Part shown: one piece after another, positions 1-55,563 of the stretch
Layout of the letters: every line of letters starts with the position of its first letter
Numbering within the stretch: position 1 is the stretch's first letter
DNA from: Halieaceae bacterium
GTDB taxonomy: Bacteria > Pseudomonadota > Gammaproteobacteria > Pseudomonadales > Halieaceae
Assembly: GCA_024224435.1 (NCBI GenBank)
Contig: JAAENL010000539.1
Location: forward strand, 1-55,563
Direction: 5' to 3'
DNA length: 55,563 bases
Made by a program: the position numbers and the translations under genes
The notes under the pieces: generated by a model
The model's input: only the letters and a program-made list of their open reading frames with translations
Databases searched by the model: none
What the model was told of the DNA's origin: nothing

Positions 1-2
1 AG

Positions 3-98
3 CACCGGGACTTTATCCCGGTGTGAGGCTCGCAAGACGACTTGTGGTATTACCGGTCTATTTTCTGAACTTCCATAAGGGCCGGGCCCTACAGGGCC
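3..98. repeat. REP-like palindromes at the window edge
   Basis: CACCGGGA-cttta-TCCCGGTG (3-23, perfect 8-bp stem) and GGCCCT-ac-AGGGCC (85-98). They resemble the hairpins of REP/IS200-IS605-type arrays; the cluster may continue left of the window. Confidence 0.4.
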
Positions 99-225
99 TT
101 CGTAGTTTCAACGACGAATTCCATTCGGTTCGTGGAAACGCCATAATTGTAAAGGGGACAAGTACTCAGAATGAACCTCGCCTCTTTTACTTACATCGTG
201 CACGCTAATGGACATGGAGAATGCA

Positions 226-1221
226 ATGAATTACATGCCTGCCGAATCCCGTTATGAAAACATGGTATACCGACGCAGTGGACACAGCGGCCTGAAGCTA
301 CCCGCCATCACCTTGGGTCTCTGGTACAATTTTGGTGGGGTGGATACGTTGGAGAATGGGCGGGAGATGATTCGCCGCGCCTTCGATCTGGGCATCACCC
401 ATTTCGATCTCGCCAACAATTACGGCCCACCGCCCGGCTCCGCAGAAGAGAACTTTGGCCGCGTCCTGGCTGAAGATCTGAAACCATACCGGGATGAACT
501 CGTCATCTCCTCGAAGGCAGGCTATTACATGTGGCCGGGACCTTATGGGGAGTGGGGATCTCGGAAGTATCTGGTGGCAAGTTGTGATCAGAGCCTGAAA
601 CGCATGGGTCTGGACTACCTTGATATCTTTTACAGCCACCGCCCCGACCCAAATACGCCTCTGGAAGAGACAATGGGTGCGCTAGATTACATCGTGCGCA
701 GCGGCAGGGCTTTATATGCCGGCATTTCCACCTACGATCCCGAACAAACTCGCCAGGCGGCTGCGATCCTGCGCGACCTGGGCACGCCCTGCCTCATCCA
801 CCAGCCCCGCTACAACATGTTCGACCGCTGGATCGAGGATGGTTTGCTAGATGTGTTGGAACAAGAGGGCATCGGCTGTATCGGCTTTTCGCCTTTGTGC
901 CAGGGCATCCTTACCGATAAATATCTGAAAGACATACCCGAAGAGTCGCGTGCCGCCAAATACGATGGCGCTTTCCATTGGGGTGACAGCATCAATCAGG
1001 ATCGCATCGAAAAAGTTCGTAAGCTCAATCAACTGGCCCAGGCCCGCGGCCAATCGATGGCGCAGATGGCTATCGCCTGGACACTTCGGCACAACACCAT
1101 GACCTCCGCCCTCATTGGCGCCAGCCGGGTTAGCCAGATTGAGGAGGCGGTGTCAGCCTTAAAAAATCTGCAATTTGATGGTGGAGAACTACAGCAGATC
1201 GAGAGAATCCTGGCAGCGTGA
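226..1221 (+). CDS. gpr: L-glyceraldehyde 3-phosphate reductase / aldo-keto reductase (YghZ/Gpr family), 331 aa
   Basis: Family motifs GLWYNFG, THFDLANNYGPPPGSAE, RDELVISSKAGY, DIFYSHRPDPNTPLEETM, IHQPRYNMFDRW and SALIGAS. The AKR catalytic D/Y/K/H residues are present. Start set at ATG 226 because GGAGA (216-220) lies 5 nt upstream; the track start at 208 is an in-frame alternative. Confidence 0.93.
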   Translation: MNYMPAESRYENMVYRRSGHSGLKLPAITLGLWYNFGGVDTLENGREMIRRAFDLGITHFDLANNYGPPPGSAEENFGRVLAEDLKPYRDELVISSKAGYYMWPGPYGEWGSRKYLVASCDQSLKRMGLDYLDIFYSHRPDPNTPLEETMGALDYIVRSGRALYAGISTYDPEQTRQAAAILRDLGTPCLIHQPRYNMFDRWIEDGLLDVLEQEGIGCIGFSPLCQGILTDKYLKDIPEESRAAKYDGAFHWGDSINQDRIEKVRKLNQLAQARGQSMAQMAIAWTLRHNTMTSALIGASRVSQIEEAVSALKNLQFDGGELQQIERILAA

Positions 1222-1378
1222 CGGTCTTACTATCAGAGGAATTCGACGATAAAACGCTGGACGGATGCACAGCAGACGACACAACGGTCGCGGTAAGTAT
1301 TCCAAGAACTACATTTAGAAGTAGTACCGGATGGCGTAGCCTCGTGCTGCCTACTTCGGTCATCCGCCAGCTGAACGG

Positions 1379-1513
1379 TCAGGCTGCACGGCGATAGTCG
1401 TGGTGTAAACCAGCCAGAACAGGGAGGGCAACCACCTTTCCTGCTTTGGGTTGATCGGGTGGTTGCACCGGAATGCATTGATACAAGCTTTGATGTGGCC
1501 GAGCAGGGTTGTA
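1379..1513 (-). pseudogene. C-terminal fragment of an integrase-core transposase
   Basis: [15 protein letters not shown]...[20 protein letters not shown] matches the YNxxRPHQ motif and the [14 protein letters not shown] tail I recall from this transposase family. Confidence 0.75.
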
Positions 1514-1602
1514 GAGGCCATGGTCATCGTTTGGGCCACCCTGCTCGGCTTGGATTTGGCAATCCAGCGAGAGCAAACTGGGGCCAATGGCCGAAACGAT
1601 GA

Positions 1603-1662
1603 CCAACGCCCCAGTAACAGAAGTTTGATGCGATCAAAGTTTGTGAGCTTGGGGCGTTTGCT
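1603..1662 (-). pseudogene. N-terminal fragment of the same transposase
   Basis: [20 protein letters not shown] resembles the KRPxLTxxDRxxLvLLaR N-terminal segment of the same family. It is in a different frame from the C-terminal piece. Confidence 0.6.
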
Positions 1663-2417
1663 ATGTTGTTTGGAGATAGGAAGTCGGGAGCATAGCAGCA
1701 TAATGCCCGCAAATCCACCACAGCGAGCACCCAAATCAGCACGGATGAGCGAAGTAGCCAGCACGAGACTGCGAGGAGCAGCTGATAATCGCCCCCCTGA
1801 AGATCCGGCCGCAGCTAAATTATGGAAACCGATTGCTGCTGAATTGCGATGCAGAGCTTTAGCGGCGCCGGCCAGTGAGGATATAACCAGCGCCCGAGCA
1901 CTGAGCCTGGACTGTCATCCTATCTCTTCTGCCCAATCATGCATGCCAACAATTCCGAAGTACAGTCCCAGACATTTCTGGATATACTTCACTTGTTCTC
2001 AACTTGCATGATCGTTGAAATACGGGTATATTGCCTTCTGAGAGTGAGAATAGGCGGGCATCCTCCGATACGCTGGCAGTTTTTGTGGCGGAGTGATGAG
2101 GAACAACTTTAGCCATAAGCCAATTAGGGTTGTACGACTAAAAGTGATCATTGTCGAGCCGTACAGTGCGTTGGTTTTTCGACTTCTCGACTACCTGTTT
2201 GCCGCGGTCACTGCCTGTCGTTATATTCCTCATCATCCTCGTCCATGACGACTTTTCAGCTGTCGCTGTTATGACTCAGATTTGATGACTTCGGTTGGAA
2301 CACGACAGGGCTAGAGTCTATCGCAGCAAGCTCCCTGGATCGCTAATATCACCAGGTTACTCGTCGATTCATCGTGCAATCGGTTCATTTTTCGGTTGCT
2401 CTCAGGGACACTCATAT

Positions 2418-5400
2418 ATGCTTTCGCACATAGAAGCTCATGTTGTGAGGGATCGTTTGATACGGATCCTTCTGATCACAGCCGCCATTGTAATATCGGC
2501 CATCGTCTATATAGTGCCTGGCTCCGTTCTCAGAGCTGATGATTCGACATTTGCAGCGGAAATAGACAGAGCGCTTACCTTGGTTCGAGAGCAGGGTCGT
2601 TACCGGCTGAGTGCTACAGTTGCACAAGAACTCATCCCGAGACCAGCACCTCATATGATCGGCCGGCAAGGCGCTTCGCTCACTATGTACCTTAATGGTG
2701 AGATTTCGTCACCAGATCATGCCAGGCTGCTTTGGGAATTTACCACGGATGACCCGAGTAATCTGACACAGGTCGAGTTAATCCTTGAGGGTAGCGAAAC
2801 CTATATTGGCAGTGATAGCGAATGGCTGCGCGTTCAAGATCCCTTAGGGTTGGCGGTACCGGCCACGGATTCGTTTACCCTGCTGGATGCCATAGAGAAG
2901 GTAAAGAAACTTCCCAGTAAGGACACTGCCGGCGGGTTGGTCAGGCGCTTCAGTTTCGAGCTGGATAGTGAAAGGTACGCTGAGTTAATGCGTGACCGTA
3001 CACAGGAGTTGGTGAGCCAGAGCTTGGGGAAAGATGTTATTCTACAACCAGATCCTGGCTTCTGGCAGCAAACGGGGTCGGGAGAAGTATGGATTGGGGC
3101 TGATGGCCTGCCGCACAGAATGTATCTCACACTTCTCTTGCCAGAAGTGACGAGTGACTATGATGCCAGGCTGGAGATGCAGCTTGATTATCACGATTTC
3201 GGTGAGGCGATTGTGACATTGCCTGAGCCGATTCTCGGTGCTCCTGATGCCGATCACTTGCTCTCGGAACCTCGAGAAACAACAGGAGCGATACTCAACC
3301 TGTCTGCGGGCGATGGTGTAACCGCTAGCTTCGTCTTAGCTGCCATCTTGATCTTAGCCATCGTCCTTTTCAGCATTCGCTCGGGAACAAAACGTCGCGT
3401 CCGTGCAACAGTGGTCATGGTGACCATTCTCAGCTTGGTTACCGCTTTTCCCTTACAGGTTGGAGCGGCCGGCCTTTCCAGGCAGCGAATGAGCGTGGGG
3501 CTGACACTGCCAGAAGCCTTAACGCAGCTCGGTCTAATGCAGACAGATCAGGAGCCGGTCGGCAGAACAGATGTCACGCAGGCATCCGCATCGACCGACG
3601 TCACAGACTGTGCAGTCCTACCTGATGGCATCGCTCCTGATGAGGACTACGATGCAGATGGCATCAGTAATCTCACAGAGAATTGTCTGGGCACGAGCTA
3701 CCGCGACGCCGACACTGACTCTGATTCAATCAGCGATAGTGATGAACTCAAAGGTTTTACAGTGGGCGCCCAGACCTGGACAACAAATCCTCTGATGCGG
3801 GACTCCAATTTAGATGGCATGGATGATTTTGCCGAGTGGAGCCCATCATGGGCCACCAGCAGTCCGTCTACACTCGATGTCGATGCCGATGGTGTTGCCA
3901 ATGCTTGGGATGATGACAACGACGGCGATGGCGTGATTGACGATCTGGATATCTCACCATATGCCGTTCTGCCATACAAGTCGAGTTTCAATCTCTCTGC
4001 CAGTAAACCCGGTAACAATCAGCACAAGAATACCTATGTCTATGTCGATTTAATGGTGCAACCCTCTGATGCTGCGCATTTACGATACTTCACCACGCCG
4101 CTGGATTGGCCGTATGATGATAAGGGCCAGATCAGGGATTACGATAACTCGGACGAAGATATCACCCTCGTGCCCATGCTTGAGTTCGAGACACCCACCA
4201 GACCGAGTCTAACTTCGCAATATGGCCTCATTGTCGTCGATCCCGATACGCCTGGAAATCCCTATCGAGTCCTTGCCCCTTTAGCACCAACGGGCGCGCA
4301 GGGTGCAATAGATGCTTTTAAGACGCGTGTGGCGTTCACCGATGGCGAATCAGTGACTGGGTTGGAGATGAACGATATCAAGGTCGGCTGGTTGGGGATA
4401 GTTACATCTGACTCGCAGACGGTAACATGGGTGCGAAAAAGAAAAAACACCGGTTCCTATAAATTTGTAAAACAGACATCGATCTCAAGCGAAGATGTAG
4501 TAGCAACCGCTTATTACGAGCCATCATTCCGCATCGTGGGCATGAATATCGTCGAAACACAAGACATCGAAGTAGCGGTTTTTGGCGCCCCGAATGCTCC
4601 AGAAACGGTGGCGGATGATTCGACGCCCGATGAAGGCCGCGAGATGTATAATTTCATAGCCGGTCTCAATGTCTCTTATCTCTATAACTTGCAACCTGAC
4701 CTGCCCACGATCGTCGATCGCTTTACAAATGCGGCCACCGCTCAGGTGGAACGCTGGGGTGTAGAATCTGACCTGGCAGTCAAGTACAACACGTTCGCCC
4801 ATCAAGATCAAGCTCTGGCTGCGACGACGATGACCGATACGGTATCCCTGTTGGATGGCAACTATGCCACATCTCGTAAACCGATACTGGCCCTGGCCTA
4901 TGAGGGAATCATCGGCACCCTGAGCCTGGAACAAGAGGGCAGTGTTGCCGTAAACGGGAATACTGTGAGCATTGATCTCGCGGGAAACTCGCTAGCCAAA
5001 TTGCGTCAGGTGCAGATTTCCCAGTACGAGTGGTCTGGGGGAAGCTGGTCAGCGCTGAGTATGGCAGATGCCCTGTCTGATTTAGACAACCGTTATCCGG
5101 CACAGGCCGGTGCCGCGTCCTGGCGCGATTTTCGCTATCTGTATTTAAGCTACTATGGTGCATTGAGCAACTATATCGAAAAAGATGGTGTTACATTGGT
5201 TGGGCAACAGGCAGATGACCAGGCAGTGTTCGACTGGCTCAGCCAACCCTCGCAGAATTCCCTACCAGGATTTGTTCAGACAGCCTATAAACTTGATTCG
5301 CTAAATGGCCTCAAGGCAACCTATGGCGAACTCGAGGGCTGGCGCACCTGGCAGGAATCGTTTGTGACAGAGTCTATCGATGGTTTAGATACATTTCTGG

Positions 5401-8400
5401 TCGTGGTCATGCAGGCGCTCTCTTATACATCACCTGAGGTCTACGCGGTGACACCTTATTGGGGTGAGGGTGCATCTGCCAAGAAATTGGAACGTGCAAT
5501 AGACGCCAGTACCGGTACCATCGAAAAAGGTAGTTCGCTTCAACAAATGGCTGACCAGGCTTACAGGACTTCTACTATCGGCGTCATCATGTCGGTGATG
5601 TCAATCTGGTCACAATACAACAACGGCTCGAAAGATACATCCAATCTTCAGCAAGACGTCGAACGTGCTGAGGCAATTGCCACCTCCATCGCCCTGGTGC
5701 TCCTTCTCGTGCTGACGATTGCAGACTTCGCGTTCGGTGGTGGCCTGTTGGGCGCCATCCTCGGATTTTCAACGCTAGATTCAGTCTCGAATGCAATCGG
5801 CGTAAAAATTAACTTGCAGAGTGTATTCTCGAATCTCGCCAAGTCCATCTCCGGCGCCATCTCGAATTTCTCCATGTATTCCCAACTCGCAAGTACCAAT
5901 CCCGTGACCAGCGGGGCGCTTAGTATGACGTTGGGAGACGAGAACAAGGGCATTGTTCTGGGCAATTCCCTGTCGCTCGCCACAGATTATAGGGCCACGA
6001 TTGTCAAAGGGCCGGGAAAGAAAAAATGGAATTGGAGAAAAAGCAGGGATGGCAAATTCGATGACGTCAAGAGCAGTTCAGCCTATGCTGAATGGAAATA
6101 TGACGGATCAACCGGTTCCGTAACAGCGGATACGCCTACATACAGGCCGGATGGCTGTACCAATGATGCTTCTAATCAGGAACGTACCTGCAAAAGCAGT
6201 GTCTCGATCACCATCACCCCCGAGGAGGCGGTACGCGATCTGGGCATAAGGCTCACGACCGTGCTCAATTATTCGCTACGTTACCAATCCTGCTTCGGCG
6301 TCAACTCAGTATACAGCCGCTGCAAAGCCAAAACTACCAGCGGTGCTGAACCCCGAGAGTCGGATACAACCGCCTGGAATGACGCTACCAACACGGTCTA
6401 CGTCGATATCCTGCCCGTTACACTTGGGGATCTCTGGGACTGGCAGGAAATCGATAACCACGACTATGATGGAGATTCCCTTCCTGACGACCAGGAGTCA
6501 GGTCTGGGCACATCCCCAACCATTTGGGATAGCGACGGCGATCGGCTTTCTGACAATTACGAATATCTCAATCGCAACAATCGCCTATCCGGCAGCGATC
6601 CGTTGGACTATGATTCCGACGACGATGGTTTGAGTGATCGACAAGAGTTGCTGCTTGGCACCAGCGCTGGTGTGCCTGATACCGACGGCGATGGCTTGAA
6701 AGATGGAGAAGAAGCCTGCTACCGGTCCTTGGATGGTTCTAGAGCTGGAGGCTGGATTGTTTCTGCACTGGGCAGTGGGGATGGATTCGAATACTATGTG
6801 TGTTCCAATCCCCTGGAAGCTGATTACGACAACGACAGCATGACTGATATACAGGAAAAAACCGCTGGGACCAGCCCATTTGCCCCCAATACGGCGCCAA
6901 GACTGTCGCTGACGATTTCTCAACCGGTATTCAATTTCGGTGTTTCGACTCTCGTGGTTTTGGGACCGGGAGAACTGCTGGATCAGGAGTTCAGTCTCAA
7001 CAATGTCCTCTCGCAACCTCTTACGACAACCCTTTCCCTATGTGCTCTGAGTGGCGCATTCGATTCAGTAACAGTAATTGCTGAGTCCAGCAATAGTGGT
7101 TATACACTGCCGGCGGCAACGAGTGGCAGTGTTGGCAATGAGGACTGCACTTATTGGGATTTGAGTCAGAGCCCACTGTATTCTGGTGAAGAGGTCTCTG
7201 TACAACTTCAGGCGAGCACTGCGACGGATATTAGTAGCGGCACGATTCAGCAGAGCCTGTCACTCCCATACATCGACCCCACTGATCATTCTGCCCAGCA
7301 GGTGAAGATTAGCAAGAACATCGTGGTCGACGTAGATGAACCGCAGTCTGTCTTTGTAATGCCGGTTGAGGGTGAGGTAATCAGCGGCATAAGCTATGTC
7401 ATAGGCGGTACGGCATATGACGCGACGACGTGGGTTCAATCGGTCGAGGTGGCTGTAGATGGTGGCGCCTGGCAGACCGCAGCCGGTGCTGACACATGGT
7501 CCTGGACCTGGACTCTGCCCACGGATGGTATCTATACCTTGTCGGCAAGGGCCAGCGATATTGCGGGCAACGTCGAGTCCGTAGCGACGACCCGAAGTGT
7601 TACGATTGACAACACAGCGCCCGCAGCCTCTTTTACAAACATTGCTGACGGTGACATTCTAAGTGGGATAACGCTAAACAGCCAGGGGGGCGCCACGATT
7701 TCACTTCAAGGCAACGCCACGGATCTACTTTCTGAGGTCGCCGATGTGGCCGGGCTACAGGTCATACAGCTTTCCGTCGATGCCGGTCCCTGGGAAGCGA
7801 TATGGAATCCTCGTAGAGACCCGGTGGATACGAGCCCGTGGACTCATAACTGGCTTGTGAATGCGGGCGCCAGTGGCTCGCATACCCTGTCGGTGCGCGC
7901 TATCGATGCTGTCGGACAAATCGGGGACGCCGAAATTATCGATGTCATCCTGGACTTATTGCCGCCGCTCAGTTCGGTCAGCAATTACACATCACAGCTT
8001 CAGGGTAATACCACTTCCACACTGCGAGGATACATTGACGATACCGGCAACGTCCCCTTGCCTCCCCGTCCCCAGTTGCTCGAGGGAGCGATTGATAGCC
8101 TGAGTGACGCCACCATCTGGATCCAGGCTGATAGGGTAGGCGATCTACAGGATGCTAACGCCGCCTGGATCGGAGATTTCAATGCAGATGGCTTGGCTGA
8201 TGCCGCCGTGGGTCTTCCCAAGGATAATTCGGGCGATGGGCAAATCGTCATCATCTATGGAGCCGCAGGCGACTGGCCAGTACCACCACAGAGTTATGCA
8301 CTTTCTTCGTCACCTAGCAGTGTGATAGCCAGTGGGGGGAGCAACCTGGGCGAAATTCTGGCGCTTGCAGGCGATGTCAATGGAGATGGTCTTAGCGATC

Positions 8401-11400
8401 TGCTCGTTGGTGATCCGCTGAACGACCAGGCTTACCTCTTATACGGTCGTACCGACACAATCGGCGAGGGCTGGGACCTCAGTCTCCTCGCCCAGTCTGG
8501 CCAGTCCGCTTTTGGTGTTACGATGAGCAGTATGGAAGGGAAGAGCGGGCTAGGGGTGGCATCGGCGGGTGATGTTAATAACGATGGCTATGCTGACCTC
8601 TTGATCGCGGATGCTAACAAACTGTACCTTGTGATGGGTCGCTCTCGCTACACGCCGCAGATGGTGGATATACGCACACAGGCTGCTGCCGTCTTGCCCT
8701 TTGATAGCCTGGGAGGGGCGGTGGCCACCGGCATTGGTGATGTCGATGGCGACGGACTGGCCGACTTCGTGACAAGCGATCCCGCCGGTAGTTATGGGGC
8801 GCAATCCAGAGTCTATCTCTTCAGGGGTTCAACCAGTTATCGCACCGCCTCTTTTTCATTTCCACAGCAGTCCCTGGATCCACTAAATGATGCTATCGCC
8901 AGCTTCGTAGGTGACAGCATGGTTGGAGCGCAGATTTTGGCGTTGGGCGATGTCAACCTCGATAGTTACGCCGATTTCTTATATAGCAGTGGTGATGCAC
9001 CTCGCCTTGTATTTGGGCGTGCCGATGCTGGTTGGGGACACAATAATGGTGGTGATCGCACCCTCAGTTATAGCCCACCGGCATCGGGTGTCCTGACCGC
9101 ACCTGGGGATATCAATGCCGATGGCTTTGCCGACCTGCTGTTGGGTACGGCTTCTGGTGATGCTTATCTCATCTACGGCGCTGATTCTCTCGCGGCCATA
9201 CCTCCGATCGCGGCCACGATAGAAGGAATCGAATCCGCGGCCTCGGCGCCGTATGCAACAGGGGCTGACATCAATGGCGATCTCTCCGCCGATTTGCTGG
9301 TTTTACCCACGGGCGTTGGCAGCGGCATAACGACCGCTTCACAGACTCCCTTTGGCCGTATGCCTCACCTGGGGGCTTCTGCCCTTCCCGTCGGCGCTGC
9401 ACCCCGGCATCGTTCTGACCCGAGCTTGCTGCTTGCTGAGGTCGGCGCTAAGGTATCGACCACGTACGTCGACGACGACTACTGTTCTCTGTGTGAGAAT
9501 GATGGACGTAGCTGGGGGGTAGATGCTTTTGATGATATCGCAACTGCTGTCACGAACACGCTTGCCAAGGGTCAGGTAGTGATTATGCCCGGCCTCTACC
9601 AGGCATTCGAGATCACGAACAGCGATCTCACAATTCAAGGTGTAGATCCTGACGCAGTGATCGTAGATGGCGGGGGCGGCGATTATGTCGTTCAGATCAA
9701 TCAGGCCAATGCTATCAGCCTCGAAAACCTGACCTTACGAAACGCGACGAAAGGTATCAGCCTTGTCGATGCCCGCACTGGCGATTGGTTTCAGGACCGT
9801 TCCCGTAAGAACGAGTTGCAGGGATCCGTCGCCTATGACGTAACCTATCCGATCTATACTGATCGCAGTAGCGCCCTGGAAGTGATAGACAGCACACTTG
9901 TCGGTACGACTGCAGCTGATGAAATTATATTTGTTGACACGACGACACCAGACCCTTCGCTTACGCCAGCCTGGTCTACGCTGGCAAACATGAGCGGGTC
10001 AGATCAGGCGCTTGGAGGTTTGGCAGCTACAGACGACTACATCTATCAACTAGGGGACTCTCTGTACATGTATCGCTACCATACCTTCTCAGATTCCTGG
10101 TCTCAGCGCGAAAAGTCACCCTTTGACAAGAGCTTGACCTATGATTTCAATCTAAGCGAAGGGGGAGGTGGCGCCATCTATGTGTATGCAGTAAGCAGTG
10201 GGAAATACGCTACCTATACGTTTTCCCTTTTCAATGACCACACGAATAAGTGGACAACACTATCAAACTTCCCAGACTATAAATCCCAAGACACCTACGG
10301 TCCTGAAATGGTATTCGATGGCGAGGGCACGATCTACGCGCTCGTCCTGCAAAATCAGTTTTATGAATATGACATTGCCACCGATGTATGGACGCAGATC
10401 GGTACAACGCCTGATCGGTTCGAGCTTGGCAATGGCGCTGCCATCACCTACGCTGATGGCGCCGTCTATGTGAGCACCGGTGAAGGTGATATCGCCTACA
10501 ATGAATTCTACAAATATAATGTACAAAGAGGCAAGTGGTCGTTTTTGCCTAACCCGCCGACACCAATGAGATATGGAGCCGACATCCAATGGGATGGACT
10601 GGATACCATCTATGCTGTCGCTGGGGGCGACAGCAAGACGATGCTGAGCTACAGCATCGCTCGCAAGAAATGGACACAATTGTCAAATACATTAAAGCCC
10701 ATCGGTCCTGATGCAGGCTTAACCCGGCAGGATACCGCGCTATACGTTCACTCAGGTAGTAGCACGAACGGCAATCGCTTCTTTTGGGATTACAGCCCCG
10801 TCGGCATCAATGCTGTGAAACTGGATCTGGATAGTGTCGCTCTGGTAGCACCTGTAGGAACGAGTTCACCTCAGTGGCTGAATCTAAACGACAATCTATA
10901 CGACTATTACTACCAAACGACAGATTCGATGTGGGTGGGGGGAGATAGCTGGTCACCCACGCCTGATTCCACACCGATTGCATTTGCGGATGCCCAGTTC
11001 CGGGATCCGAGCGATGGTGTATACAGAGTGGGGGCGGGTACAGCGCTTTCAGCCGGCTATCACAGCTATCTGGCCAGGTCCTATGTATCTACTGACTACT
11101 GTTCGGCATGTGAAAATGATGACTTCACCTGGAGAGTAGATGCCTTCGATTCGATCCAAGAGGCCATTTACAGCGGCGCCGAGTTGATTCAAGTACGCCC
11201 TGGCATTTACAGAGAGAACTTCTCTCTGGTCAGTGGTGTGGATGTCGTAGGCGCAGGTGGCGAGACAACCATCATCCAACCCCCTTCGAGCGCTTACCAG
11301 GGTGCACTTGTCAGCGCTGAAGGAACCAACGGCATTCGATTGGCTCATCTTAGCCTGGATGGTTCAGATACGGCGGTGGGTTTCCGCATCGAAGATGGCG

Positions 11401-14400
11401 CAGGCCATGCTTCGCTGGAGCGCGCAATCGTACGAAACGCGGTGACTGGCGTGAGTGTCAATGGTGCAGAATCGCAGATCGAAATGGTCAATAACACCGT
11501 TGTCAACAATGAGGATGGAATCGTTGCCTCGGACTGCGGTTCCATCGACATTCGCAACACGATCATTGCCTATCAGGAAAATGCCGGCCTCGATTTGGCT
11601 AGCTGCGCTACAACTCAGTTACATACTTACAATCTCTACTGGCGGAATGGCATAGATCTCGTCAGCGATGGTTCTAACATCGCCTCGTCCACATCAGGTG
11701 AATTATTCGATGAACCGCGCTTCGTTGATCCTTCGATTCACAACTACCAGTTGCGGGCGGATTCGGCGGCCAGAGCAAAAGGAGATCCTAGCGATCAAAC
11801 CTTGCCAGGTTCCGGTGCACGCATTGATATCGGCGCCTGGCAATATGCCCAGGCAGCCTTTTATGTAGACGATGATTTCTGCGAATCTTGTGAGAACAGT
11901 GGCCTTGACTGGCAGGTAAATGCCTTTGATACGATTCAGACAAGCATCGATGCTGCCTCGACGACCATGGCTGCCGCCCTGGGCTCGGGCGCTCCTGTGA
12001 CCTACACCATCGGTGTAGCAGCAGGCGCCTATAACGAAAACATCAGTCTGCCTAGTTATACCTATTTGCTGGGCGTGGGTGCTGATGAAGTGACCCTAAT
12101 TGGCGCCGGAAGTGGCAGCGTTGTGAGCATTGGCGGTGCTACAAGAGTGATGGTCTCAGGAATGACCATAACTGGCTCTGGAACGTTAGATGGGGACGCC
12201 GGCGTTGTTGCGCTGAATGCATCCAGTTACGTGACGATTACGCGTAATATCCTCACCGGAAACGCCGACGGCATACGCGTCGATAGCGGTGCAAGTGGCA
12301 CGGTTATATTCAATACGATCGTCGATAACAGCGCAGCAGGCGTGTCGACTGAAGGTACAGGAACCTGGTCGACCGTGCGGGACAACATCCTGGCAGGTAA
12401 TGATGCCGGTCTGTCCTCCCTAAACGGTGGAACCCTGTTCAACGACTACAACCTGTTCTACGACAACACTGCTAACTTCTCTCAAAATCCCTACGCATTT
12501 CTCGGCCAGAGACCCAATGACATCCTCAATCAGGATCCTCTGTTTGTCAATCCCGGGCAGGGTGACTATCACTTACAGCTCGGCTCACCCGCATTAGATG
12601 TTGCCGATGAGCTGGCGCCGGTACCAATAGGGGGAGGGAGCAGAGCCGATATGGGCTATTCGGAGCTGGTAGCCGTTCCCCTAACCCTGTTGTTGGGCGA
12701 ACTTGGGATTAGCGCCGCACAAGGAAATTCCGGCGTCGCCTCTGCTCAAATCGGTATCAGCCACGTAATCAGTGAAGGCGTAGCTATTGACGAATCGATA
12801 CCCTCTTCCTGGTCTGACGCAACATTGACAACCGTAGGAGAGACTGGTTCATACTGGAACGCAGATGTCAACCCTGGGCCAGAAGATGGTCTTTATCGCA
12901 TCTATACAAGAGGTACAGATGTGGCCGGAAACCAGGAATCAGGCCGGTACAATGGCACTTTCATTGCCGATAGCGCCCTTCCCGTTGTGAATCTGCTATC
13001 GCCTGCAGGAGATGATCCTGGCGGAGCTGCAGCTTATCCGCTGGAGGCCGAAGTCAGTGATTATGTGTCCACCGGTTCCGCAGAGATTTTCAATATCTCT
13101 TCGATCTATTTTGAAGTGAATGGTGAAGTGATCAGGGGCGAATGGGCTTCAGATGGTTGGGCTGAAATCAGTGGTTTGCCCCGGCGCTTCCAGGCTGTTA
13201 CTGAACTTGACATTGGAGACTATACGATCATCGCCTATGCCGTCGATCGGGCGGGCAACATCGGCCAGAGCAGTTCCAGCACTATAACAAGTTCGCCCTC
13301 CGAAGATGTGCTCACCATTAGCCGGCCTGCACAGGGTCAGGCGATTAACTCAGATATCGTTACAGTTAGCGGCTATGTCAGGTTCGCAGCGCCTTCGACC
13401 GAGTCAAACGTCACTATCTCTGTAAATGGTCAGGCTGCGGGGACGGCGTTGTTGGCAGAACCTGGCGCCACACTCACAGCATGGTCGGCAGAGCTCATAT
13501 TGCCCGGCGACGGTAGTCACACCATCAAAGCCGAGGCATTTTCCGATCCAACAACAGGTGAGCCAGCAACAGGGAGTGAAGAGATTTCGGTTCTGATCGA
13601 TCAGGTCGTCCCCATCCTTAGTATCGATACGCCAGATGAGGGAAGCACCGTCTATCAGAGTTTCACTTTGTCGGGGACGGCGAGTGATGGAGCGGGTAGC
13701 GGCATCGAATCCCTCGAGACCAGCAGGGATGGAGGTTTTTCCTGGACAAAGCAGATTATCGGACCCAGTGGAAACTGGAGTGTCGACTGGGAGGTCAGTA
13801 TACCTGAGGACTATGTGAGCCATCCGATTCTAGTGCGAGTCAGCGATGCTGCCGGCAATGAGATGACGCGATCTCGCCAGATCATCATCGACAATCTGGG
13901 CCCGGTGGGCTACACACCCGTGAGCACAAACCCCGCGATTGGCAGCTATATCGACACCCTTACACCGGTGAATATCAGCTGGTGGATGCCCCAGGATGGT
14001 AGTGGTGACACGACAATGTATTTCGCCACAAACACCTTATCAGATACGATACCTACATCTAAGATCCTCGCCACCGGTTATCAGGGCCCCTTTACTACAG
14101 CTGGTACCTGGTATTTCCATTTGATGGTCGAAGATTCGATCGGTAATCAGGACCAAAAGTCGTATGGTCCATTCTACGTCGAAGACGCCCAGCAATCGAC
14201 CCTGAGTCTGAGCGCTGCCTCACCTGACTGGACCCAATCCATCATTATCGACGGCAAGCTCGATATCGATAATGGAGAATGGCGAATCGACACGGAACAA
14301 CTGGACACCGATCCTCGTAGTCAAGATCCTCACGCGCTCTTTGCAGCCTGGGACAGCAGTAACCTCTATCTAGGATGGCAGGAGGCTCATATAGGTTTGC

Positions 14401-16127
14401 ATGACAGCCTATGGTTCTATCTGGATACAAAACTCGGCGGCACGATTCAGGCGGTGCATGCCGGTAATCTCATATTGCCAATGCAAGCGGACTACGCCAT
14501 CGAGATCAGCAGCAGCACTGAAGGGATGATGTATCGCTTTGATGGCGATTCCTGGGTCGAAATGGGCGCCGGCAGTTTTGACCATGCACATGACGCCGGG
14601 GCAGATACCGAAATATCGGTGCCGCTGGCGACTATAGAGGTTCAGCAAAGTCTGGGCCTACTGGCCTTTTCATTCGACGATCGTAACGCCAGGATCACGA
14701 CTGTTTTCCCCACCGCCAACCCCCTCGCTACCTGCGACGATAGCGGTTTCTGTCCTGATTGGTCCGACGTTTACCGGTGGCAGAACCTGGGGCGCGACGT
14801 AGTCCCGAACGAAGGCCAACCTCGCGGACACTATGCAGAGATATCACTGTCGAGCCCACAAGGTCACCAGACAGGCCGGGGACCGGGGGATATCCTTGAA
14901 TATATCGTAACCGTGCGACATCTTGATGACAAACCCATTGAGAACTTAATTTTGCATTTAGACGGTAGCATCGGGCTGCTTTTCGAATCGTTGCAATATG
15001 AATCCGATGTCACTGCACAGGGAGATCGATGGTGGGTGAACCTGGAGAATCTGGAACCGTTTGAGACGCGGGTGATGACTCTAACAGCTAGCCTGGCCTC
15101 TGACCTGACTGCCATTGACTACGTTACAGTGACGGCCGAGTTGGACCTGCCTGTACCTTTAAGTGAACCAGTGATTGCCCGTTCTTCTTATGTACATCGT
15201 GTGGATGGTCAGCCGCCCACGACCTACATCGATCTGCCAGTTGCGGCGTTGCCATCAGGCTCGCAGATCGTCAGGGGTACGGCAACAGATCGTGATGGAG
15301 GTGGTGTGCAATCTGTTGAAGTACGGGTTGACGATGGCTCCTGGTTGGCAGCCGAGGGTTCTGTGGCGTGGTCGGCGGCGATTGAGGTACCCTTATCAGG
15401 CGCATTTGAACTGGCTGCACGGTCTCGGGATACGCATGGCCATGTAGGACCCGCTGCCTCCCTTCAAGTTCTCGTGGATGCACAGGCGCCAGAAGCATCC
15501 CTGGCACTCAACCGACCTGTTCTGGCCGGACGAATCGGCCATCTGGAGGGAACCGCTATAGACTTCGGCGGATCGGGCGTTGCAAGTGTACAAGTACAGG
15601 TCGATGGGGGCGCCTGGATTCCCGTATCCATGCCGCTGATTCCGGGCGGTGAGGGCGTTGTGCAGTGGCATTATAATTGGATCTTCGCCAACAGGGATGG
15701 CGTTGAATCCACGCTCTCCGTACGCGCCTCAGATGCTGCAGGGAACGTCGGACCAGCCTCCTCTCCGCAAGTTGTGATTGCGGATAGCGTCAAGCCCACC
15801 TCCACTATTCTCCAACCTCAACCGGGATCGGAAGTCGATCCTGATGGATTTACTATCTCCGGCATGGCTGACGACGGATATGGTGTTCGATCTGTCGAAG
15901 TCAGCATCGACGGTGGCCGCACCTGGTCTTCTGCTCAACTAGGTGCATCTCAGAATCAGATCGCCTGGTCTCTTGACATAGCCATGCATGATGATGTGCC
16001 CGAACAGCTAGTCATCCTAAGCCGAGCAATTGACAAGGCTGGCAACCAGGAAACGCTAGGAGCACCAACTCGAGTAACAGTAACTCAGATCGGTATTCCC
16101 ACGTGGTTACCACTTGTCGTAAGGTGA
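2418..16127 (+). CDS. Giant multidomain surface/secreted protein GP1 (about 4570 aa)
   Basis: Uninterrupted 13.7-kb ORF. Signal-like N-terminus RDRLIRILLITAAIVISAIVYIVPGSVLRA (start ATG 2418 or GTG 2445). Approximate modules: LppX/LolA-like 2590-3230; TM pair 3315-3473; Ca repeats 3640-3960 and 6455-6890; hydrophobic core 5570-5780; FG-GAP repeats 8160-9310; beta-helices from 9460, 11080 and 11860; Kelch-like insert 9960-10800; CBM9/DOMON-like 14240-14830; many Ig-like repeats (xDxAGN); ends TWLPLVVR. The ORF is secure; the function is unknown. Confidence 0.9.
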   Translation: MLSHIEAHVVRDRLIRILLITAAIVISAIVYIVPGSVLRADDSTFAAEIDRALTLVREQGRYRLSATVAQELIPRPAPHMIGRQGASLTMYLNGEISSPDHARLLWEFTTDDPSNLTQVELILEGSETYIGSDSEWLRVQDPLGLAVPATDSFTLLDAIEKVKKLPSKDTAGGLVRRFSFELDSERYAELMRDRTQELVSQSLGKDVILQPDPGFWQQTGSGEVWIGADGLPHRMYLTLLLPEVTSDYDARLEMQLDYHDFGEAIVTLPEPILGAPDADHLLSEPRETTGAILNLSAGDGVTASFVLAAILILAIVLFSIRSGTKRRVRATVVMVTILSLVTAFPLQVGAAGLSRQRMSVGLTLPEALTQLGLMQTDQEPVGRTDVTQASASTDVTDCAVLPDGIAPDEDYDADGISNLTENCLGTSYRDADTDSDSISDSDELKGFTVGAQTWTTNPLMRDSNLDGMDDFAEWSPSWATSSPSTLDVDADGVANAWDDDNDGDGVIDDLDISPYAVLPYKSSFNLSASKPGNNQHKNTYVYVDLMVQPSDAAHLRYFTTPLDWPYDDKGQIRDYDNSDEDITLVPMLEFETPTRPSLTSQYGLIVVDPDTPGNPYRVLAPLAPTGAQGAIDAFKTRVAFTDGESVTGLEMNDIKVGWLGIVTSDSQTVTWVRKRKNTGSYKFVKQTSISSEDVVATAYYEPSFRIVGMNIVETQDIEVAVFGAPNAPETVADDSTPDEGREMYNFIAGLNVSYLYNLQPDLPTIVDRFTNAATAQVERWGVESDLAVKYNTFAHQDQALAATTMTDTVSLLDGNYATSRKPILALAYEGIIGTLSLEQEGSVAVNGNTVSIDLAGNSLAKLRQVQISQYEWSGGSWSALSMADALSDLDNRYPAQAGAASWRDFRYLYLSYYGALSNYIEKDGVTLVGQQADDQAVFDWLSQPSQNSLPGFVQTAYKLDSLNGLKATYGELEGWRTWQESFVTESIDGLDTFLVVVMQALSYTSPEVYAVTPYWGEGASAKKLERAIDASTGTIEKGSSLQQMADQAYRTSTIGVIMSVMSIWSQYNNGSKDTSNLQQDVERAEAIATSIALVLLLVLTIADFAFGGGLLGAILGFSTLDSVSNAIGVKINLQSVFSNLAKSISGAISNFSMYSQLASTNPVTSGALSMTLGDENKGIVLGNSLSLATDYRATIVKGPGKKKWNWRKSRDGKFDDVKSSSAYAEWKYDGSTGSVTADTPTYRPDGCTNDASNQERTCKSSVSITITPEEAVRDLGIRLTTVLNYSLRYQSCFGVNSVYSRCKAKTTSGAEPRESDTTAWNDATNTVYVDILPVTLGDLWDWQEIDNHDYDGDSLPDDQESGLGTSPTIWDSDGDRLSDNYEYLNRNNRLSGSDPLDYDSDDDGLSDRQELLLGTSAGVPDTDGDGLKDGEEACYRSLDGSRAGGWIVSALGSGDGFEYYVCSNPLEADYDNDSMTDIQEKTAGTSPFAPNTAPRLSLTISQPVFNFGVSTLVVLGPGELLDQEFSLNNVLSQPLTTTLSLCALSGAFDSVTVIAESSNSGYTLPAATSGSVGNEDCTYWDLSQSPLYSGEEVSVQLQASTATDISSGTIQQSLSLPYIDPTDHSAQQVKISKNIVVDVDEPQSVFVMPVEGEVISGISYVIGGTAYDATTWVQSVEVAVDGGAWQTAAGADTWSWTWTLPTDGIYTLSARASDIAGNVESVATTRSVTIDNTAPAASFTNIADGDILSGITLNSQGGATISLQGNATDLLSEVADVAGLQVIQLSVDAGPWEAIWNPRRDPVDTSPWTHNWLVNAGASGSHTLSVRAIDAVGQIGDAEIIDVILDLLPPLSSVSNYTSQLQGNTTSTLRGYIDDTGNVPLPPRPQLLEGAIDSLSDATIWIQADRVGDLQDANAAWIGDFNADGLADAAVGLPKDNSGDGQIVIIYGAAGDWPVPPQSYALSSSPSSVIASGGSNLGEILALAGDVNGDGLSDLLVGDPLNDQAYLLYGRTDTIGEGWDLSLLAQSGQSAFGVTMSSMEGKSGLGVASAGDVNNDGYADLLIADANKLYLVMGRSRYTPQMVDIRTQAAAVLPFDSLGGAVATGIGDVDGDGLADFVTSDPAGSYGAQSRVYLFRGSTSYRTASFSFPQQSLDPLNDAIASFVGDSMVGAQILALGDVNLDSYADFLYSSGDAPRLVFGRADAGWGHNNGGDRTLSYSPPASGVLTAPGDINADGFADLLLGTASGDAYLIYGADSLAAIPPIAATIEGIESAASAPYATGADINGDLSADLLVLPTGVGSGITTASQTPFGRMPHLGASALPVGAAPRHRSDPSLLLAEVGAKVSTTYVDDDYCSLCENDGRSWGVDAFDDIATAVTNTLAKGQVVIMPGLYQAFEITNSDLTIQGVDPDAVIVDGGGGDYVVQINQANAISLENLTLRNATKGISLVDARTGDWFQDRSRKNELQGSVAYDVTYPIYTDRSSALEVIDSTLVGTTAADEIIFVDTTTPDPSLTPAWSTLANMSGSDQALGGLAATDDYIYQLGDSLYMYRYHTFSDSWSQREKSPFDKSLTYDFNLSEGGGGAIYVYAVSSGKYATYTFSLFNDHTNKWTTLSNFPDYKSQDTYGPEMVFDGEGTIYALVLQNQFYEYDIATDVWTQIGTTPDRFELGNGAAITYADGAVYVSTGEGDIAYNEFYKYNVQRGKWSFLPNPPTPMRYGADIQWDGLDTIYAVAGGDSKTMLSYSIARKKWTQLSNTLKPIGPDAGLTRQDTALYVHSGSSTNGNRFFWDYSPVGINAVKLDLDSVALVAPVGTSSPQWLNLNDNLYDYYYQTTDSMWVGGDSWSPTPDSTPIAFADAQFRDPSDGVYRVGAGTALSAGYHSYLARSYVSTDYCSACENDDFTWRVDAFDSIQEAIYSGAELIQVRPGIYRENFSLVSGVDVVGAGGETTIIQPPSSAYQGALVSAEGTNGIRLAHLSLDGSDTAVGFRIEDGAGHASLERAIVRNAVTGVSVNGAESQIEMVNNTVVNNEDGIVASDCGSIDIRNTIIAYQENAGLDLASCATTQLHTYNLYWRNGIDLVSDGSNIASSTSGELFDEPRFVDPSIHNYQLRADSAARAKGDPSDQTLPGSGARIDIGAWQYAQAAFYVDDDFCESCENSGLDWQVNAFDTIQTSIDAASTTMAAALGSGAPVTYTIGVAAGAYNENISLPSYTYLLGVGADEVTLIGAGSGSVVSIGGATRVMVSGMTITGSGTLDGDAGVVALNASSYVTITRNILTGNADGIRVDSGASGTVIFNTIVDNSAAGVSTEGTGTWSTVRDNILAGNDAGLSSLNGGTLFNDYNLFYDNTANFSQNPYAFLGQRPNDILNQDPLFVNPGQGDYHLQLGSPALDVADELAPVPIGGGSRADMGYSELVAVPLTLLLGELGISAAQGNSGVASAQIGISHVISEGVAIDESIPSSWSDATLTTVGETGSYWNADVNPGPEDGLYRIYTRGTDVAGNQESGRYNGTFIADSALPVVNLLSPAGDDPGGAAAYPLEAEVSDYVSTGSAEIFNISSIYFEVNGEVIRGEWASDGWAEISGLPRRFQAVTELDIGDYTIIAYAVDRAGNIGQSSSSTITSSPSEDVLTISRPAQGQAINSDIVTVSGYVRFAAPSTESNVTISVNGQAAGTALLAEPGATLTAWSAELILPGDGSHTIKAEAFSDPTTGEPATGSEEISVLIDQVVPILSIDTPDEGSTVYQSFTLSGTASDGAGSGIESLETSRDGGFSWTKQIIGPSGNWSVDWEVSIPEDYVSHPILVRVSDAAGNEMTRSRQIIIDNLGPVGYTPVSTNPAIGSYIDTLTPVNISWWMPQDGSGDTTMYFATNTLSDTIPTSKILATGYQGPFTTAGTWYFHLMVEDSIGNQDQKSYGPFYVEDAQQSTLSLSAASPDWTQSIIIDGKLDIDNGEWRIDTEQLDTDPRSQDPHALFAAWDSSNLYLGWQEAHIGLHDSLWFYLDTKLGGTIQAVHAGNLILPMQADYAIEISSSTEGMMYRFDGDSWVEMGAGSFDHAHDAGADTEISVPLATIEVQQSLGLLAFSFDDRNARITTVFPTANPLATCDDSGFCPDWSDVYRWQNLGRDVVPNEGQPRGHYAEISLSSPQGHQTGRGPGDILEYIVTVRHLDDKPIENLILHLDGSIGLLFESLQYESDVTAQGDRWWVNLENLEPFETRVMTLTASLASDLTAIDYVTVTAELDLPVPLSEPVIARSSYVHRVDGQPPTTYIDLPVAALPSGSQIVRGTATDRDGGGVQSVEVRVDDGSWLAAEGSVAWSAAIEVPLSGAFELAARSRDTHGHVGPAASLQVLVDAQAPEASLALNRPVLAGRIGHLEGTAIDFGGSGVASVQVQVDGGAWIPVSMPLIPGGEGVVQWHYNWIFANRDGVESTLSVRASDAAGNVGPASSPQVVIADSVKPTSTILQPQPGSEVDPDGFTISGMADDGYGVRSVEVSIDGGRTWSSAQLGASQNQIAWSLDIAMHDDVPEQLVILSRAIDKAGNQETLGAPTRVTVTQIGIPTWLPLVVR

Positions 16128-16146
16128 TAGCCACCCTGACCTCACC

Positions 16147-16290
16147 TGTCATGCTGAGCGGGTCTAACCACCAACCAATCTTGACAGGACCATTTTTGCA
16201 GAACCTAAACGGTCATTACACCAACCAACACCAGCGAAGCATCTACTCGTTGTATACACAGCAAGACCCCTCGCTTTGCTCAGGGTGACA
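16147..16290. repeat. Nested palindromic MITE/REP-like element (TGTCATGCTGAGC...GCTCAGGGTGACA type)
   Basis: Terminal inverted repeats TGTCATGCTGAGC (16147-16159) and GCTCAGGGTGACA (16278-16290) match at 11/13. Inner imperfect pair AGCGAAGCATCT (16233-16244) and AGACCCCTCGCT (16264-16275). Confidence 0.7.
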
Positions 16291-16421
16291 CAACAGACGA
16301 GTGTCCGTCAGCAAATTCGTGTCATCGAAACAACCCTGTGAGTAACAGTTCTGGAAGGGTGACATATTCATACTAATTCTGATCAAGACCTAGTTTTTAC
16401 ACACAGCCCTTCATGCAGTGA

Positions 16422-16427
16422 AAGGAG
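16422..16427 (+). promoter_or_regulatory. Shine-Dalgarno site of GP2
   Basis: AAGGAG 9 nt upstream of ATG 16437. Confidence 0.8.
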
Positions 16428-16436
16428 AACAAGCTC

Positions 16437-19400
16437 ATGTACCATACCCGTCGATTCCTGCTAATAATTATATCTGTCATGGTCACATTGGCCATCACAG
16501 GTGGTCTGGTTTTAGCGCTCGATACCACGGATGAAAGCAAGCCCAAGGACGCGCTTATCCAGGCTTTTGAACGCGCCCGAGATCAGGGGAGCTACCATGT
16601 CGTGGCTGACATCGAGCAAACGCTTGTACCCCTTGCCACTCTATCAAATCTGGGCAAGCGAGATGAGACTTCCTCGATGCGTCTGTTGGGCGATGTCGTT
16701 CAGCTCACACAAATCGATGGCTCACAGGTAACCAGCGCCCGCATGCAATTTTACGCTAGGCAGGATCAGAGCCCGGTCGAGCTGCTACTTTCTGATAATG
16801 AGGCCTTTGTGGGTTACAAAGGTCGCTGGAAAAAGGTCGATGATCCCCTGGGGGGCGTTGCACCCGGCGGCGATTACATGGGTTACCTAGTGGCTGCAAA
16901 GGATGTGACCGAGATCGAGTCGGTACGGACTGCCGAGGGAGATTTCCGCCGTTTTGCCTTTACCCTGGATAGTGAAGCCTACGCAGCCTACCAGCTAGAA
17001 CGTGTGCAAAAGAGCATGGCCGGACGCCTGCCCCATGGTATCGAGTTGCAAGCCAATCCCACCATCCTTGGTATGAGTGGCCAGGGAGAAGTCTGGCTGG
17101 ATAGCCGTGGTCTGCCGAGACGTCAGGTTATCGATCTGAATATCCCCAGGGTTACACATAGTTATGATGCACAGGTGGGCATGATCGTCGATTTCTCTCG
17201 CTTCGGCGATCCGGCGCCTGCTCTTGATATGCCACAACCGATTGGGCCTGATGGTGCCTGGTCTTTGCCTGAATCTTCATTGCAACAATCCTCAGACTCG
17301 GCAAACGCGGCAGATACGCCGCCACTTGTCGTGGCCTCCCTCGAGCCATTGGAGCGAACCCTGGCGCCGCTGGCCTCAACCGTGATCCCCGGCCTGATCG
17401 CCTTGCCCCTTTTGATCCTGGCATTGTTGCTCATCCGCAGGCGCCGAACCCTGTACGCGGGTGTGGTATCCACATTGATCGTGATGATGGTCATTCAGCC
17501 GCTGTTACAGGCAGGGCAGTATGCCATTTTTGCAGGATCTCGCGCCGAAGCCTCCTCCTTTGCCCAGGCATTGCAGGATATCGACGCCCTACCCAGTCCC
17601 GTTCAGAACGAGCTTGCCATCGATCGGCAGACAGCGGCGATGTTGAGTGGACAAAGCGTCAGTGCCACCGGTCAGCCTGACTGCCAATCGCTCTATGTCG
17701 ACGCCGGCAGCCAACCATCGGGCGACGAGGATGGGGATGGCTTGAGTAATCAGATCGAATGGTGCCTGGGCACCGACTATGCCGATGTCGATACGGATGG
17801 CGATACTCTTACCGACACGGTCGAACTGATAGGCTTCAACTATGGCGGTCATAACTGGACAGCGGACCCGCTGGAGATAGACAGCAATTTAGACGGGATG
17901 ACTGACGGTGAGGAGTGGGAACCTGCTCTCACCGATTCGAGCTTCACCGGCGACGATACCTTTACCGACAAGGACGAAGATGGCATTCCCAATCTTTGGG
18001 ACGAAGACAACGACAATGATGGCGTGCCAGATGGCCTGGATAATTCACCCTATCGGGTCATGCCCTATCGACCTTCATTTGACGTGAATGTCACCGGCCA
18101 CTCTCCGGATACGATTGTCTACGTGGATGTACAGGTTCAGCCGGAAAACGAAGCACATTTGCGTTACAGCCTCACTTCATTGGATTGGCCAGAAGATGCG
18201 ATCGGCCAGATCCAGGATCTGGACTCATCAGTGGACGACTTGATTTTGATCCCGGTCCTGTCAATCAATAGCACGATATCACCCACACTCGCATCGCAGT
18301 ACGAGATCTTGGCCTCGCATGTGAACGCAGAAGATATCAGCCAGGGTTTCAGCCTGTGGGTTCCGCTTCAGCCAGTCGTAGAATCTGGCAGTATTTACGC
18401 GTTTAGCGCCAGGCTCGCTTTCAGTTCAGACGAGGCAGATGCTGGCATCGATCTCACCGAGGGTAGGATTTTATGGATGGTCAAGGCCACATTGGATTCC
18501 TGTTTGTCTGGCGATGCTTCTAGTTGCGATAGTGTGACATCAGAAGACTCCGTGATCGCCAATTACTACGACGGGCAGATTCGCGTGAGTGGCCTGCAAG
18601 TCTCCGAATCGAAAGATGTTCAGGTTGGTTTGTTTGGCACCACAGCCCCGCGTATCACGACTGATGACAACGTCGACGACGAGCAAAAGGTGATGTTCAC
18701 ACTGATATCTGCCGGGCTGGCCGGAACCTATCTCAATTATGAAAATCCCGATCTGAACCAGATCGACGCCAATTTTTCGGATAGTAGCGCTCAGGCGCCC
18801 TTTACTGATACATGGGGTATCGATCCGGCTATCATGAAGGTCCAGGTGGATGGCTATGACCATCGGGACGAGGCCCTCGCCACAACCACACAGACCAACA
18901 CCGTAACCTTGCTGGATGGGCTCTACATCGATCTCCACGGCGTTTCCTGCACGATCAATACAACCGGCCAGTACACGCCCACGATCGCCACAGCCTATCA
19001 GGAGACGTCTGGGTCATTGGATCTAAGCAGCCCGCTGCTGACGATCACAAATGGCGATCCTGCGGTTACGTCGGCGAGTCCCGTTGCATTCTCTATCCCG
19101 TTGGGCGATGCCACGATTTATAAATGGCGCCAGGTTCAACTGGGAAGCTATGGTTGTAACATCGACGACAGTGGAAACGCCAGCTGGAATGAGTTAAACG
19201 AAGCGGCTGCTCTGATCGATCTGAACAATCGCTATCCGGATCAGGCACAGGCTACCTGGTACTACATGGTCCAGCAGATCTTCCTTATATACAGCGGTGG
19301 TCGTAGCTCGATGTTCAGCGTCAACGGCGCACCCACAGATCCCAATGCCGTTGATGCACCAGGCGATGCAATGAGCTGGTTTATAGACAATGAGACGGTC

Positions 19401-22400
19401 AACATGCCCGACTATGTGCGGAAAGTCTATTCGCTGGATGGGCTCTACACCAATGTCAATGCCAGGGGTATCCTCAGCGGCATGCGTGATTGGGCCGACG
19501 ATATGGCCATGGTGATGGGGGCCGGTTCAGCCGCCCAGGTAACCAATGCAGCCAATTTACGATTCATCTTGAACACTTTCTACGGTCTCGGGAGGATGGT
19601 CAAAGCGACGATCGTTTACTTTAAGGGAGGTGCGAGTCTTACAAATCAAGCCCTCTCTGGACAGCTTACAGGCTCATTTGCCAATGATCAATTGGGTCTG
19701 ATGAACGATATGAGTGAATATAGCTATGTCGATGATCTTTCAAGTACTTCGAGTTCCACTTTTCTCGACGAAGTGGATGATCTCAGCGTGCTAGAATTTG
19801 GAGACGACATACCTGATGGCTTGTCGCTAAGGAGTAACACGACGATCCAATCCGAAAGCGAATTTTTCAGTTCGATGGATGATTCAATACCCTATTTCGA
19901 TGACGTCATGGATAACGTACCCGTTGGTACCGGCCAATCTGCAACAGCTGAAACGGCTGCCTCACAGTCGAGTTCGATCAGCAAGCGCGCGCTCGCCGTG
20001 GCAATCATCATGACAGCTGTCTTTATCACCGTAACCTGGGTGATGTACAGCGCACAGGCGAAGAGCCTACAAGGTATGCAGAAGGATTACGCATTGGCCC
20101 AGGCGATCGCTGCCACGATTCTCTTGGTATTACAGCTGATCATCAGCCTGATTCTTATCGTATTCGCCTCTTCAGGGGTAGGGACGCTTATCGAACTCGC
20201 TATCTTTCTCATCGTCTATATTATCGTGAGTGCAATTACAGGGAATTGGAATCCCTTACAAACCTACAACTATCTTACGAAGTGGCTGGCCGATGCGCTC
20301 ATCGATTTCAAGCTGCTCTCGGATATCCCTAAGGATGGCGTCAGTACGGGGGATCTGAATTTCACGATGGATCAGTTCTCGACGACGACCAACGGTCCCT
20401 TGCCCAAGGCCTGGTATCAAATTACAACCACGATCAACACGCGCCTGTCTGGTGATGATTCCAGTAGCTGGGCCTATGTACGCTGGCAACAACCGGACAG
20501 TTCGCCTTGGTATCTGAATAATTACTCTGCTAGTAATAGTCCTACTAATACATTTGAAAAAGACATCTCTGCCGGTCAAGAAAACTGCAGCGACATATCC
20601 GGTGATGAACGAACCTGCATGACAGAGACTAGATTGCAGTTCCAACCTACGGCTGCCGGACGTAACACTGCCATTCCCTTCGCCAGTACATTTGAAGCGA
20701 ATCTGCAATATAAGAAATGCTGGTTGGGCGATACCGGCAAATTTGTCTCCGGCGGTAATAGTTGCTCTAAAGACCATCAATATGCCTATAGCAACGACCC
20801 AGCAACGGCCATCGACCTCGCAACCCAGTACTTCTACCTCGATGTCCTACCGGCTTCGCTGGACGAGCTGTTCAACTGGGATGCTTACGAACCGCCTACC
20901 AGTACGGTTGATACCGGTGATGATTCGAGATATCCAGATTTTAACCTTGATATCGACAATGATGGCTTGACCGCCAGTTCGGAAAGCAGTCTTGGCACCG
21001 ACGACACTCTTTGGGATAGTGACGGCGATGGTCTCAGCGATGGTTTTGAATATGTAAACAGCGGCTATGGTGTCGATCCCACTATGGCGGATAGTGATAG
21101 TGACGGCCTCGACGACAAGGATGAATATCTGTATGGCACATTGCCTGGTCTGGCAGATACCGATGGCGACGGCCTCAGCGATGGCGAGGAGATCTGCCGC
21201 ATCGACGAATCTGGCGCACCGGTCGGTGGCTGGAAAGCATTTCAAGTAGGCGGTTATCAGATCTGCTCTGATCCGCTAAAGGGCGATGCTGATGGCGACG
21301 GTTTAATCGACAGCCTGGAAATGGAAGCAGGTCTCAGCCCCTATGCCCCAGATACAGCCCCAAGATTGGTACTCAGCCCAATGCCGAGTGTTTTGGCGAA
21401 TTTCGGACTGGTCTCAGTCCTCAGGGCTGGCGACCCAATGTCTGTTACGCTCAGGCTTTTCAATTCGACAGCCAATACGATCGATCAGCCGATAACACTT
21501 TATTACGAAACGGCGGATATCGAGGCACTGACGGTGCTAAAACAGTCAGGATCGTTGGGATACACTCCTCCCTTGCCCAATCCCGTCGCCGGCGGCCTGG
21601 AATGGGATACGGCAAATAATCCGCTCGATGCTGCAGAATCGCTGACATCGACATTAGAGAGTGCAGTCTTCTCCGACATCACCACCTCGCAAGTAACTGA
21701 GATGCAAGCGACTGCTTTGTATACCGATGTCGCCACAAACCAGCTAAAGACAGTCACCGATACCATCACCGTTCTGATCGACGAGGATGCGCCTAGTTCC
21801 ATTGTGACGGTACCGGGCAATGGCAGTGCGATCAACGGCAATGCCTTCGCGGTAGGCGGTGTAGCCAGCGATCCCACGTCCTGGCCGTCAATTGTAAACG
21901 TAAGGGCGACAGGAAGCGGCTACGACAGTGGCTGGCAAACTTCAGAAGGAGCGAACAGTTGGGTTTGGACGTGGACACCACTGCCGGACGATGGCGTCTA
22001 TACGATACAGAGCCAGACAATTGATTATGTGAACAATACCGAATCACCTGGCGCGGGCGTTAGTGTCATTGTTGACAATACGGCGCCTGGTGCTGGTTTT
22101 ACTAACCTGACCGATGGCCAAGCCCTGTCCCGCATCCGCGGCAATCGCGTAGCCGTGCAAGGGAATGCGACAGACCTGTTATCAGGAGCGGCGCAAGTGG
22201 CGGGCCTTCAGACCATTCAACTCAGCATCGACGGCCGGCCCTGGGTCAATGTAGAGAATTACCCTTCCACCCATCCAGCGACCGCTACCTGGAACTTCAA
22301 TTGGACGGTTGATGCCTCCTCATATGGTCAGCATACCCTGGCCATACGGGCAATAGACGCTCTAGGCCAGGTTGGTGACGCCACCGAGATCGATGTGATC

Positions 22401-25400
22401 ATCGATACGCTGGAGCCGACAGATATGTGGTCGAATTACCAGGCCAATCTGGTGGCGGGGCAGGCTTTTGAGCTTTTAGGGCATGCAGACGACGAGGGTA
22501 ATGTGCCCTTGCCCGCCCGGCCCTACGAACTGGAGAGCTTCATGGACTCGGTTATCTCAGCCACGGTGCTGCTAATGCCCGAGAGCTATACGGATACCCA
22601 GGGTATGACTGTCGACTGGCTGGGTGATGTAAACGGCGATGCCCGCGCCGATTTCGCCGTGGGGATGCCTGCTCAGAACATCGATGGTCAGGTCGCTGCA
22701 GGCCGGGTTGCGGTGGTCTATGGTTCGCCTGGTGGCTGGCCTATACCTTCCGACGCGGTGGCTCTGGCTGAAACCACAGCTTCCTTCGTGGGCTCGTTCG
22801 CTGGTGTGCAGCTCGGACAGGTGCTAACGCCAGCCGGCGATGCTAATGGCGATGGTCTCAGTGATTTCCTGATCGGCGATCCTGTCAATGTCCAGGCCTA
22901 TCTGGTCTATGGCCAGGCTACTGGACTGGCAAAGGACTTCGATCTGGCCGATCTCGCTCAAAGTGGTAATGGTACCAAAGGTAAGATCTTTTCGGCCAGG
23001 CAAGGCCAGGTTGGCAACTGGATCTCATCTGCCGGCGATGTCAACGGCGATGGTTTCGATGAGATTTTGGTAGGCGTCACGGCCCTGGGCAATGGTAACG
23101 GTGCTGTTTACCTGGTACAAGGGCGCACAGCCACCAGTACCTCCGGTACTCAATTCGTTGATACATTGAGTGGCGCTTCGGCAGTCTCGATCGAGTACTT
23201 CCAGCTAGACAATAATGGCGCTGTTGCCACGGGCGTTGGCGACATCAATGCGGATGGCTATTATGACTTCGTGATCGCGGATCCGAACAACAGCTTTGGC
23301 GCCGGCCAGGCTGCGGTTTATCTTTTCTTAGGACCTGTCAACTGGCGGAAGTCGAGTGAGACGGGCGCGCTCAATCCTCTGAACAGTGCCAACGCCAGTT
23401 TCGTTGGCGACGTCGGCGCAGCTGTGGGTTCAGAGGTTGTGGCTTTGGGTGATGTCAACGGAGATGGTCTACCTGACTTCGCCTACTCGAGCGGCAATGC
23501 GCCGCGGGTCGTGTATGGCAGGAGTTCGGGTTGGAGCATGGGCATGAGTGCTGACGTCAGTTTCGATGGCTATTCTCCACCTCCGAACAGTTTTATCGCC
23601 GCACCAGGTGATGTGAATGTAGATGGCATCAACGATATCCTGCTTGGCGCCACGGGTGGGGGTAGTCGGGCGTACCTGGTGCACGGCTCAGCCGATCTGG
23701 CCACGAACCAGCCAGTTCAGGCGCAGATCAGTGGTGTAAGCAGTGCGGCCTCGGCCCCTTACGCCGCCGGCGCAGACCTGAACTGCGATCTCTCTTCCGA
23801 CCTGTTACTTGTCCCCACCGGCGAGTATACGGTGCAGGCAGCCAGTGGCAGCGCCCTTTCCTTGCGCGCAGGCGCTGTGGCCATGGATCAACATGGCCGT
23901 TGGATTGGCCCGGCGCCTCGCCCACGTGGTTTAGGTGAGTTGCCAGCCCGGAGTTCACTCGCAGGCGCGGCCACACAGCAGATGCTCTCTGCTACCGGCT
24001 TGCAAAGCCCTGCCGGCGATGATGCATTAACAACAAGTGCTTTGGCCTTCCGTCTGTACGACAACAACATCGGTGACTGGGTGACAGACGCTGCCATCAC
24101 CGGCGATTGGGATGGCGACGGCCTCAGCGATGTGGCAGGCTGGACCGGTTCAGCCTGGAGAACCTGGCGCGCAAATGGCTTGAATGCTAACGCAGTACAG
24201 TTCACAGAATACACGAATAACATGACCTTATCAGAGAAAGTCGGTGCCACCATACTGCAGGGCGATTTTGATGGCGACGGATTGGATGATCTGGCCGCCT
24301 GGGATGGCAGTGCCTGGCAGTTCGAGCGCGCAACAGGCGCTTCGGATGGCAACTTTAGCTTTGCCGCCATCCCAAGTGATCTAGGCGCTCTGTCTGGCGG
24401 CGATTCAAATAAGATGTTTGTTGGCGACTTCGACGGCGACGGCAAAACCGATGTGGCAGGATGGGATGGTAGTGTCTGGGCGACGTACATCTCAAGTGGC
24501 AACAGCAGTGCCTTCAACTTTACAACAGTCAGCAACAACCTGGGCAGCCTGGTGTCAGGTGATGCCGGCTCGCTGATCAGCGGCGACTTTGATGGGGATG
24601 GTATGTCAGATATCGCATCCCGCAATTCAGATGATAGCAACTGGGTTGTCTGGATCAGCGGCGGCGTCTCTGCTGGGACTTTGAGCTTCCAACAGGTCAC
24701 AGATAATTCCCTGGGTTATGCCATGAATAGCACAGTCTCACGCGCGGCTGCTGATTTCAGCGGCGACGGGAAGACGGATGTACTTGCTCTTCTCGACACT
24801 GATTTCTTCGCCTGGTTGTCACAGGCTTCGCCCGGCAGCGGCGCCGTGCCCTTCCTCCAGATTCACGCCAATGCCAAACAGTTCAGTGGCAGTTTCGTCG
24901 ACGACACATTGATCGGCGATTTCGACGGGGATGGCAAGGCAGACTATGCCTCGCTTAATGTCACGGGCGATGGCTGGCGCTTCCAACTGGCGGGCCTGGC
25001 AACCGTGCGCTACGTGGATGACGACTACTGCCCAGCCTGCGCCAATGATGGCCACAGCTGGGACATAAATGCCTTTGACAACCTGCAATCTGCGCTGGAT
25101 ATCGCCTGGTTTGGCGACTCGATCGAGGTGGCTGCGGGCGTGTACAGCTCGGCGGTGATCCATGCGGGCCAGGATTACCTGACGCTGCGCGGGAGCGATC
25201 CGGATGCGGTTTTCCTGGACGCGCAAGGGGGCGCCGGTATCACCATCCTGCCCACTGACGAAGTCTCTAACACCTATCCCAACATCGAGGGCGTAACCAT
25301 CCAAAATCTGACGATACGAAACGCCTTAACCGGCATCAAACTGAACTATGGCGGACAGGTTACCGCCGACCCTGCTGTGAATGATGCGCGTAATGTGGTG

Positions 25401-28400
25401 ATCAAGCATGTTCTGTTCGACCAGGATATCGCCGGCAGTACGGCCATTGACGCCTTTCTTTCCGCTCTATGGCTGCGCCACAATACCCTGGTTTCCAATG
25501 CCTCAGGCGTTACACTGGTCAACAATAACTCCGGCCCCCTGACACAGAATTTCATTTTCTTACAGGACAACCTGTTCGTGGCCTTACCAAATGCAGCGCC
25601 CCTACCATTCTGGTGGAACGACAGCAGTAGCCAGATCCCCGCAATAACGCTTAGCAATGGCTTTGCCAGTCAAAATGGCGCCGACGGCGATTGGCAAAGC
25701 TCGCCGACCGGCACGCAGATGACGGTGCAGGATGCGAAGTTCCTCAATTCGGTAGACGGATTATTCAGATTGAAATCCGGTTCGGCAGCGATCGCACAAG
25801 CCAGCAATGGCAAGGACCAGGGGTACTACACCTATCGAGCTCCGGTCTATGTGGATGCCACCTACTGCGAGAACTGCGAGAACGACGGCCGCAGTTGGGG
25901 TGTGGATGCGTTTAATAGCATCCAGGGTGGGATTGCCAGCGGTGCTCAAAGCGTGCTAATTGAGCCAGGCGAGTATCGTGAACGCATTTCCCTGGTCAAT
26001 GGTGTGAAAGTGTTCGGCTCCGGCGCCGGCCTTACCATCCTTGCACCGCCTGATGATATGGGTGGCTATCTGGTGGGTGTAGAGAATGCCAGGGAGACTG
26101 CCCTGGCCTTGATCACGCTGGCGGGTGAGGATAAGGTCAATGGCATCACGGTTGACAGCGAAGGCGACGTCAGTCTAAAACGACTGATCGTGCGCAACAT
26201 GGGCACGGCGGTTAATATCAGCGGCAGTACAGCCCAGGCAACGTTGATCAACGACACCATAGTAAGCAACGAGAATGGCGTCGTTGCAAGCAGCTGTGGC
26301 AATGTGGATATACGCAACAGCATCCTGGCCTTCCAGCAACAGGTGGGCTTGAGCTATGAAACGAATGGCTGCCCAAGTACCCAGACCTTGTTACATAACT
26401 TCAACGCCTACTGGCGCAATAGCAATGATTTCGAAATTGATGGAACAGCGGTTGACCAACCTGGTTCAGGCGAGATCTTCGCCGATCCACGCTTTAGGGA
26501 CGTGAGCAAAAGTGACTACCGTCCTCTTGGCGACTCACCTGTGGTGGATGCCGGGGATCCCAGCGATCCGGCGCCGCCTGGCAGTGGAGTACGGGTGGAC
26601 CTGGGATATGCGCAGGCGGCAGAGGCATCGGTCTATGCCAGCAAAAGCTACTGCGAACAATGCCTGAATGATGGTTTAGAATGGCAGGTCACAGCCTTTG
26701 ACACGATCCAGGACGCGGTGGACAACATACCCGATCTGGCTGGCATGTGGACGGTAGGTGTGGATGGCGGCGAGATCGGCGCCATGGTCTATGATGAAAA
26801 CGTCGTCCTGAAGAGTGGCGTCCGCCTGGTAGGGAACGGCGCTGAAACCACCATTATCGATGCAAACAATAGCGGTTCAGCGCTCACGCTCAACGGTGTG
26901 ACCAACGTCGAAATCTTGGGCTTTACTATTACGGATGGTGGACAGGACTTCAACGACGCGGGTATCCTGGTATCGGCCGCCTCGAACAGGATAACCATAA
27001 CCAAGAACATCATCGGTGGGCTTTCGCCCCTCAGCGGAGTTCCCGGAAATGGCAATGTAGGCGTCCTCTTCCAGTCGGGTTCGAGTGGCCAGATGACTTT
27101 TAACACGATTGCCCAGAACTTCAACCAGGGCGTCGTCGTCGCAGACCCCGATACCTGGCTGCACGCGCGATACAATATCATCGCCCAGAATGATGTGGGC
27201 TTCGACGACACAGGAGGTGGTCAGATCTTTAACAGCTATAATCTAGTCTACAATAGCGACTCTAGTTGGTGTGCCACCTGTGTGGATTACGTCGGAAGTG
27301 TATCATCCGGTCTGGGTGAAATCAATCAGGTTCCCCTGTTCACCGACAGCGATAATGGTAACTTCAAATTGACTACTTCATCTCCGGCTGTAGATGCCAT
27401 CCCCAAGGGTGAGTACGCCGCGGTGGCCATTGGGGGAGGCGCCAAGGCCGATATGGGATACCGTGAACTCCTCGCAGTTCCGGCTACCCTTCTCCTTGGC
27501 AAACAGGGTGACTCCTGTGGCCTCGGTAGCGCCGGGATTTCGTCAGTACAGGTCGGTCTCGTGCACGTGACAGATGCGACGCAGAGCCCTGATTCGACTG
27601 TACCAGCTACTTGGCAAGGGGCGGCGCTGAGTAGCGCTGGCCAACCTGGCTCCTACTGGACAACTACGATTACCCCTGACCAGGGTGACGGCCTTTACCG
27701 GCTGTATAGCAAACCCAGCGACGGCGTGAATAACACACCCAACTTAGCTATGGACTGGTTCCGTTCCGAATTCATCGCCGATGGCGCCGCTCCTACAGTC
27801 AACCTGATCGAACCTGCCGATGGCACGGCGACCAGCGCTCCGGCGATAACCCTAAGTATGGATGTCAGCGACTGGGTGCCGACGGGCTTTACGGGTGAGA
27901 GCATATATAATGTGGCGGGCGTCTATTTCGACGTGGACGGCAACGTAATCACAGCCACGCAGTCGAGTACAATCCCTTCGACTGGCGGTGCGCAGCGATA
28001 CGAGCGGCAGATCGCTCTGGAGAACGGCACCCACACGATCATCGCTTACGCCTCTGATCAGGCAGGAAACATTGGCCAGAGCAGCCTGGCGCAGATGACG
28101 GTGGTAACAACACAAAATGAAGCGGCCCTGACCAATCCCGCGCCCGATAGCGCGGTTGCCAGTGCAAGTGTCAACCTGGAGGGCTTCGTGCACTACCAGG
28201 ATACTTCTGGTGATGGGCAGGTCGAGATCCTGGTCGACGGCGTGTCCCAAGGAATGGCCGCATTATCCGACACCTCGGCCCAGGATGGTAGCTGGAGCAA
28301 AGCGGTAACTCTGGCAGGCGATGGCAGTCATACTATCACAATGCGCGCCAGTCGCACCGCAGGCATGACGGCCGCCAACGATACGGTTTCTACAATCGTT

Positions 28401-31010
28401 CTGGATACGCAGGCTCCGAGTATCAATTTCGCGCCACCTACCGATGTCATTACCAATACGATCGCGTTGTCAGGCTCAGCAAGCGACAGCGGCAGTGGTA
28501 TCGCTTCGGTTATGGTAAGTATCGATGGAGGTTTCATTTATGATCCGGCAGATGTGGATGTGAGTGGCAACTGGATCTACACCTGGACAGTTAGCCCTGA
28601 TAACGATTACGCCACCTTCCCACTACGCATTCGCGCAGAAGATACAGCAAGAAACGTGACGGTACAGAGTTCTACTGCCGTTGTGGATAATGAAGGGCCC
28701 AGTTTCATCAACCTCTTAACAGCATCTCCTCAGGTCGGCAGCCATGTCCTTGCACCGAGTACCGTTGAGTTAACCTGGGCGCCACCCAGCGATGGTAGCG
28801 GAGTGGTAGAGGTGCTGGTTGCAGTGGATCAAATGACATTTACCATCCCCACAGGCGATCAAACGGCATCCGGCAATAGTTACAGCGCTCAACTGCCGAC
28901 CGCTGGTACCTGGTATATCCACCTTATGACGCAGGATGACTCCGGCAATATCAATCTCGAGCGCTATGGCCCCTGGTATGCAGGTAGCGAGGGCGTTCTG
29001 GCGACAAGGGGCCTGTCAGAGCAGGCCTGGCGCAAGTCGATCATTATCGACGCCAATATCAATGTCGCCAAAGGTGAATGGAATCCGGAGACAGAGCTGC
29101 TCGGTTCCGACCCAAGACCCAATAGGACGTATAGCCTGTACGCCAGCTGGGATGCAGACTATCTGTACCTGGGCTGGCGAGGGCCGTTGTGGGGTCCGCA
29201 TGGCATCGGCTATATCCACTTCGACACGCAGGCTGGCGGCTCTCTCACAACTTATAAGAACGACAACCTGACACTACCGTTTGGAGCGGATTACGTCTTT
29301 GTCTCATCACCAGATGTCCACGATCTCCTGCGTTATGTCGGTGGCGGTGTCTGGGAGCAGGTACAAGATCCCGGCTTCCTCGACGCACATGGCGCCAATG
29401 GTGATACCGAGATACGGCTCTCACGCTCAGCCATCAATGCCAACAGCGCAGTTCAATTTGTCGCCTCGGTAATGGATGATGACGGCACCGTTCACAGCGT
29501 CTTACCCACAGATAATGCTATCGTCGGACCCAATGGAAAGTGCTGCAAGTCTGGTCACACGAGTCAGCCTTTCCCAAATACCTGGGCATCGGCATATAGT
29601 TGGCCGGCGCTGGCGCAAGGGATTGCCCCGAATGCGGGTCAGCCAAGCGCCCATCATGCAACGGTGCGAATCTACAGTCCGGATACGAATGGCCGCCCCC
29701 TTGGTCCCAATAGCCCGGTTCGCTACGTGTTCTTCGTGACCAACGAAGATCGAAAGCCTCTGGAAAAGGCAACGCTTGTCTTCTCAGGCAGCGAGGGCAT
29801 TCAGTTTAAGAGTCTGGCCGGATGGCCATTTGCACAGACGCAACCACAAGCTGATCGCTGGTTTATCGAACTGAGCAACGTGGCTCCAGGGGCACAGAGT
29901 CCCATCACCATCACCGCCAACCTGGCTGAAGACTTGGGGCACTCTGAGTCGGTTACCGTAACAGCAGAGATCTTCGCGGACATCAGCCCCAGTGAACCTG
30001 ATCTATCACACCAGAGTTTCAGCCATGTCGTCGATATCCATCTGCCCCTTGTGCGTTTCGATCTGCCAAGCTCGGGCGCCACGCTGGCAACAGGTCTGCA
30101 ACGGATAAGTGGTTCTGCCTCTGATATTGGCGGCGCCGGCGTCGCCCGCACTGAAATTCAAGTAGACAATGGCCCCTGGATTGAAGCCGAAGGTGCCAAA
30201 GGTTGGCAGGCCGATATCGAAGTCCCTGCGGAAGGAACCTTCACCTTATCAGCTCGGGCGTTTGACAACCACAGTCACGGTAGCGAGATCGTCTCGATTC
30301 CGGTCACTGTCGATAACGTTGGCCCTGTGTCTGGTTTCGATCTAGACACGGACATTCTGGCAGGCAGTCGCGTCCGTTTGAACGGCCAGACCCAGGATCA
30401 GTTCCCCGCTGGGGCAGAGGTGCAACAGGTAGAAGTGCAAATCGATGGCGGACCATGGTATGCGGCTGTTATTTCCGGCCCGCCGACGTCAAACGGTACG
30501 GTGCGCTGGAGCTTCAACTGGCGTCTGCCGGCTGAAGAAGGAGTACAACATGCCTTGCGCGTCAGGGCAATCGATGTGGCCGGCAATGTAGGACCGGCTT
30601 CTGAGGCAGTTTTGCTCACGGTTGACAGCCTCGCGCCCACCTCCAGCATCCAAGAGCCGACCCACGGTGCTGTGTTCACTGGCGATAAAATCCTTGTTTG
30701 GGGCTTTGCCCAAGATGGTTGGGGACTGGCACAGGTCGAGGTACGCCTGGCAGCCAACCGACCCTGGCAACCCGCTCTGCTCGGGGACGAAGCGCGAAGC
30801 CTATTGCAAAGCAAGGGTGTCGTAGTACCGCCACCTGAAGATCTGCCTGCCGGCGCCACGGTATGGGCTGCCCACTTCTCGGTTCATGATGCTGAACTTG
30901 CCATTCGCAGCAGAGCCACCGATTTGGCAGGCAATGTCGAACCCCTAACCCCACCCCTGCGCGTACATCAGGCTCCCATCCGTATCTTGCTACCTCTGAT
31001 CTTGCAATAA
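16437..31010 (+). CDS. Giant multidomain surface/secreted protein GP2 (4857 aa)
   Basis: Uninterrupted 14.6-kb ORF with a strong RBS and signal peptide MYHTRRFLLIIISVMVTLAITGGLVLA. Approximate modules: LppX/LolA-like 16590-17235; TM pair with RRRR 17382-17552; Ca repeats 17724-18050 and 20950-21345; variable segment 19490-19985; hydrophobic helices 19987-20300; FG-GAP 22620-23820; VCBS-like GDFDGDG repeats 24030-25000; three beta-helices 25005-27470; CBM9/DOMON-like 29040-29650; Ig repeats; ends RILLPLILQ. Confidence 0.92.
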   Translation: MYHTRRFLLIIISVMVTLAITGGLVLALDTTDESKPKDALIQAFERARDQGSYHVVADIEQTLVPLATLSNLGKRDETSSMRLLGDVVQLTQIDGSQVTSARMQFYARQDQSPVELLLSDNEAFVGYKGRWKKVDDPLGGVAPGGDYMGYLVAAKDVTEIESVRTAEGDFRRFAFTLDSEAYAAYQLERVQKSMAGRLPHGIELQANPTILGMSGQGEVWLDSRGLPRRQVIDLNIPRVTHSYDAQVGMIVDFSRFGDPAPALDMPQPIGPDGAWSLPESSLQQSSDSANAADTPPLVVASLEPLERTLAPLASTVIPGLIALPLLILALLLIRRRRTLYAGVVSTLIVMMVIQPLLQAGQYAIFAGSRAEASSFAQALQDIDALPSPVQNELAIDRQTAAMLSGQSVSATGQPDCQSLYVDAGSQPSGDEDGDGLSNQIEWCLGTDYADVDTDGDTLTDTVELIGFNYGGHNWTADPLEIDSNLDGMTDGEEWEPALTDSSFTGDDTFTDKDEDGIPNLWDEDNDNDGVPDGLDNSPYRVMPYRPSFDVNVTGHSPDTIVYVDVQVQPENEAHLRYSLTSLDWPEDAIGQIQDLDSSVDDLILIPVLSINSTISPTLASQYEILASHVNAEDISQGFSLWVPLQPVVESGSIYAFSARLAFSSDEADAGIDLTEGRILWMVKATLDSCLSGDASSCDSVTSEDSVIANYYDGQIRVSGLQVSESKDVQVGLFGTTAPRITTDDNVDDEQKVMFTLISAGLAGTYLNYENPDLNQIDANFSDSSAQAPFTDTWGIDPAIMKVQVDGYDHRDEALATTTQTNTVTLLDGLYIDLHGVSCTINTTGQYTPTIATAYQETSGSLDLSSPLLTITNGDPAVTSASPVAFSIPLGDATIYKWRQVQLGSYGCNIDDSGNASWNELNEAAALIDLNNRYPDQAQATWYYMVQQIFLIYSGGRSSMFSVNGAPTDPNAVDAPGDAMSWFIDNETVNMPDYVRKVYSLDGLYTNVNARGILSGMRDWADDMAMVMGAGSAAQVTNAANLRFILNTFYGLGRMVKATIVYFKGGASLTNQALSGQLTGSFANDQLGLMNDMSEYSYVDDLSSTSSSTFLDEVDDLSVLEFGDDIPDGLSLRSNTTIQSESEFFSSMDDSIPYFDDVMDNVPVGTGQSATAETAASQSSSISKRALAVAIIMTAVFITVTWVMYSAQAKSLQGMQKDYALAQAIAATILLVLQLIISLILIVFASSGVGTLIELAIFLIVYIIVSAITGNWNPLQTYNYLTKWLADALIDFKLLSDIPKDGVSTGDLNFTMDQFSTTTNGPLPKAWYQITTTINTRLSGDDSSSWAYVRWQQPDSSPWYLNNYSASNSPTNTFEKDISAGQENCSDISGDERTCMTETRLQFQPTAAGRNTAIPFASTFEANLQYKKCWLGDTGKFVSGGNSCSKDHQYAYSNDPATAIDLATQYFYLDVLPASLDELFNWDAYEPPTSTVDTGDDSRYPDFNLDIDNDGLTASSESSLGTDDTLWDSDGDGLSDGFEYVNSGYGVDPTMADSDSDGLDDKDEYLYGTLPGLADTDGDGLSDGEEICRIDESGAPVGGWKAFQVGGYQICSDPLKGDADGDGLIDSLEMEAGLSPYAPDTAPRLVLSPMPSVLANFGLVSVLRAGDPMSVTLRLFNSTANTIDQPITLYYETADIEALTVLKQSGSLGYTPPLPNPVAGGLEWDTANNPLDAAESLTSTLESAVFSDITTSQVTEMQATALYTDVATNQLKTVTDTITVLIDEDAPSSIVTVPGNGSAINGNAFAVGGVASDPTSWPSIVNVRATGSGYDSGWQTSEGANSWVWTWTPLPDDGVYTIQSQTIDYVNNTESPGAGVSVIVDNTAPGAGFTNLTDGQALSRIRGNRVAVQGNATDLLSGAAQVAGLQTIQLSIDGRPWVNVENYPSTHPATATWNFNWTVDASSYGQHTLAIRAIDALGQVGDATEIDVIIDTLEPTDMWSNYQANLVAGQAFELLGHADDEGNVPLPARPYELESFMDSVISATVLLMPESYTDTQGMTVDWLGDVNGDARADFAVGMPAQNIDGQVAAGRVAVVYGSPGGWPIPSDAVALAETTASFVGSFAGVQLGQVLTPAGDANGDGLSDFLIGDPVNVQAYLVYGQATGLAKDFDLADLAQSGNGTKGKIFSARQGQVGNWISSAGDVNGDGFDEILVGVTALGNGNGAVYLVQGRTATSTSGTQFVDTLSGASAVSIEYFQLDNNGAVATGVGDINADGYYDFVIADPNNSFGAGQAAVYLFLGPVNWRKSSETGALNPLNSANASFVGDVGAAVGSEVVALGDVNGDGLPDFAYSSGNAPRVVYGRSSGWSMGMSADVSFDGYSPPPNSFIAAPGDVNVDGINDILLGATGGGSRAYLVHGSADLATNQPVQAQISGVSSAASAPYAAGADLNCDLSSDLLLVPTGEYTVQAASGSALSLRAGAVAMDQHGRWIGPAPRPRGLGELPARSSLAGAATQQMLSATGLQSPAGDDALTTSALAFRLYDNNIGDWVTDAAITGDWDGDGLSDVAGWTGSAWRTWRANGLNANAVQFTEYTNNMTLSEKVGATILQGDFDGDGLDDLAAWDGSAWQFERATGASDGNFSFAAIPSDLGALSGGDSNKMFVGDFDGDGKTDVAGWDGSVWATYISSGNSSAFNFTTVSNNLGSLVSGDAGSLISGDFDGDGMSDIASRNSDDSNWVVWISGGVSAGTLSFQQVTDNSLGYAMNSTVSRAAADFSGDGKTDVLALLDTDFFAWLSQASPGSGAVPFLQIHANAKQFSGSFVDDTLIGDFDGDGKADYASLNVTGDGWRFQLAGLATVRYVDDDYCPACANDGHSWDINAFDNLQSALDIAWFGDSIEVAAGVYSSAVIHAGQDYLTLRGSDPDAVFLDAQGGAGITILPTDEVSNTYPNIEGVTIQNLTIRNALTGIKLNYGGQVTADPAVNDARNVVIKHVLFDQDIAGSTAIDAFLSALWLRHNTLVSNASGVTLVNNNSGPLTQNFIFLQDNLFVALPNAAPLPFWWNDSSSQIPAITLSNGFASQNGADGDWQSSPTGTQMTVQDAKFLNSVDGLFRLKSGSAAIAQASNGKDQGYYTYRAPVYVDATYCENCENDGRSWGVDAFNSIQGGIASGAQSVLIEPGEYRERISLVNGVKVFGSGAGLTILAPPDDMGGYLVGVENARETALALITLAGEDKVNGITVDSEGDVSLKRLIVRNMGTAVNISGSTAQATLINDTIVSNENGVVASSCGNVDIRNSILAFQQQVGLSYETNGCPSTQTLLHNFNAYWRNSNDFEIDGTAVDQPGSGEIFADPRFRDVSKSDYRPLGDSPVVDAGDPSDPAPPGSGVRVDLGYAQAAEASVYASKSYCEQCLNDGLEWQVTAFDTIQDAVDNIPDLAGMWTVGVDGGEIGAMVYDENVVLKSGVRLVGNGAETTIIDANNSGSALTLNGVTNVEILGFTITDGGQDFNDAGILVSAASNRITITKNIIGGLSPLSGVPGNGNVGVLFQSGSSGQMTFNTIAQNFNQGVVVADPDTWLHARYNIIAQNDVGFDDTGGGQIFNSYNLVYNSDSSWCATCVDYVGSVSSGLGEINQVPLFTDSDNGNFKLTTSSPAVDAIPKGEYAAVAIGGGAKADMGYRELLAVPATLLLGKQGDSCGLGSAGISSVQVGLVHVTDATQSPDSTVPATWQGAALSSAGQPGSYWTTTITPDQGDGLYRLYSKPSDGVNNTPNLAMDWFRSEFIADGAAPTVNLIEPADGTATSAPAITLSMDVSDWVPTGFTGESIYNVAGVYFDVDGNVITATQSSTIPSTGGAQRYERQIALENGTHTIIAYASDQAGNIGQSSLAQMTVVTTQNEAALTNPAPDSAVASASVNLEGFVHYQDTSGDGQVEILVDGVSQGMAALSDTSAQDGSWSKAVTLAGDGSHTITMRASRTAGMTAANDTVSTIVLDTQAPSINFAPPTDVITNTIALSGSASDSGSGIASVMVSIDGGFIYDPADVDVSGNWIYTWTVSPDNDYATFPLRIRAEDTARNVTVQSSTAVVDNEGPSFINLLTASPQVGSHVLAPSTVELTWAPPSDGSGVVEVLVAVDQMTFTIPTGDQTASGNSYSAQLPTAGTWYIHLMTQDDSGNINLERYGPWYAGSEGVLATRGLSEQAWRKSIIIDANINVAKGEWNPETELLGSDPRPNRTYSLYASWDADYLYLGWRGPLWGPHGIGYIHFDTQAGGSLTTYKNDNLTLPFGADYVFVSSPDVHDLLRYVGGGVWEQVQDPGFLDAHGANGDTEIRLSRSAINANSAVQFVASVMDDDGTVHSVLPTDNAIVGPNGKCCKSGHTSQPFPNTWASAYSWPALAQGIAPNAGQPSAHHATVRIYSPDTNGRPLGPNSPVRYVFFVTNEDRKPLEKATLVFSGSEGIQFKSLAGWPFAQTQPQADRWFIELSNVAPGAQSPITITANLAEDLGHSESVTVTAEIFADISPSEPDLSHQSFSHVVDIHLPLVRFDLPSSGATLATGLQRISGSASDIGGAGVARTEIQVDNGPWIEAEGAKGWQADIEVPAEGTFTLSARAFDNHSHGSEIVSIPVTVDNVGPVSGFDLDTDILAGSRVRLNGQTQDQFPAGAEVQQVEVQIDGGPWYAAVISGPPTSNGTVRWSFNWRLPAEEGVQHALRVRAIDVAGNVGPASEAVLLTVDSLAPTSSIQEPTHGAVFTGDKILVWGFAQDGWGLAQVEVRLAANRPWQPALLGDEARSLLQSKGVVVPPPEDLPAGATVWAAHFSVHDAELAIRSRATDLAGNVEPLTPPLRVHQAPIRILLPLILQ
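30930..31010 (+). repeat. 81-bp near-identical copy shared with the 3' end of GP3 (45394-45474)
   Basis: Direct comparison gives 79/81 identity including synonymous positions. The two differences are one C/T and one A/G. Confidence 0.92.
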
Positions 31011-31113
31011 GGCATGAGTGTTCATATTATTCAGCCCCAGAGAGTTTGGCGACTAATCCGCAATCTACACTTCGCAATCCGACATGATCATCCCCAATAA
31101 AAAGGACAGTATT

Positions 31114-34100
31114 ATGAACTATACACGCCGCATCAGCTTATTCACCTTGGCACTGGTCATGACCGTGCTGTTTGCCGGTGGCCTGGTCCTGGCCCTCAGT
31201 GGCTATGCCGAGCCTGCTTCTTCTGATCCGATCTCGTCTGCCCTGGCACAAGCGCGCCAGACCGGCAGCTATCACATCGTCGCCGATATCGAACAGACGC
31301 TGATACCGCAGGCGGCCATCAGCACGGTCGGACGGGGAGAGGAGCAACAGTCGCTACGCATCCTGGGGGATGTGGCCCAACGCCGGGGACCGACAGGCGC
31401 TGACGAGCCCTACGCCCGTCTTCAATTCTATGCCGGCAAAGATCAAGAGCCGGTATCGTTGCAGGTAAAAGGCGCCGAGGTCTATGTCGGCTATCAGGGC
31501 CGCTGGAAAGAGGTTGACGATCCCCTGGGGGGGACGATGCCAGGAGGCGACCCGCTGGCTTATCTAACAGCAGTGGAGAATGTGGAAGAACTGGATCCGG
31601 TGAAGACAGCGGAGGGGACATATAGGCGTTACGGATATCACTTGGACGGCAAGGTATATGCCGAACAGCAGCGACAGCGAATGCAGGCACTATTGGCGGG
31701 TCGGCTGCCAAGCGGTGTGGAGTTGGCGGTAAATCCGCTGCATGAGCGCATGAGCGGCGAGGGTGAACTGTGGGTGGATGAACGAGGTCTGCCGCGGCGA
31801 CAGGTGTTGGCAATCAACCTGCCCGAAGTACAGGAGGATTACGATGCCATTGTGCACATGCAGGTGGATTACTCGCGCTACGGCGAGCGGGCGCCGATGG
31901 CGGAATTCAACGAATCAGCGAGTGAGCCAGGCACATTGGTGGAGCAGGTGTCCTCAGTCGAGACAGGAGGCGGCGAGGGCGAGGCGGGACAGACGCCTTC
32001 GATCTCTGCCGAGAAAGCCGGCTTCACCATGCAAGAATTGACAGAGCCGCTGATACCAGCACTCCTTGCTCTGCCTTTGCTGTTGTTGGCGATATCACTG
32101 GTGCGACGGCGGCGGCGGATGTACGCCTCGGTGGTGGTGGCGATGATCGTGATGATGGTGCTGCAACCTCTGCTGCAAGTGGGGCAGTTCACATTGTTCC
32201 ACCAGGCAAGGGCCGAGGCCTCCTCCTTCGAGCAAGCTCTGCAAGATCTGGGCGCCGCTCCTACACGTATGGCGCAGAGGGATGTCGCACAGCAAGCACC
32301 CTCAGAGCTGGCGAGAACGGGCGTTGAAGCCACAGCCCTGACCGATTGCAGGGTGCTTTATGTGAAGGAAGGGGTCGATCCTCAGGGCGACGACGACGGC
32401 GATGGTTTATTCAACGAAGTTGAATGGTGTTTGGGCACGGACTATGCGGAGGTGGATAGCGACAGTGATGGGATCACCGATACGGTGGAGTTGCAAGGTT
32501 TCACCGATGAGAATGGTAAGCAGTGGTGGTCGGACCCCCTGCTGCCGGACAGTAACAATGACGGAATGGGAGATGGCGAAGAGTGGTCTCCCTTCCTCAC
32601 CTCTGATGTGTACACGGGCACGGATGGCTTCACGGACAAGGATAGTGATGGCGTCCCCAACCTGTGGGATGATGACAATGACGATGATGGCGTGCCCGAT
32701 GCCCAGGATATCTCACCCTTCCAGGTGCTCGCCTACCGGCCCAGCTTTGAGGTGAATGTGAGTGGACATGCCACCGACACGGTGGTGTATGTGGACGTGG
32801 CCGTGCAGCCGCAAGAACAGGCACATCTGCGCTACACCCTCACCAGTTTGGACTGGCCCGATGACAGCTTGGGACAGATGCAGGACCGTGACAGCTCCAG
32901 CGATGACATCACCCTGGTACCCGTATTGGAGCTGAAGAGTACACAGCCCCCCAGTCTGGCGGGGGAGTACAACATCCTTTCAGTACCCATAAATCCTGAC
33001 GATGTCAGCCAGGGCTACGACCTATGGGTGCCATTACAGCCGGTGACCGATGGGGGGGCGGTCTATGCATTTGGTGGCCGCATCGCCTTCAGTGCGGGTG
33101 AAGCGGATGCAGGCATCCAGCTTACGGAAGGGCGGGTATTGTGGCTGGCGAATGCGGTGCTGGACAGCTGTGTGACCGATGACAGTGAGGCTTGCGCAGT
33201 GACCAGCGAGGATTCGATGGTTGCATCCTACTATGAGGACCAGTTCCGGGTCACCGGTCTGAATGTACTAGAGACGAAAGATGTGCAGGTGGGGCTGTTT
33301 GGCGCCACGGCGCCGGCGGTGAGCGCGGATCAGGCGGTGGATGATGAACTGAAGGTGATCATGCAGTTGATGACCGCGGGCCTGGCAGGTTCCTACCTGA
33401 TGTTCCAGAATCCCGACCTGACCCAGATCGAGGCGAACTTCGCCGATCCTTCGGCTCAGACGCCCTACACGGATACCTGGGGCATCGATCCGGCCAGCAT
33501 GGTGGTACAGGTGGACAATTTCGAACATCGCGACCAGGCCCTGGCCACGACGACGCAGACCAATACCGTGGCATTACTGGATCGGCTGGCGAATGAGGTC
33601 CAGGGTGTGGCCTGTTCGCTCAGTAGCACCGGCTTCTACACGCCCACCCTGGGCACAGCCTACGAGGAGACGATGGGCTCTGTGGATTTGAGCAGTCTGT
33701 TGATGGACGTCAGCAATGGCAACCCGGCTGTCATTTCCGGCGCGCCGGTGGTGTTTAGCATTGCCCTTGGCGACGCCGTCACCTACGTTCGCCGCCAGGC
33801 GCAGATGGGCAGTTATGCCTGTGCAACGGACGATACGGGTGTTGCAGGGTGGCGTGCCCTGTCCAATAACGAAGCCATGAACGAGATGAGCAGTCGCTAT
33901 AGCACAGAGGATGGTCTGACTGCTTCTGTTCAGCTTTTATTCGCCGGCTTTTATGCGGGCATGAGCAATATCATCAGCTTTAACGGTGTGCTAGTGGACG
34001 GCGTACAAGAGTCAACTGACAGCAGTGATTTCGACTATCTAAACGCTGTTACTGCCAGCACCATGCCCGAGTATGTGCGCCAGATCTATCAGCTTGATGC

Positions 34101-37100
34101 ACTGGAGAGCTCGCTTGATACCAGCGATTTTTCGAAAGCTCTGCGCGACTGGCAGCTGTCTTTTCGTTCTGTTCAACAGGCTAATTACGCGATGGACGCC
34201 TGGTTAGCTCAAATATCTATTGTTGTCGCAACAAATCTGATCCAGAGATATCAATTATCTACTTGGCTTAGCGCTCGTAATTCAGTAGTTGAGGACCTCA
34301 TCAATAGAGCCATCGAAGAATATGGTATTAGTAATGGCTTTAGGCTTCAAAGATCAGGCGCCGCTGATTGGTTTATTGATGGAGATAGGTATAGTCAACA
34401 ATTTAATTTGGTCAACGAAGAGTCCGGTAAGGAACTTGATGATAATATATACAGGGGCTTTAGCGATAATTTTGAGGGGAGTCTAACGGTTGAGGCACGC
34501 AAAAGTCAGGTATTCTACACCAAACTTGCTGCATATTTTGTTGCCACGGCGATAACAGCTGTTTTCGTTGGCATCGATTACGCCATGTATAGACAAAGCG
34601 CCAAGAGCCTTGACGGCATACAGGCGGACGCGGCTGAAGCGCAATTCTTTGCTTCGACCATCATTCAGGTGACTCAACTGATATTCAGCTTGATACTCAT
34701 CTGGGTATTTAATTCATCAGCCGTGGGAGTAGCCCTGGAATTCGCCATCTTCCTCATCGTGTACATTGTGGTTGGCGCCATCACCGGGAATTGGAGTCCT
34801 TTGAAAACATACAATTTCTTAATCACGTGGCTGGGCGAAGCGATCCTGAACCTGAAGCTATTGGCCAAGGTGCCCAAGGATGGGGTGAATGCGGGCAACA
34901 TCAACTTCACGCTCGACATATCGAATACGCGTACGAGCGGGCCCCTGCCGGATGGCTGGTATACCATCGCCACCGAGATGACCACCACGCTAGCAGGTAA
35001 GAAGGTGGGTAATAGCTGGGCGTATGTGCGCTGGGATGAGGTGGAGCAACCCTTTTATCTGCAACGCTACAATACAGTGAACGCACCTGAGTTGATCGGG
35101 TCCAAGGGCAGCGGAGGAATAGATAACTGTAGTGAGGTCGATAGTGAAGGGCAGAGGCAGTGTTATGTCAGTGCGAAACTGCAGTTTCAGCCGGCGGAGG
35201 CCGGGCGCAATACGGCCATACCCTTCATAAATAGCATGGAGGCAAAGCTGCGCTACAAGGACAACTTCGGCTCAGGTCTGCAATATGTGTACAGTGAGGA
35301 TGAGAGCCTGGGCTTGGAGTCGGAGACCGCCTACTTCTACATCGACATCCTGCCCAGGAGCCTGGCCGAGCTGGTAAGCTGGGATGCCTACCAACCGGTG
35401 ACCGCCACCTCCGGAGCGGAGAGTTATGCTGATTTCAATGTGGATAAGGATAGCGATGGTTTGACGAGTTCGGAAGAGGATGCGATAGGTACCAGCGATA
35501 ACGACTGGGACTACGACGACGATGGTCTCAGCGATGGCTGGGAAGAGAAGAACAGCCTGCGAGGTGTGAATGTGCTGCTAGCTGATGGCGATGGCGATGG
35601 CCTGGGAGATAGAGAGGAGATATTGCTGGGTACCGCGCCCGATATCGCGGACACCGATTCAGATGGCCTGCTCGATGGGGAGGAAGTCTGCCGGTACGAT
35701 GCCGCCAGCGGAAACCTGGTGGGAGGATGGGAGGTGAGTAGTGTGGGCGGCTATTGGGTCTGTTCCGACCCGAAAAAGGCGGATTATGATGACGATGGCA
35801 TCCTGGATGGCGAGGAGCGCGAGGCGGGGCTGAGCCCCTATGCCCCAAACACAGCGCCCTACCTGCGCTTGCTGGCGGATCCGGCTGTGTTCTACAACGG
35901 TAACGTGCAGACGGTGCTGGCTGCAGGCGCGCCGGTGACGATTTCCCTCCGCCTCGACAACCGTTCTGCCGCCTCGGTGAACCAGCCTTTGCAGCTGGTA
36001 TACGATGCCAGCATCCTGACCAATGGGCAGGTGTTCAGCCAGAGCGGTTCGGGTGGTTATGTGCCGCCATCGCCCACGCAGACGGATGGCGGGCTCAACT
36101 GGGACATGGCCGCCGCACCATTGTACACGGGCGAGCGTATGAGCTCTACACTTCTACTGGAGGCAAGCAGTGGTTTGGCAGGTTCGCAGCTGGCGGAACT
36201 GGTGGCGAGTGTGCAGTATTCCGATGTGTTGTCGTCGGCGCTGGCGCAGGTCACGCAGACGGTGAGTGTATTAGTGGATGGGGAAGTGCCCACTTCGCAG
36301 ATCATATCGCCGGCAGATGGAGAGGCGATCAATGGCAACGTCTACGTAGTAGGGGGCAGTGCCACGGATGTGACGAGCTGGCCGGTCGGGGTGGCCGTGA
36401 AGGCCAATGGCGATGGCTACGACAGTGGCTGGCAGGCGGCGACAAGCGAAACGAATGTATTCGCTACCTGGGCCTGGCAATGGACGCCCTTGCCCGCAGA
36501 TGGCTTATATACTTTACAGAGCCGTGCCAGCGACTATGTGGGCAACGTAGAAAACCCGATTACAAGCACGACTGTGATTGTGGACAACACCGCACCCGGA
36601 GCGTCCTTTAACAATCTTACAGATGGCGAAGCACTGACCATCAACAGCAATCAAGTCACCGTACAGGGTTCTGCCACTGACCTGCTATCAGGCGTTGCGG
36701 ATGTGGCAGGGCTGCAATTGGTACAACTCAGCATCGACGGACGGCCCTGGGTGAATGTGTGGCAGCAATTCAATGCCCCCCACCCGGTGACTGCAACCTG
36801 GAGCTCCAGCTGGTCGGTATCGGACGACGCCTATGGCTCTCATTCGCTGTCTGTACGGGCGGTGGATGCCCTGAACCAAATCGGCGATGCCAGCAGGATC
36901 GAGGTGATCGTCGATACGTTAGAACCGACTGATATGTGGTCGAACTACCAACCCTCTCTCCCCGCAGGCCAGCCCTTTGAATTGCTGGGCCATGCGGACG
37001 ACGAGGGCAACGTGCCCCTGCCGGCCCGGCCGCATAAGTTGGAGAACGTGATGGACTCGGTGATATCGGCGACAGTGATGCTGATGCCCGAGAGCTACAC

Positions 37101-40100
37101 CGATACTCAGGGCATGACCATCAACTGGCTGGGAGATGTGAACGGTGATGCCAGGGCTGACCTGGCTGTGGGCATGCCCCAGGCCTCAGCCAATAGCAAT
37201 GCGTCAGCCGGCCGCGTGGCCGTGGTTTACGGCTCCCCCGGCGGTTGGCCCATCCCTTCGGATGCAGTGGCACTGGCAGAAGCGACGACCTCCTTCATCG
37301 GCAATGGTGTCAATGTGCAATTGGGTGAGGTAGTGGCGCCGGCGGGTGATACCAATGGCGATGGCTTGAGCGACCTCTGCGTAGGTGACCCTGCCAACAA
37401 CCAGGCTTACCTGGTGTACGGCCAGGCGAATGGTCTGCGACGGGATTTCACCCTCTCCGCCCTGAGCCAGACCTCCAATGGTTCCCTGGGCAAAGTGTAC
37501 ACATCATCCTTGGGCAGCGTAGGCAGGTGGTTGTCCTCAGCCGGGGATGTGGATGGCGACGGTTTCGACGATTTGCTCGTAGGTGTAACCGGTGTGAGCG
37601 GCGGCACAGGTCATATGTACCTGGTGCAGGGTCGGAGTGCCCTGAGTAGGTCGGGAGTACAGGATGTGGGACTACTCACTGGCCCGGCAGCGGTATCGAT
37701 GGAATACTTGCAGATGGACAATAATGGCGCCGTGGCTACAGGGGTGGGGGATGTGAACGGCGACGGCTACCATGACTTCGTAATCGCGGACCCGAATGAC
37801 AGCTATAGCGCCGGCCAGGCCGCAGTGTACCTGTTTCTGGGGCCGGTGAACTGGCGGCAAGCTGGCGAGACGGGCGCTCTGAACCCCTTGACCCATGCCA
37901 ACGCCAGCTTCGTAGGAGATAGTAACGTTGCGGTGGGCGAGCAGGTGGTGGCTCTGGGCGATGTCAACGGCGACCAACTGCCCGACTTCGCTTACGCCAG
38001 TGGCAACGCCCCCCGCATCGTGTACGGGCGCAGCTCGGGCTGGAGCCCGAGCATGAGCGCAGACGTGACTTTCGATGGCTACACACCTGCACCCAACAAC
38101 TTCATCGCCGCCGTAGGCGACGTGAATGGCGATGGCCTCAACGACATCCTGCTGGGCGCCACGGGTGGGGGTGGTCGCGCCTACCTGGTGCATGGCTCGG
38201 GCGATCTGGCCACGAACCAGCCGGTGCAGGCGCAGATCAGCGGCGTGAGCAGTGCAGCCTCAGCCCCCTATGCGGCAGGCGCAGATCTCAACTGTGATCT
38301 CTCCTCCGACCTCTTGCTGGTACCAACCGGTGATTTCAGCTTGCAGGCGCAAGGGACACAGGGCCTGATGAGCGTGCGCAGGCAGTCGCTGGCCTTCAAC
38401 CAACAGGGTCGCTGGATCGGCCCGGCGCCGCGCCCGCGGGCAATGTCAGAACTGCCCAGCGCCAGCGCCATAAAAGCGACCTCTCCCGAAGCGTTCTCAG
38501 CAGCATCAACTCTAGGGTTGAGCAATGCGGTCACAGACAGCCTGACCACAAGTGCATTGGCCTTCCGCCTCTACGACAACAACATATCTGACTGGTTGAC
38601 AGATACTGTCATCACCGGCGATTGGGATGGCGACGGCAAGAGTGACGTGGCCGGCTGGACTGGTTCGGGATGGCGAAGCTGGCATGCGGATGGCTTGAGT
38701 TCTAATGAAGTACAATTCACAGAATACACGAATAACATACCCGCAGCGGTGACAGGTGGTGCACCTTTGCTGAAAGGCGATTTCGACGGCGACGGTCTGG
38801 ACGATCTGGCCGCCTGGGATGGCAGCGCCTGGCAATTCGTGCGCGCTACGGGCGCTTCGGGCAACAGCTTTGACTTTGCCGCCATCAGCAGTGACCTGGG
38901 CGGCCTTGGCGGCGGCGATACGGGCAAGATGATCGTTGGCGACTTCGACGGCGACGGCCGGACAGATGTAGCCGCCTGGGATGGCAGCGCCTGGGTGACC
39001 TACATCTCCAACGGCACGAGCACAGCCTTAAACTTTGCCAATGTCAGCAACAACCTGGGCAGCCTGGTGGCAGGCGATGCCGGATCACTGCTCAGCGGAG
39101 ACTTTGACGGGGATGGCAAGAGCGACCTGGCCTCCCGAGAATCAGATACCAGCAACTGGGTTGTGTGGATCAGCGCCGGAGTGTCAGGCGACGCCTTGAC
39201 CTTCCAGGAAGTGACAAATAACAGTCTTGGCTACGCGGTGGACAGCACAGTCCCGCGAGTGGCGGCCGATTTCAGCGGCGACGGCAAATCCGATGTGCTG
39301 GCTTTGCTGGATCAGGAGTTCTCCGCCTGGTTGTCACAGGCTGCGCCCGGCGGCGATGCCGTGCCCTTCCGGGTCGTGCCAGCGAACGGAAAACAGTTCA
39401 GTGGCTCCTTCCCCGCCGATACCCTGATCGGCGACTTCGACGGGGATGGCAAGGCGGACTATGCCTCCTTAAATGAGTTGGGCGATGGCTGGCGCTTCCA
39501 ACTGGCAAGCCTGGCAGCCGTGCGCTACGTGGATGACGACTACTGCTCAGCCTGCGCCAATGATGGCCATAGCTGGGGTGTGGACGCATTTGGAACCCTG
39601 AAGTCAGCCCTGGATGCGGCCTGGTTTGGCGACACCATCGAGGTGGCCGCAGGGGTGTACAACTCGGCGGTGATCCATGCAGGCCAGGATTACCTGACGC
39701 TGCGGGGGAGCGATGCCGATGCGGTCTTCCTGGACGCGCAGGGGGGCACCGGCATCACCATCCTGCCCCCTGACGAAGTCTCCAACACCTATGCCAACAT
39801 CGTGGGCGTGACCATCCAGAATCTCACCATCTCCAACGCCCTCAGCGGCATCAAACTGAACCATGGCGGACAGGCGACTGCAGACCCCGATGTAAGTGAT
39901 GGGCGCAACATTGTGATCAAACATGTGCTGTTCAACCAGGAGCTCGCCGGCAGCACAGCCGTCGACGCCTTCCTCTCCGCCCTATGGCTGCGGCACAACA
40001 CCCTGGTTGCCGATGCCTCAGATGTGACCCTGGTTGCCAACGATCCCGGCGGCCTGCCCGACAGCTATGTCTTCTTGCAGGACAACCTGTTCGTGGCCTT

Positions 40101-43100
40101 GGCCAATGCCGCCCCCTTACCATTCTGGTGGACCGACAGCAGTAGCCAGAACCCCGCCTTGACCATGAGCAATGGTTTTGCCAGCGAGAATGGGCTTAGC
40201 AGCGATTGGCAGAGTGCCCCGGTTGGCGTGCAGATGACCGTGCAGGACGCCCAGTTCCTCAATGTGGCGCAGGACATCTTCCGCATAGGCGCCGCTTCAC
40301 AGGCGATAGCGCAGGCCAGCGGTGGTAAGGACCTGGGCTATTACAGCTACCGGGGGCCGGTGTACGTGGATGCCACCTATTGTGAGACCTGCGACAACGA
40401 CGGTCGCACCTGGGGCGAGGACGCCTTCAGCAGCATCCAGGAAGGCATCGACAGTGGCGCCCTCAGAGTGTTGGTCGACCCCGGCCTGTACCGCGAGCGC
40501 ATCGCCCTGGTGCATGGCGTGCAGGTCTTCGGCAGTGGCGCCGGACTGACGGTGCTGGCGCCGCCCGATATGTCGGGTGGGTACCTGGTGGGCGTAGAGA
40601 ATGCCAGAGAAACGGCGCTGGCATTGCTGACGATAGCAGGAGAAGACTCAGCAGATGGGATCCAGGTAGAGGGTGGGAGTGAAGTGAGTCTGAAACGGCT
40701 GATCGTGCATAACACAGGCACGGCAGTCGATATCAGCGGCAGTACAGCCCGTGCAACCTTGATAAACGATACCCTTGTCAGTAATGATAACGGCGTCGTG
40801 GCAGAGCAGTGCAGCAGCGTGGATATGCGCAACAGCATTCTGGCCTTCCAGCAACAGATGGGACTGAACTTTGAAACCAGCGGCTGTCCCGGCACACAGC
40901 GGGTGTTACACAACTTCAATGCCTACTGGCGTAACACCAGTGATTTCGAAATAGACGGCGTAGTCGTGGACCAGCCGGGCGTGGGCGAGATCTTCGCCGA
41001 CCCCCGCTTCCGCGATGTGAGCAACCATGACTACCGCCTGCAGGTTGATTCACCTGTGGTCGATGCCGGAGACCCGAGTGATCCGGCGCCGCCTGGGAGC
41101 GGCGTACGGGTGGATCTGGGCTATGCGCAGGCGGCGGAAGCATCGGTCTATGCCAGCAAAGCCTACTGCGAGCAGTGCCTCAATGACGGTCTGGAATGGC
41201 AGGTGACGGCCTTTGACACAATTCAAGACGCCATCGACAACGTGCCCGATCTGCCAGGCATGTGGACAGTGGGCGTGGATGGCGGCGATATCGGCGCCAT
41301 GGTCTATGAAGAGAACGTGGCGCTGAAGAGTGGAATCCGCCTGGTGGGTAGCGGAGCGGAGCAGAGCATCATTGATGGTGCGGACGATTCGGTGCTGACA
41401 CTGGATGGGGTGACACATGTTGAGGTGATCGGTTTCACCATCACAGATGGCGGATCCGAAGCCGGCGATGCCGGTATCCGCGTCACCGGCGCCTCCAACC
41501 AGATCACGATCACACGCAATATCATCGGTGGGCAGTCGCCGTTGGCGAGCACGCCCGCCAATGGTAATGCCGGGGTGCGCTTCGAGGCGGACTCGAGCGG
41601 CAGCCTCAGCTTCAACACCATCGTGCAGAACTTCGGCGCAGGTGTGCAGGTCTCGGGAGAGAGAAGCTGGCTGAATGCCCGCTACAACATCGTGGCGCAG
41701 AACGACATCGGCTTTGACAACAGTGCAGGCGGCCAGATATTCAATGCCTACAACCTGCTGGGCAATACTAACCCGAGTTGGTGCGCGAGCTGTGCAGACT
41801 ACAAAGGCAGTGTGACGGTCGGTCAGGGGGAGCGCAGTGGAGACCCCGGATTTGTGGATGGGGCGAACGGAGACTTCCGCCTGACCACGAGTTCGCCGGC
41901 CCTGGATGCGATTCCATCGTACGAATACACAGAGGTAGCAACGGGTGGTGGGGCGAGAGCGGACATGGGCTATCGCGAGTTGTTGGCCATGCCTGCCACC
42001 CTGCTGCTGGGCCTGCAGGGCAACTCCTGTGGCCTGGGCAGCGCCGGCATAGCCTCGGTGGACGTGGGCCTGGTATTCGTGAATGATGCCAGCCAGAGTC
42101 CCGAACAAACGCTGCCCACGAGCTGGCAGAGTTCGGATCTGTTTACATCAGGCCAGGCAGGTTCTTACTACACAACAACCATCAAACCAAGCGATGGCGA
42201 TGGGCTCTACCGTCTGTACACCCGAGCGGCAGATAGCGTGGGCAATGTCAGTAACCAAGCCCGCGACTGGTACCGTTCATCATTCATCGCCGACGGCACG
42301 CGTCCGCACGTACGGTTGGTTTCTCCAGGCGGTAATAGCGACAGCAGTGCGCCGGCAATATCATTGCAGATGGATGTGAGCGATTGGGTAGCTACCGGCA
42401 TGCCCGGCGAAACAAGCTACAACATCCGCTCCGCCTTCTTCGAAGTAGACGGCGCCGTTGTTACCGCTACCCGATCCATCACCGTGGCCAGCGAGGGGGG
42501 TTGGCAGCGTTATGAAAGCGCTGTGGCGTTGGAGAATGGTTACCATCTCATAAGCGCCAAAGCAGTAGACCAAGCAGGAAATGTGGGACAGGCGCTGCCG
42601 CTATTGGTGGCGGTAGCGACAACACAGAACGAAGCGGCGTTGACTAATCCCCTGCCTGGCAGAGCGGTGAAAACCGGCAGTGTCCTCCTCAAGGGCTATG
42701 TGCACTTCCAGGAGCAGGCAGGCGAGGGCCAGGTGGAAGTCCTGGTGGATGGCGTGTCGCAGGGCATGGCCACATCGGCCGATGACACCGCCCTGGCCAC
42801 CAGTTGGCGCAAGCAGGTGACCCTGAGCGGCGAGGGCGGTCATACGATCACCCTGCGAGCAAGCCGCAGCCAGGGCACGACGCCCAGTGTGGACACCACC
42901 GCAACCTTGGTGCTGGACACGCAGTCGCCAACACTCAGCTTTACCCCACCAGCTGGCGTGGTCACCGGCACCGTCACATTGTCGGGCACGGCCAGTGATG
43001 ACACGAGCGGCCTGATATCGGTGGCAGTCAGTGATGATGGAGGCTATACCTACGAGCCTGCCCTGTTAAGCGACGGCGCCTGGAGCTACGACTGGACCCC

Positions 43101-45474
43101 TGGCGCCAACAGTAACTACGCCAGCTACCCCCTGCGAATCCGTGTCGAGGATCGGGCGGGCAATGTCGTGGTGCAACCGGCCACAGTGGTGGTAGACAAC
43201 CAGGGCCCGGGTCTGATCGACTTACTTGCGATCAGACCCTCGCAGGGCAGCCATGTGGCAGCGCCTGGCAGCATAGAGCTGAGTTGGGTGCAGCCCAGGG
43301 ATGGCAGCGGCCTGGTCGAGATCTGGGTGGCGGTCGATCAGTTCACAAATACGGTGCCAACAGGCAGTGAGAAAGCGATCGGCGCCAGCTACAGCGCCAC
43401 TCTCCCGGCAGCGGGCACCTGGTACGTGCATGTCTCCACCGTGGATGCTCTAAACCACCAGGTCACAGACCATTTCGGCCCCTGGTATGCCGAAAGTGGT
43501 GGGGGATTGTCAGCTGCAGCCCTGTCCGGTCCGCCCTGGCAGAGTTCGGTGCAGGTGGACGGCTACCTCGACATCCATCGTGGCGAGTGGCACCCGGCCA
43601 CCGAGCTGTTGGGTCGGGACCCCCGTCCCCGGGGTGTGTATGCCTTGTACACGACCTGGGATGAGCAGTACCTATACTACGGATGGCAGGGCCCGCAGTG
43701 GGGCCCGGATGGCACGGGCATGCTCCACTTCGACACACAACCAGGGGGCACGGCCAGCGCCTTCGAAAATCCAGGCCTGAGCCTGCCCTTTGCGGCGGAC
43801 TACGTCCTGGTTTCCGGATTCGATGGGCATGTCGTATTCCGCTACATAAATGACGGCAATTGGGAAGAGGTCGACGATCCCGGCTTTTTACATGGACACG
43901 GCGCCAATGGCGATACTGAAGTGCGTATCAGCCGGGCGGCGCTATCCGTCACGGGTGAAGTGCGACTCCTGGCCTCGGTACAGAATGAGGGGGGACATGT
44001 GCAAAGTGTCCTGCCCTCTGCATTGAATCCTCTCTCAGGTCCCTGGCAGCGAGCCTACAGCTGGCCTGATCTAGCACAGGGCATTGACCCCAATGCCGGT
44101 CAACCTCAAGCTCACCACATGGAAGTACGAGTGAGCAGCCCCGACATCTATGGCCGGCCCCCCGGTCCCAACAGCCAGGTGCGCTACGTGTTCCAGGTCA
44201 CTCATGATGACCCCGAACCCCTGGAGCGTGCAGTCCTGCTGCTGTACGGCAGCGAAGGATTGTTGTTCGAAAAGCTGAGCGGCTGGCCGCAGGAGCTCGT
44301 GCAGAGCCAGGGTGACCGCTGGTTCATCGACCTGGGTGAAGTGGAGCCCGGGCTGAGCGAGCCCATCACCCTCACTGCCAGGCTGGCCGGGGAACTGACA
44401 GGCACAGATGTGGTCACGGTGACTGCGGAAGTGCGGGCCGATGTAGAGCCCAGTGAGCCCGATCTAGCGTTACGAGAACTCAGCCATGGTGTCGACAGCC
44501 GTGCCCCTGAGCTGGGATTCGACCTGCCTGCTCAGGACGCCACCCTGCGCAGCGGCCCTCGACGGGTGTATGGTTGGGCAAGCGACGCCGGCGGCGGAGG
44601 CGTGGCCTGGGTGGAAGTGCAGGTGAATGGCGGCCCCTGGCAGAGAGCCCAGGGCAGCAAGAGCTGGAGTGCGGAGGTGGACGTACCTGCAGAAGGGCAG
44701 GAGGTTGAACTGGCGGCACGAGCTGTGGACAGGTATGGCCATGTCAGTGAACTCAAGCCTCAAGTCGTAACCGTGGACAATGTCCCTCCCACAGCCTCCC
44801 TTGCACTGGCGAACCCTGTGCTGGCTGGGCGGCAGGTGCGCCTCAGCGGCAGCGCATCCGACCCCTATCCCACAGGCGGCGCTCTCGCCCGGGTAGAACT
44901 GCAGATCGATGACGGTCCCTGGCTGCGGACCTCGCTCAGGCAGCAAGGCGATGACGAGGGCAGCGTGCGTTGGTATCTGAGCTGGCGCCTGCCTGAACAA
45001 GAGGGCGTGCAACACAGTCTACGTGTGCGCGCCGTTGACGTGGCCGACAATGTGGGCTCTGCTTCAGATACAACCCTGGTGACAGTGGACAGCCTGTCGC
45101 CCACCTCGGGCATCCTCTCCCATGGCGAGGCCGACACCATTCATGGCGACCACATCCTGATCTGGGGCATAGCCCAGGATGGCTGGGGCGTGGCCGCGGT
45201 TGATGTCAGTGTCGATGGCGGCAACAGCTGGGAGAGTGCCTTATTGGGTGAGGATGCACAAGCCCTATTGGCAGCCCATGGTGTGGACCTGCCACCCGCC
45301 GATCAGTTGCCGGATGGTGCCGTGCTGTGGGCGATGGAAAGGCCTGTCACCGCCAACACCCTGGCCCTGCGCAGCCGCGCCACCGACCTGGCCGGCAATG
45401 TCGAACCCCTAACCCCACCCCTGCGCGTACATCAGGCTCTCATCCGTATCTTGCTACCTCTGATCTTGCAGTAA
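31114..45474 (+). CDS. Giant multidomain surface/secreted protein GP3 (4786 aa), close paralog of GP2
   Basis: Start set at ATG 31114 because AAAGGA lies at 31101-31106 and MNYTRRISLF aligns with GP2 MYHTRRFLL. Collinear with GP2 throughout: TM pair 32050-32220; Ca repeats 32389-32720 and 35443-35845; low-GC variable segment 34150-34515; hydrophobic helices 34515-34850; FG-GAP 37128-38330; VCBS-like 38545-39520; three beta-helices; ends RILLPLILQ. Confidence 0.92.
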   Translation: MNYTRRISLFTLALVMTVLFAGGLVLALSGYAEPASSDPISSALAQARQTGSYHIVADIEQTLIPQAAISTVGRGEEQQSLRILGDVAQRRGPTGADEPYARLQFYAGKDQEPVSLQVKGAEVYVGYQGRWKEVDDPLGGTMPGGDPLAYLTAVENVEELDPVKTAEGTYRRYGYHLDGKVYAEQQRQRMQALLAGRLPSGVELAVNPLHERMSGEGELWVDERGLPRRQVLAINLPEVQEDYDAIVHMQVDYSRYGERAPMAEFNESASEPGTLVEQVSSVETGGGEGEAGQTPSISAEKAGFTMQELTEPLIPALLALPLLLLAISLVRRRRRMYASVVVAMIVMMVLQPLLQVGQFTLFHQARAEASSFEQALQDLGAAPTRMAQRDVAQQAPSELARTGVEATALTDCRVLYVKEGVDPQGDDDGDGLFNEVEWCLGTDYAEVDSDSDGITDTVELQGFTDENGKQWWSDPLLPDSNNDGMGDGEEWSPFLTSDVYTGTDGFTDKDSDGVPNLWDDDNDDDGVPDAQDISPFQVLAYRPSFEVNVSGHATDTVVYVDVAVQPQEQAHLRYTLTSLDWPDDSLGQMQDRDSSSDDITLVPVLELKSTQPPSLAGEYNILSVPINPDDVSQGYDLWVPLQPVTDGGAVYAFGGRIAFSAGEADAGIQLTEGRVLWLANAVLDSCVTDDSEACAVTSEDSMVASYYEDQFRVTGLNVLETKDVQVGLFGATAPAVSADQAVDDELKVIMQLMTAGLAGSYLMFQNPDLTQIEANFADPSAQTPYTDTWGIDPASMVVQVDNFEHRDQALATTTQTNTVALLDRLANEVQGVACSLSSTGFYTPTLGTAYEETMGSVDLSSLLMDVSNGNPAVISGAPVVFSIALGDAVTYVRRQAQMGSYACATDDTGVAGWRALSNNEAMNEMSSRYSTEDGLTASVQLLFAGFYAGMSNIISFNGVLVDGVQESTDSSDFDYLNAVTASTMPEYVRQIYQLDALESSLDTSDFSKALRDWQLSFRSVQQANYAMDAWLAQISIVVATNLIQRYQLSTWLSARNSVVEDLINRAIEEYGISNGFRLQRSGAADWFIDGDRYSQQFNLVNEESGKELDDNIYRGFSDNFEGSLTVEARKSQVFYTKLAAYFVATAITAVFVGIDYAMYRQSAKSLDGIQADAAEAQFFASTIIQVTQLIFSLILIWVFNSSAVGVALEFAIFLIVYIVVGAITGNWSPLKTYNFLITWLGEAILNLKLLAKVPKDGVNAGNINFTLDISNTRTSGPLPDGWYTIATEMTTTLAGKKVGNSWAYVRWDEVEQPFYLQRYNTVNAPELIGSKGSGGIDNCSEVDSEGQRQCYVSAKLQFQPAEAGRNTAIPFINSMEAKLRYKDNFGSGLQYVYSEDESLGLESETAYFYIDILPRSLAELVSWDAYQPVTATSGAESYADFNVDKDSDGLTSSEEDAIGTSDNDWDYDDDGLSDGWEEKNSLRGVNVLLADGDGDGLGDREEILLGTAPDIADTDSDGLLDGEEVCRYDAASGNLVGGWEVSSVGGYWVCSDPKKADYDDDGILDGEEREAGLSPYAPNTAPYLRLLADPAVFYNGNVQTVLAAGAPVTISLRLDNRSAASVNQPLQLVYDASILTNGQVFSQSGSGGYVPPSPTQTDGGLNWDMAAAPLYTGERMSSTLLLEASSGLAGSQLAELVASVQYSDVLSSALAQVTQTVSVLVDGEVPTSQIISPADGEAINGNVYVVGGSATDVTSWPVGVAVKANGDGYDSGWQAATSETNVFATWAWQWTPLPADGLYTLQSRASDYVGNVENPITSTTVIVDNTAPGASFNNLTDGEALTINSNQVTVQGSATDLLSGVADVAGLQLVQLSIDGRPWVNVWQQFNAPHPVTATWSSSWSVSDDAYGSHSLSVRAVDALNQIGDASRIEVIVDTLEPTDMWSNYQPSLPAGQPFELLGHADDEGNVPLPARPHKLENVMDSVISATVMLMPESYTDTQGMTINWLGDVNGDARADLAVGMPQASANSNASAGRVAVVYGSPGGWPIPSDAVALAEATTSFIGNGVNVQLGEVVAPAGDTNGDGLSDLCVGDPANNQAYLVYGQANGLRRDFTLSALSQTSNGSLGKVYTSSLGSVGRWLSSAGDVDGDGFDDLLVGVTGVSGGTGHMYLVQGRSALSRSGVQDVGLLTGPAAVSMEYLQMDNNGAVATGVGDVNGDGYHDFVIADPNDSYSAGQAAVYLFLGPVNWRQAGETGALNPLTHANASFVGDSNVAVGEQVVALGDVNGDQLPDFAYASGNAPRIVYGRSSGWSPSMSADVTFDGYTPAPNNFIAAVGDVNGDGLNDILLGATGGGGRAYLVHGSGDLATNQPVQAQISGVSSAASAPYAAGADLNCDLSSDLLLVPTGDFSLQAQGTQGLMSVRRQSLAFNQQGRWIGPAPRPRAMSELPSASAIKATSPEAFSAASTLGLSNAVTDSLTTSALAFRLYDNNISDWLTDTVITGDWDGDGKSDVAGWTGSGWRSWHADGLSSNEVQFTEYTNNIPAAVTGGAPLLKGDFDGDGLDDLAAWDGSAWQFVRATGASGNSFDFAAISSDLGGLGGGDTGKMIVGDFDGDGRTDVAAWDGSAWVTYISNGTSTALNFANVSNNLGSLVAGDAGSLLSGDFDGDGKSDLASRESDTSNWVVWISAGVSGDALTFQEVTNNSLGYAVDSTVPRVAADFSGDGKSDVLALLDQEFSAWLSQAAPGGDAVPFRVVPANGKQFSGSFPADTLIGDFDGDGKADYASLNELGDGWRFQLASLAAVRYVDDDYCSACANDGHSWGVDAFGTLKSALDAAWFGDTIEVAAGVYNSAVIHAGQDYLTLRGSDADAVFLDAQGGTGITILPPDEVSNTYANIVGVTIQNLTISNALSGIKLNHGGQATADPDVSDGRNIVIKHVLFNQELAGSTAVDAFLSALWLRHNTLVADASDVTLVANDPGGLPDSYVFLQDNLFVALANAAPLPFWWTDSSSQNPALTMSNGFASENGLSSDWQSAPVGVQMTVQDAQFLNVAQDIFRIGAASQAIAQASGGKDLGYYSYRGPVYVDATYCETCDNDGRTWGEDAFSSIQEGIDSGALRVLVDPGLYRERIALVHGVQVFGSGAGLTVLAPPDMSGGYLVGVENARETALALLTIAGEDSADGIQVEGGSEVSLKRLIVHNTGTAVDISGSTARATLINDTLVSNDNGVVAEQCSSVDMRNSILAFQQQMGLNFETSGCPGTQRVLHNFNAYWRNTSDFEIDGVVVDQPGVGEIFADPRFRDVSNHDYRLQVDSPVVDAGDPSDPAPPGSGVRVDLGYAQAAEASVYASKAYCEQCLNDGLEWQVTAFDTIQDAIDNVPDLPGMWTVGVDGGDIGAMVYEENVALKSGIRLVGSGAEQSIIDGADDSVLTLDGVTHVEVIGFTITDGGSEAGDAGIRVTGASNQITITRNIIGGQSPLASTPANGNAGVRFEADSSGSLSFNTIVQNFGAGVQVSGERSWLNARYNIVAQNDIGFDNSAGGQIFNAYNLLGNTNPSWCASCADYKGSVTVGQGERSGDPGFVDGANGDFRLTTSSPALDAIPSYEYTEVATGGGARADMGYRELLAMPATLLLGLQGNSCGLGSAGIASVDVGLVFVNDASQSPEQTLPTSWQSSDLFTSGQAGSYYTTTIKPSDGDGLYRLYTRAADSVGNVSNQARDWYRSSFIADGTRPHVRLVSPGGNSDSSAPAISLQMDVSDWVATGMPGETSYNIRSAFFEVDGAVVTATRSITVASEGGWQRYESAVALENGYHLISAKAVDQAGNVGQALPLLVAVATTQNEAALTNPLPGRAVKTGSVLLKGYVHFQEQAGEGQVEVLVDGVSQGMATSADDTALATSWRKQVTLSGEGGHTITLRASRSQGTTPSVDTTATLVLDTQSPTLSFTPPAGVVTGTVTLSGTASDDTSGLISVAVSDDGGYTYEPALLSDGAWSYDWTPGANSNYASYPLRIRVEDRAGNVVVQPATVVVDNQGPGLIDLLAIRPSQGSHVAAPGSIELSWVQPRDGSGLVEIWVAVDQFTNTVPTGSEKAIGASYSATLPAAGTWYVHVSTVDALNHQVTDHFGPWYAESGGGLSAAALSGPPWQSSVQVDGYLDIHRGEWHPATELLGRDPRPRGVYALYTTWDEQYLYYGWQGPQWGPDGTGMLHFDTQPGGTASAFENPGLSLPFAADYVLVSGFDGHVVFRYINDGNWEEVDDPGFLHGHGANGDTEVRISRAALSVTGEVRLLASVQNEGGHVQSVLPSALNPLSGPWQRAYSWPDLAQGIDPNAGQPQAHHMEVRVSSPDIYGRPPGPNSQVRYVFQVTHDDPEPLERAVLLLYGSEGLLFEKLSGWPQELVQSQGDRWFIDLGEVEPGLSEPITLTARLAGELTGTDVVTVTAEVRADVEPSEPDLALRELSHGVDSRAPELGFDLPAQDATLRSGPRRVYGWASDAGGGGVAWVEVQVNGGPWQRAQGSKSWSAEVDVPAEGQEVELAARAVDRYGHVSELKPQVVTVDNVPPTASLALANPVLAGRQVRLSGSASDPYPTGGALARVELQIDDGPWLRTSLRQQGDDEGSVRWYLSWRLPEQEGVQHSLRVRAVDVADNVGSASDTTLVTVDSLSPTSGILSHGEADTIHGDHILIWGIAQDGWGVAAVDVSVDGGNSWESALLGEDAQALLAAHGVDLPPADQLPDGAVLWAMERPVTANTLALRSRATDLAGNVEPLTPPLRVHQALIRILLPLILQ
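45394..45474 (+). repeat. Second copy of the 81-bp C-terminal tract
   Basis: 79/81 identical to 30930-31010. Confidence 0.92.
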
Positions 45475-45602
45475 ATAATTCTGGATAGCAGTATTTAATG
45501 AGGACTGCCAGTCCTATTCACCAGCAGTGGTGGACGAGCTAATAATGTCCTGCTTGCGTAATGGTGATATTTATAAGAGGTAGTCAGAAAAGTAAAGCAA
45601 CC

Positions 45603-45734
45603 ATGAGCGGTCAAACAAGCGTTGAAGAACGAAACCAGATCCTGGAACTAGCCCAGGCTGGGTCAGCTGGCAAACAAATTGCCAAACAGCCGAGTGATCT
45701 TACATCTACTGATTCGTCACCAAAATGCCCATAA
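45603..45734 (+). pseudogene. Possible N-terminal HTH fragment of a transposase
   Basis: 43-codon ORF MSGQTSVEERNQILELAQAGSAGKQIAKQ... has the (T/S)xEERxxIxxxxxxGxxxxxIAxx pattern of transposase N-terminal helix-turn-helix domains, then degenerates and stops. Confidence 0.45.
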
Positions 45735-45877
45735 ACCCAAGCTCGAGATTATCATCACTGTCTGATCTAGATCGCGGGCTCGATGCCCCCTGTTTATTCG
45801 ACCACTTCTATTGGAAACACCCTAGATTCGGGCCCAAAAGAGCGTAAAATCCGTCAATCGACAGGTTCTACATTAGA

Positions 45878-45901
45878 CGGGAGCGACGGGAGTCGCTCCC
45901 G
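45878..45901. repeat. Perfect hairpin with GNRA loop, REP-like
   Basis: CGGGAGCGAC-GGGA-GTCGCTCCCG: 10-bp perfect stem with no U-tract on either strand. Confidence 0.6.
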
Positions 45902-46192
45902 CGATGAATCTGTCATTTCAAGCAGACTTCGACCCCAGTTTTTGCTTCTGATACCAGCATGGCCAGTAAATCGAGACGCTCAAGCGATATCACCACAGTT
46001 TTCGAGCCTGCAAGGTGGTATTTGGATGGGCGGTGACCGAACATGCCGACACCCCTTAGCGCTCCAAGCTTGGACAGGACAACTCCTTCAACGAAATCAA
46101 GTGCGTCTTTCCTATGCACTCAATGGCGCCAAAGACAATCCCGAAATGGAAACCAGCGATGGTCACTTCAAGTGTGAACCTTTCCCTACGAG

Positions 46193-46228
46193 CCCCTAAC
46201 CTCCCCCGCATGAAGGGGAGGTTAGGGG
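46193..46228. repeat. 14-bp perfect inverted repeat with C-rich/G-rich arms
   Basis: CCCCTAACCTCCCC-cgcatgaa-GGGGAGGTTAGGGG; no U-tract. Confidence 0.7.
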
Positions 46229-46274
46229 TGAAACATGCAACAACGATGTTTACAATGTAGTTGGCTCAGTTGAT

Positions 46275-46312
46275 AAAAAAGGTTGCCGAGATTCTCACCT
46301 TCGGCAACCTTT
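46275..46312 (-). terminator. Intrinsic terminator of GP4
   Basis: On - it reads AAAGGTTGCCGA-11 nt loop-TCGGCAACC-TTTTTT, about 60 nt downstream of the GP4 stop. On + the stem is followed by only TTT. Confidence 0.85.
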
Positions 46313-46370
46313 AGCAGGTAATCACGCCCTACTACCAACACGTTGACGTTGGTTTGCTGTAAAACCTATG

Positions 46371-49300
46371 CTATTCGATAACGAAGGGCCCCTCGACAGC
46401 ACGGGCGGTGTTGCCTGCACCATCGACAACGATGATATGTGCGTACCATTTGCCCGGACCGGTGAGATCGAGCCGTTGTTCGCCGGGACCACTATAGGCA
46501 GGTAGCTCATCGAGATCTGCGACCACGTTCCCCGTCAGCCCGGCCCGGTAGACGCTGATTCCACTTGCATCGGTGGCCGCACCCCAGCGGAAGATGAGCG
46601 CTTTGGCATCGGCCAACGGCTGACCCGGCTCGGCCGGCAGAACATCGCCTGAACCGGTCTCGTAGAAGACCTCTATCTGACCGATGGTTGGCGGCGACGT
46701 ATCGACCTGCAGGGTGGATTCGGCGGTGGCCGAGAAGCCGGCCATATCGGTCACACGGACATTGATGTTGACGGTTTTATTGTCGACATGGCCACCAGGA
46801 TGCCAGATAAGCCCCCAGTTGCCCAACGGTCCGACCCTGGCGTGGCGCCACGGTCCGCCGTTGATACTGACGTCCACATGAGAGATGCTAACGTTGTCGT
46901 TGGCATGACCGAAGATGGGAACAAGGAGGTCGTCGACGCTCTGGATCTCGATAATCCTGGTCGTAGTGATGGTGACGGTGGGCGGTGTATTGTCCACATA
47001 GATGACCACGGGTTCGCCCGCAACGCCACCCAGGGCTACCGCCATTTCATCGACGCTCCGTATTTCGTCCGCGGCAGTCGCAGCTGCAGTTGCAGCCGCG
47101 GAGACCTCAGTCGCGTTGCTGTTCTCTTGGTGGATGAGCGGGAGGTGCGTACGATAAAGGCGTCCAACCACCAGCGGTTGGATGACATAGACATCCTCAC
47201 GCTCCGGCGCCCAGTCGAACTCCCAGTGTGCTTCAGTCGGCGGCGATCCCTCCTCCCAGACTTCGGTGTGCCGCACTTGACCGTTGATGGTTACAAGCAC
47301 GGTATGCAGCCCGGTCTCGGAATAGGCATCACCATAGATAGTGATGGGCTGGCCTACCTGACCGGCGGCAGCCGCCGTCGCCTGGTTGTCGTCGCCGGTC
47401 AGCGCGGCGCCGGAGGAGGGGGCGAGCACCTCACTGCCTTGAGATTGCGCTTGCGCTTGAATATCTTCAGCCGCGGCAGTCGTACAGCGACCATTAAGAT
47501 CACAGGCCTGTAGCTGCAGGTCGCCATCGATGGTGCCGGAGTAGGTGCGCGTGGCCACCACCTGATAGAGGCGTGCCGGATCCTCAAAGGTGGCCAGGTA
47601 CCATGGATCGACCTGGTCGTAAGTTGTCGAGGTCAGATCGCCAAGCCGATATTCTGGCACTGTCGCCGGCGCGACCAGCAGACAGAGTTGACTCTGGTCG
47701 AGATTGTAGTCGGTAGCCACGCAGTCGTAGCGGACGGTCGGGGTGACACCCGACTCGTCTATGGTAGCGGTGTAGGTGATCTCCGGTGGGCGGGTGTCGA
47801 TTTCGCCGCGCCAGACACGCTGGCCGCTAATCGGTGTGACATTGCCCAGCTCATCGCGGCCACGTACATTCACCTGGAACATGCCCTCAAGACCATCCAC
47901 GCCCTCAGGTACCGTATAGCTCCAGGTCGGATTGACGTCGCCACTGGTGCTGACCACCTCCCAATTGGCCTCCTGTCCGTAGGCTAAGAGATTGGCAACC
48001 TCGTACGCGACCAACGCGACCTCGTGGACCATCACCTCATCCAGCAGACCGGTGAAATGATCGCTCACATCGAAGCGCGCGCCGACGTGCATGAGACCGG
48101 AACCGCCGAAGTTCGCACTCGCCACGTCCTGGGCCACCTGGACGCCATCGCGGTAGAGCGTGCGTGTACGGGTGGTAGCGTCGTATGCGCAGCTCCAGTG
48201 ATGCCATTCGCTGTCGGTGTAAGTTTCGGCTGTGTCCAGATCATCTCCCCCGAAGGAACAGGTGAAGACGTCGCTGTCACGGAAGCCGAAAACCAGGCCT
48301 TGGTTATTCCCACTTGTTCCTTGTGACAGGATAGTCCCATTGATTCCGTTCCCCTGGCGTTTGGCCCATGCAGAGAGCGTGAACGACTGGTCAGTCAGAT
48401 CAAGACCTTTCGTGACAAGCTGGCGACCGGCCTGGAACATACCGCTCAGATCACGCTGACCGGGCTGTTCCATGACCGGGCACTGTCCTCCGCCACAGTC
48501 GGCAGCATTGTTGGCGCCGGACTGATCCAGGAAATACTTTGTTGCACTGCGTTCATCGAACGGCAGATGCAAAATCGACCCATTAAGTGCAGCGACCTGT
48601 TCTGCCGGCGTGAAGTTGATTTCTACCTCAACAACTTTATTGGCGTCCAACGCCTGGCCAGTCAGTGTAAGTGCAGTCGAGATCACTTCCGTTGTGGTGG
48701 GCGGTGTCTCGATCGTAATCTCCGGGCCGGCGACATCCAGGTTGAGCAGGAGGATGTTGCTCGTCGCGTCGGTTGTGTTACTGACAGCATCGCTGGCTCG
48801 CAGTGTGAGCGTATATAGCCCACTGGGGTTGGCAACGCCGAGCGGCGGTAGCAGATAGCCGAGCGACCAGGAGTTGTCGTTTGCCACTGTCGCGTTTTGC
48901 CATCCGTTTCCGCTAAGCGGCGCCTCGGCCAGGAGTACTGCCTCCAGGCCGGCGACTCCACTGCCCGGCTGTGCACCGGCTGCGGGATCAACCACGGCGC
49001 CGCTCAAGCTCACTTGCCAAACGCCCGACTCATTGCGCGTGGGGCGCAAGATACCGCTTTGGTTGAGGGTCACGGCGGGAGGTGTGCGGTCAAGGATGAA
49101 ACTCTGCGTTGCGACAGTTCCCGTATTGCCGACCAGGTCGGTCGCTTGCGCCGATGCGGTCACATCGCCTTCGTTTACAGCGCTACCATCCACGTTGACT
49201 GTCCAGGCCTCAGTCCCCGATGCCCTCTGCCATGGGCCATCCCCAACTTTGACCATGACATGACCGATGGAAGAGGTTGGATCGGAGGCTGTGCCCGAGA

Positions 49301-52300
49301 CGCCCAGCGTGCCATCGCCCCGGACATATGCGCCCGCGGACGGAGAGGCAATCATCGTGGACGGTGCATCGGCGTCGATGGTCAACTCTCGCGAGAGGGT
49401 CTGGCTGGTCACGCCCAACTCGGTCGTCGTCTCACGCAGCGTGAAACCGCTCAAGTCGAGCTGAGGTTGCTCGTCTACGGATGGTGACAGTCCAACCATC
49501 ACCGTCTCATCCTGTGCCTTGACCTTGGCAAACAGTTCACCGATCTGTTCGGCGCTGAGCGGGGTCGGCCAGATGGCGACTTCATCGAGGACGCCCTGGA
49601 AAGGCCACTTACCGTCAGAGCGTCGACCGATGTAGGTTGCACCAAATCCGCTGTAACCGGTGGCCGCCGTATCTTGTGCGACCTGCACACCGTCGCGATA
49701 GATGGTCCGCTTCCGGGTCGCATCATCGTAGGTGCAAGCCCAGTGGTGCCACTCGCTATCTGTGTAAGTGGCTGATGTACTGAGATCGTTGCCCCAGAAA
49801 CCGCACTTGACACCGTTGTTGCTCATGAATCTGAACTGTAGCCCCTGGTTGTTCTGTGTGACCCCCTGAAAAAGCAGACTACCGTCTACATCATTCTTGG
49901 TTCGCTTGGCCCATGCCGAGAGCGTAAAGGATGAGTCGGTCAAGGGGATGCTGCTCTTCTCACTTTTGACCTTCACGACTACATTGTCCAACCCAAACGG
50001 AGCTTCCGACGACGATTCACCATCAAAGTAGAACTGCAGCGCGTTTTCCGTGTGCGAGAACGATTTTGTGATGTGGTAGATAGACGAACGCAGTTGTGTT
50101 GTGCCCACACTGAGCGTGTCGCCAGTGTCACCATAACCCGGGGCATAGCCGGACGGCCAGATCCCGACCGAGCCGGGCTCATTGTTCCAACCGCTCTCCG
50201 CCACATTCCCTTTGGGATCCTGCACCCAGGCTTTGCCATCATAGTCTTTATGCTGGAAGAGAACGGCAACCGTATCCTTGCCGCCTGGAAATTTAATGCA
50301 GCTTGCATTGTTGTTGCCCACTGTCCCATCGCCTACCGCGGATTGCGCCAGGTCGGGCGTATCCTGTTTGAGCAGCGTCTCTCTACTTGTGCAGTCTTTG
50401 TCTCCATAGAGCTTGATCCCGGTCGCACCACTCGGTGCCGCATTCGGATAGGACTGATAGGTGCCGGCATTTGGGCTAAGGGCAAAGGTGCTGCGTAGCA
50501 GTTGGGTCGAGCCGTAGCCAAATGACCAGATATCGGGGCCAACGACAATCGTGCCGGTGTTGTCGCTGCTACCGCGTGTTCTATTGCCGTTCCACTCGCC
50601 GATCAGGTATAGGTCGAAACTGATCTCGACAGTATCGTGGGGCGGTAGATTGCTCAGGTCGAGCGTTGCTTTTTGGTTCTGCATGAAGCCAAAGAACTCT
50701 TCCGGCTTGCCGTTGCGGAAGTAGTTTGTCTGCGTATTCTTGGGTGACCATTCGTCGGGGATACCTGCCGTGGTGGCGCCGTCGAAGTCGTAGGCATAGA
50801 TGGCGTCTACCTGCGGCACCGGCGCCACTTTCAGTTCGTCTTGCACGCCGTCGAATTCAGCCGCAGTGTAGGCCACACCCTCCACGCCCAGTGTCGGACA
50901 ACCATTGCCGCTACAGGTGGCCGCGAAGCCGTTATTTGCGCTATCCACAAAGGTCGTCGAACCGGGTACTTCATTCAGTTCGTACACCGCCAGCGCGCCT
51001 TCGAAGATGTCTTTGACTTCGGCCCCGGTCAGGGTGCGGTCATAGTAATTCACTACATCCATCTGCCCCTGATAGGCGGGGCCGTAGGCGGTCACACCGA
51101 GTGTGAAGTCTTCGCAATTGGCGCAGATATTGAGGCTGCCCAACTGTCCGCCGGTTACTTCCAGTTCGCCGTTGACGTAAAGCTGGTGGGTCGCACCGTA
51201 GCTTGTGTGCGTGACATGATGCCAGACTCCGTCAGAATAGTTGCTGCCACTGGTGCAGATGGTGTCCTTTCCCGACTGCTCCTGCACCCAGGCGCAGAGA
51301 TTGCCGTTATTCAGATAGATGCGCTCGAATTCGCTCTGGCGCAACAGGATCTCGGCGCTCTGCGCAGTGGTGCGCATCCACAGAGCCGTACTGAATTCGG
51401 CGCCGGATTGGGGGAAGTCCTGGCTAAGCTGGTCGTTCAAGCCGTCGAAGTTCACGCCGTTGCCAAAACGTCCATCGACGCCGGCCAGCGGACAGAACTC
51501 ATCTTTGCAGTAGAAATCATATCCGGCGCCCGAGCTATCGGCGAAGTAAGTCGATCCCGCCGGCTCCTCGAACTCCAGGGCCAGCACCGGCCGCGGTTCG
51601 CTGCAGGAGATTGCCAGAGCCGGATTTGCGCTCTGGCTGCTGCGGCTACTGCGCTGCCCACGCAGCGTACCGTCCGGCGACAACGCCTGGAAGAGAACGT
51701 TTGCATCTCCCGGCTGCGTCCAGCTTGTTACCCATCCAGCGTTCACCGGATCGGCGCACGCCGCGGCTGCCGTATCGTTCCCGCTCAATGCGTCCGCCGA
51801 ATCCAAGGTCACGCTGTCAATGATAGAGGTCGAACTCAGTAGGAGCCCTACCAGAGCGACGTTGGCGGCATCGTTGCGATAGAGCAGCAGGCTCTGCTGG
51901 CTGCGCGGGTCGAAGACCAGCGCAGGCGCCTGTTCGCTGCCGTCTGACATAGGCCAGCCGCTGGCGCCAAGGGCGAGTGTTGTCGGGGACGTCACCATCT
52001 GTCCTTGCTCATTGACTTGGACCCGCTGCAACTGGTTGTTTTCAACATAAATGACATCGTAGGATAGGCCGTTCCAAGCGGTCGTCACGCTTGTGATGCC
52101 ACTTGTGGGACCGGCCGGTGAGTTGGGTGACGCCGAGATCGCTGATTCACCCGGCACTGCCTGCACCCATACCTGGTTATTGCTTCCATTTCCGGCCAGC
52201 CAGGTGACAAGATAGTCGCTGCCATTGCTGGCGACCGCAGGCGCTGATACAGTGCTGCCGGCTCCACTCCACACATCGAATTGGGTTGCGGTGATCACCC

Positions 52301-55300
52301 CGTTCAACATCTGAGCGGCGGCAATGCGGATATTGCCGTTGTTGTCGTTGACGCCCCACACCGCCAGGCAGTGGCCGTCCTCTTCGCAGGCCAGGCTGGG
52401 GCCGGTCAACGAGGAATTTGCGCTGCTGTTGTCGAGCACGGCCGCATCGAGAACCTGGCTGTCGGCGCGGGCGATATAGGCGGAAATCGACTCCACCCCA
52501 GCTGATGCCTGCTCGCGCGTGACGAGCAGGTGTGGCGCCGGCCATCCCGTCGGCGTCACGGCTGCAACCGCCAGGACGTTGCCACCGTTCACAGCAGAAG
52601 TGGTGTTCGAGGTTGTGTTCTGCATGGTCCAGGCAGTGACATCAAAATCAGTCAGTTCCATCTGGCTTTCGATGGTATAGGCGCCCGGCTGGTTGCCAGC
52701 CTGCAGCACCGTGACCAGCGATTGGCTTTCGCCGCTGGATATTGCCACGTCAGCGGCCAGCGGCGCCCCGCTAAAGCCGCCGTTGAGAGCCACCGAAAGC
52801 CGCCCGGCAAGTTCCTGCCCAGCAAGATTGTTGGCGGTCGTCGTGGTATAGACAATGGTCGCGCCCGGCTGCACAAAACCGCCGATCGTGTTGTCATCCA
52901 CATAGAGCGGCACCGGGTTGGGGTTCCAGACACGCGGGTTGTAGACCTCCGGATCGGACGGATCCGCCCAGGGATCACATTCAGGACAGGTGAGTTGGGT
53001 GCGTTCGAAGAGATCGGAGAGCCCGTCGCCGTCTGCATCAGCAGAAAAGGGATCGCTCCAGATACGCGTGCTCTTGTCGACGGCATAGGGGAGCAGCCAA
53101 CCACCAAATGGCGGCAACTCTTCAACGTCAAGCAAGCCGTCGCCGTCGCTGTCGATGTTGCCGGGGTTGCTGCCGAGGCGTAGCTCTTCGCCATCCAACA
53201 AAGTATCGCCGTCCGTGTCCGCCAAGAGCGGATTGAGATCCACAGCGCCCCCAATCCCCGCGCGGTTGCGTGCGTTCAGTTCGTAGAAATCAGAGAGATC
53301 ATCGCCGTCCGCGTCCCAGGTCGTCTCATCCGGATCGGCGCCGCCCATTGAGAAGGGCAGCAGGCCGTCGCCGTCACGATCATAGAAGTGTACGCCGGGT
53401 TTGCCCCACGTTTCTACAGCCACGAACTCGTCGAGCGTGGCCGGCAAGACGTCGAGGACAATGCTGTAACCGACATTCTCGGAACTGGACCCTTTCACGA
53501 ATTTCGTTTCACAAACCCCGAACCAGCAGGATTGGCCGCGCAGCGCATAGGCCGAATTCAGGGTCAGTGAACTGGGTCGGAAATTCACGCTCGCGGCGAG
53601 CGTGGTCGTGACCGATGGCAAGTCCACAAGCGTGGCGTCGTCGCCGGACAGAATCCAGTCGCTCTTGCGACCCCCGCGTGAGGTCGAGAGTTTCTTCTCT
53701 CCTTCCGTCAACGAGTAGACGAAGCTGTTACTATTCAGCTCCTCTTTCCCGCCCGCTTTCGCAGTCAGCGCGGTGGTAATCGGTAAGGTAACCTTCAGCG
53801 TATTGCCGGCGATCATTCCATCCTCGGGATAGACGATATCCAGTTGCACCGTGCCTGTCTCGACGTCCATCTTCTCTTGCAACTTATATTGATAGATCAG
53901 GCCAGCGAGCCACTCGGTAAACATGGCTGAAATGGACCATTTTGCACCAAGAATCGAGGCCCACACATCAATCAACCCGACAAGCAAAACCACGATTGCG
54001 CCGATCGGGCCGGTAAAGAGCACGACCAGGAAGATTGCCACCGCGATGATGATCGTAGCCACGGTGTACCCCAAGGTATAGTTAAATGCAATCGTGCCCG
54101 GCTGTATCTTGTTGCTGGCCCAGAGATAGAAAAAGAAGCCAAGGGCAACGAGGATCGTAATCACGAGGCCAATCACGGCTACGGCCGTACTCGCAACGGT
54201 GACATTCGCTGAGAGTGCACTCCATGCCGATGTGAAGGTGCTTGCCGCGATGAGAACGAAGACGATCTTTAGCATTGTAAAGATGAAGCTGATCGTCGTC
54301 ATTACGAGCAGCATAATCTGGACGACAAACGCAGCTACTGATACTATCTCCCCAATGGTACCGCCAAGATCGGCGGACTCCAGAATCATGATTGCCGTAT
54401 AGATCAAAATGATGGCGACAAAAACAACAGCCGACCAAACCGCTCCTGTTTTCGACGAGTTCTCATTCGCAATCCAAAGTACTTCACCATCTTCATCGAG
54501 AATAAGCTCTCCACGAGGATTCATCTGAACCATGGGGCCTCGGGAGTTCTGGAGCGCAACCAATACATCGGTACTGATTGCGATGCCAGACTGTACGACA
54601 ATAGCCGACTCGACTGGATCGATATTGTAGAGATCCGGATTTAGGTCTTGGGCCACCTCTTCCAATTCAGGCGTATAGTCATAGTAGACTTGTGTCAATC
54701 CGCTGAAATAGCCGTCTGAAACAGCCGTTAGCGTATTGGCCAGGTTACTATCGTCATTCTGCAGTGGATTGGTCAGAATTTTATCATCGACCATAGCAGT
54801 CTGGCTGATCCCCTGGTACGCAGCCAAATAGAGCATCTGTGCCATGGTCTGATACGTCTTCGCTTCGTCCGAATCCGAGATATCGCCAAAACTGCCACCC
54901 AACTGAGCGTTCATTTCGTCCCAGAATTTAATAATGTCCGCTGCCGCCCAGCCGATGGCCGGATCGTAGACGTAGGGCGCCCATTTCACGAGACTCGAGA
55001 GAATGACAGGGTTTGCGCTCTCGCCGCTTTGAGGAAGCGATAACGTCAAGTTCGCCCCGTTCCATGCAATCGCACCATCGTCGCCCGCCTGGTCATTCGG
55101 ATTGCCTTCGTCCAGGTTTAGCGCCCGGAATTGGTGCTGCGTGGCGAAGAGGAGGGTTGGTGTGATGGGCTGCTGTTCCGACCAGACAGAGGTGAAGGTA
55201 TTTTCTAGTATCTTAACGGTCTCGGTCACCGCGATCTGCATCAGCGCCAAGTCAAGTGATTCGTTTTGTACCTTCCCTACGTCGAAGACATCGGGCAGGT

Positions 55301-55562
55301 CCCAGCGTTCTTCCGCACTGACGGCGTCGTTGGTTGCGTGGTCGAAACGACGGACGATCTCGTCAACGGTGACATCCAACTCGCCATCGCCCACGCATTG
55401 ATCATTCGCGTCTAAACTATCGCAGTCGGCAGGCGCGAGGAATGTCTGACTGAGGCCATGATTCAGGCCAAATAGCGAATCCACATAAAACGGTTGGTCA
55501 TAACCGGCTTCGACCTTGACTGTCTCAACTGGATCCTCATTCACAATTGCGACTTGTGCGTC
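46371..55562 (-). CDS. Giant multidomain protein GP4, 5'-truncated by the window (>3060 aa), distant paralog of GP1-3
   Basis: The frame stays open to the window end (DAQVAIVNEDP aligns with DIEVAVFG/DVQVGLFG of GP1-3). Shared core motifs: RFDHATN...ERW, LDLALMQIAVTETVKILE, LDVLPATLDEF. Approximate modules: five hydrophobic helices 53900-54445; Ca repeats 53000-53385; three LamG/concanavalin-like domains (FTLSAWAKR...WHHWAC...YRDG...GVLDEV); beta/gamma-crystallin-like segment 50157-50432; Ig repeats. Confidence 0.9.
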   Translation of the reverse strand, partial: DAQVAIVNEDPVETVKVEAGYDQPFYVDSLFGLNHGLSQTFLAPADCDSLDANDQCVGDGELDVTVDEIVRRFDHATNDAVSAEERWDLPDVFDVGKVQNESLDLALMQIAVTETVKILENTFTSVWSEQQPITPTLLFATQHQFRALNLDEGNPNDQAGDDGAIAWNGANLTLSLPQSGESANPVILSSLVKWAPYVYDPAIGWAAADIIKFWDEMNAQLGGSFGDISDSDEAKTYQTMAQMLYLAAYQGISQTAMVDDKILTNPLQNDDSNLANTLTAVSDGYFSGLTQVYYDYTPELEEVAQDLNPDLYNIDPVESAIVVQSGIAISTDVLVALQNSRGPMVQMNPRGELILDEDGEVLWIANENSSKTGAVWSAVVFVAIILIYTAIMILESADLGGTIGEIVSVAAFVVQIMLLVMTTISFIFTMLKIVFVLIAASTFTSAWSALSANVTVASTAVAVIGLVITILVALGFFFYLWASNKIQPGTIAFNYTLGYTVATIIIAVAIFLVVLFTGPIGAIVVLLVGLIDVWASILGAKWSISAMFTEWLAGLIYQYKLQEKMDVETGTVQLDIVYPEDGMIAGNTLKVTLPITTALTAKAGGKEELNSNSFVYSLTEGEKKLSTSRGGRKSDWILSGDDATLVDLPSVTTTLAASVNFRPSSLTLNSAYALRGQSCWFGVCETKFVKGSSSENVGYSIVLDVLPATLDEFVAVETWGKPGVHFYDRDGDGLLPFSMGGADPDETTWDADGDDLSDFYELNARNRAGIGGAVDLNPLLADTDGDTLLDGEELRLGSNPGNIDSDGDGLLDVEELPPFGGWLLPYAVDKSTRIWSDPFSADADGDGLSDLFERTQLTCPECDPWADPSDPEVYNPRVWNPNPVPLYVDDNTIGGFVQPGATIVYTTTTANNLAGQELAGRLSVALNGGFSGAPLAADVAISSGESQSLVTVLQAGNQPGAYTIESQMELTDFDVTAWTMQNTTSNTTSAVNGGNVLAVAAVTPTGWPAPHLLVTREQASAGVESISAYIARADSQVLDAAVLDNSSANSSLTGPSLACEEDGHCLAVWGVNDNNGNIRIAAAQMLNGVITATQFDVWSGAGSTVSAPAVASNGSDYLVTWLAGNGSNNQVWVQAVPGESAISASPNSPAGPTSGITSVTTAWNGLSYDVIYVENNQLQRVQVNEQGQMVTSPTTLALGASGWPMSDGSEQAPALVFDPRSQQSLLLYRNDAANVALVGLLLSSTSIIDSVTLDSADALSGNDTAAAACADPVNAGWVTSWTQPGDANVLFQALSPDGTLRGQRSSRSSQSANPALAISCSEPRPVLALEFEEPAGSTYFADSSGAGYDFYCKDEFCPLAGVDGRFGNGVNFDGLNDQLSQDFPQSGAEFSTALWMRTTAQSAEILLRQSEFERIYLNNGNLCAWVQEQSGKDTICTSGSNYSDGVWHHVTHTSYGATHQLYVNGELEVTGGQLGSLNICANCEDFTLGVTAYGPAYQGQMDVVNYYDRTLTGAEVKDIFEGALAVYELNEVPGSTTFVDSANNGFAATCSGNGCPTLGVEGVAYTAAEFDGVQDELKVAPVPQVDAIYAYDFDGATTAGIPDEWSPKNTQTNYFRNGKPEEFFGFMQNQKATLDLSNLPPHDTVEISFDLYLIGEWNGNRTRGSSDNTGTIVVGPDIWSFGYGSTQLLRSTFALSPNAGTYQSYPNAAPSGATGIKLYGDKDCTSRETLLKQDTPDLAQSAVGDGTVGNNNASCIKFPGGKDTVAVLFQHKDYDGKAWVQDPKGNVAESGWNNEPGSVGIWPSGYAPGYGDTGDTLSVGTTQLRSSIYHITKSFSHTENALQFYFDGESSSEAPFGLDNVVVKVKSEKSSIPLTDSSFTLSAWAKRTKNDVDGSLLFQGVTQNNQGLQFRFMSNNGVKCGFWGNDLSTSATYTDSEWHHWACTYDDATRKRTIYRDGVQVAQDTAATGYSGFGATYIGRRSDGKWPFQGVLDEVAIWPTPLSAEQIGELFAKVKAQDETVMVGLSPSVDEQPQLDLSGFTLRETTTELGVTSQTLSRELTIDADAPSTMIASPSAGAYVRGDGTLGVSGTASDPTSSIGHVMVKVGDGPWQRASGTEAWTVNVDGSAVNEGDVTASAQATDLVGNTGTVATQSFILDRTPPAVTLNQSGILRPTRNESGVWQVSLSGAVVDPAAGAQPGSGVAGLEAVLLAEAPLSGNGWQNATVANDNSWSLGYLLPPLGVANPSGLYTLTLRASDAVSNTTDATSNILLLNLDVAGPEITIETPPTTTEVISTALTLTGQALDANKVVEVEINFTPAEQVAALNGSILHLPFDERSATKYFLDQSGANNAADCGGGQCPVMEQPGQRDLSGMFQAGRQLVTKGLDLTDQSFTLSAWAKRQGNGINGTILSQGTSGNNQGLVFGFRDSDVFTCSFGGDDLDTAETYTDSEWHHWSCAYDATTRTRTLYRDGVQVAQDVASANFGGSGLMHVGARFDVSDHFTGLLDEVMVHEVALVAYEVANLLAYGQEANWEVVSTSGDVNPTWSYTVPEGVDGLEGMFQVNVRGRDELGNVTPISGQRVWRGEIDTRPPEITYTATIDESGVTPTVRYDCVATDYNLDQSQLCLLVAPATVPEYRLGDLTSTTYDQVDPWYLATFEDPARLYQVVATRTYSGTIDGDLQLQACDLNGRCTTAAAEDIQAQAQSQGSEVLAPSSGAALTGDDNQATAAAAGQVGQPITIYGDAYSETGLHTVLVTINGQVRHTEVWEEGSPPTEAHWEFDWAPEREDVYVIQPLVVGRLYRTHLPLIHQENSNATEVSAAATAAATAADEIRSVDEMAVALGGVAGEPVVIYVDNTPPTVTITTTRIIEIQSVDDLLVPIFGHANDNVSISHVDVSINGGPWRHARVGPLGNWGLIWHPGGHVDNKTVNINVRVTDMAGFSATAESTLQVDTSPPTIGQIEVFYETGSGDVLPAEPGQPLADAKALIFRWGAATDASGISVYRAGLTGNVVADLDELPAYSGPGEQRLDLTGPGKWYAHIIVVDGAGNTARAVEGPFVIE

Positions 55563-55563
55563 G

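What the first reader, a model, noticed from the sequence alone, without database searches (positions are those of the whole stretch)
19987..20300. Odd number of hydrophobic helices mid-protein creates a topology conflict; hairpin resembles translocator/pore domains
Seen: GP2 has ALAVAIIMTAVFITVTWVMY / YALAQAIAATILLVLQLIISLILIVFA-SSGVG-TLIELAIFLIVYIIVSAITG. GP3 (34515-34850) has the same three helices, GP1 (5570-5780) three weaker ones with an FGGG turn, and GP4 (53900-54445) five with an FTGPIG turn. Both flanks carry extracellular hallmarks (Ca loops, paired Cys), and the helices lack the poly-Arg loop seen at the N-terminal TM pair. With 3 or 5 true TM passes, one flank would end up cytoplasmic. 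Established: colicin pore domains, the diphtheria toxin T domain and T3SS major translocators use buried hydrophobic hairpins with small Gly-rich turns. Inference: the helices are sequestered in the soluble fold and insert later.
Basis: partly seen in the sequence, partly recalled or inferred. Interest (0 to 1): 0.8.

Follow-up and report, generated by a model that had tools for sequence, protein, structure and literature searches.

The report
Membrane-inserting module in giant Chloroflexota proteins
The three greasy helices are real and sit inside a conserved, unannotated ~950-residue module shared by an uncharacterised family of giant bacterial proteins, where they are likely kept folded away on a predicted cell-surface stalk and would likely punch into the membrane of a neighbouring cell, which would make this a new type of contact weapon in Chloroflexota.

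Summary
The helices are real (GP2 aa 1184-1268). They belong to a conserved ~950-aa module (new-looking core, hypervariable stretch, three-helix unit, beta-sandwich) between two TSP3 calcium-repeat clusters. At least 204 clusters at 50% identity match it, mostly Chloroflexota giant proteins; this contig is probably Chloroflexota DNA in another bin. AlphaFold's pTM of 0.70 implies both flanks share one rigid body, so the excursion must cross a membrane an even number of times or never. Yet 23 of 65 members with three strong helices lack a fourth candidate, and counts run 0-7 (odd in 55 of 87). H3 carries an acidic residue in 78 of 87; K/R cluster before H1. The second N-terminal helix looks like an internal signal peptide, which would put the module at the tip of a C-anchored stalk. 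Best reading (0.45): a sequestered, colicin-like alpha-helical insertion unit aimed at another cell's membrane. Main rival (0.30): an ordinary anchor or channel in its own membrane. Burial was not seen. No homology to colicin, LCT, diphtheria-T or T3SS families was shown; colicin Ib gives only a weak, post-hoc positional match. No cargo or immunity gene was found.

The parts
16437..31010 (+). GP2, 4857-aa giant protein carrying the finding
16437..16523 (+). N-terminal signal peptide (aa 1-29; predicted by eye from hydropathy)
   Evidence: KD19 2.65 at aa 8
16542..17231 (+). Conserved ~230-aa N-domain; very weak LppX/LprAFG (LolA-like) similarity
   Evidence: 2 of 24 members, best E 0.002; 0 of 28 longer fragments
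17379..17507 (+). TM pair with poly-Arg loop; second helix is signal-peptide-like (Pro355, A-x-A downstream)
   Evidence: Pro 63 of 67; Arg334 55, Arg337 53; Ala370 46, Ala372 36
17682..18056 (+). TSP3-type calcium-repeat cluster 1
18057..19520 (+). Conserved ~490-aa beta/alpha core, confidently predicted, no clear fold match
19527..19985 (+). Hypervariable stretch (45-189 aa in family, 11.5% mean identity); begins with a low-confidence amphipathic helix, rest pLDDT<50
19986..20060 (+). Helix H1 (aa 1184-1208), basic residues before it, conserved Trp1201 and Phe/Tyr1204 at its end
   Evidence: (W 73 of 87; F/Y 80 of 87)
20073..20168 (+). Helix H2 (aa 1213-1244), Ala-rich start, conserved Thr1227
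   Evidence: T 65 of 87
20175..20240 (+). Helix H3 (aa 1247-1268) after an uncharged Gly/Pro turn; carries Glu1253 (20193-20195); most other members have Asp at 1260
   Evidence: (G1249 76 of 87; D1260 58; E1253 13)
20253..20300 (+). Helix H4 (aa 1273-1288), amphipathic by eye
20301..20879 (+). Beta-sandwich with Cys pairs; generic Ig-like/adaptin-ear matches only
20943..21356 (+). TSP3-type calcium-repeat cluster 2
21357..31007 (+). Stalk and binding modules: Ig-like, FG-GAP propellers, beta-helices; ends in an xLPLIxx motif (30981-31007)
2295..16127 (+). Paralogue GP1 (4610 aa); helix unit 5568-5789 with one strong helix; Kelch propeller in tail
31084..45474 (+). Paralogue GP3 (4796 aa); helix unit 34519-34803
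46371..55562 (-). Paralogue GP4 (>3063 aa, 5' end off the contig); five-helix unit 53931-54458; LamG tail

Best explanation
GP2 is a giant protein, likely displayed on the cell surface, whose three conserved hydrophobic helices are likely held out of its own membrane and would likely insert into the membrane of a contacted cell to form an alpha-helical pore. Shown: the helices, their position between a 490-aa core and a beta-sandwich, the hypervariable stretch before them, the acid in H3, the basic patch before H1, and variable binding modules behind them. Inferred steps: (1) Sec exports the N-domain, then the second N-terminal helix restarts export as an internal signal peptide and is cleaved. 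(2) The C-terminal motif tethers the chain, leaving the module at the far tip of a ~3,200-aa Ig/FG-GAP/beta-helix stalk. (3) Tail modules bind a target surface. (4) The H2-H3 hairpin inserts, possibly triggered by protonation of the H3 acid. (5) H1 crosses with its basic N-terminal side going inward, dragging the variable stretch to the far side while an amphipathic helix provides the return crossing. This is the arrangement reported for colicin Ia (four spans plus a 68-residue translocated segment; PMC2229546 abstract) and would resolve the odd count. The target (bacterium or grazing protist) is unknown.
For: Both flanks are inferred outside. Signal-peptide-only members (P0143, P0154, P0160, P0042) start directly at the repeats and core. 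C-termini end in xLPLIxx (22 of 40 proteins of 3000 aa or more, truncated ones included) or in TM plus Arg tail (P0051; the L054 downstream frame). pTM 0.70 over 981 aa exceeds what the 505-aa core alone could give (0.51), so core and beta-sandwich share one frame (inference); one structural alignment spans both flanks (1gyw_A, model 178..948). No fixed pass number: counts 0-7; 23 of 65 three-strong-helix members lack any upstream 19-mer at KD 1.3, and 12 lack one at 1.0. GP1-type members have one strong helix, P0042 none, and Omnitrophota P0143 has charged H1/H2, all with the same flanks. Acid in H3 in 78 of 87, exactly one in 73. Helices are 25-30% Gly/Ala/Ser. The variable stretch is net positive in 50 of 87 while the core is negative in 87 of 87. 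The module is the invariant part: tails differ, P0160 carries a ~950-aa repeat insert in the core, and genomes hold up to 8 or more copies in arrays. The family profile aligns colicin Ib's channel domain hairpin-to-hairpin at 11.4 bits, 7th of 2030 scoring sequences behind five family members and one repeat-region hit; 0 of about 300 shuffles in each of three schemes reached it.
Against: Burial was not observed. H2/H3 are as hydrophobic as permease TMs (medians 2.37/2.54 vs 1.61-2.87) and should stop Sec translocation. Basic-before-H1 and aromatic-after-H1 patterns fit an ordinary inserted protein equally well. 32 of 87 members have an even count. GP2's own variable stretch is acidic (5 K/R, 24 D/E). 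The Glu1253/Asp1260 swap is essentially one clade event (quick tree). The colicin match is post hoc and fragile: colicin E1 -0.8 and A -11.7 bits, reversed E1 5.9, a locally shuffled Ib 11.1, profile-profile probability 0.2%; pyocin S5 (E 0.14) ranked below Na/K-ATPase (E 0.05). No enzymatic cargo domain and no immunity-like ORF between GP1-GP3. Cleavage of the internal signal is untested.
Confidence: 0.45

Rival explanations
1. The unit is inserted in the producer's own membrane with an even number of crossings: either the H2-H3 hairpin alone with H1 at the interface, or a marginal upstream helix plus H1-H3 with the variable stretch cytoplasmic. The protein would be a giant adhesin or receptor with a third anchor, or a channel or signalling module.
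For: Helix hydrophobicity equals true TMs. K/R before H1 exceed those in the H1-H2 loop in 66 of 87 (fewer in 6), the positive-inside pattern. Conserved Trp/Phe at the end of H1. 18 of 87 have four segments and 35 of 65 three-strong-helix members have an upstream 19-mer at KD 1.6 or more. AF2 confidence is high at the H1-H2 loop and low at the H2-H3 turn, as for a bundle hanging from the body. No cargo or immunity gene.
Against: No fourth candidate in 23 of 65. Members with zero or one strong helix or charged helices keep both flanks. The putative cytoplasmic stretch has no conserved motif (11.5% identity). The protein already has N- and C-terminal anchoring signals.
Confidence: 0.3
2. The helices never enter a membrane. 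They form a hydrophobic core or oligomerisation bundle of a purely adhesive surface appendage, comparable in role to giant Chloroflexota filament proteins.
For: Tails are adhesin-type modules. P0042 does without hydrophobic helices. A 6,596-aa protein of a different (DUF11) type builds grappling-hook appendages in a Caldilineae member (10.1101/2025.08.19.671072, section 9 read).
Against: 50-60 consecutive nearly uncharged residues, an uncharged tight turn, one mid-helix acid and sided charge distribution are membrane-type features (established knowledge).
Confidence: 0.13
3. The unit inserts into a neighbouring cell's membrane but serves to join cells (fusion, junction or content exchange with kin or a host) rather than to kill.
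For: Two-sided membrane attachment is possible if the N-terminal TM pair is not cleaved. No toxin cargo or immunity gene. Gly/Ala-rich helices.
Against: No structural match to solved fusogens or viral proteins stood out (inconclusive). Members occur in diderm Omnitrophota and Planctomycetota. Many divergent copies per genome suit target variety more than self-junctions.
Confidence: 0.12

Closest known systems
Colicin Ia/Ib and pyocin S5 channel domain (Pfam Colicin PF01024)
   Same: Basic amphipathic helices followed by a hydrophobic hairpin with a Pro/Gly turn. The family profile aligns colicin Ib 396-606 over the variable stretch and H1-H3 with hairpin on hairpin (11.4 bits). Four spans plus a translocated segment (PMC2229546 abstract) would solve the parity.
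   Different: No Pfam hit; colicins E1 and A do not score; profile-profile probability 0.2%. Here the unit is internal to a giant signal-peptide protein with a large domain on each side, H1 is strongly hydrophobic, and no immunity or lysis gene lies between the window's genes.
Large clostridial toxin translocase (LCT-T, Pfam TcdA_TcdB_pore PF12920)
   Same: Hydrophobic helical region attached to an extended beta scaffold in a giant protein, one small plus two larger hydropathy peaks, and a functionally important acid (PMC6978384, passages read).
   Different: An LCT-T homologue ranks at background (212 of 1024; 30 of 1596). PxxG at the turn in only 9 of 87. No upstream effector or autoprotease; Sec-type signal present.
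Diphtheria toxin T domain and T3SS major translocators
   Same: Hydrophobic hairpin with small-residue turn; acids in or near the hairpin (recalled).
   Different: No Pfam, PDB-sequence or fold match. No T3SS context in the window.
Giant Dockerin/TSP3-type proteins of Omnitrophota and the DUF11 grappling-hook protein GhlA of Litorilinea
   Same: Giant, repeat-rich, surface-associated; TSP3 repeats in the former (10.1101/2023.11.21.568195, passages read). One family member is from Omnitrophota.
   Different: The passages read do not describe this core or an internal helix unit; GhlA is a DUF11 string without signal peptide (section 9 read).

Membership tests
Pore-forming colicins (PF01024) | Significant match to the Colicin pore profile | tested here: not met
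   No hit at E<=1 in 25 family proteins, none in GP1-4 at E<=0.01, 0 matches in G000
Pore-forming colicins (PF01024) | Amphipathic basic helices followed by hydrophobic hairpin | tested here: met
   (pattern and positional alignment to colicin Ib only)
Pore-forming colicins (PF01024) | Ten-helix bundle fold burying the hairpin | tested here: inconclusive
   Variable stretch has pLDDT<50; fold search returned only generic two-helix hairpins
Pore-forming colicins (PF01024) | Pore domain at the C-terminus with adjacent immunity gene | tested here: not met
   Unit is internal; no ORF of 100 aa or more between GP1, GP2 and GP3 (gaps 309 and 73 nt)
Pore-forming colicins (PF01024) | Voltage-gated channel activity | not testable with these tools
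   needs bilayer recording
LCT-like translocase (PF12920) | Sequence match to the conserved translocase | tested here: not met
   0 candidates in G000; homologue L062 at background
LCT-like translocase (PF12920) | PxxG(L) motif | tested here: not met
   PxxG at the turn in 9 of 87; PxG 23, GxG 20, other 35
LCT-like translocase (PF12920) | Upstream effector and autoprotease | tested here: not met
   No such Pfam/NCBIfam domain in GP1-4
LCT-like translocase (PF12920) | Delivery-domain fold | tested here: inconclusive
   Not listed
Diphtheria toxin T domain / T3SS major translocator | Pfam or PDB sequence match | tested here: not met
Diphtheria toxin T domain / T3SS major translocator | Hairpin buried in a soluble helical bundle | not testable with these tools
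   Model coordinates and PAE not returned; complex prediction not available
Polytopic integral membrane protein | TM-grade hydrophobicity and positive-inside bias | tested here: met
Polytopic integral membrane protein | Conserved even number of passes between two extracellular flanks | tested here: not met
   Counts 0-7, odd in 55 of 87; no fourth candidate in 23 of 65. Hydropathy only; no DeepTMHMM available
LppX/LprAFG (LolA-fold) for the N-domain | Pfam PF07161 match over cut-off | tested here: inconclusive
   2 of 24 members, best E 0.002; 0 of 28 fragments; 0 of 5 genomes with no control ringing

The most novel reading that the evidence does not exclude
These are self-contained contact weapons of monoderm bacteria, each a polyprotein. 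It exports its own membrane-bound LolA-like chaperone, cleaves at an internal signal peptide, and holds at the tip of a wall-anchored stalk a new-fold insertion machine whose acid-switched hairpin opens a colicin-like channel and carries a hypervariable loop into the target cell, with several differently aimed copies per genome.
Probability: 0.22. Interest if true: 0.88.

Novelty: new variant of a known kind. Interest (0 to 1): 0.64.

Why it matters
Filamentous Chloroflexota are described as abundant in activated sludge worldwide (PMC10746286, search listing only). One genome searched holds eight full-length copies of these 12-15 kb genes, yet the shared module has no Pfam, NCBIfam, PHROG or PDB annotation. 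If it inserts into other cells, it would be a new contact-dependent antagonism or anti-grazer system and a new scaffold for membrane insertion that passes through Sec despite TM-grade helices, which bears on how secreted proteins escape stop-transfer. If it is instead integral, it still defines a new 490-aa fold and a class of multiply anchored giant receptors. The minimal module (~950 aa; natural 1978-aa version P0160) is small enough to express and test.

Full report
Observation. The window holds four giant ORFs: GP1 2295-16127, GP2 16437-31010, GP3 31084-45474, and GP4 46371-55562 on the minus strand with its 5' end missing. The quoted helices are at the stated places. In GP2 they score KD19 2.36, 2.99 and 2.45; a 90-residue window this hydrophobic arose in 0 of 2000 shuffles (GP3 2, GP4 0, GP1 74). 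A count-only test was not significant for GP1-3. GP1 has only one strong helix.

Family and origin. The region between the two calcium-repeat clusters (GP2 540-1497) matches 204 representatives at 50% clustering, of which 150 were listed. 7 of 12 full-length hits carry Chloroflexi or Anaerolineae names. Of 50 loci from species genomes, 44 are titled Chloroflexota, 4 Actinomycetota and 2 Gammaproteobacteria on contigs of 1-3 kb. Single members are named Omnitrophota and Planctomycetota. The window's own bin looks different: 0 of 24 same-genus genomes and 1 of 40 relatives match, and the window's aldo-keto reductase is 72% identical to a Caldilineaceae protein but at most 36% to proteins of two same-genus genomes. 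I infer that the contig is Chloroflexota DNA in a foreign bin; that the bin is gammaproteobacterial rests on a recalled resemblance of its RpoC. A fifth copy lies on contig C406. Other genomes carry tandem arrays; G343 has eight full-length matches.

Architecture. Signal peptide, ~230-aa N-domain, TM pair with Arg loop, TSP3 cluster, 490-aa core, hypervariable stretch, H1-H4, beta-sandwich, second TSP3 cluster, then variable Ig, FG-GAP, beta-helix, Kelch or LamG modules. Mean identity among 87 non-redundant rows (from 114 covering the region) is core 28.6%, helix unit 25.4%, beta domain 21.9%, variable stretch 11.5% at 45-189 aa. The second N-terminal helix reads like a signal peptide: Arg cluster, hydrophobic stretch, Pro in 63 of 67, A-x-A downstream. 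Four members begin with a plain signal peptide in its place and lack the N-domain (P0042, P0143, P0154, P0160; starts not checked on DNA). So the core is inferred to be exported. C-termini end in xLPLIxx in 22 of 40 proteins of 3000 aa or more (its role as a Chloroflexota sorting signal is recalled, and one search did not confirm it) or in a TM helix plus Arg tail (P0051; L054, preceded by LAASG, sortase-like by recall). So the tail is inferred to be outside too.

Parity. An excursion needs zero or an even number of crossings. Counts at KD19>=1.6 are 3 in 37, 4 in 18, 5 in 12, 2 in 9, 1 in 5, 6 in 4, 7 in 1 and 0 in 1; at 1.9 they are 3 in 37, 2 in 24, 4 in 11, 1 in 8, 5 in 6 and 0 in 1. Of 65 members with all three helices at 1.8 or more, 23 have no upstream 19-mer at 1.3, 12 none at 1.0, and 35 do have one at 1.6 or more. 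So a fixed even topology does not fit the family, although it fits part of it. K/R are 13% of the 15 residues before H1 against 4.5% in the H1-H2 loop and exceed the loop count in 66 of 87, which puts H1's start on the inner side of whichever membrane it enters. H3 has an acid in 78 of 87: Asp1260 in 58, Glu1253 in 13, both in one. The shift by seven residues is largely one clade (quick tree).

Mechanism. The simplest account of returning flanks, unstable helix number, a basic variable stretch, a mid-helix acid and a tip position on an anchored stalk is a deployable insertion unit. [quoted passage not shown] After pyocin S5 appeared at E 0.14, colicin Ib aligned over 210 residues, hairpin on H2-H3, at 11.4 bits, above all shuffles (maxima 5.6, 11.1, 7.9) and above 22 AI-2E controls (2.2). 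Colicins E1 and A did not score and profile-profile comparison was negative. This is a resemblance of pattern, chosen post hoc, not homology. The LCT translocase has a similar hydropathy profile (PMC6978384, first part and selected passages read), but a homologue scored at background. The strongest objection is that helices as hydrophobic as permease TMs should halt Sec export; hence 0.30 for an integral protein. One lead on this: three of the four members without the N-domain have the weakest helices (means 0.43, 1.39, 1.55; the fourth about 2.1) against a mean of 2.35 and minimum 1.43 in 70 members with it, and the N-domain has a faint LppX/LolA-like signal. It could be a chaperone in cis; n is four and kin are not independent. 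GP2's own variable stretch is acidic, no cargo domain was found, and no immunity-like ORF lies between the window's genes.

Verdict. A real, conserved feature of a family that eight literature searches did not find described. It is not a member of the colicin, LCT, diphtheria-T or T3SS families by the tests run. It most likely works like an alpha-helical insertion domain (0.45 as pore or weapon, 0.12 as junction), with own-membrane integration (0.30) and a soluble bundle (0.13) as rivals. Interest 0.64.

Noticed in passing
window 1-55563 (G000:C539): The contig is probably Chloroflexota DNA mis-binned into a genome of another phylum: family absent from 24 of 24 same-genus genomes; aldo-keto reductase (208-1221) 72% identical to a Caldilineaceae protein versus at most 36% in two same-genus genomes. 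A tetranucleotide mixture split off 68 of 253 contigs of 4 kb or more, but the split is noisy.
   Followed up: partly
window 17379-17560: The second helix of the N-terminal TM pair looks like an internal cleavable signal peptide, making the gene a possible polyprotein that leaves the N-domain membrane-bound.
   Followed up: partly
L010:8384-9214 (G000:C132): Stand-alone 276-aa copy of the N-domain with signal peptide, apparently truncated; another stand-alone-like version is P0166.
   Followed up: no
L027, L030, L031, L049, L052, L057, L058, L059 upstream of the match: A large (1,080-1,440 aa) divergently transcribed gene of SARP/STAND-regulator appearance (label recalled, not tested) lies upstream of the giant gene (listing partly cut).
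   Followed up: no
L016, L017, L019, L025: A 358-460-aa ORF lies between the first and second giant genes of these arrays; in L016 it has a signal-peptide-like start and hydrophobic end. It is absent from the window's array.
   Followed up: no
L027/L016/L029, L030/L017/L021, L031/L025 and window: Arrays appear to keep an order: a weak-helix GP1-type gene first, then GP2/GP3-type genes, recalling multi-component pore toxins with unequal hydrophobicity (recalled analogy).
   Followed up: partly
P0160 aa ~290-1240; P0154 aa ~270-600: Large FG-GAP-like repeat inserts within the first part of the core, suggesting an exposed attachment point for binding modules.
   Followed up: no
L054:8447-19637: The copy in the named isolate Actinospongicola halichondriae is split by one frame change after the second repeat cluster (sequencing error or real); the downstream frame ends in a sortase-like anchor.
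   Followed up: partly
P0122 aa ~800: A member that jumps from mid-core straight to Ig domains, lacking the helix unit and beta-sandwich; could be an assembly chimera or a natural deletion.
   Followed up: no
L010:1-7593: Cluster of three radical-SAM-like ORFs and a GH3-like ORF (labels recalled from motifs) on the same contig as the stand-alone N-domain.
   Followed up: no
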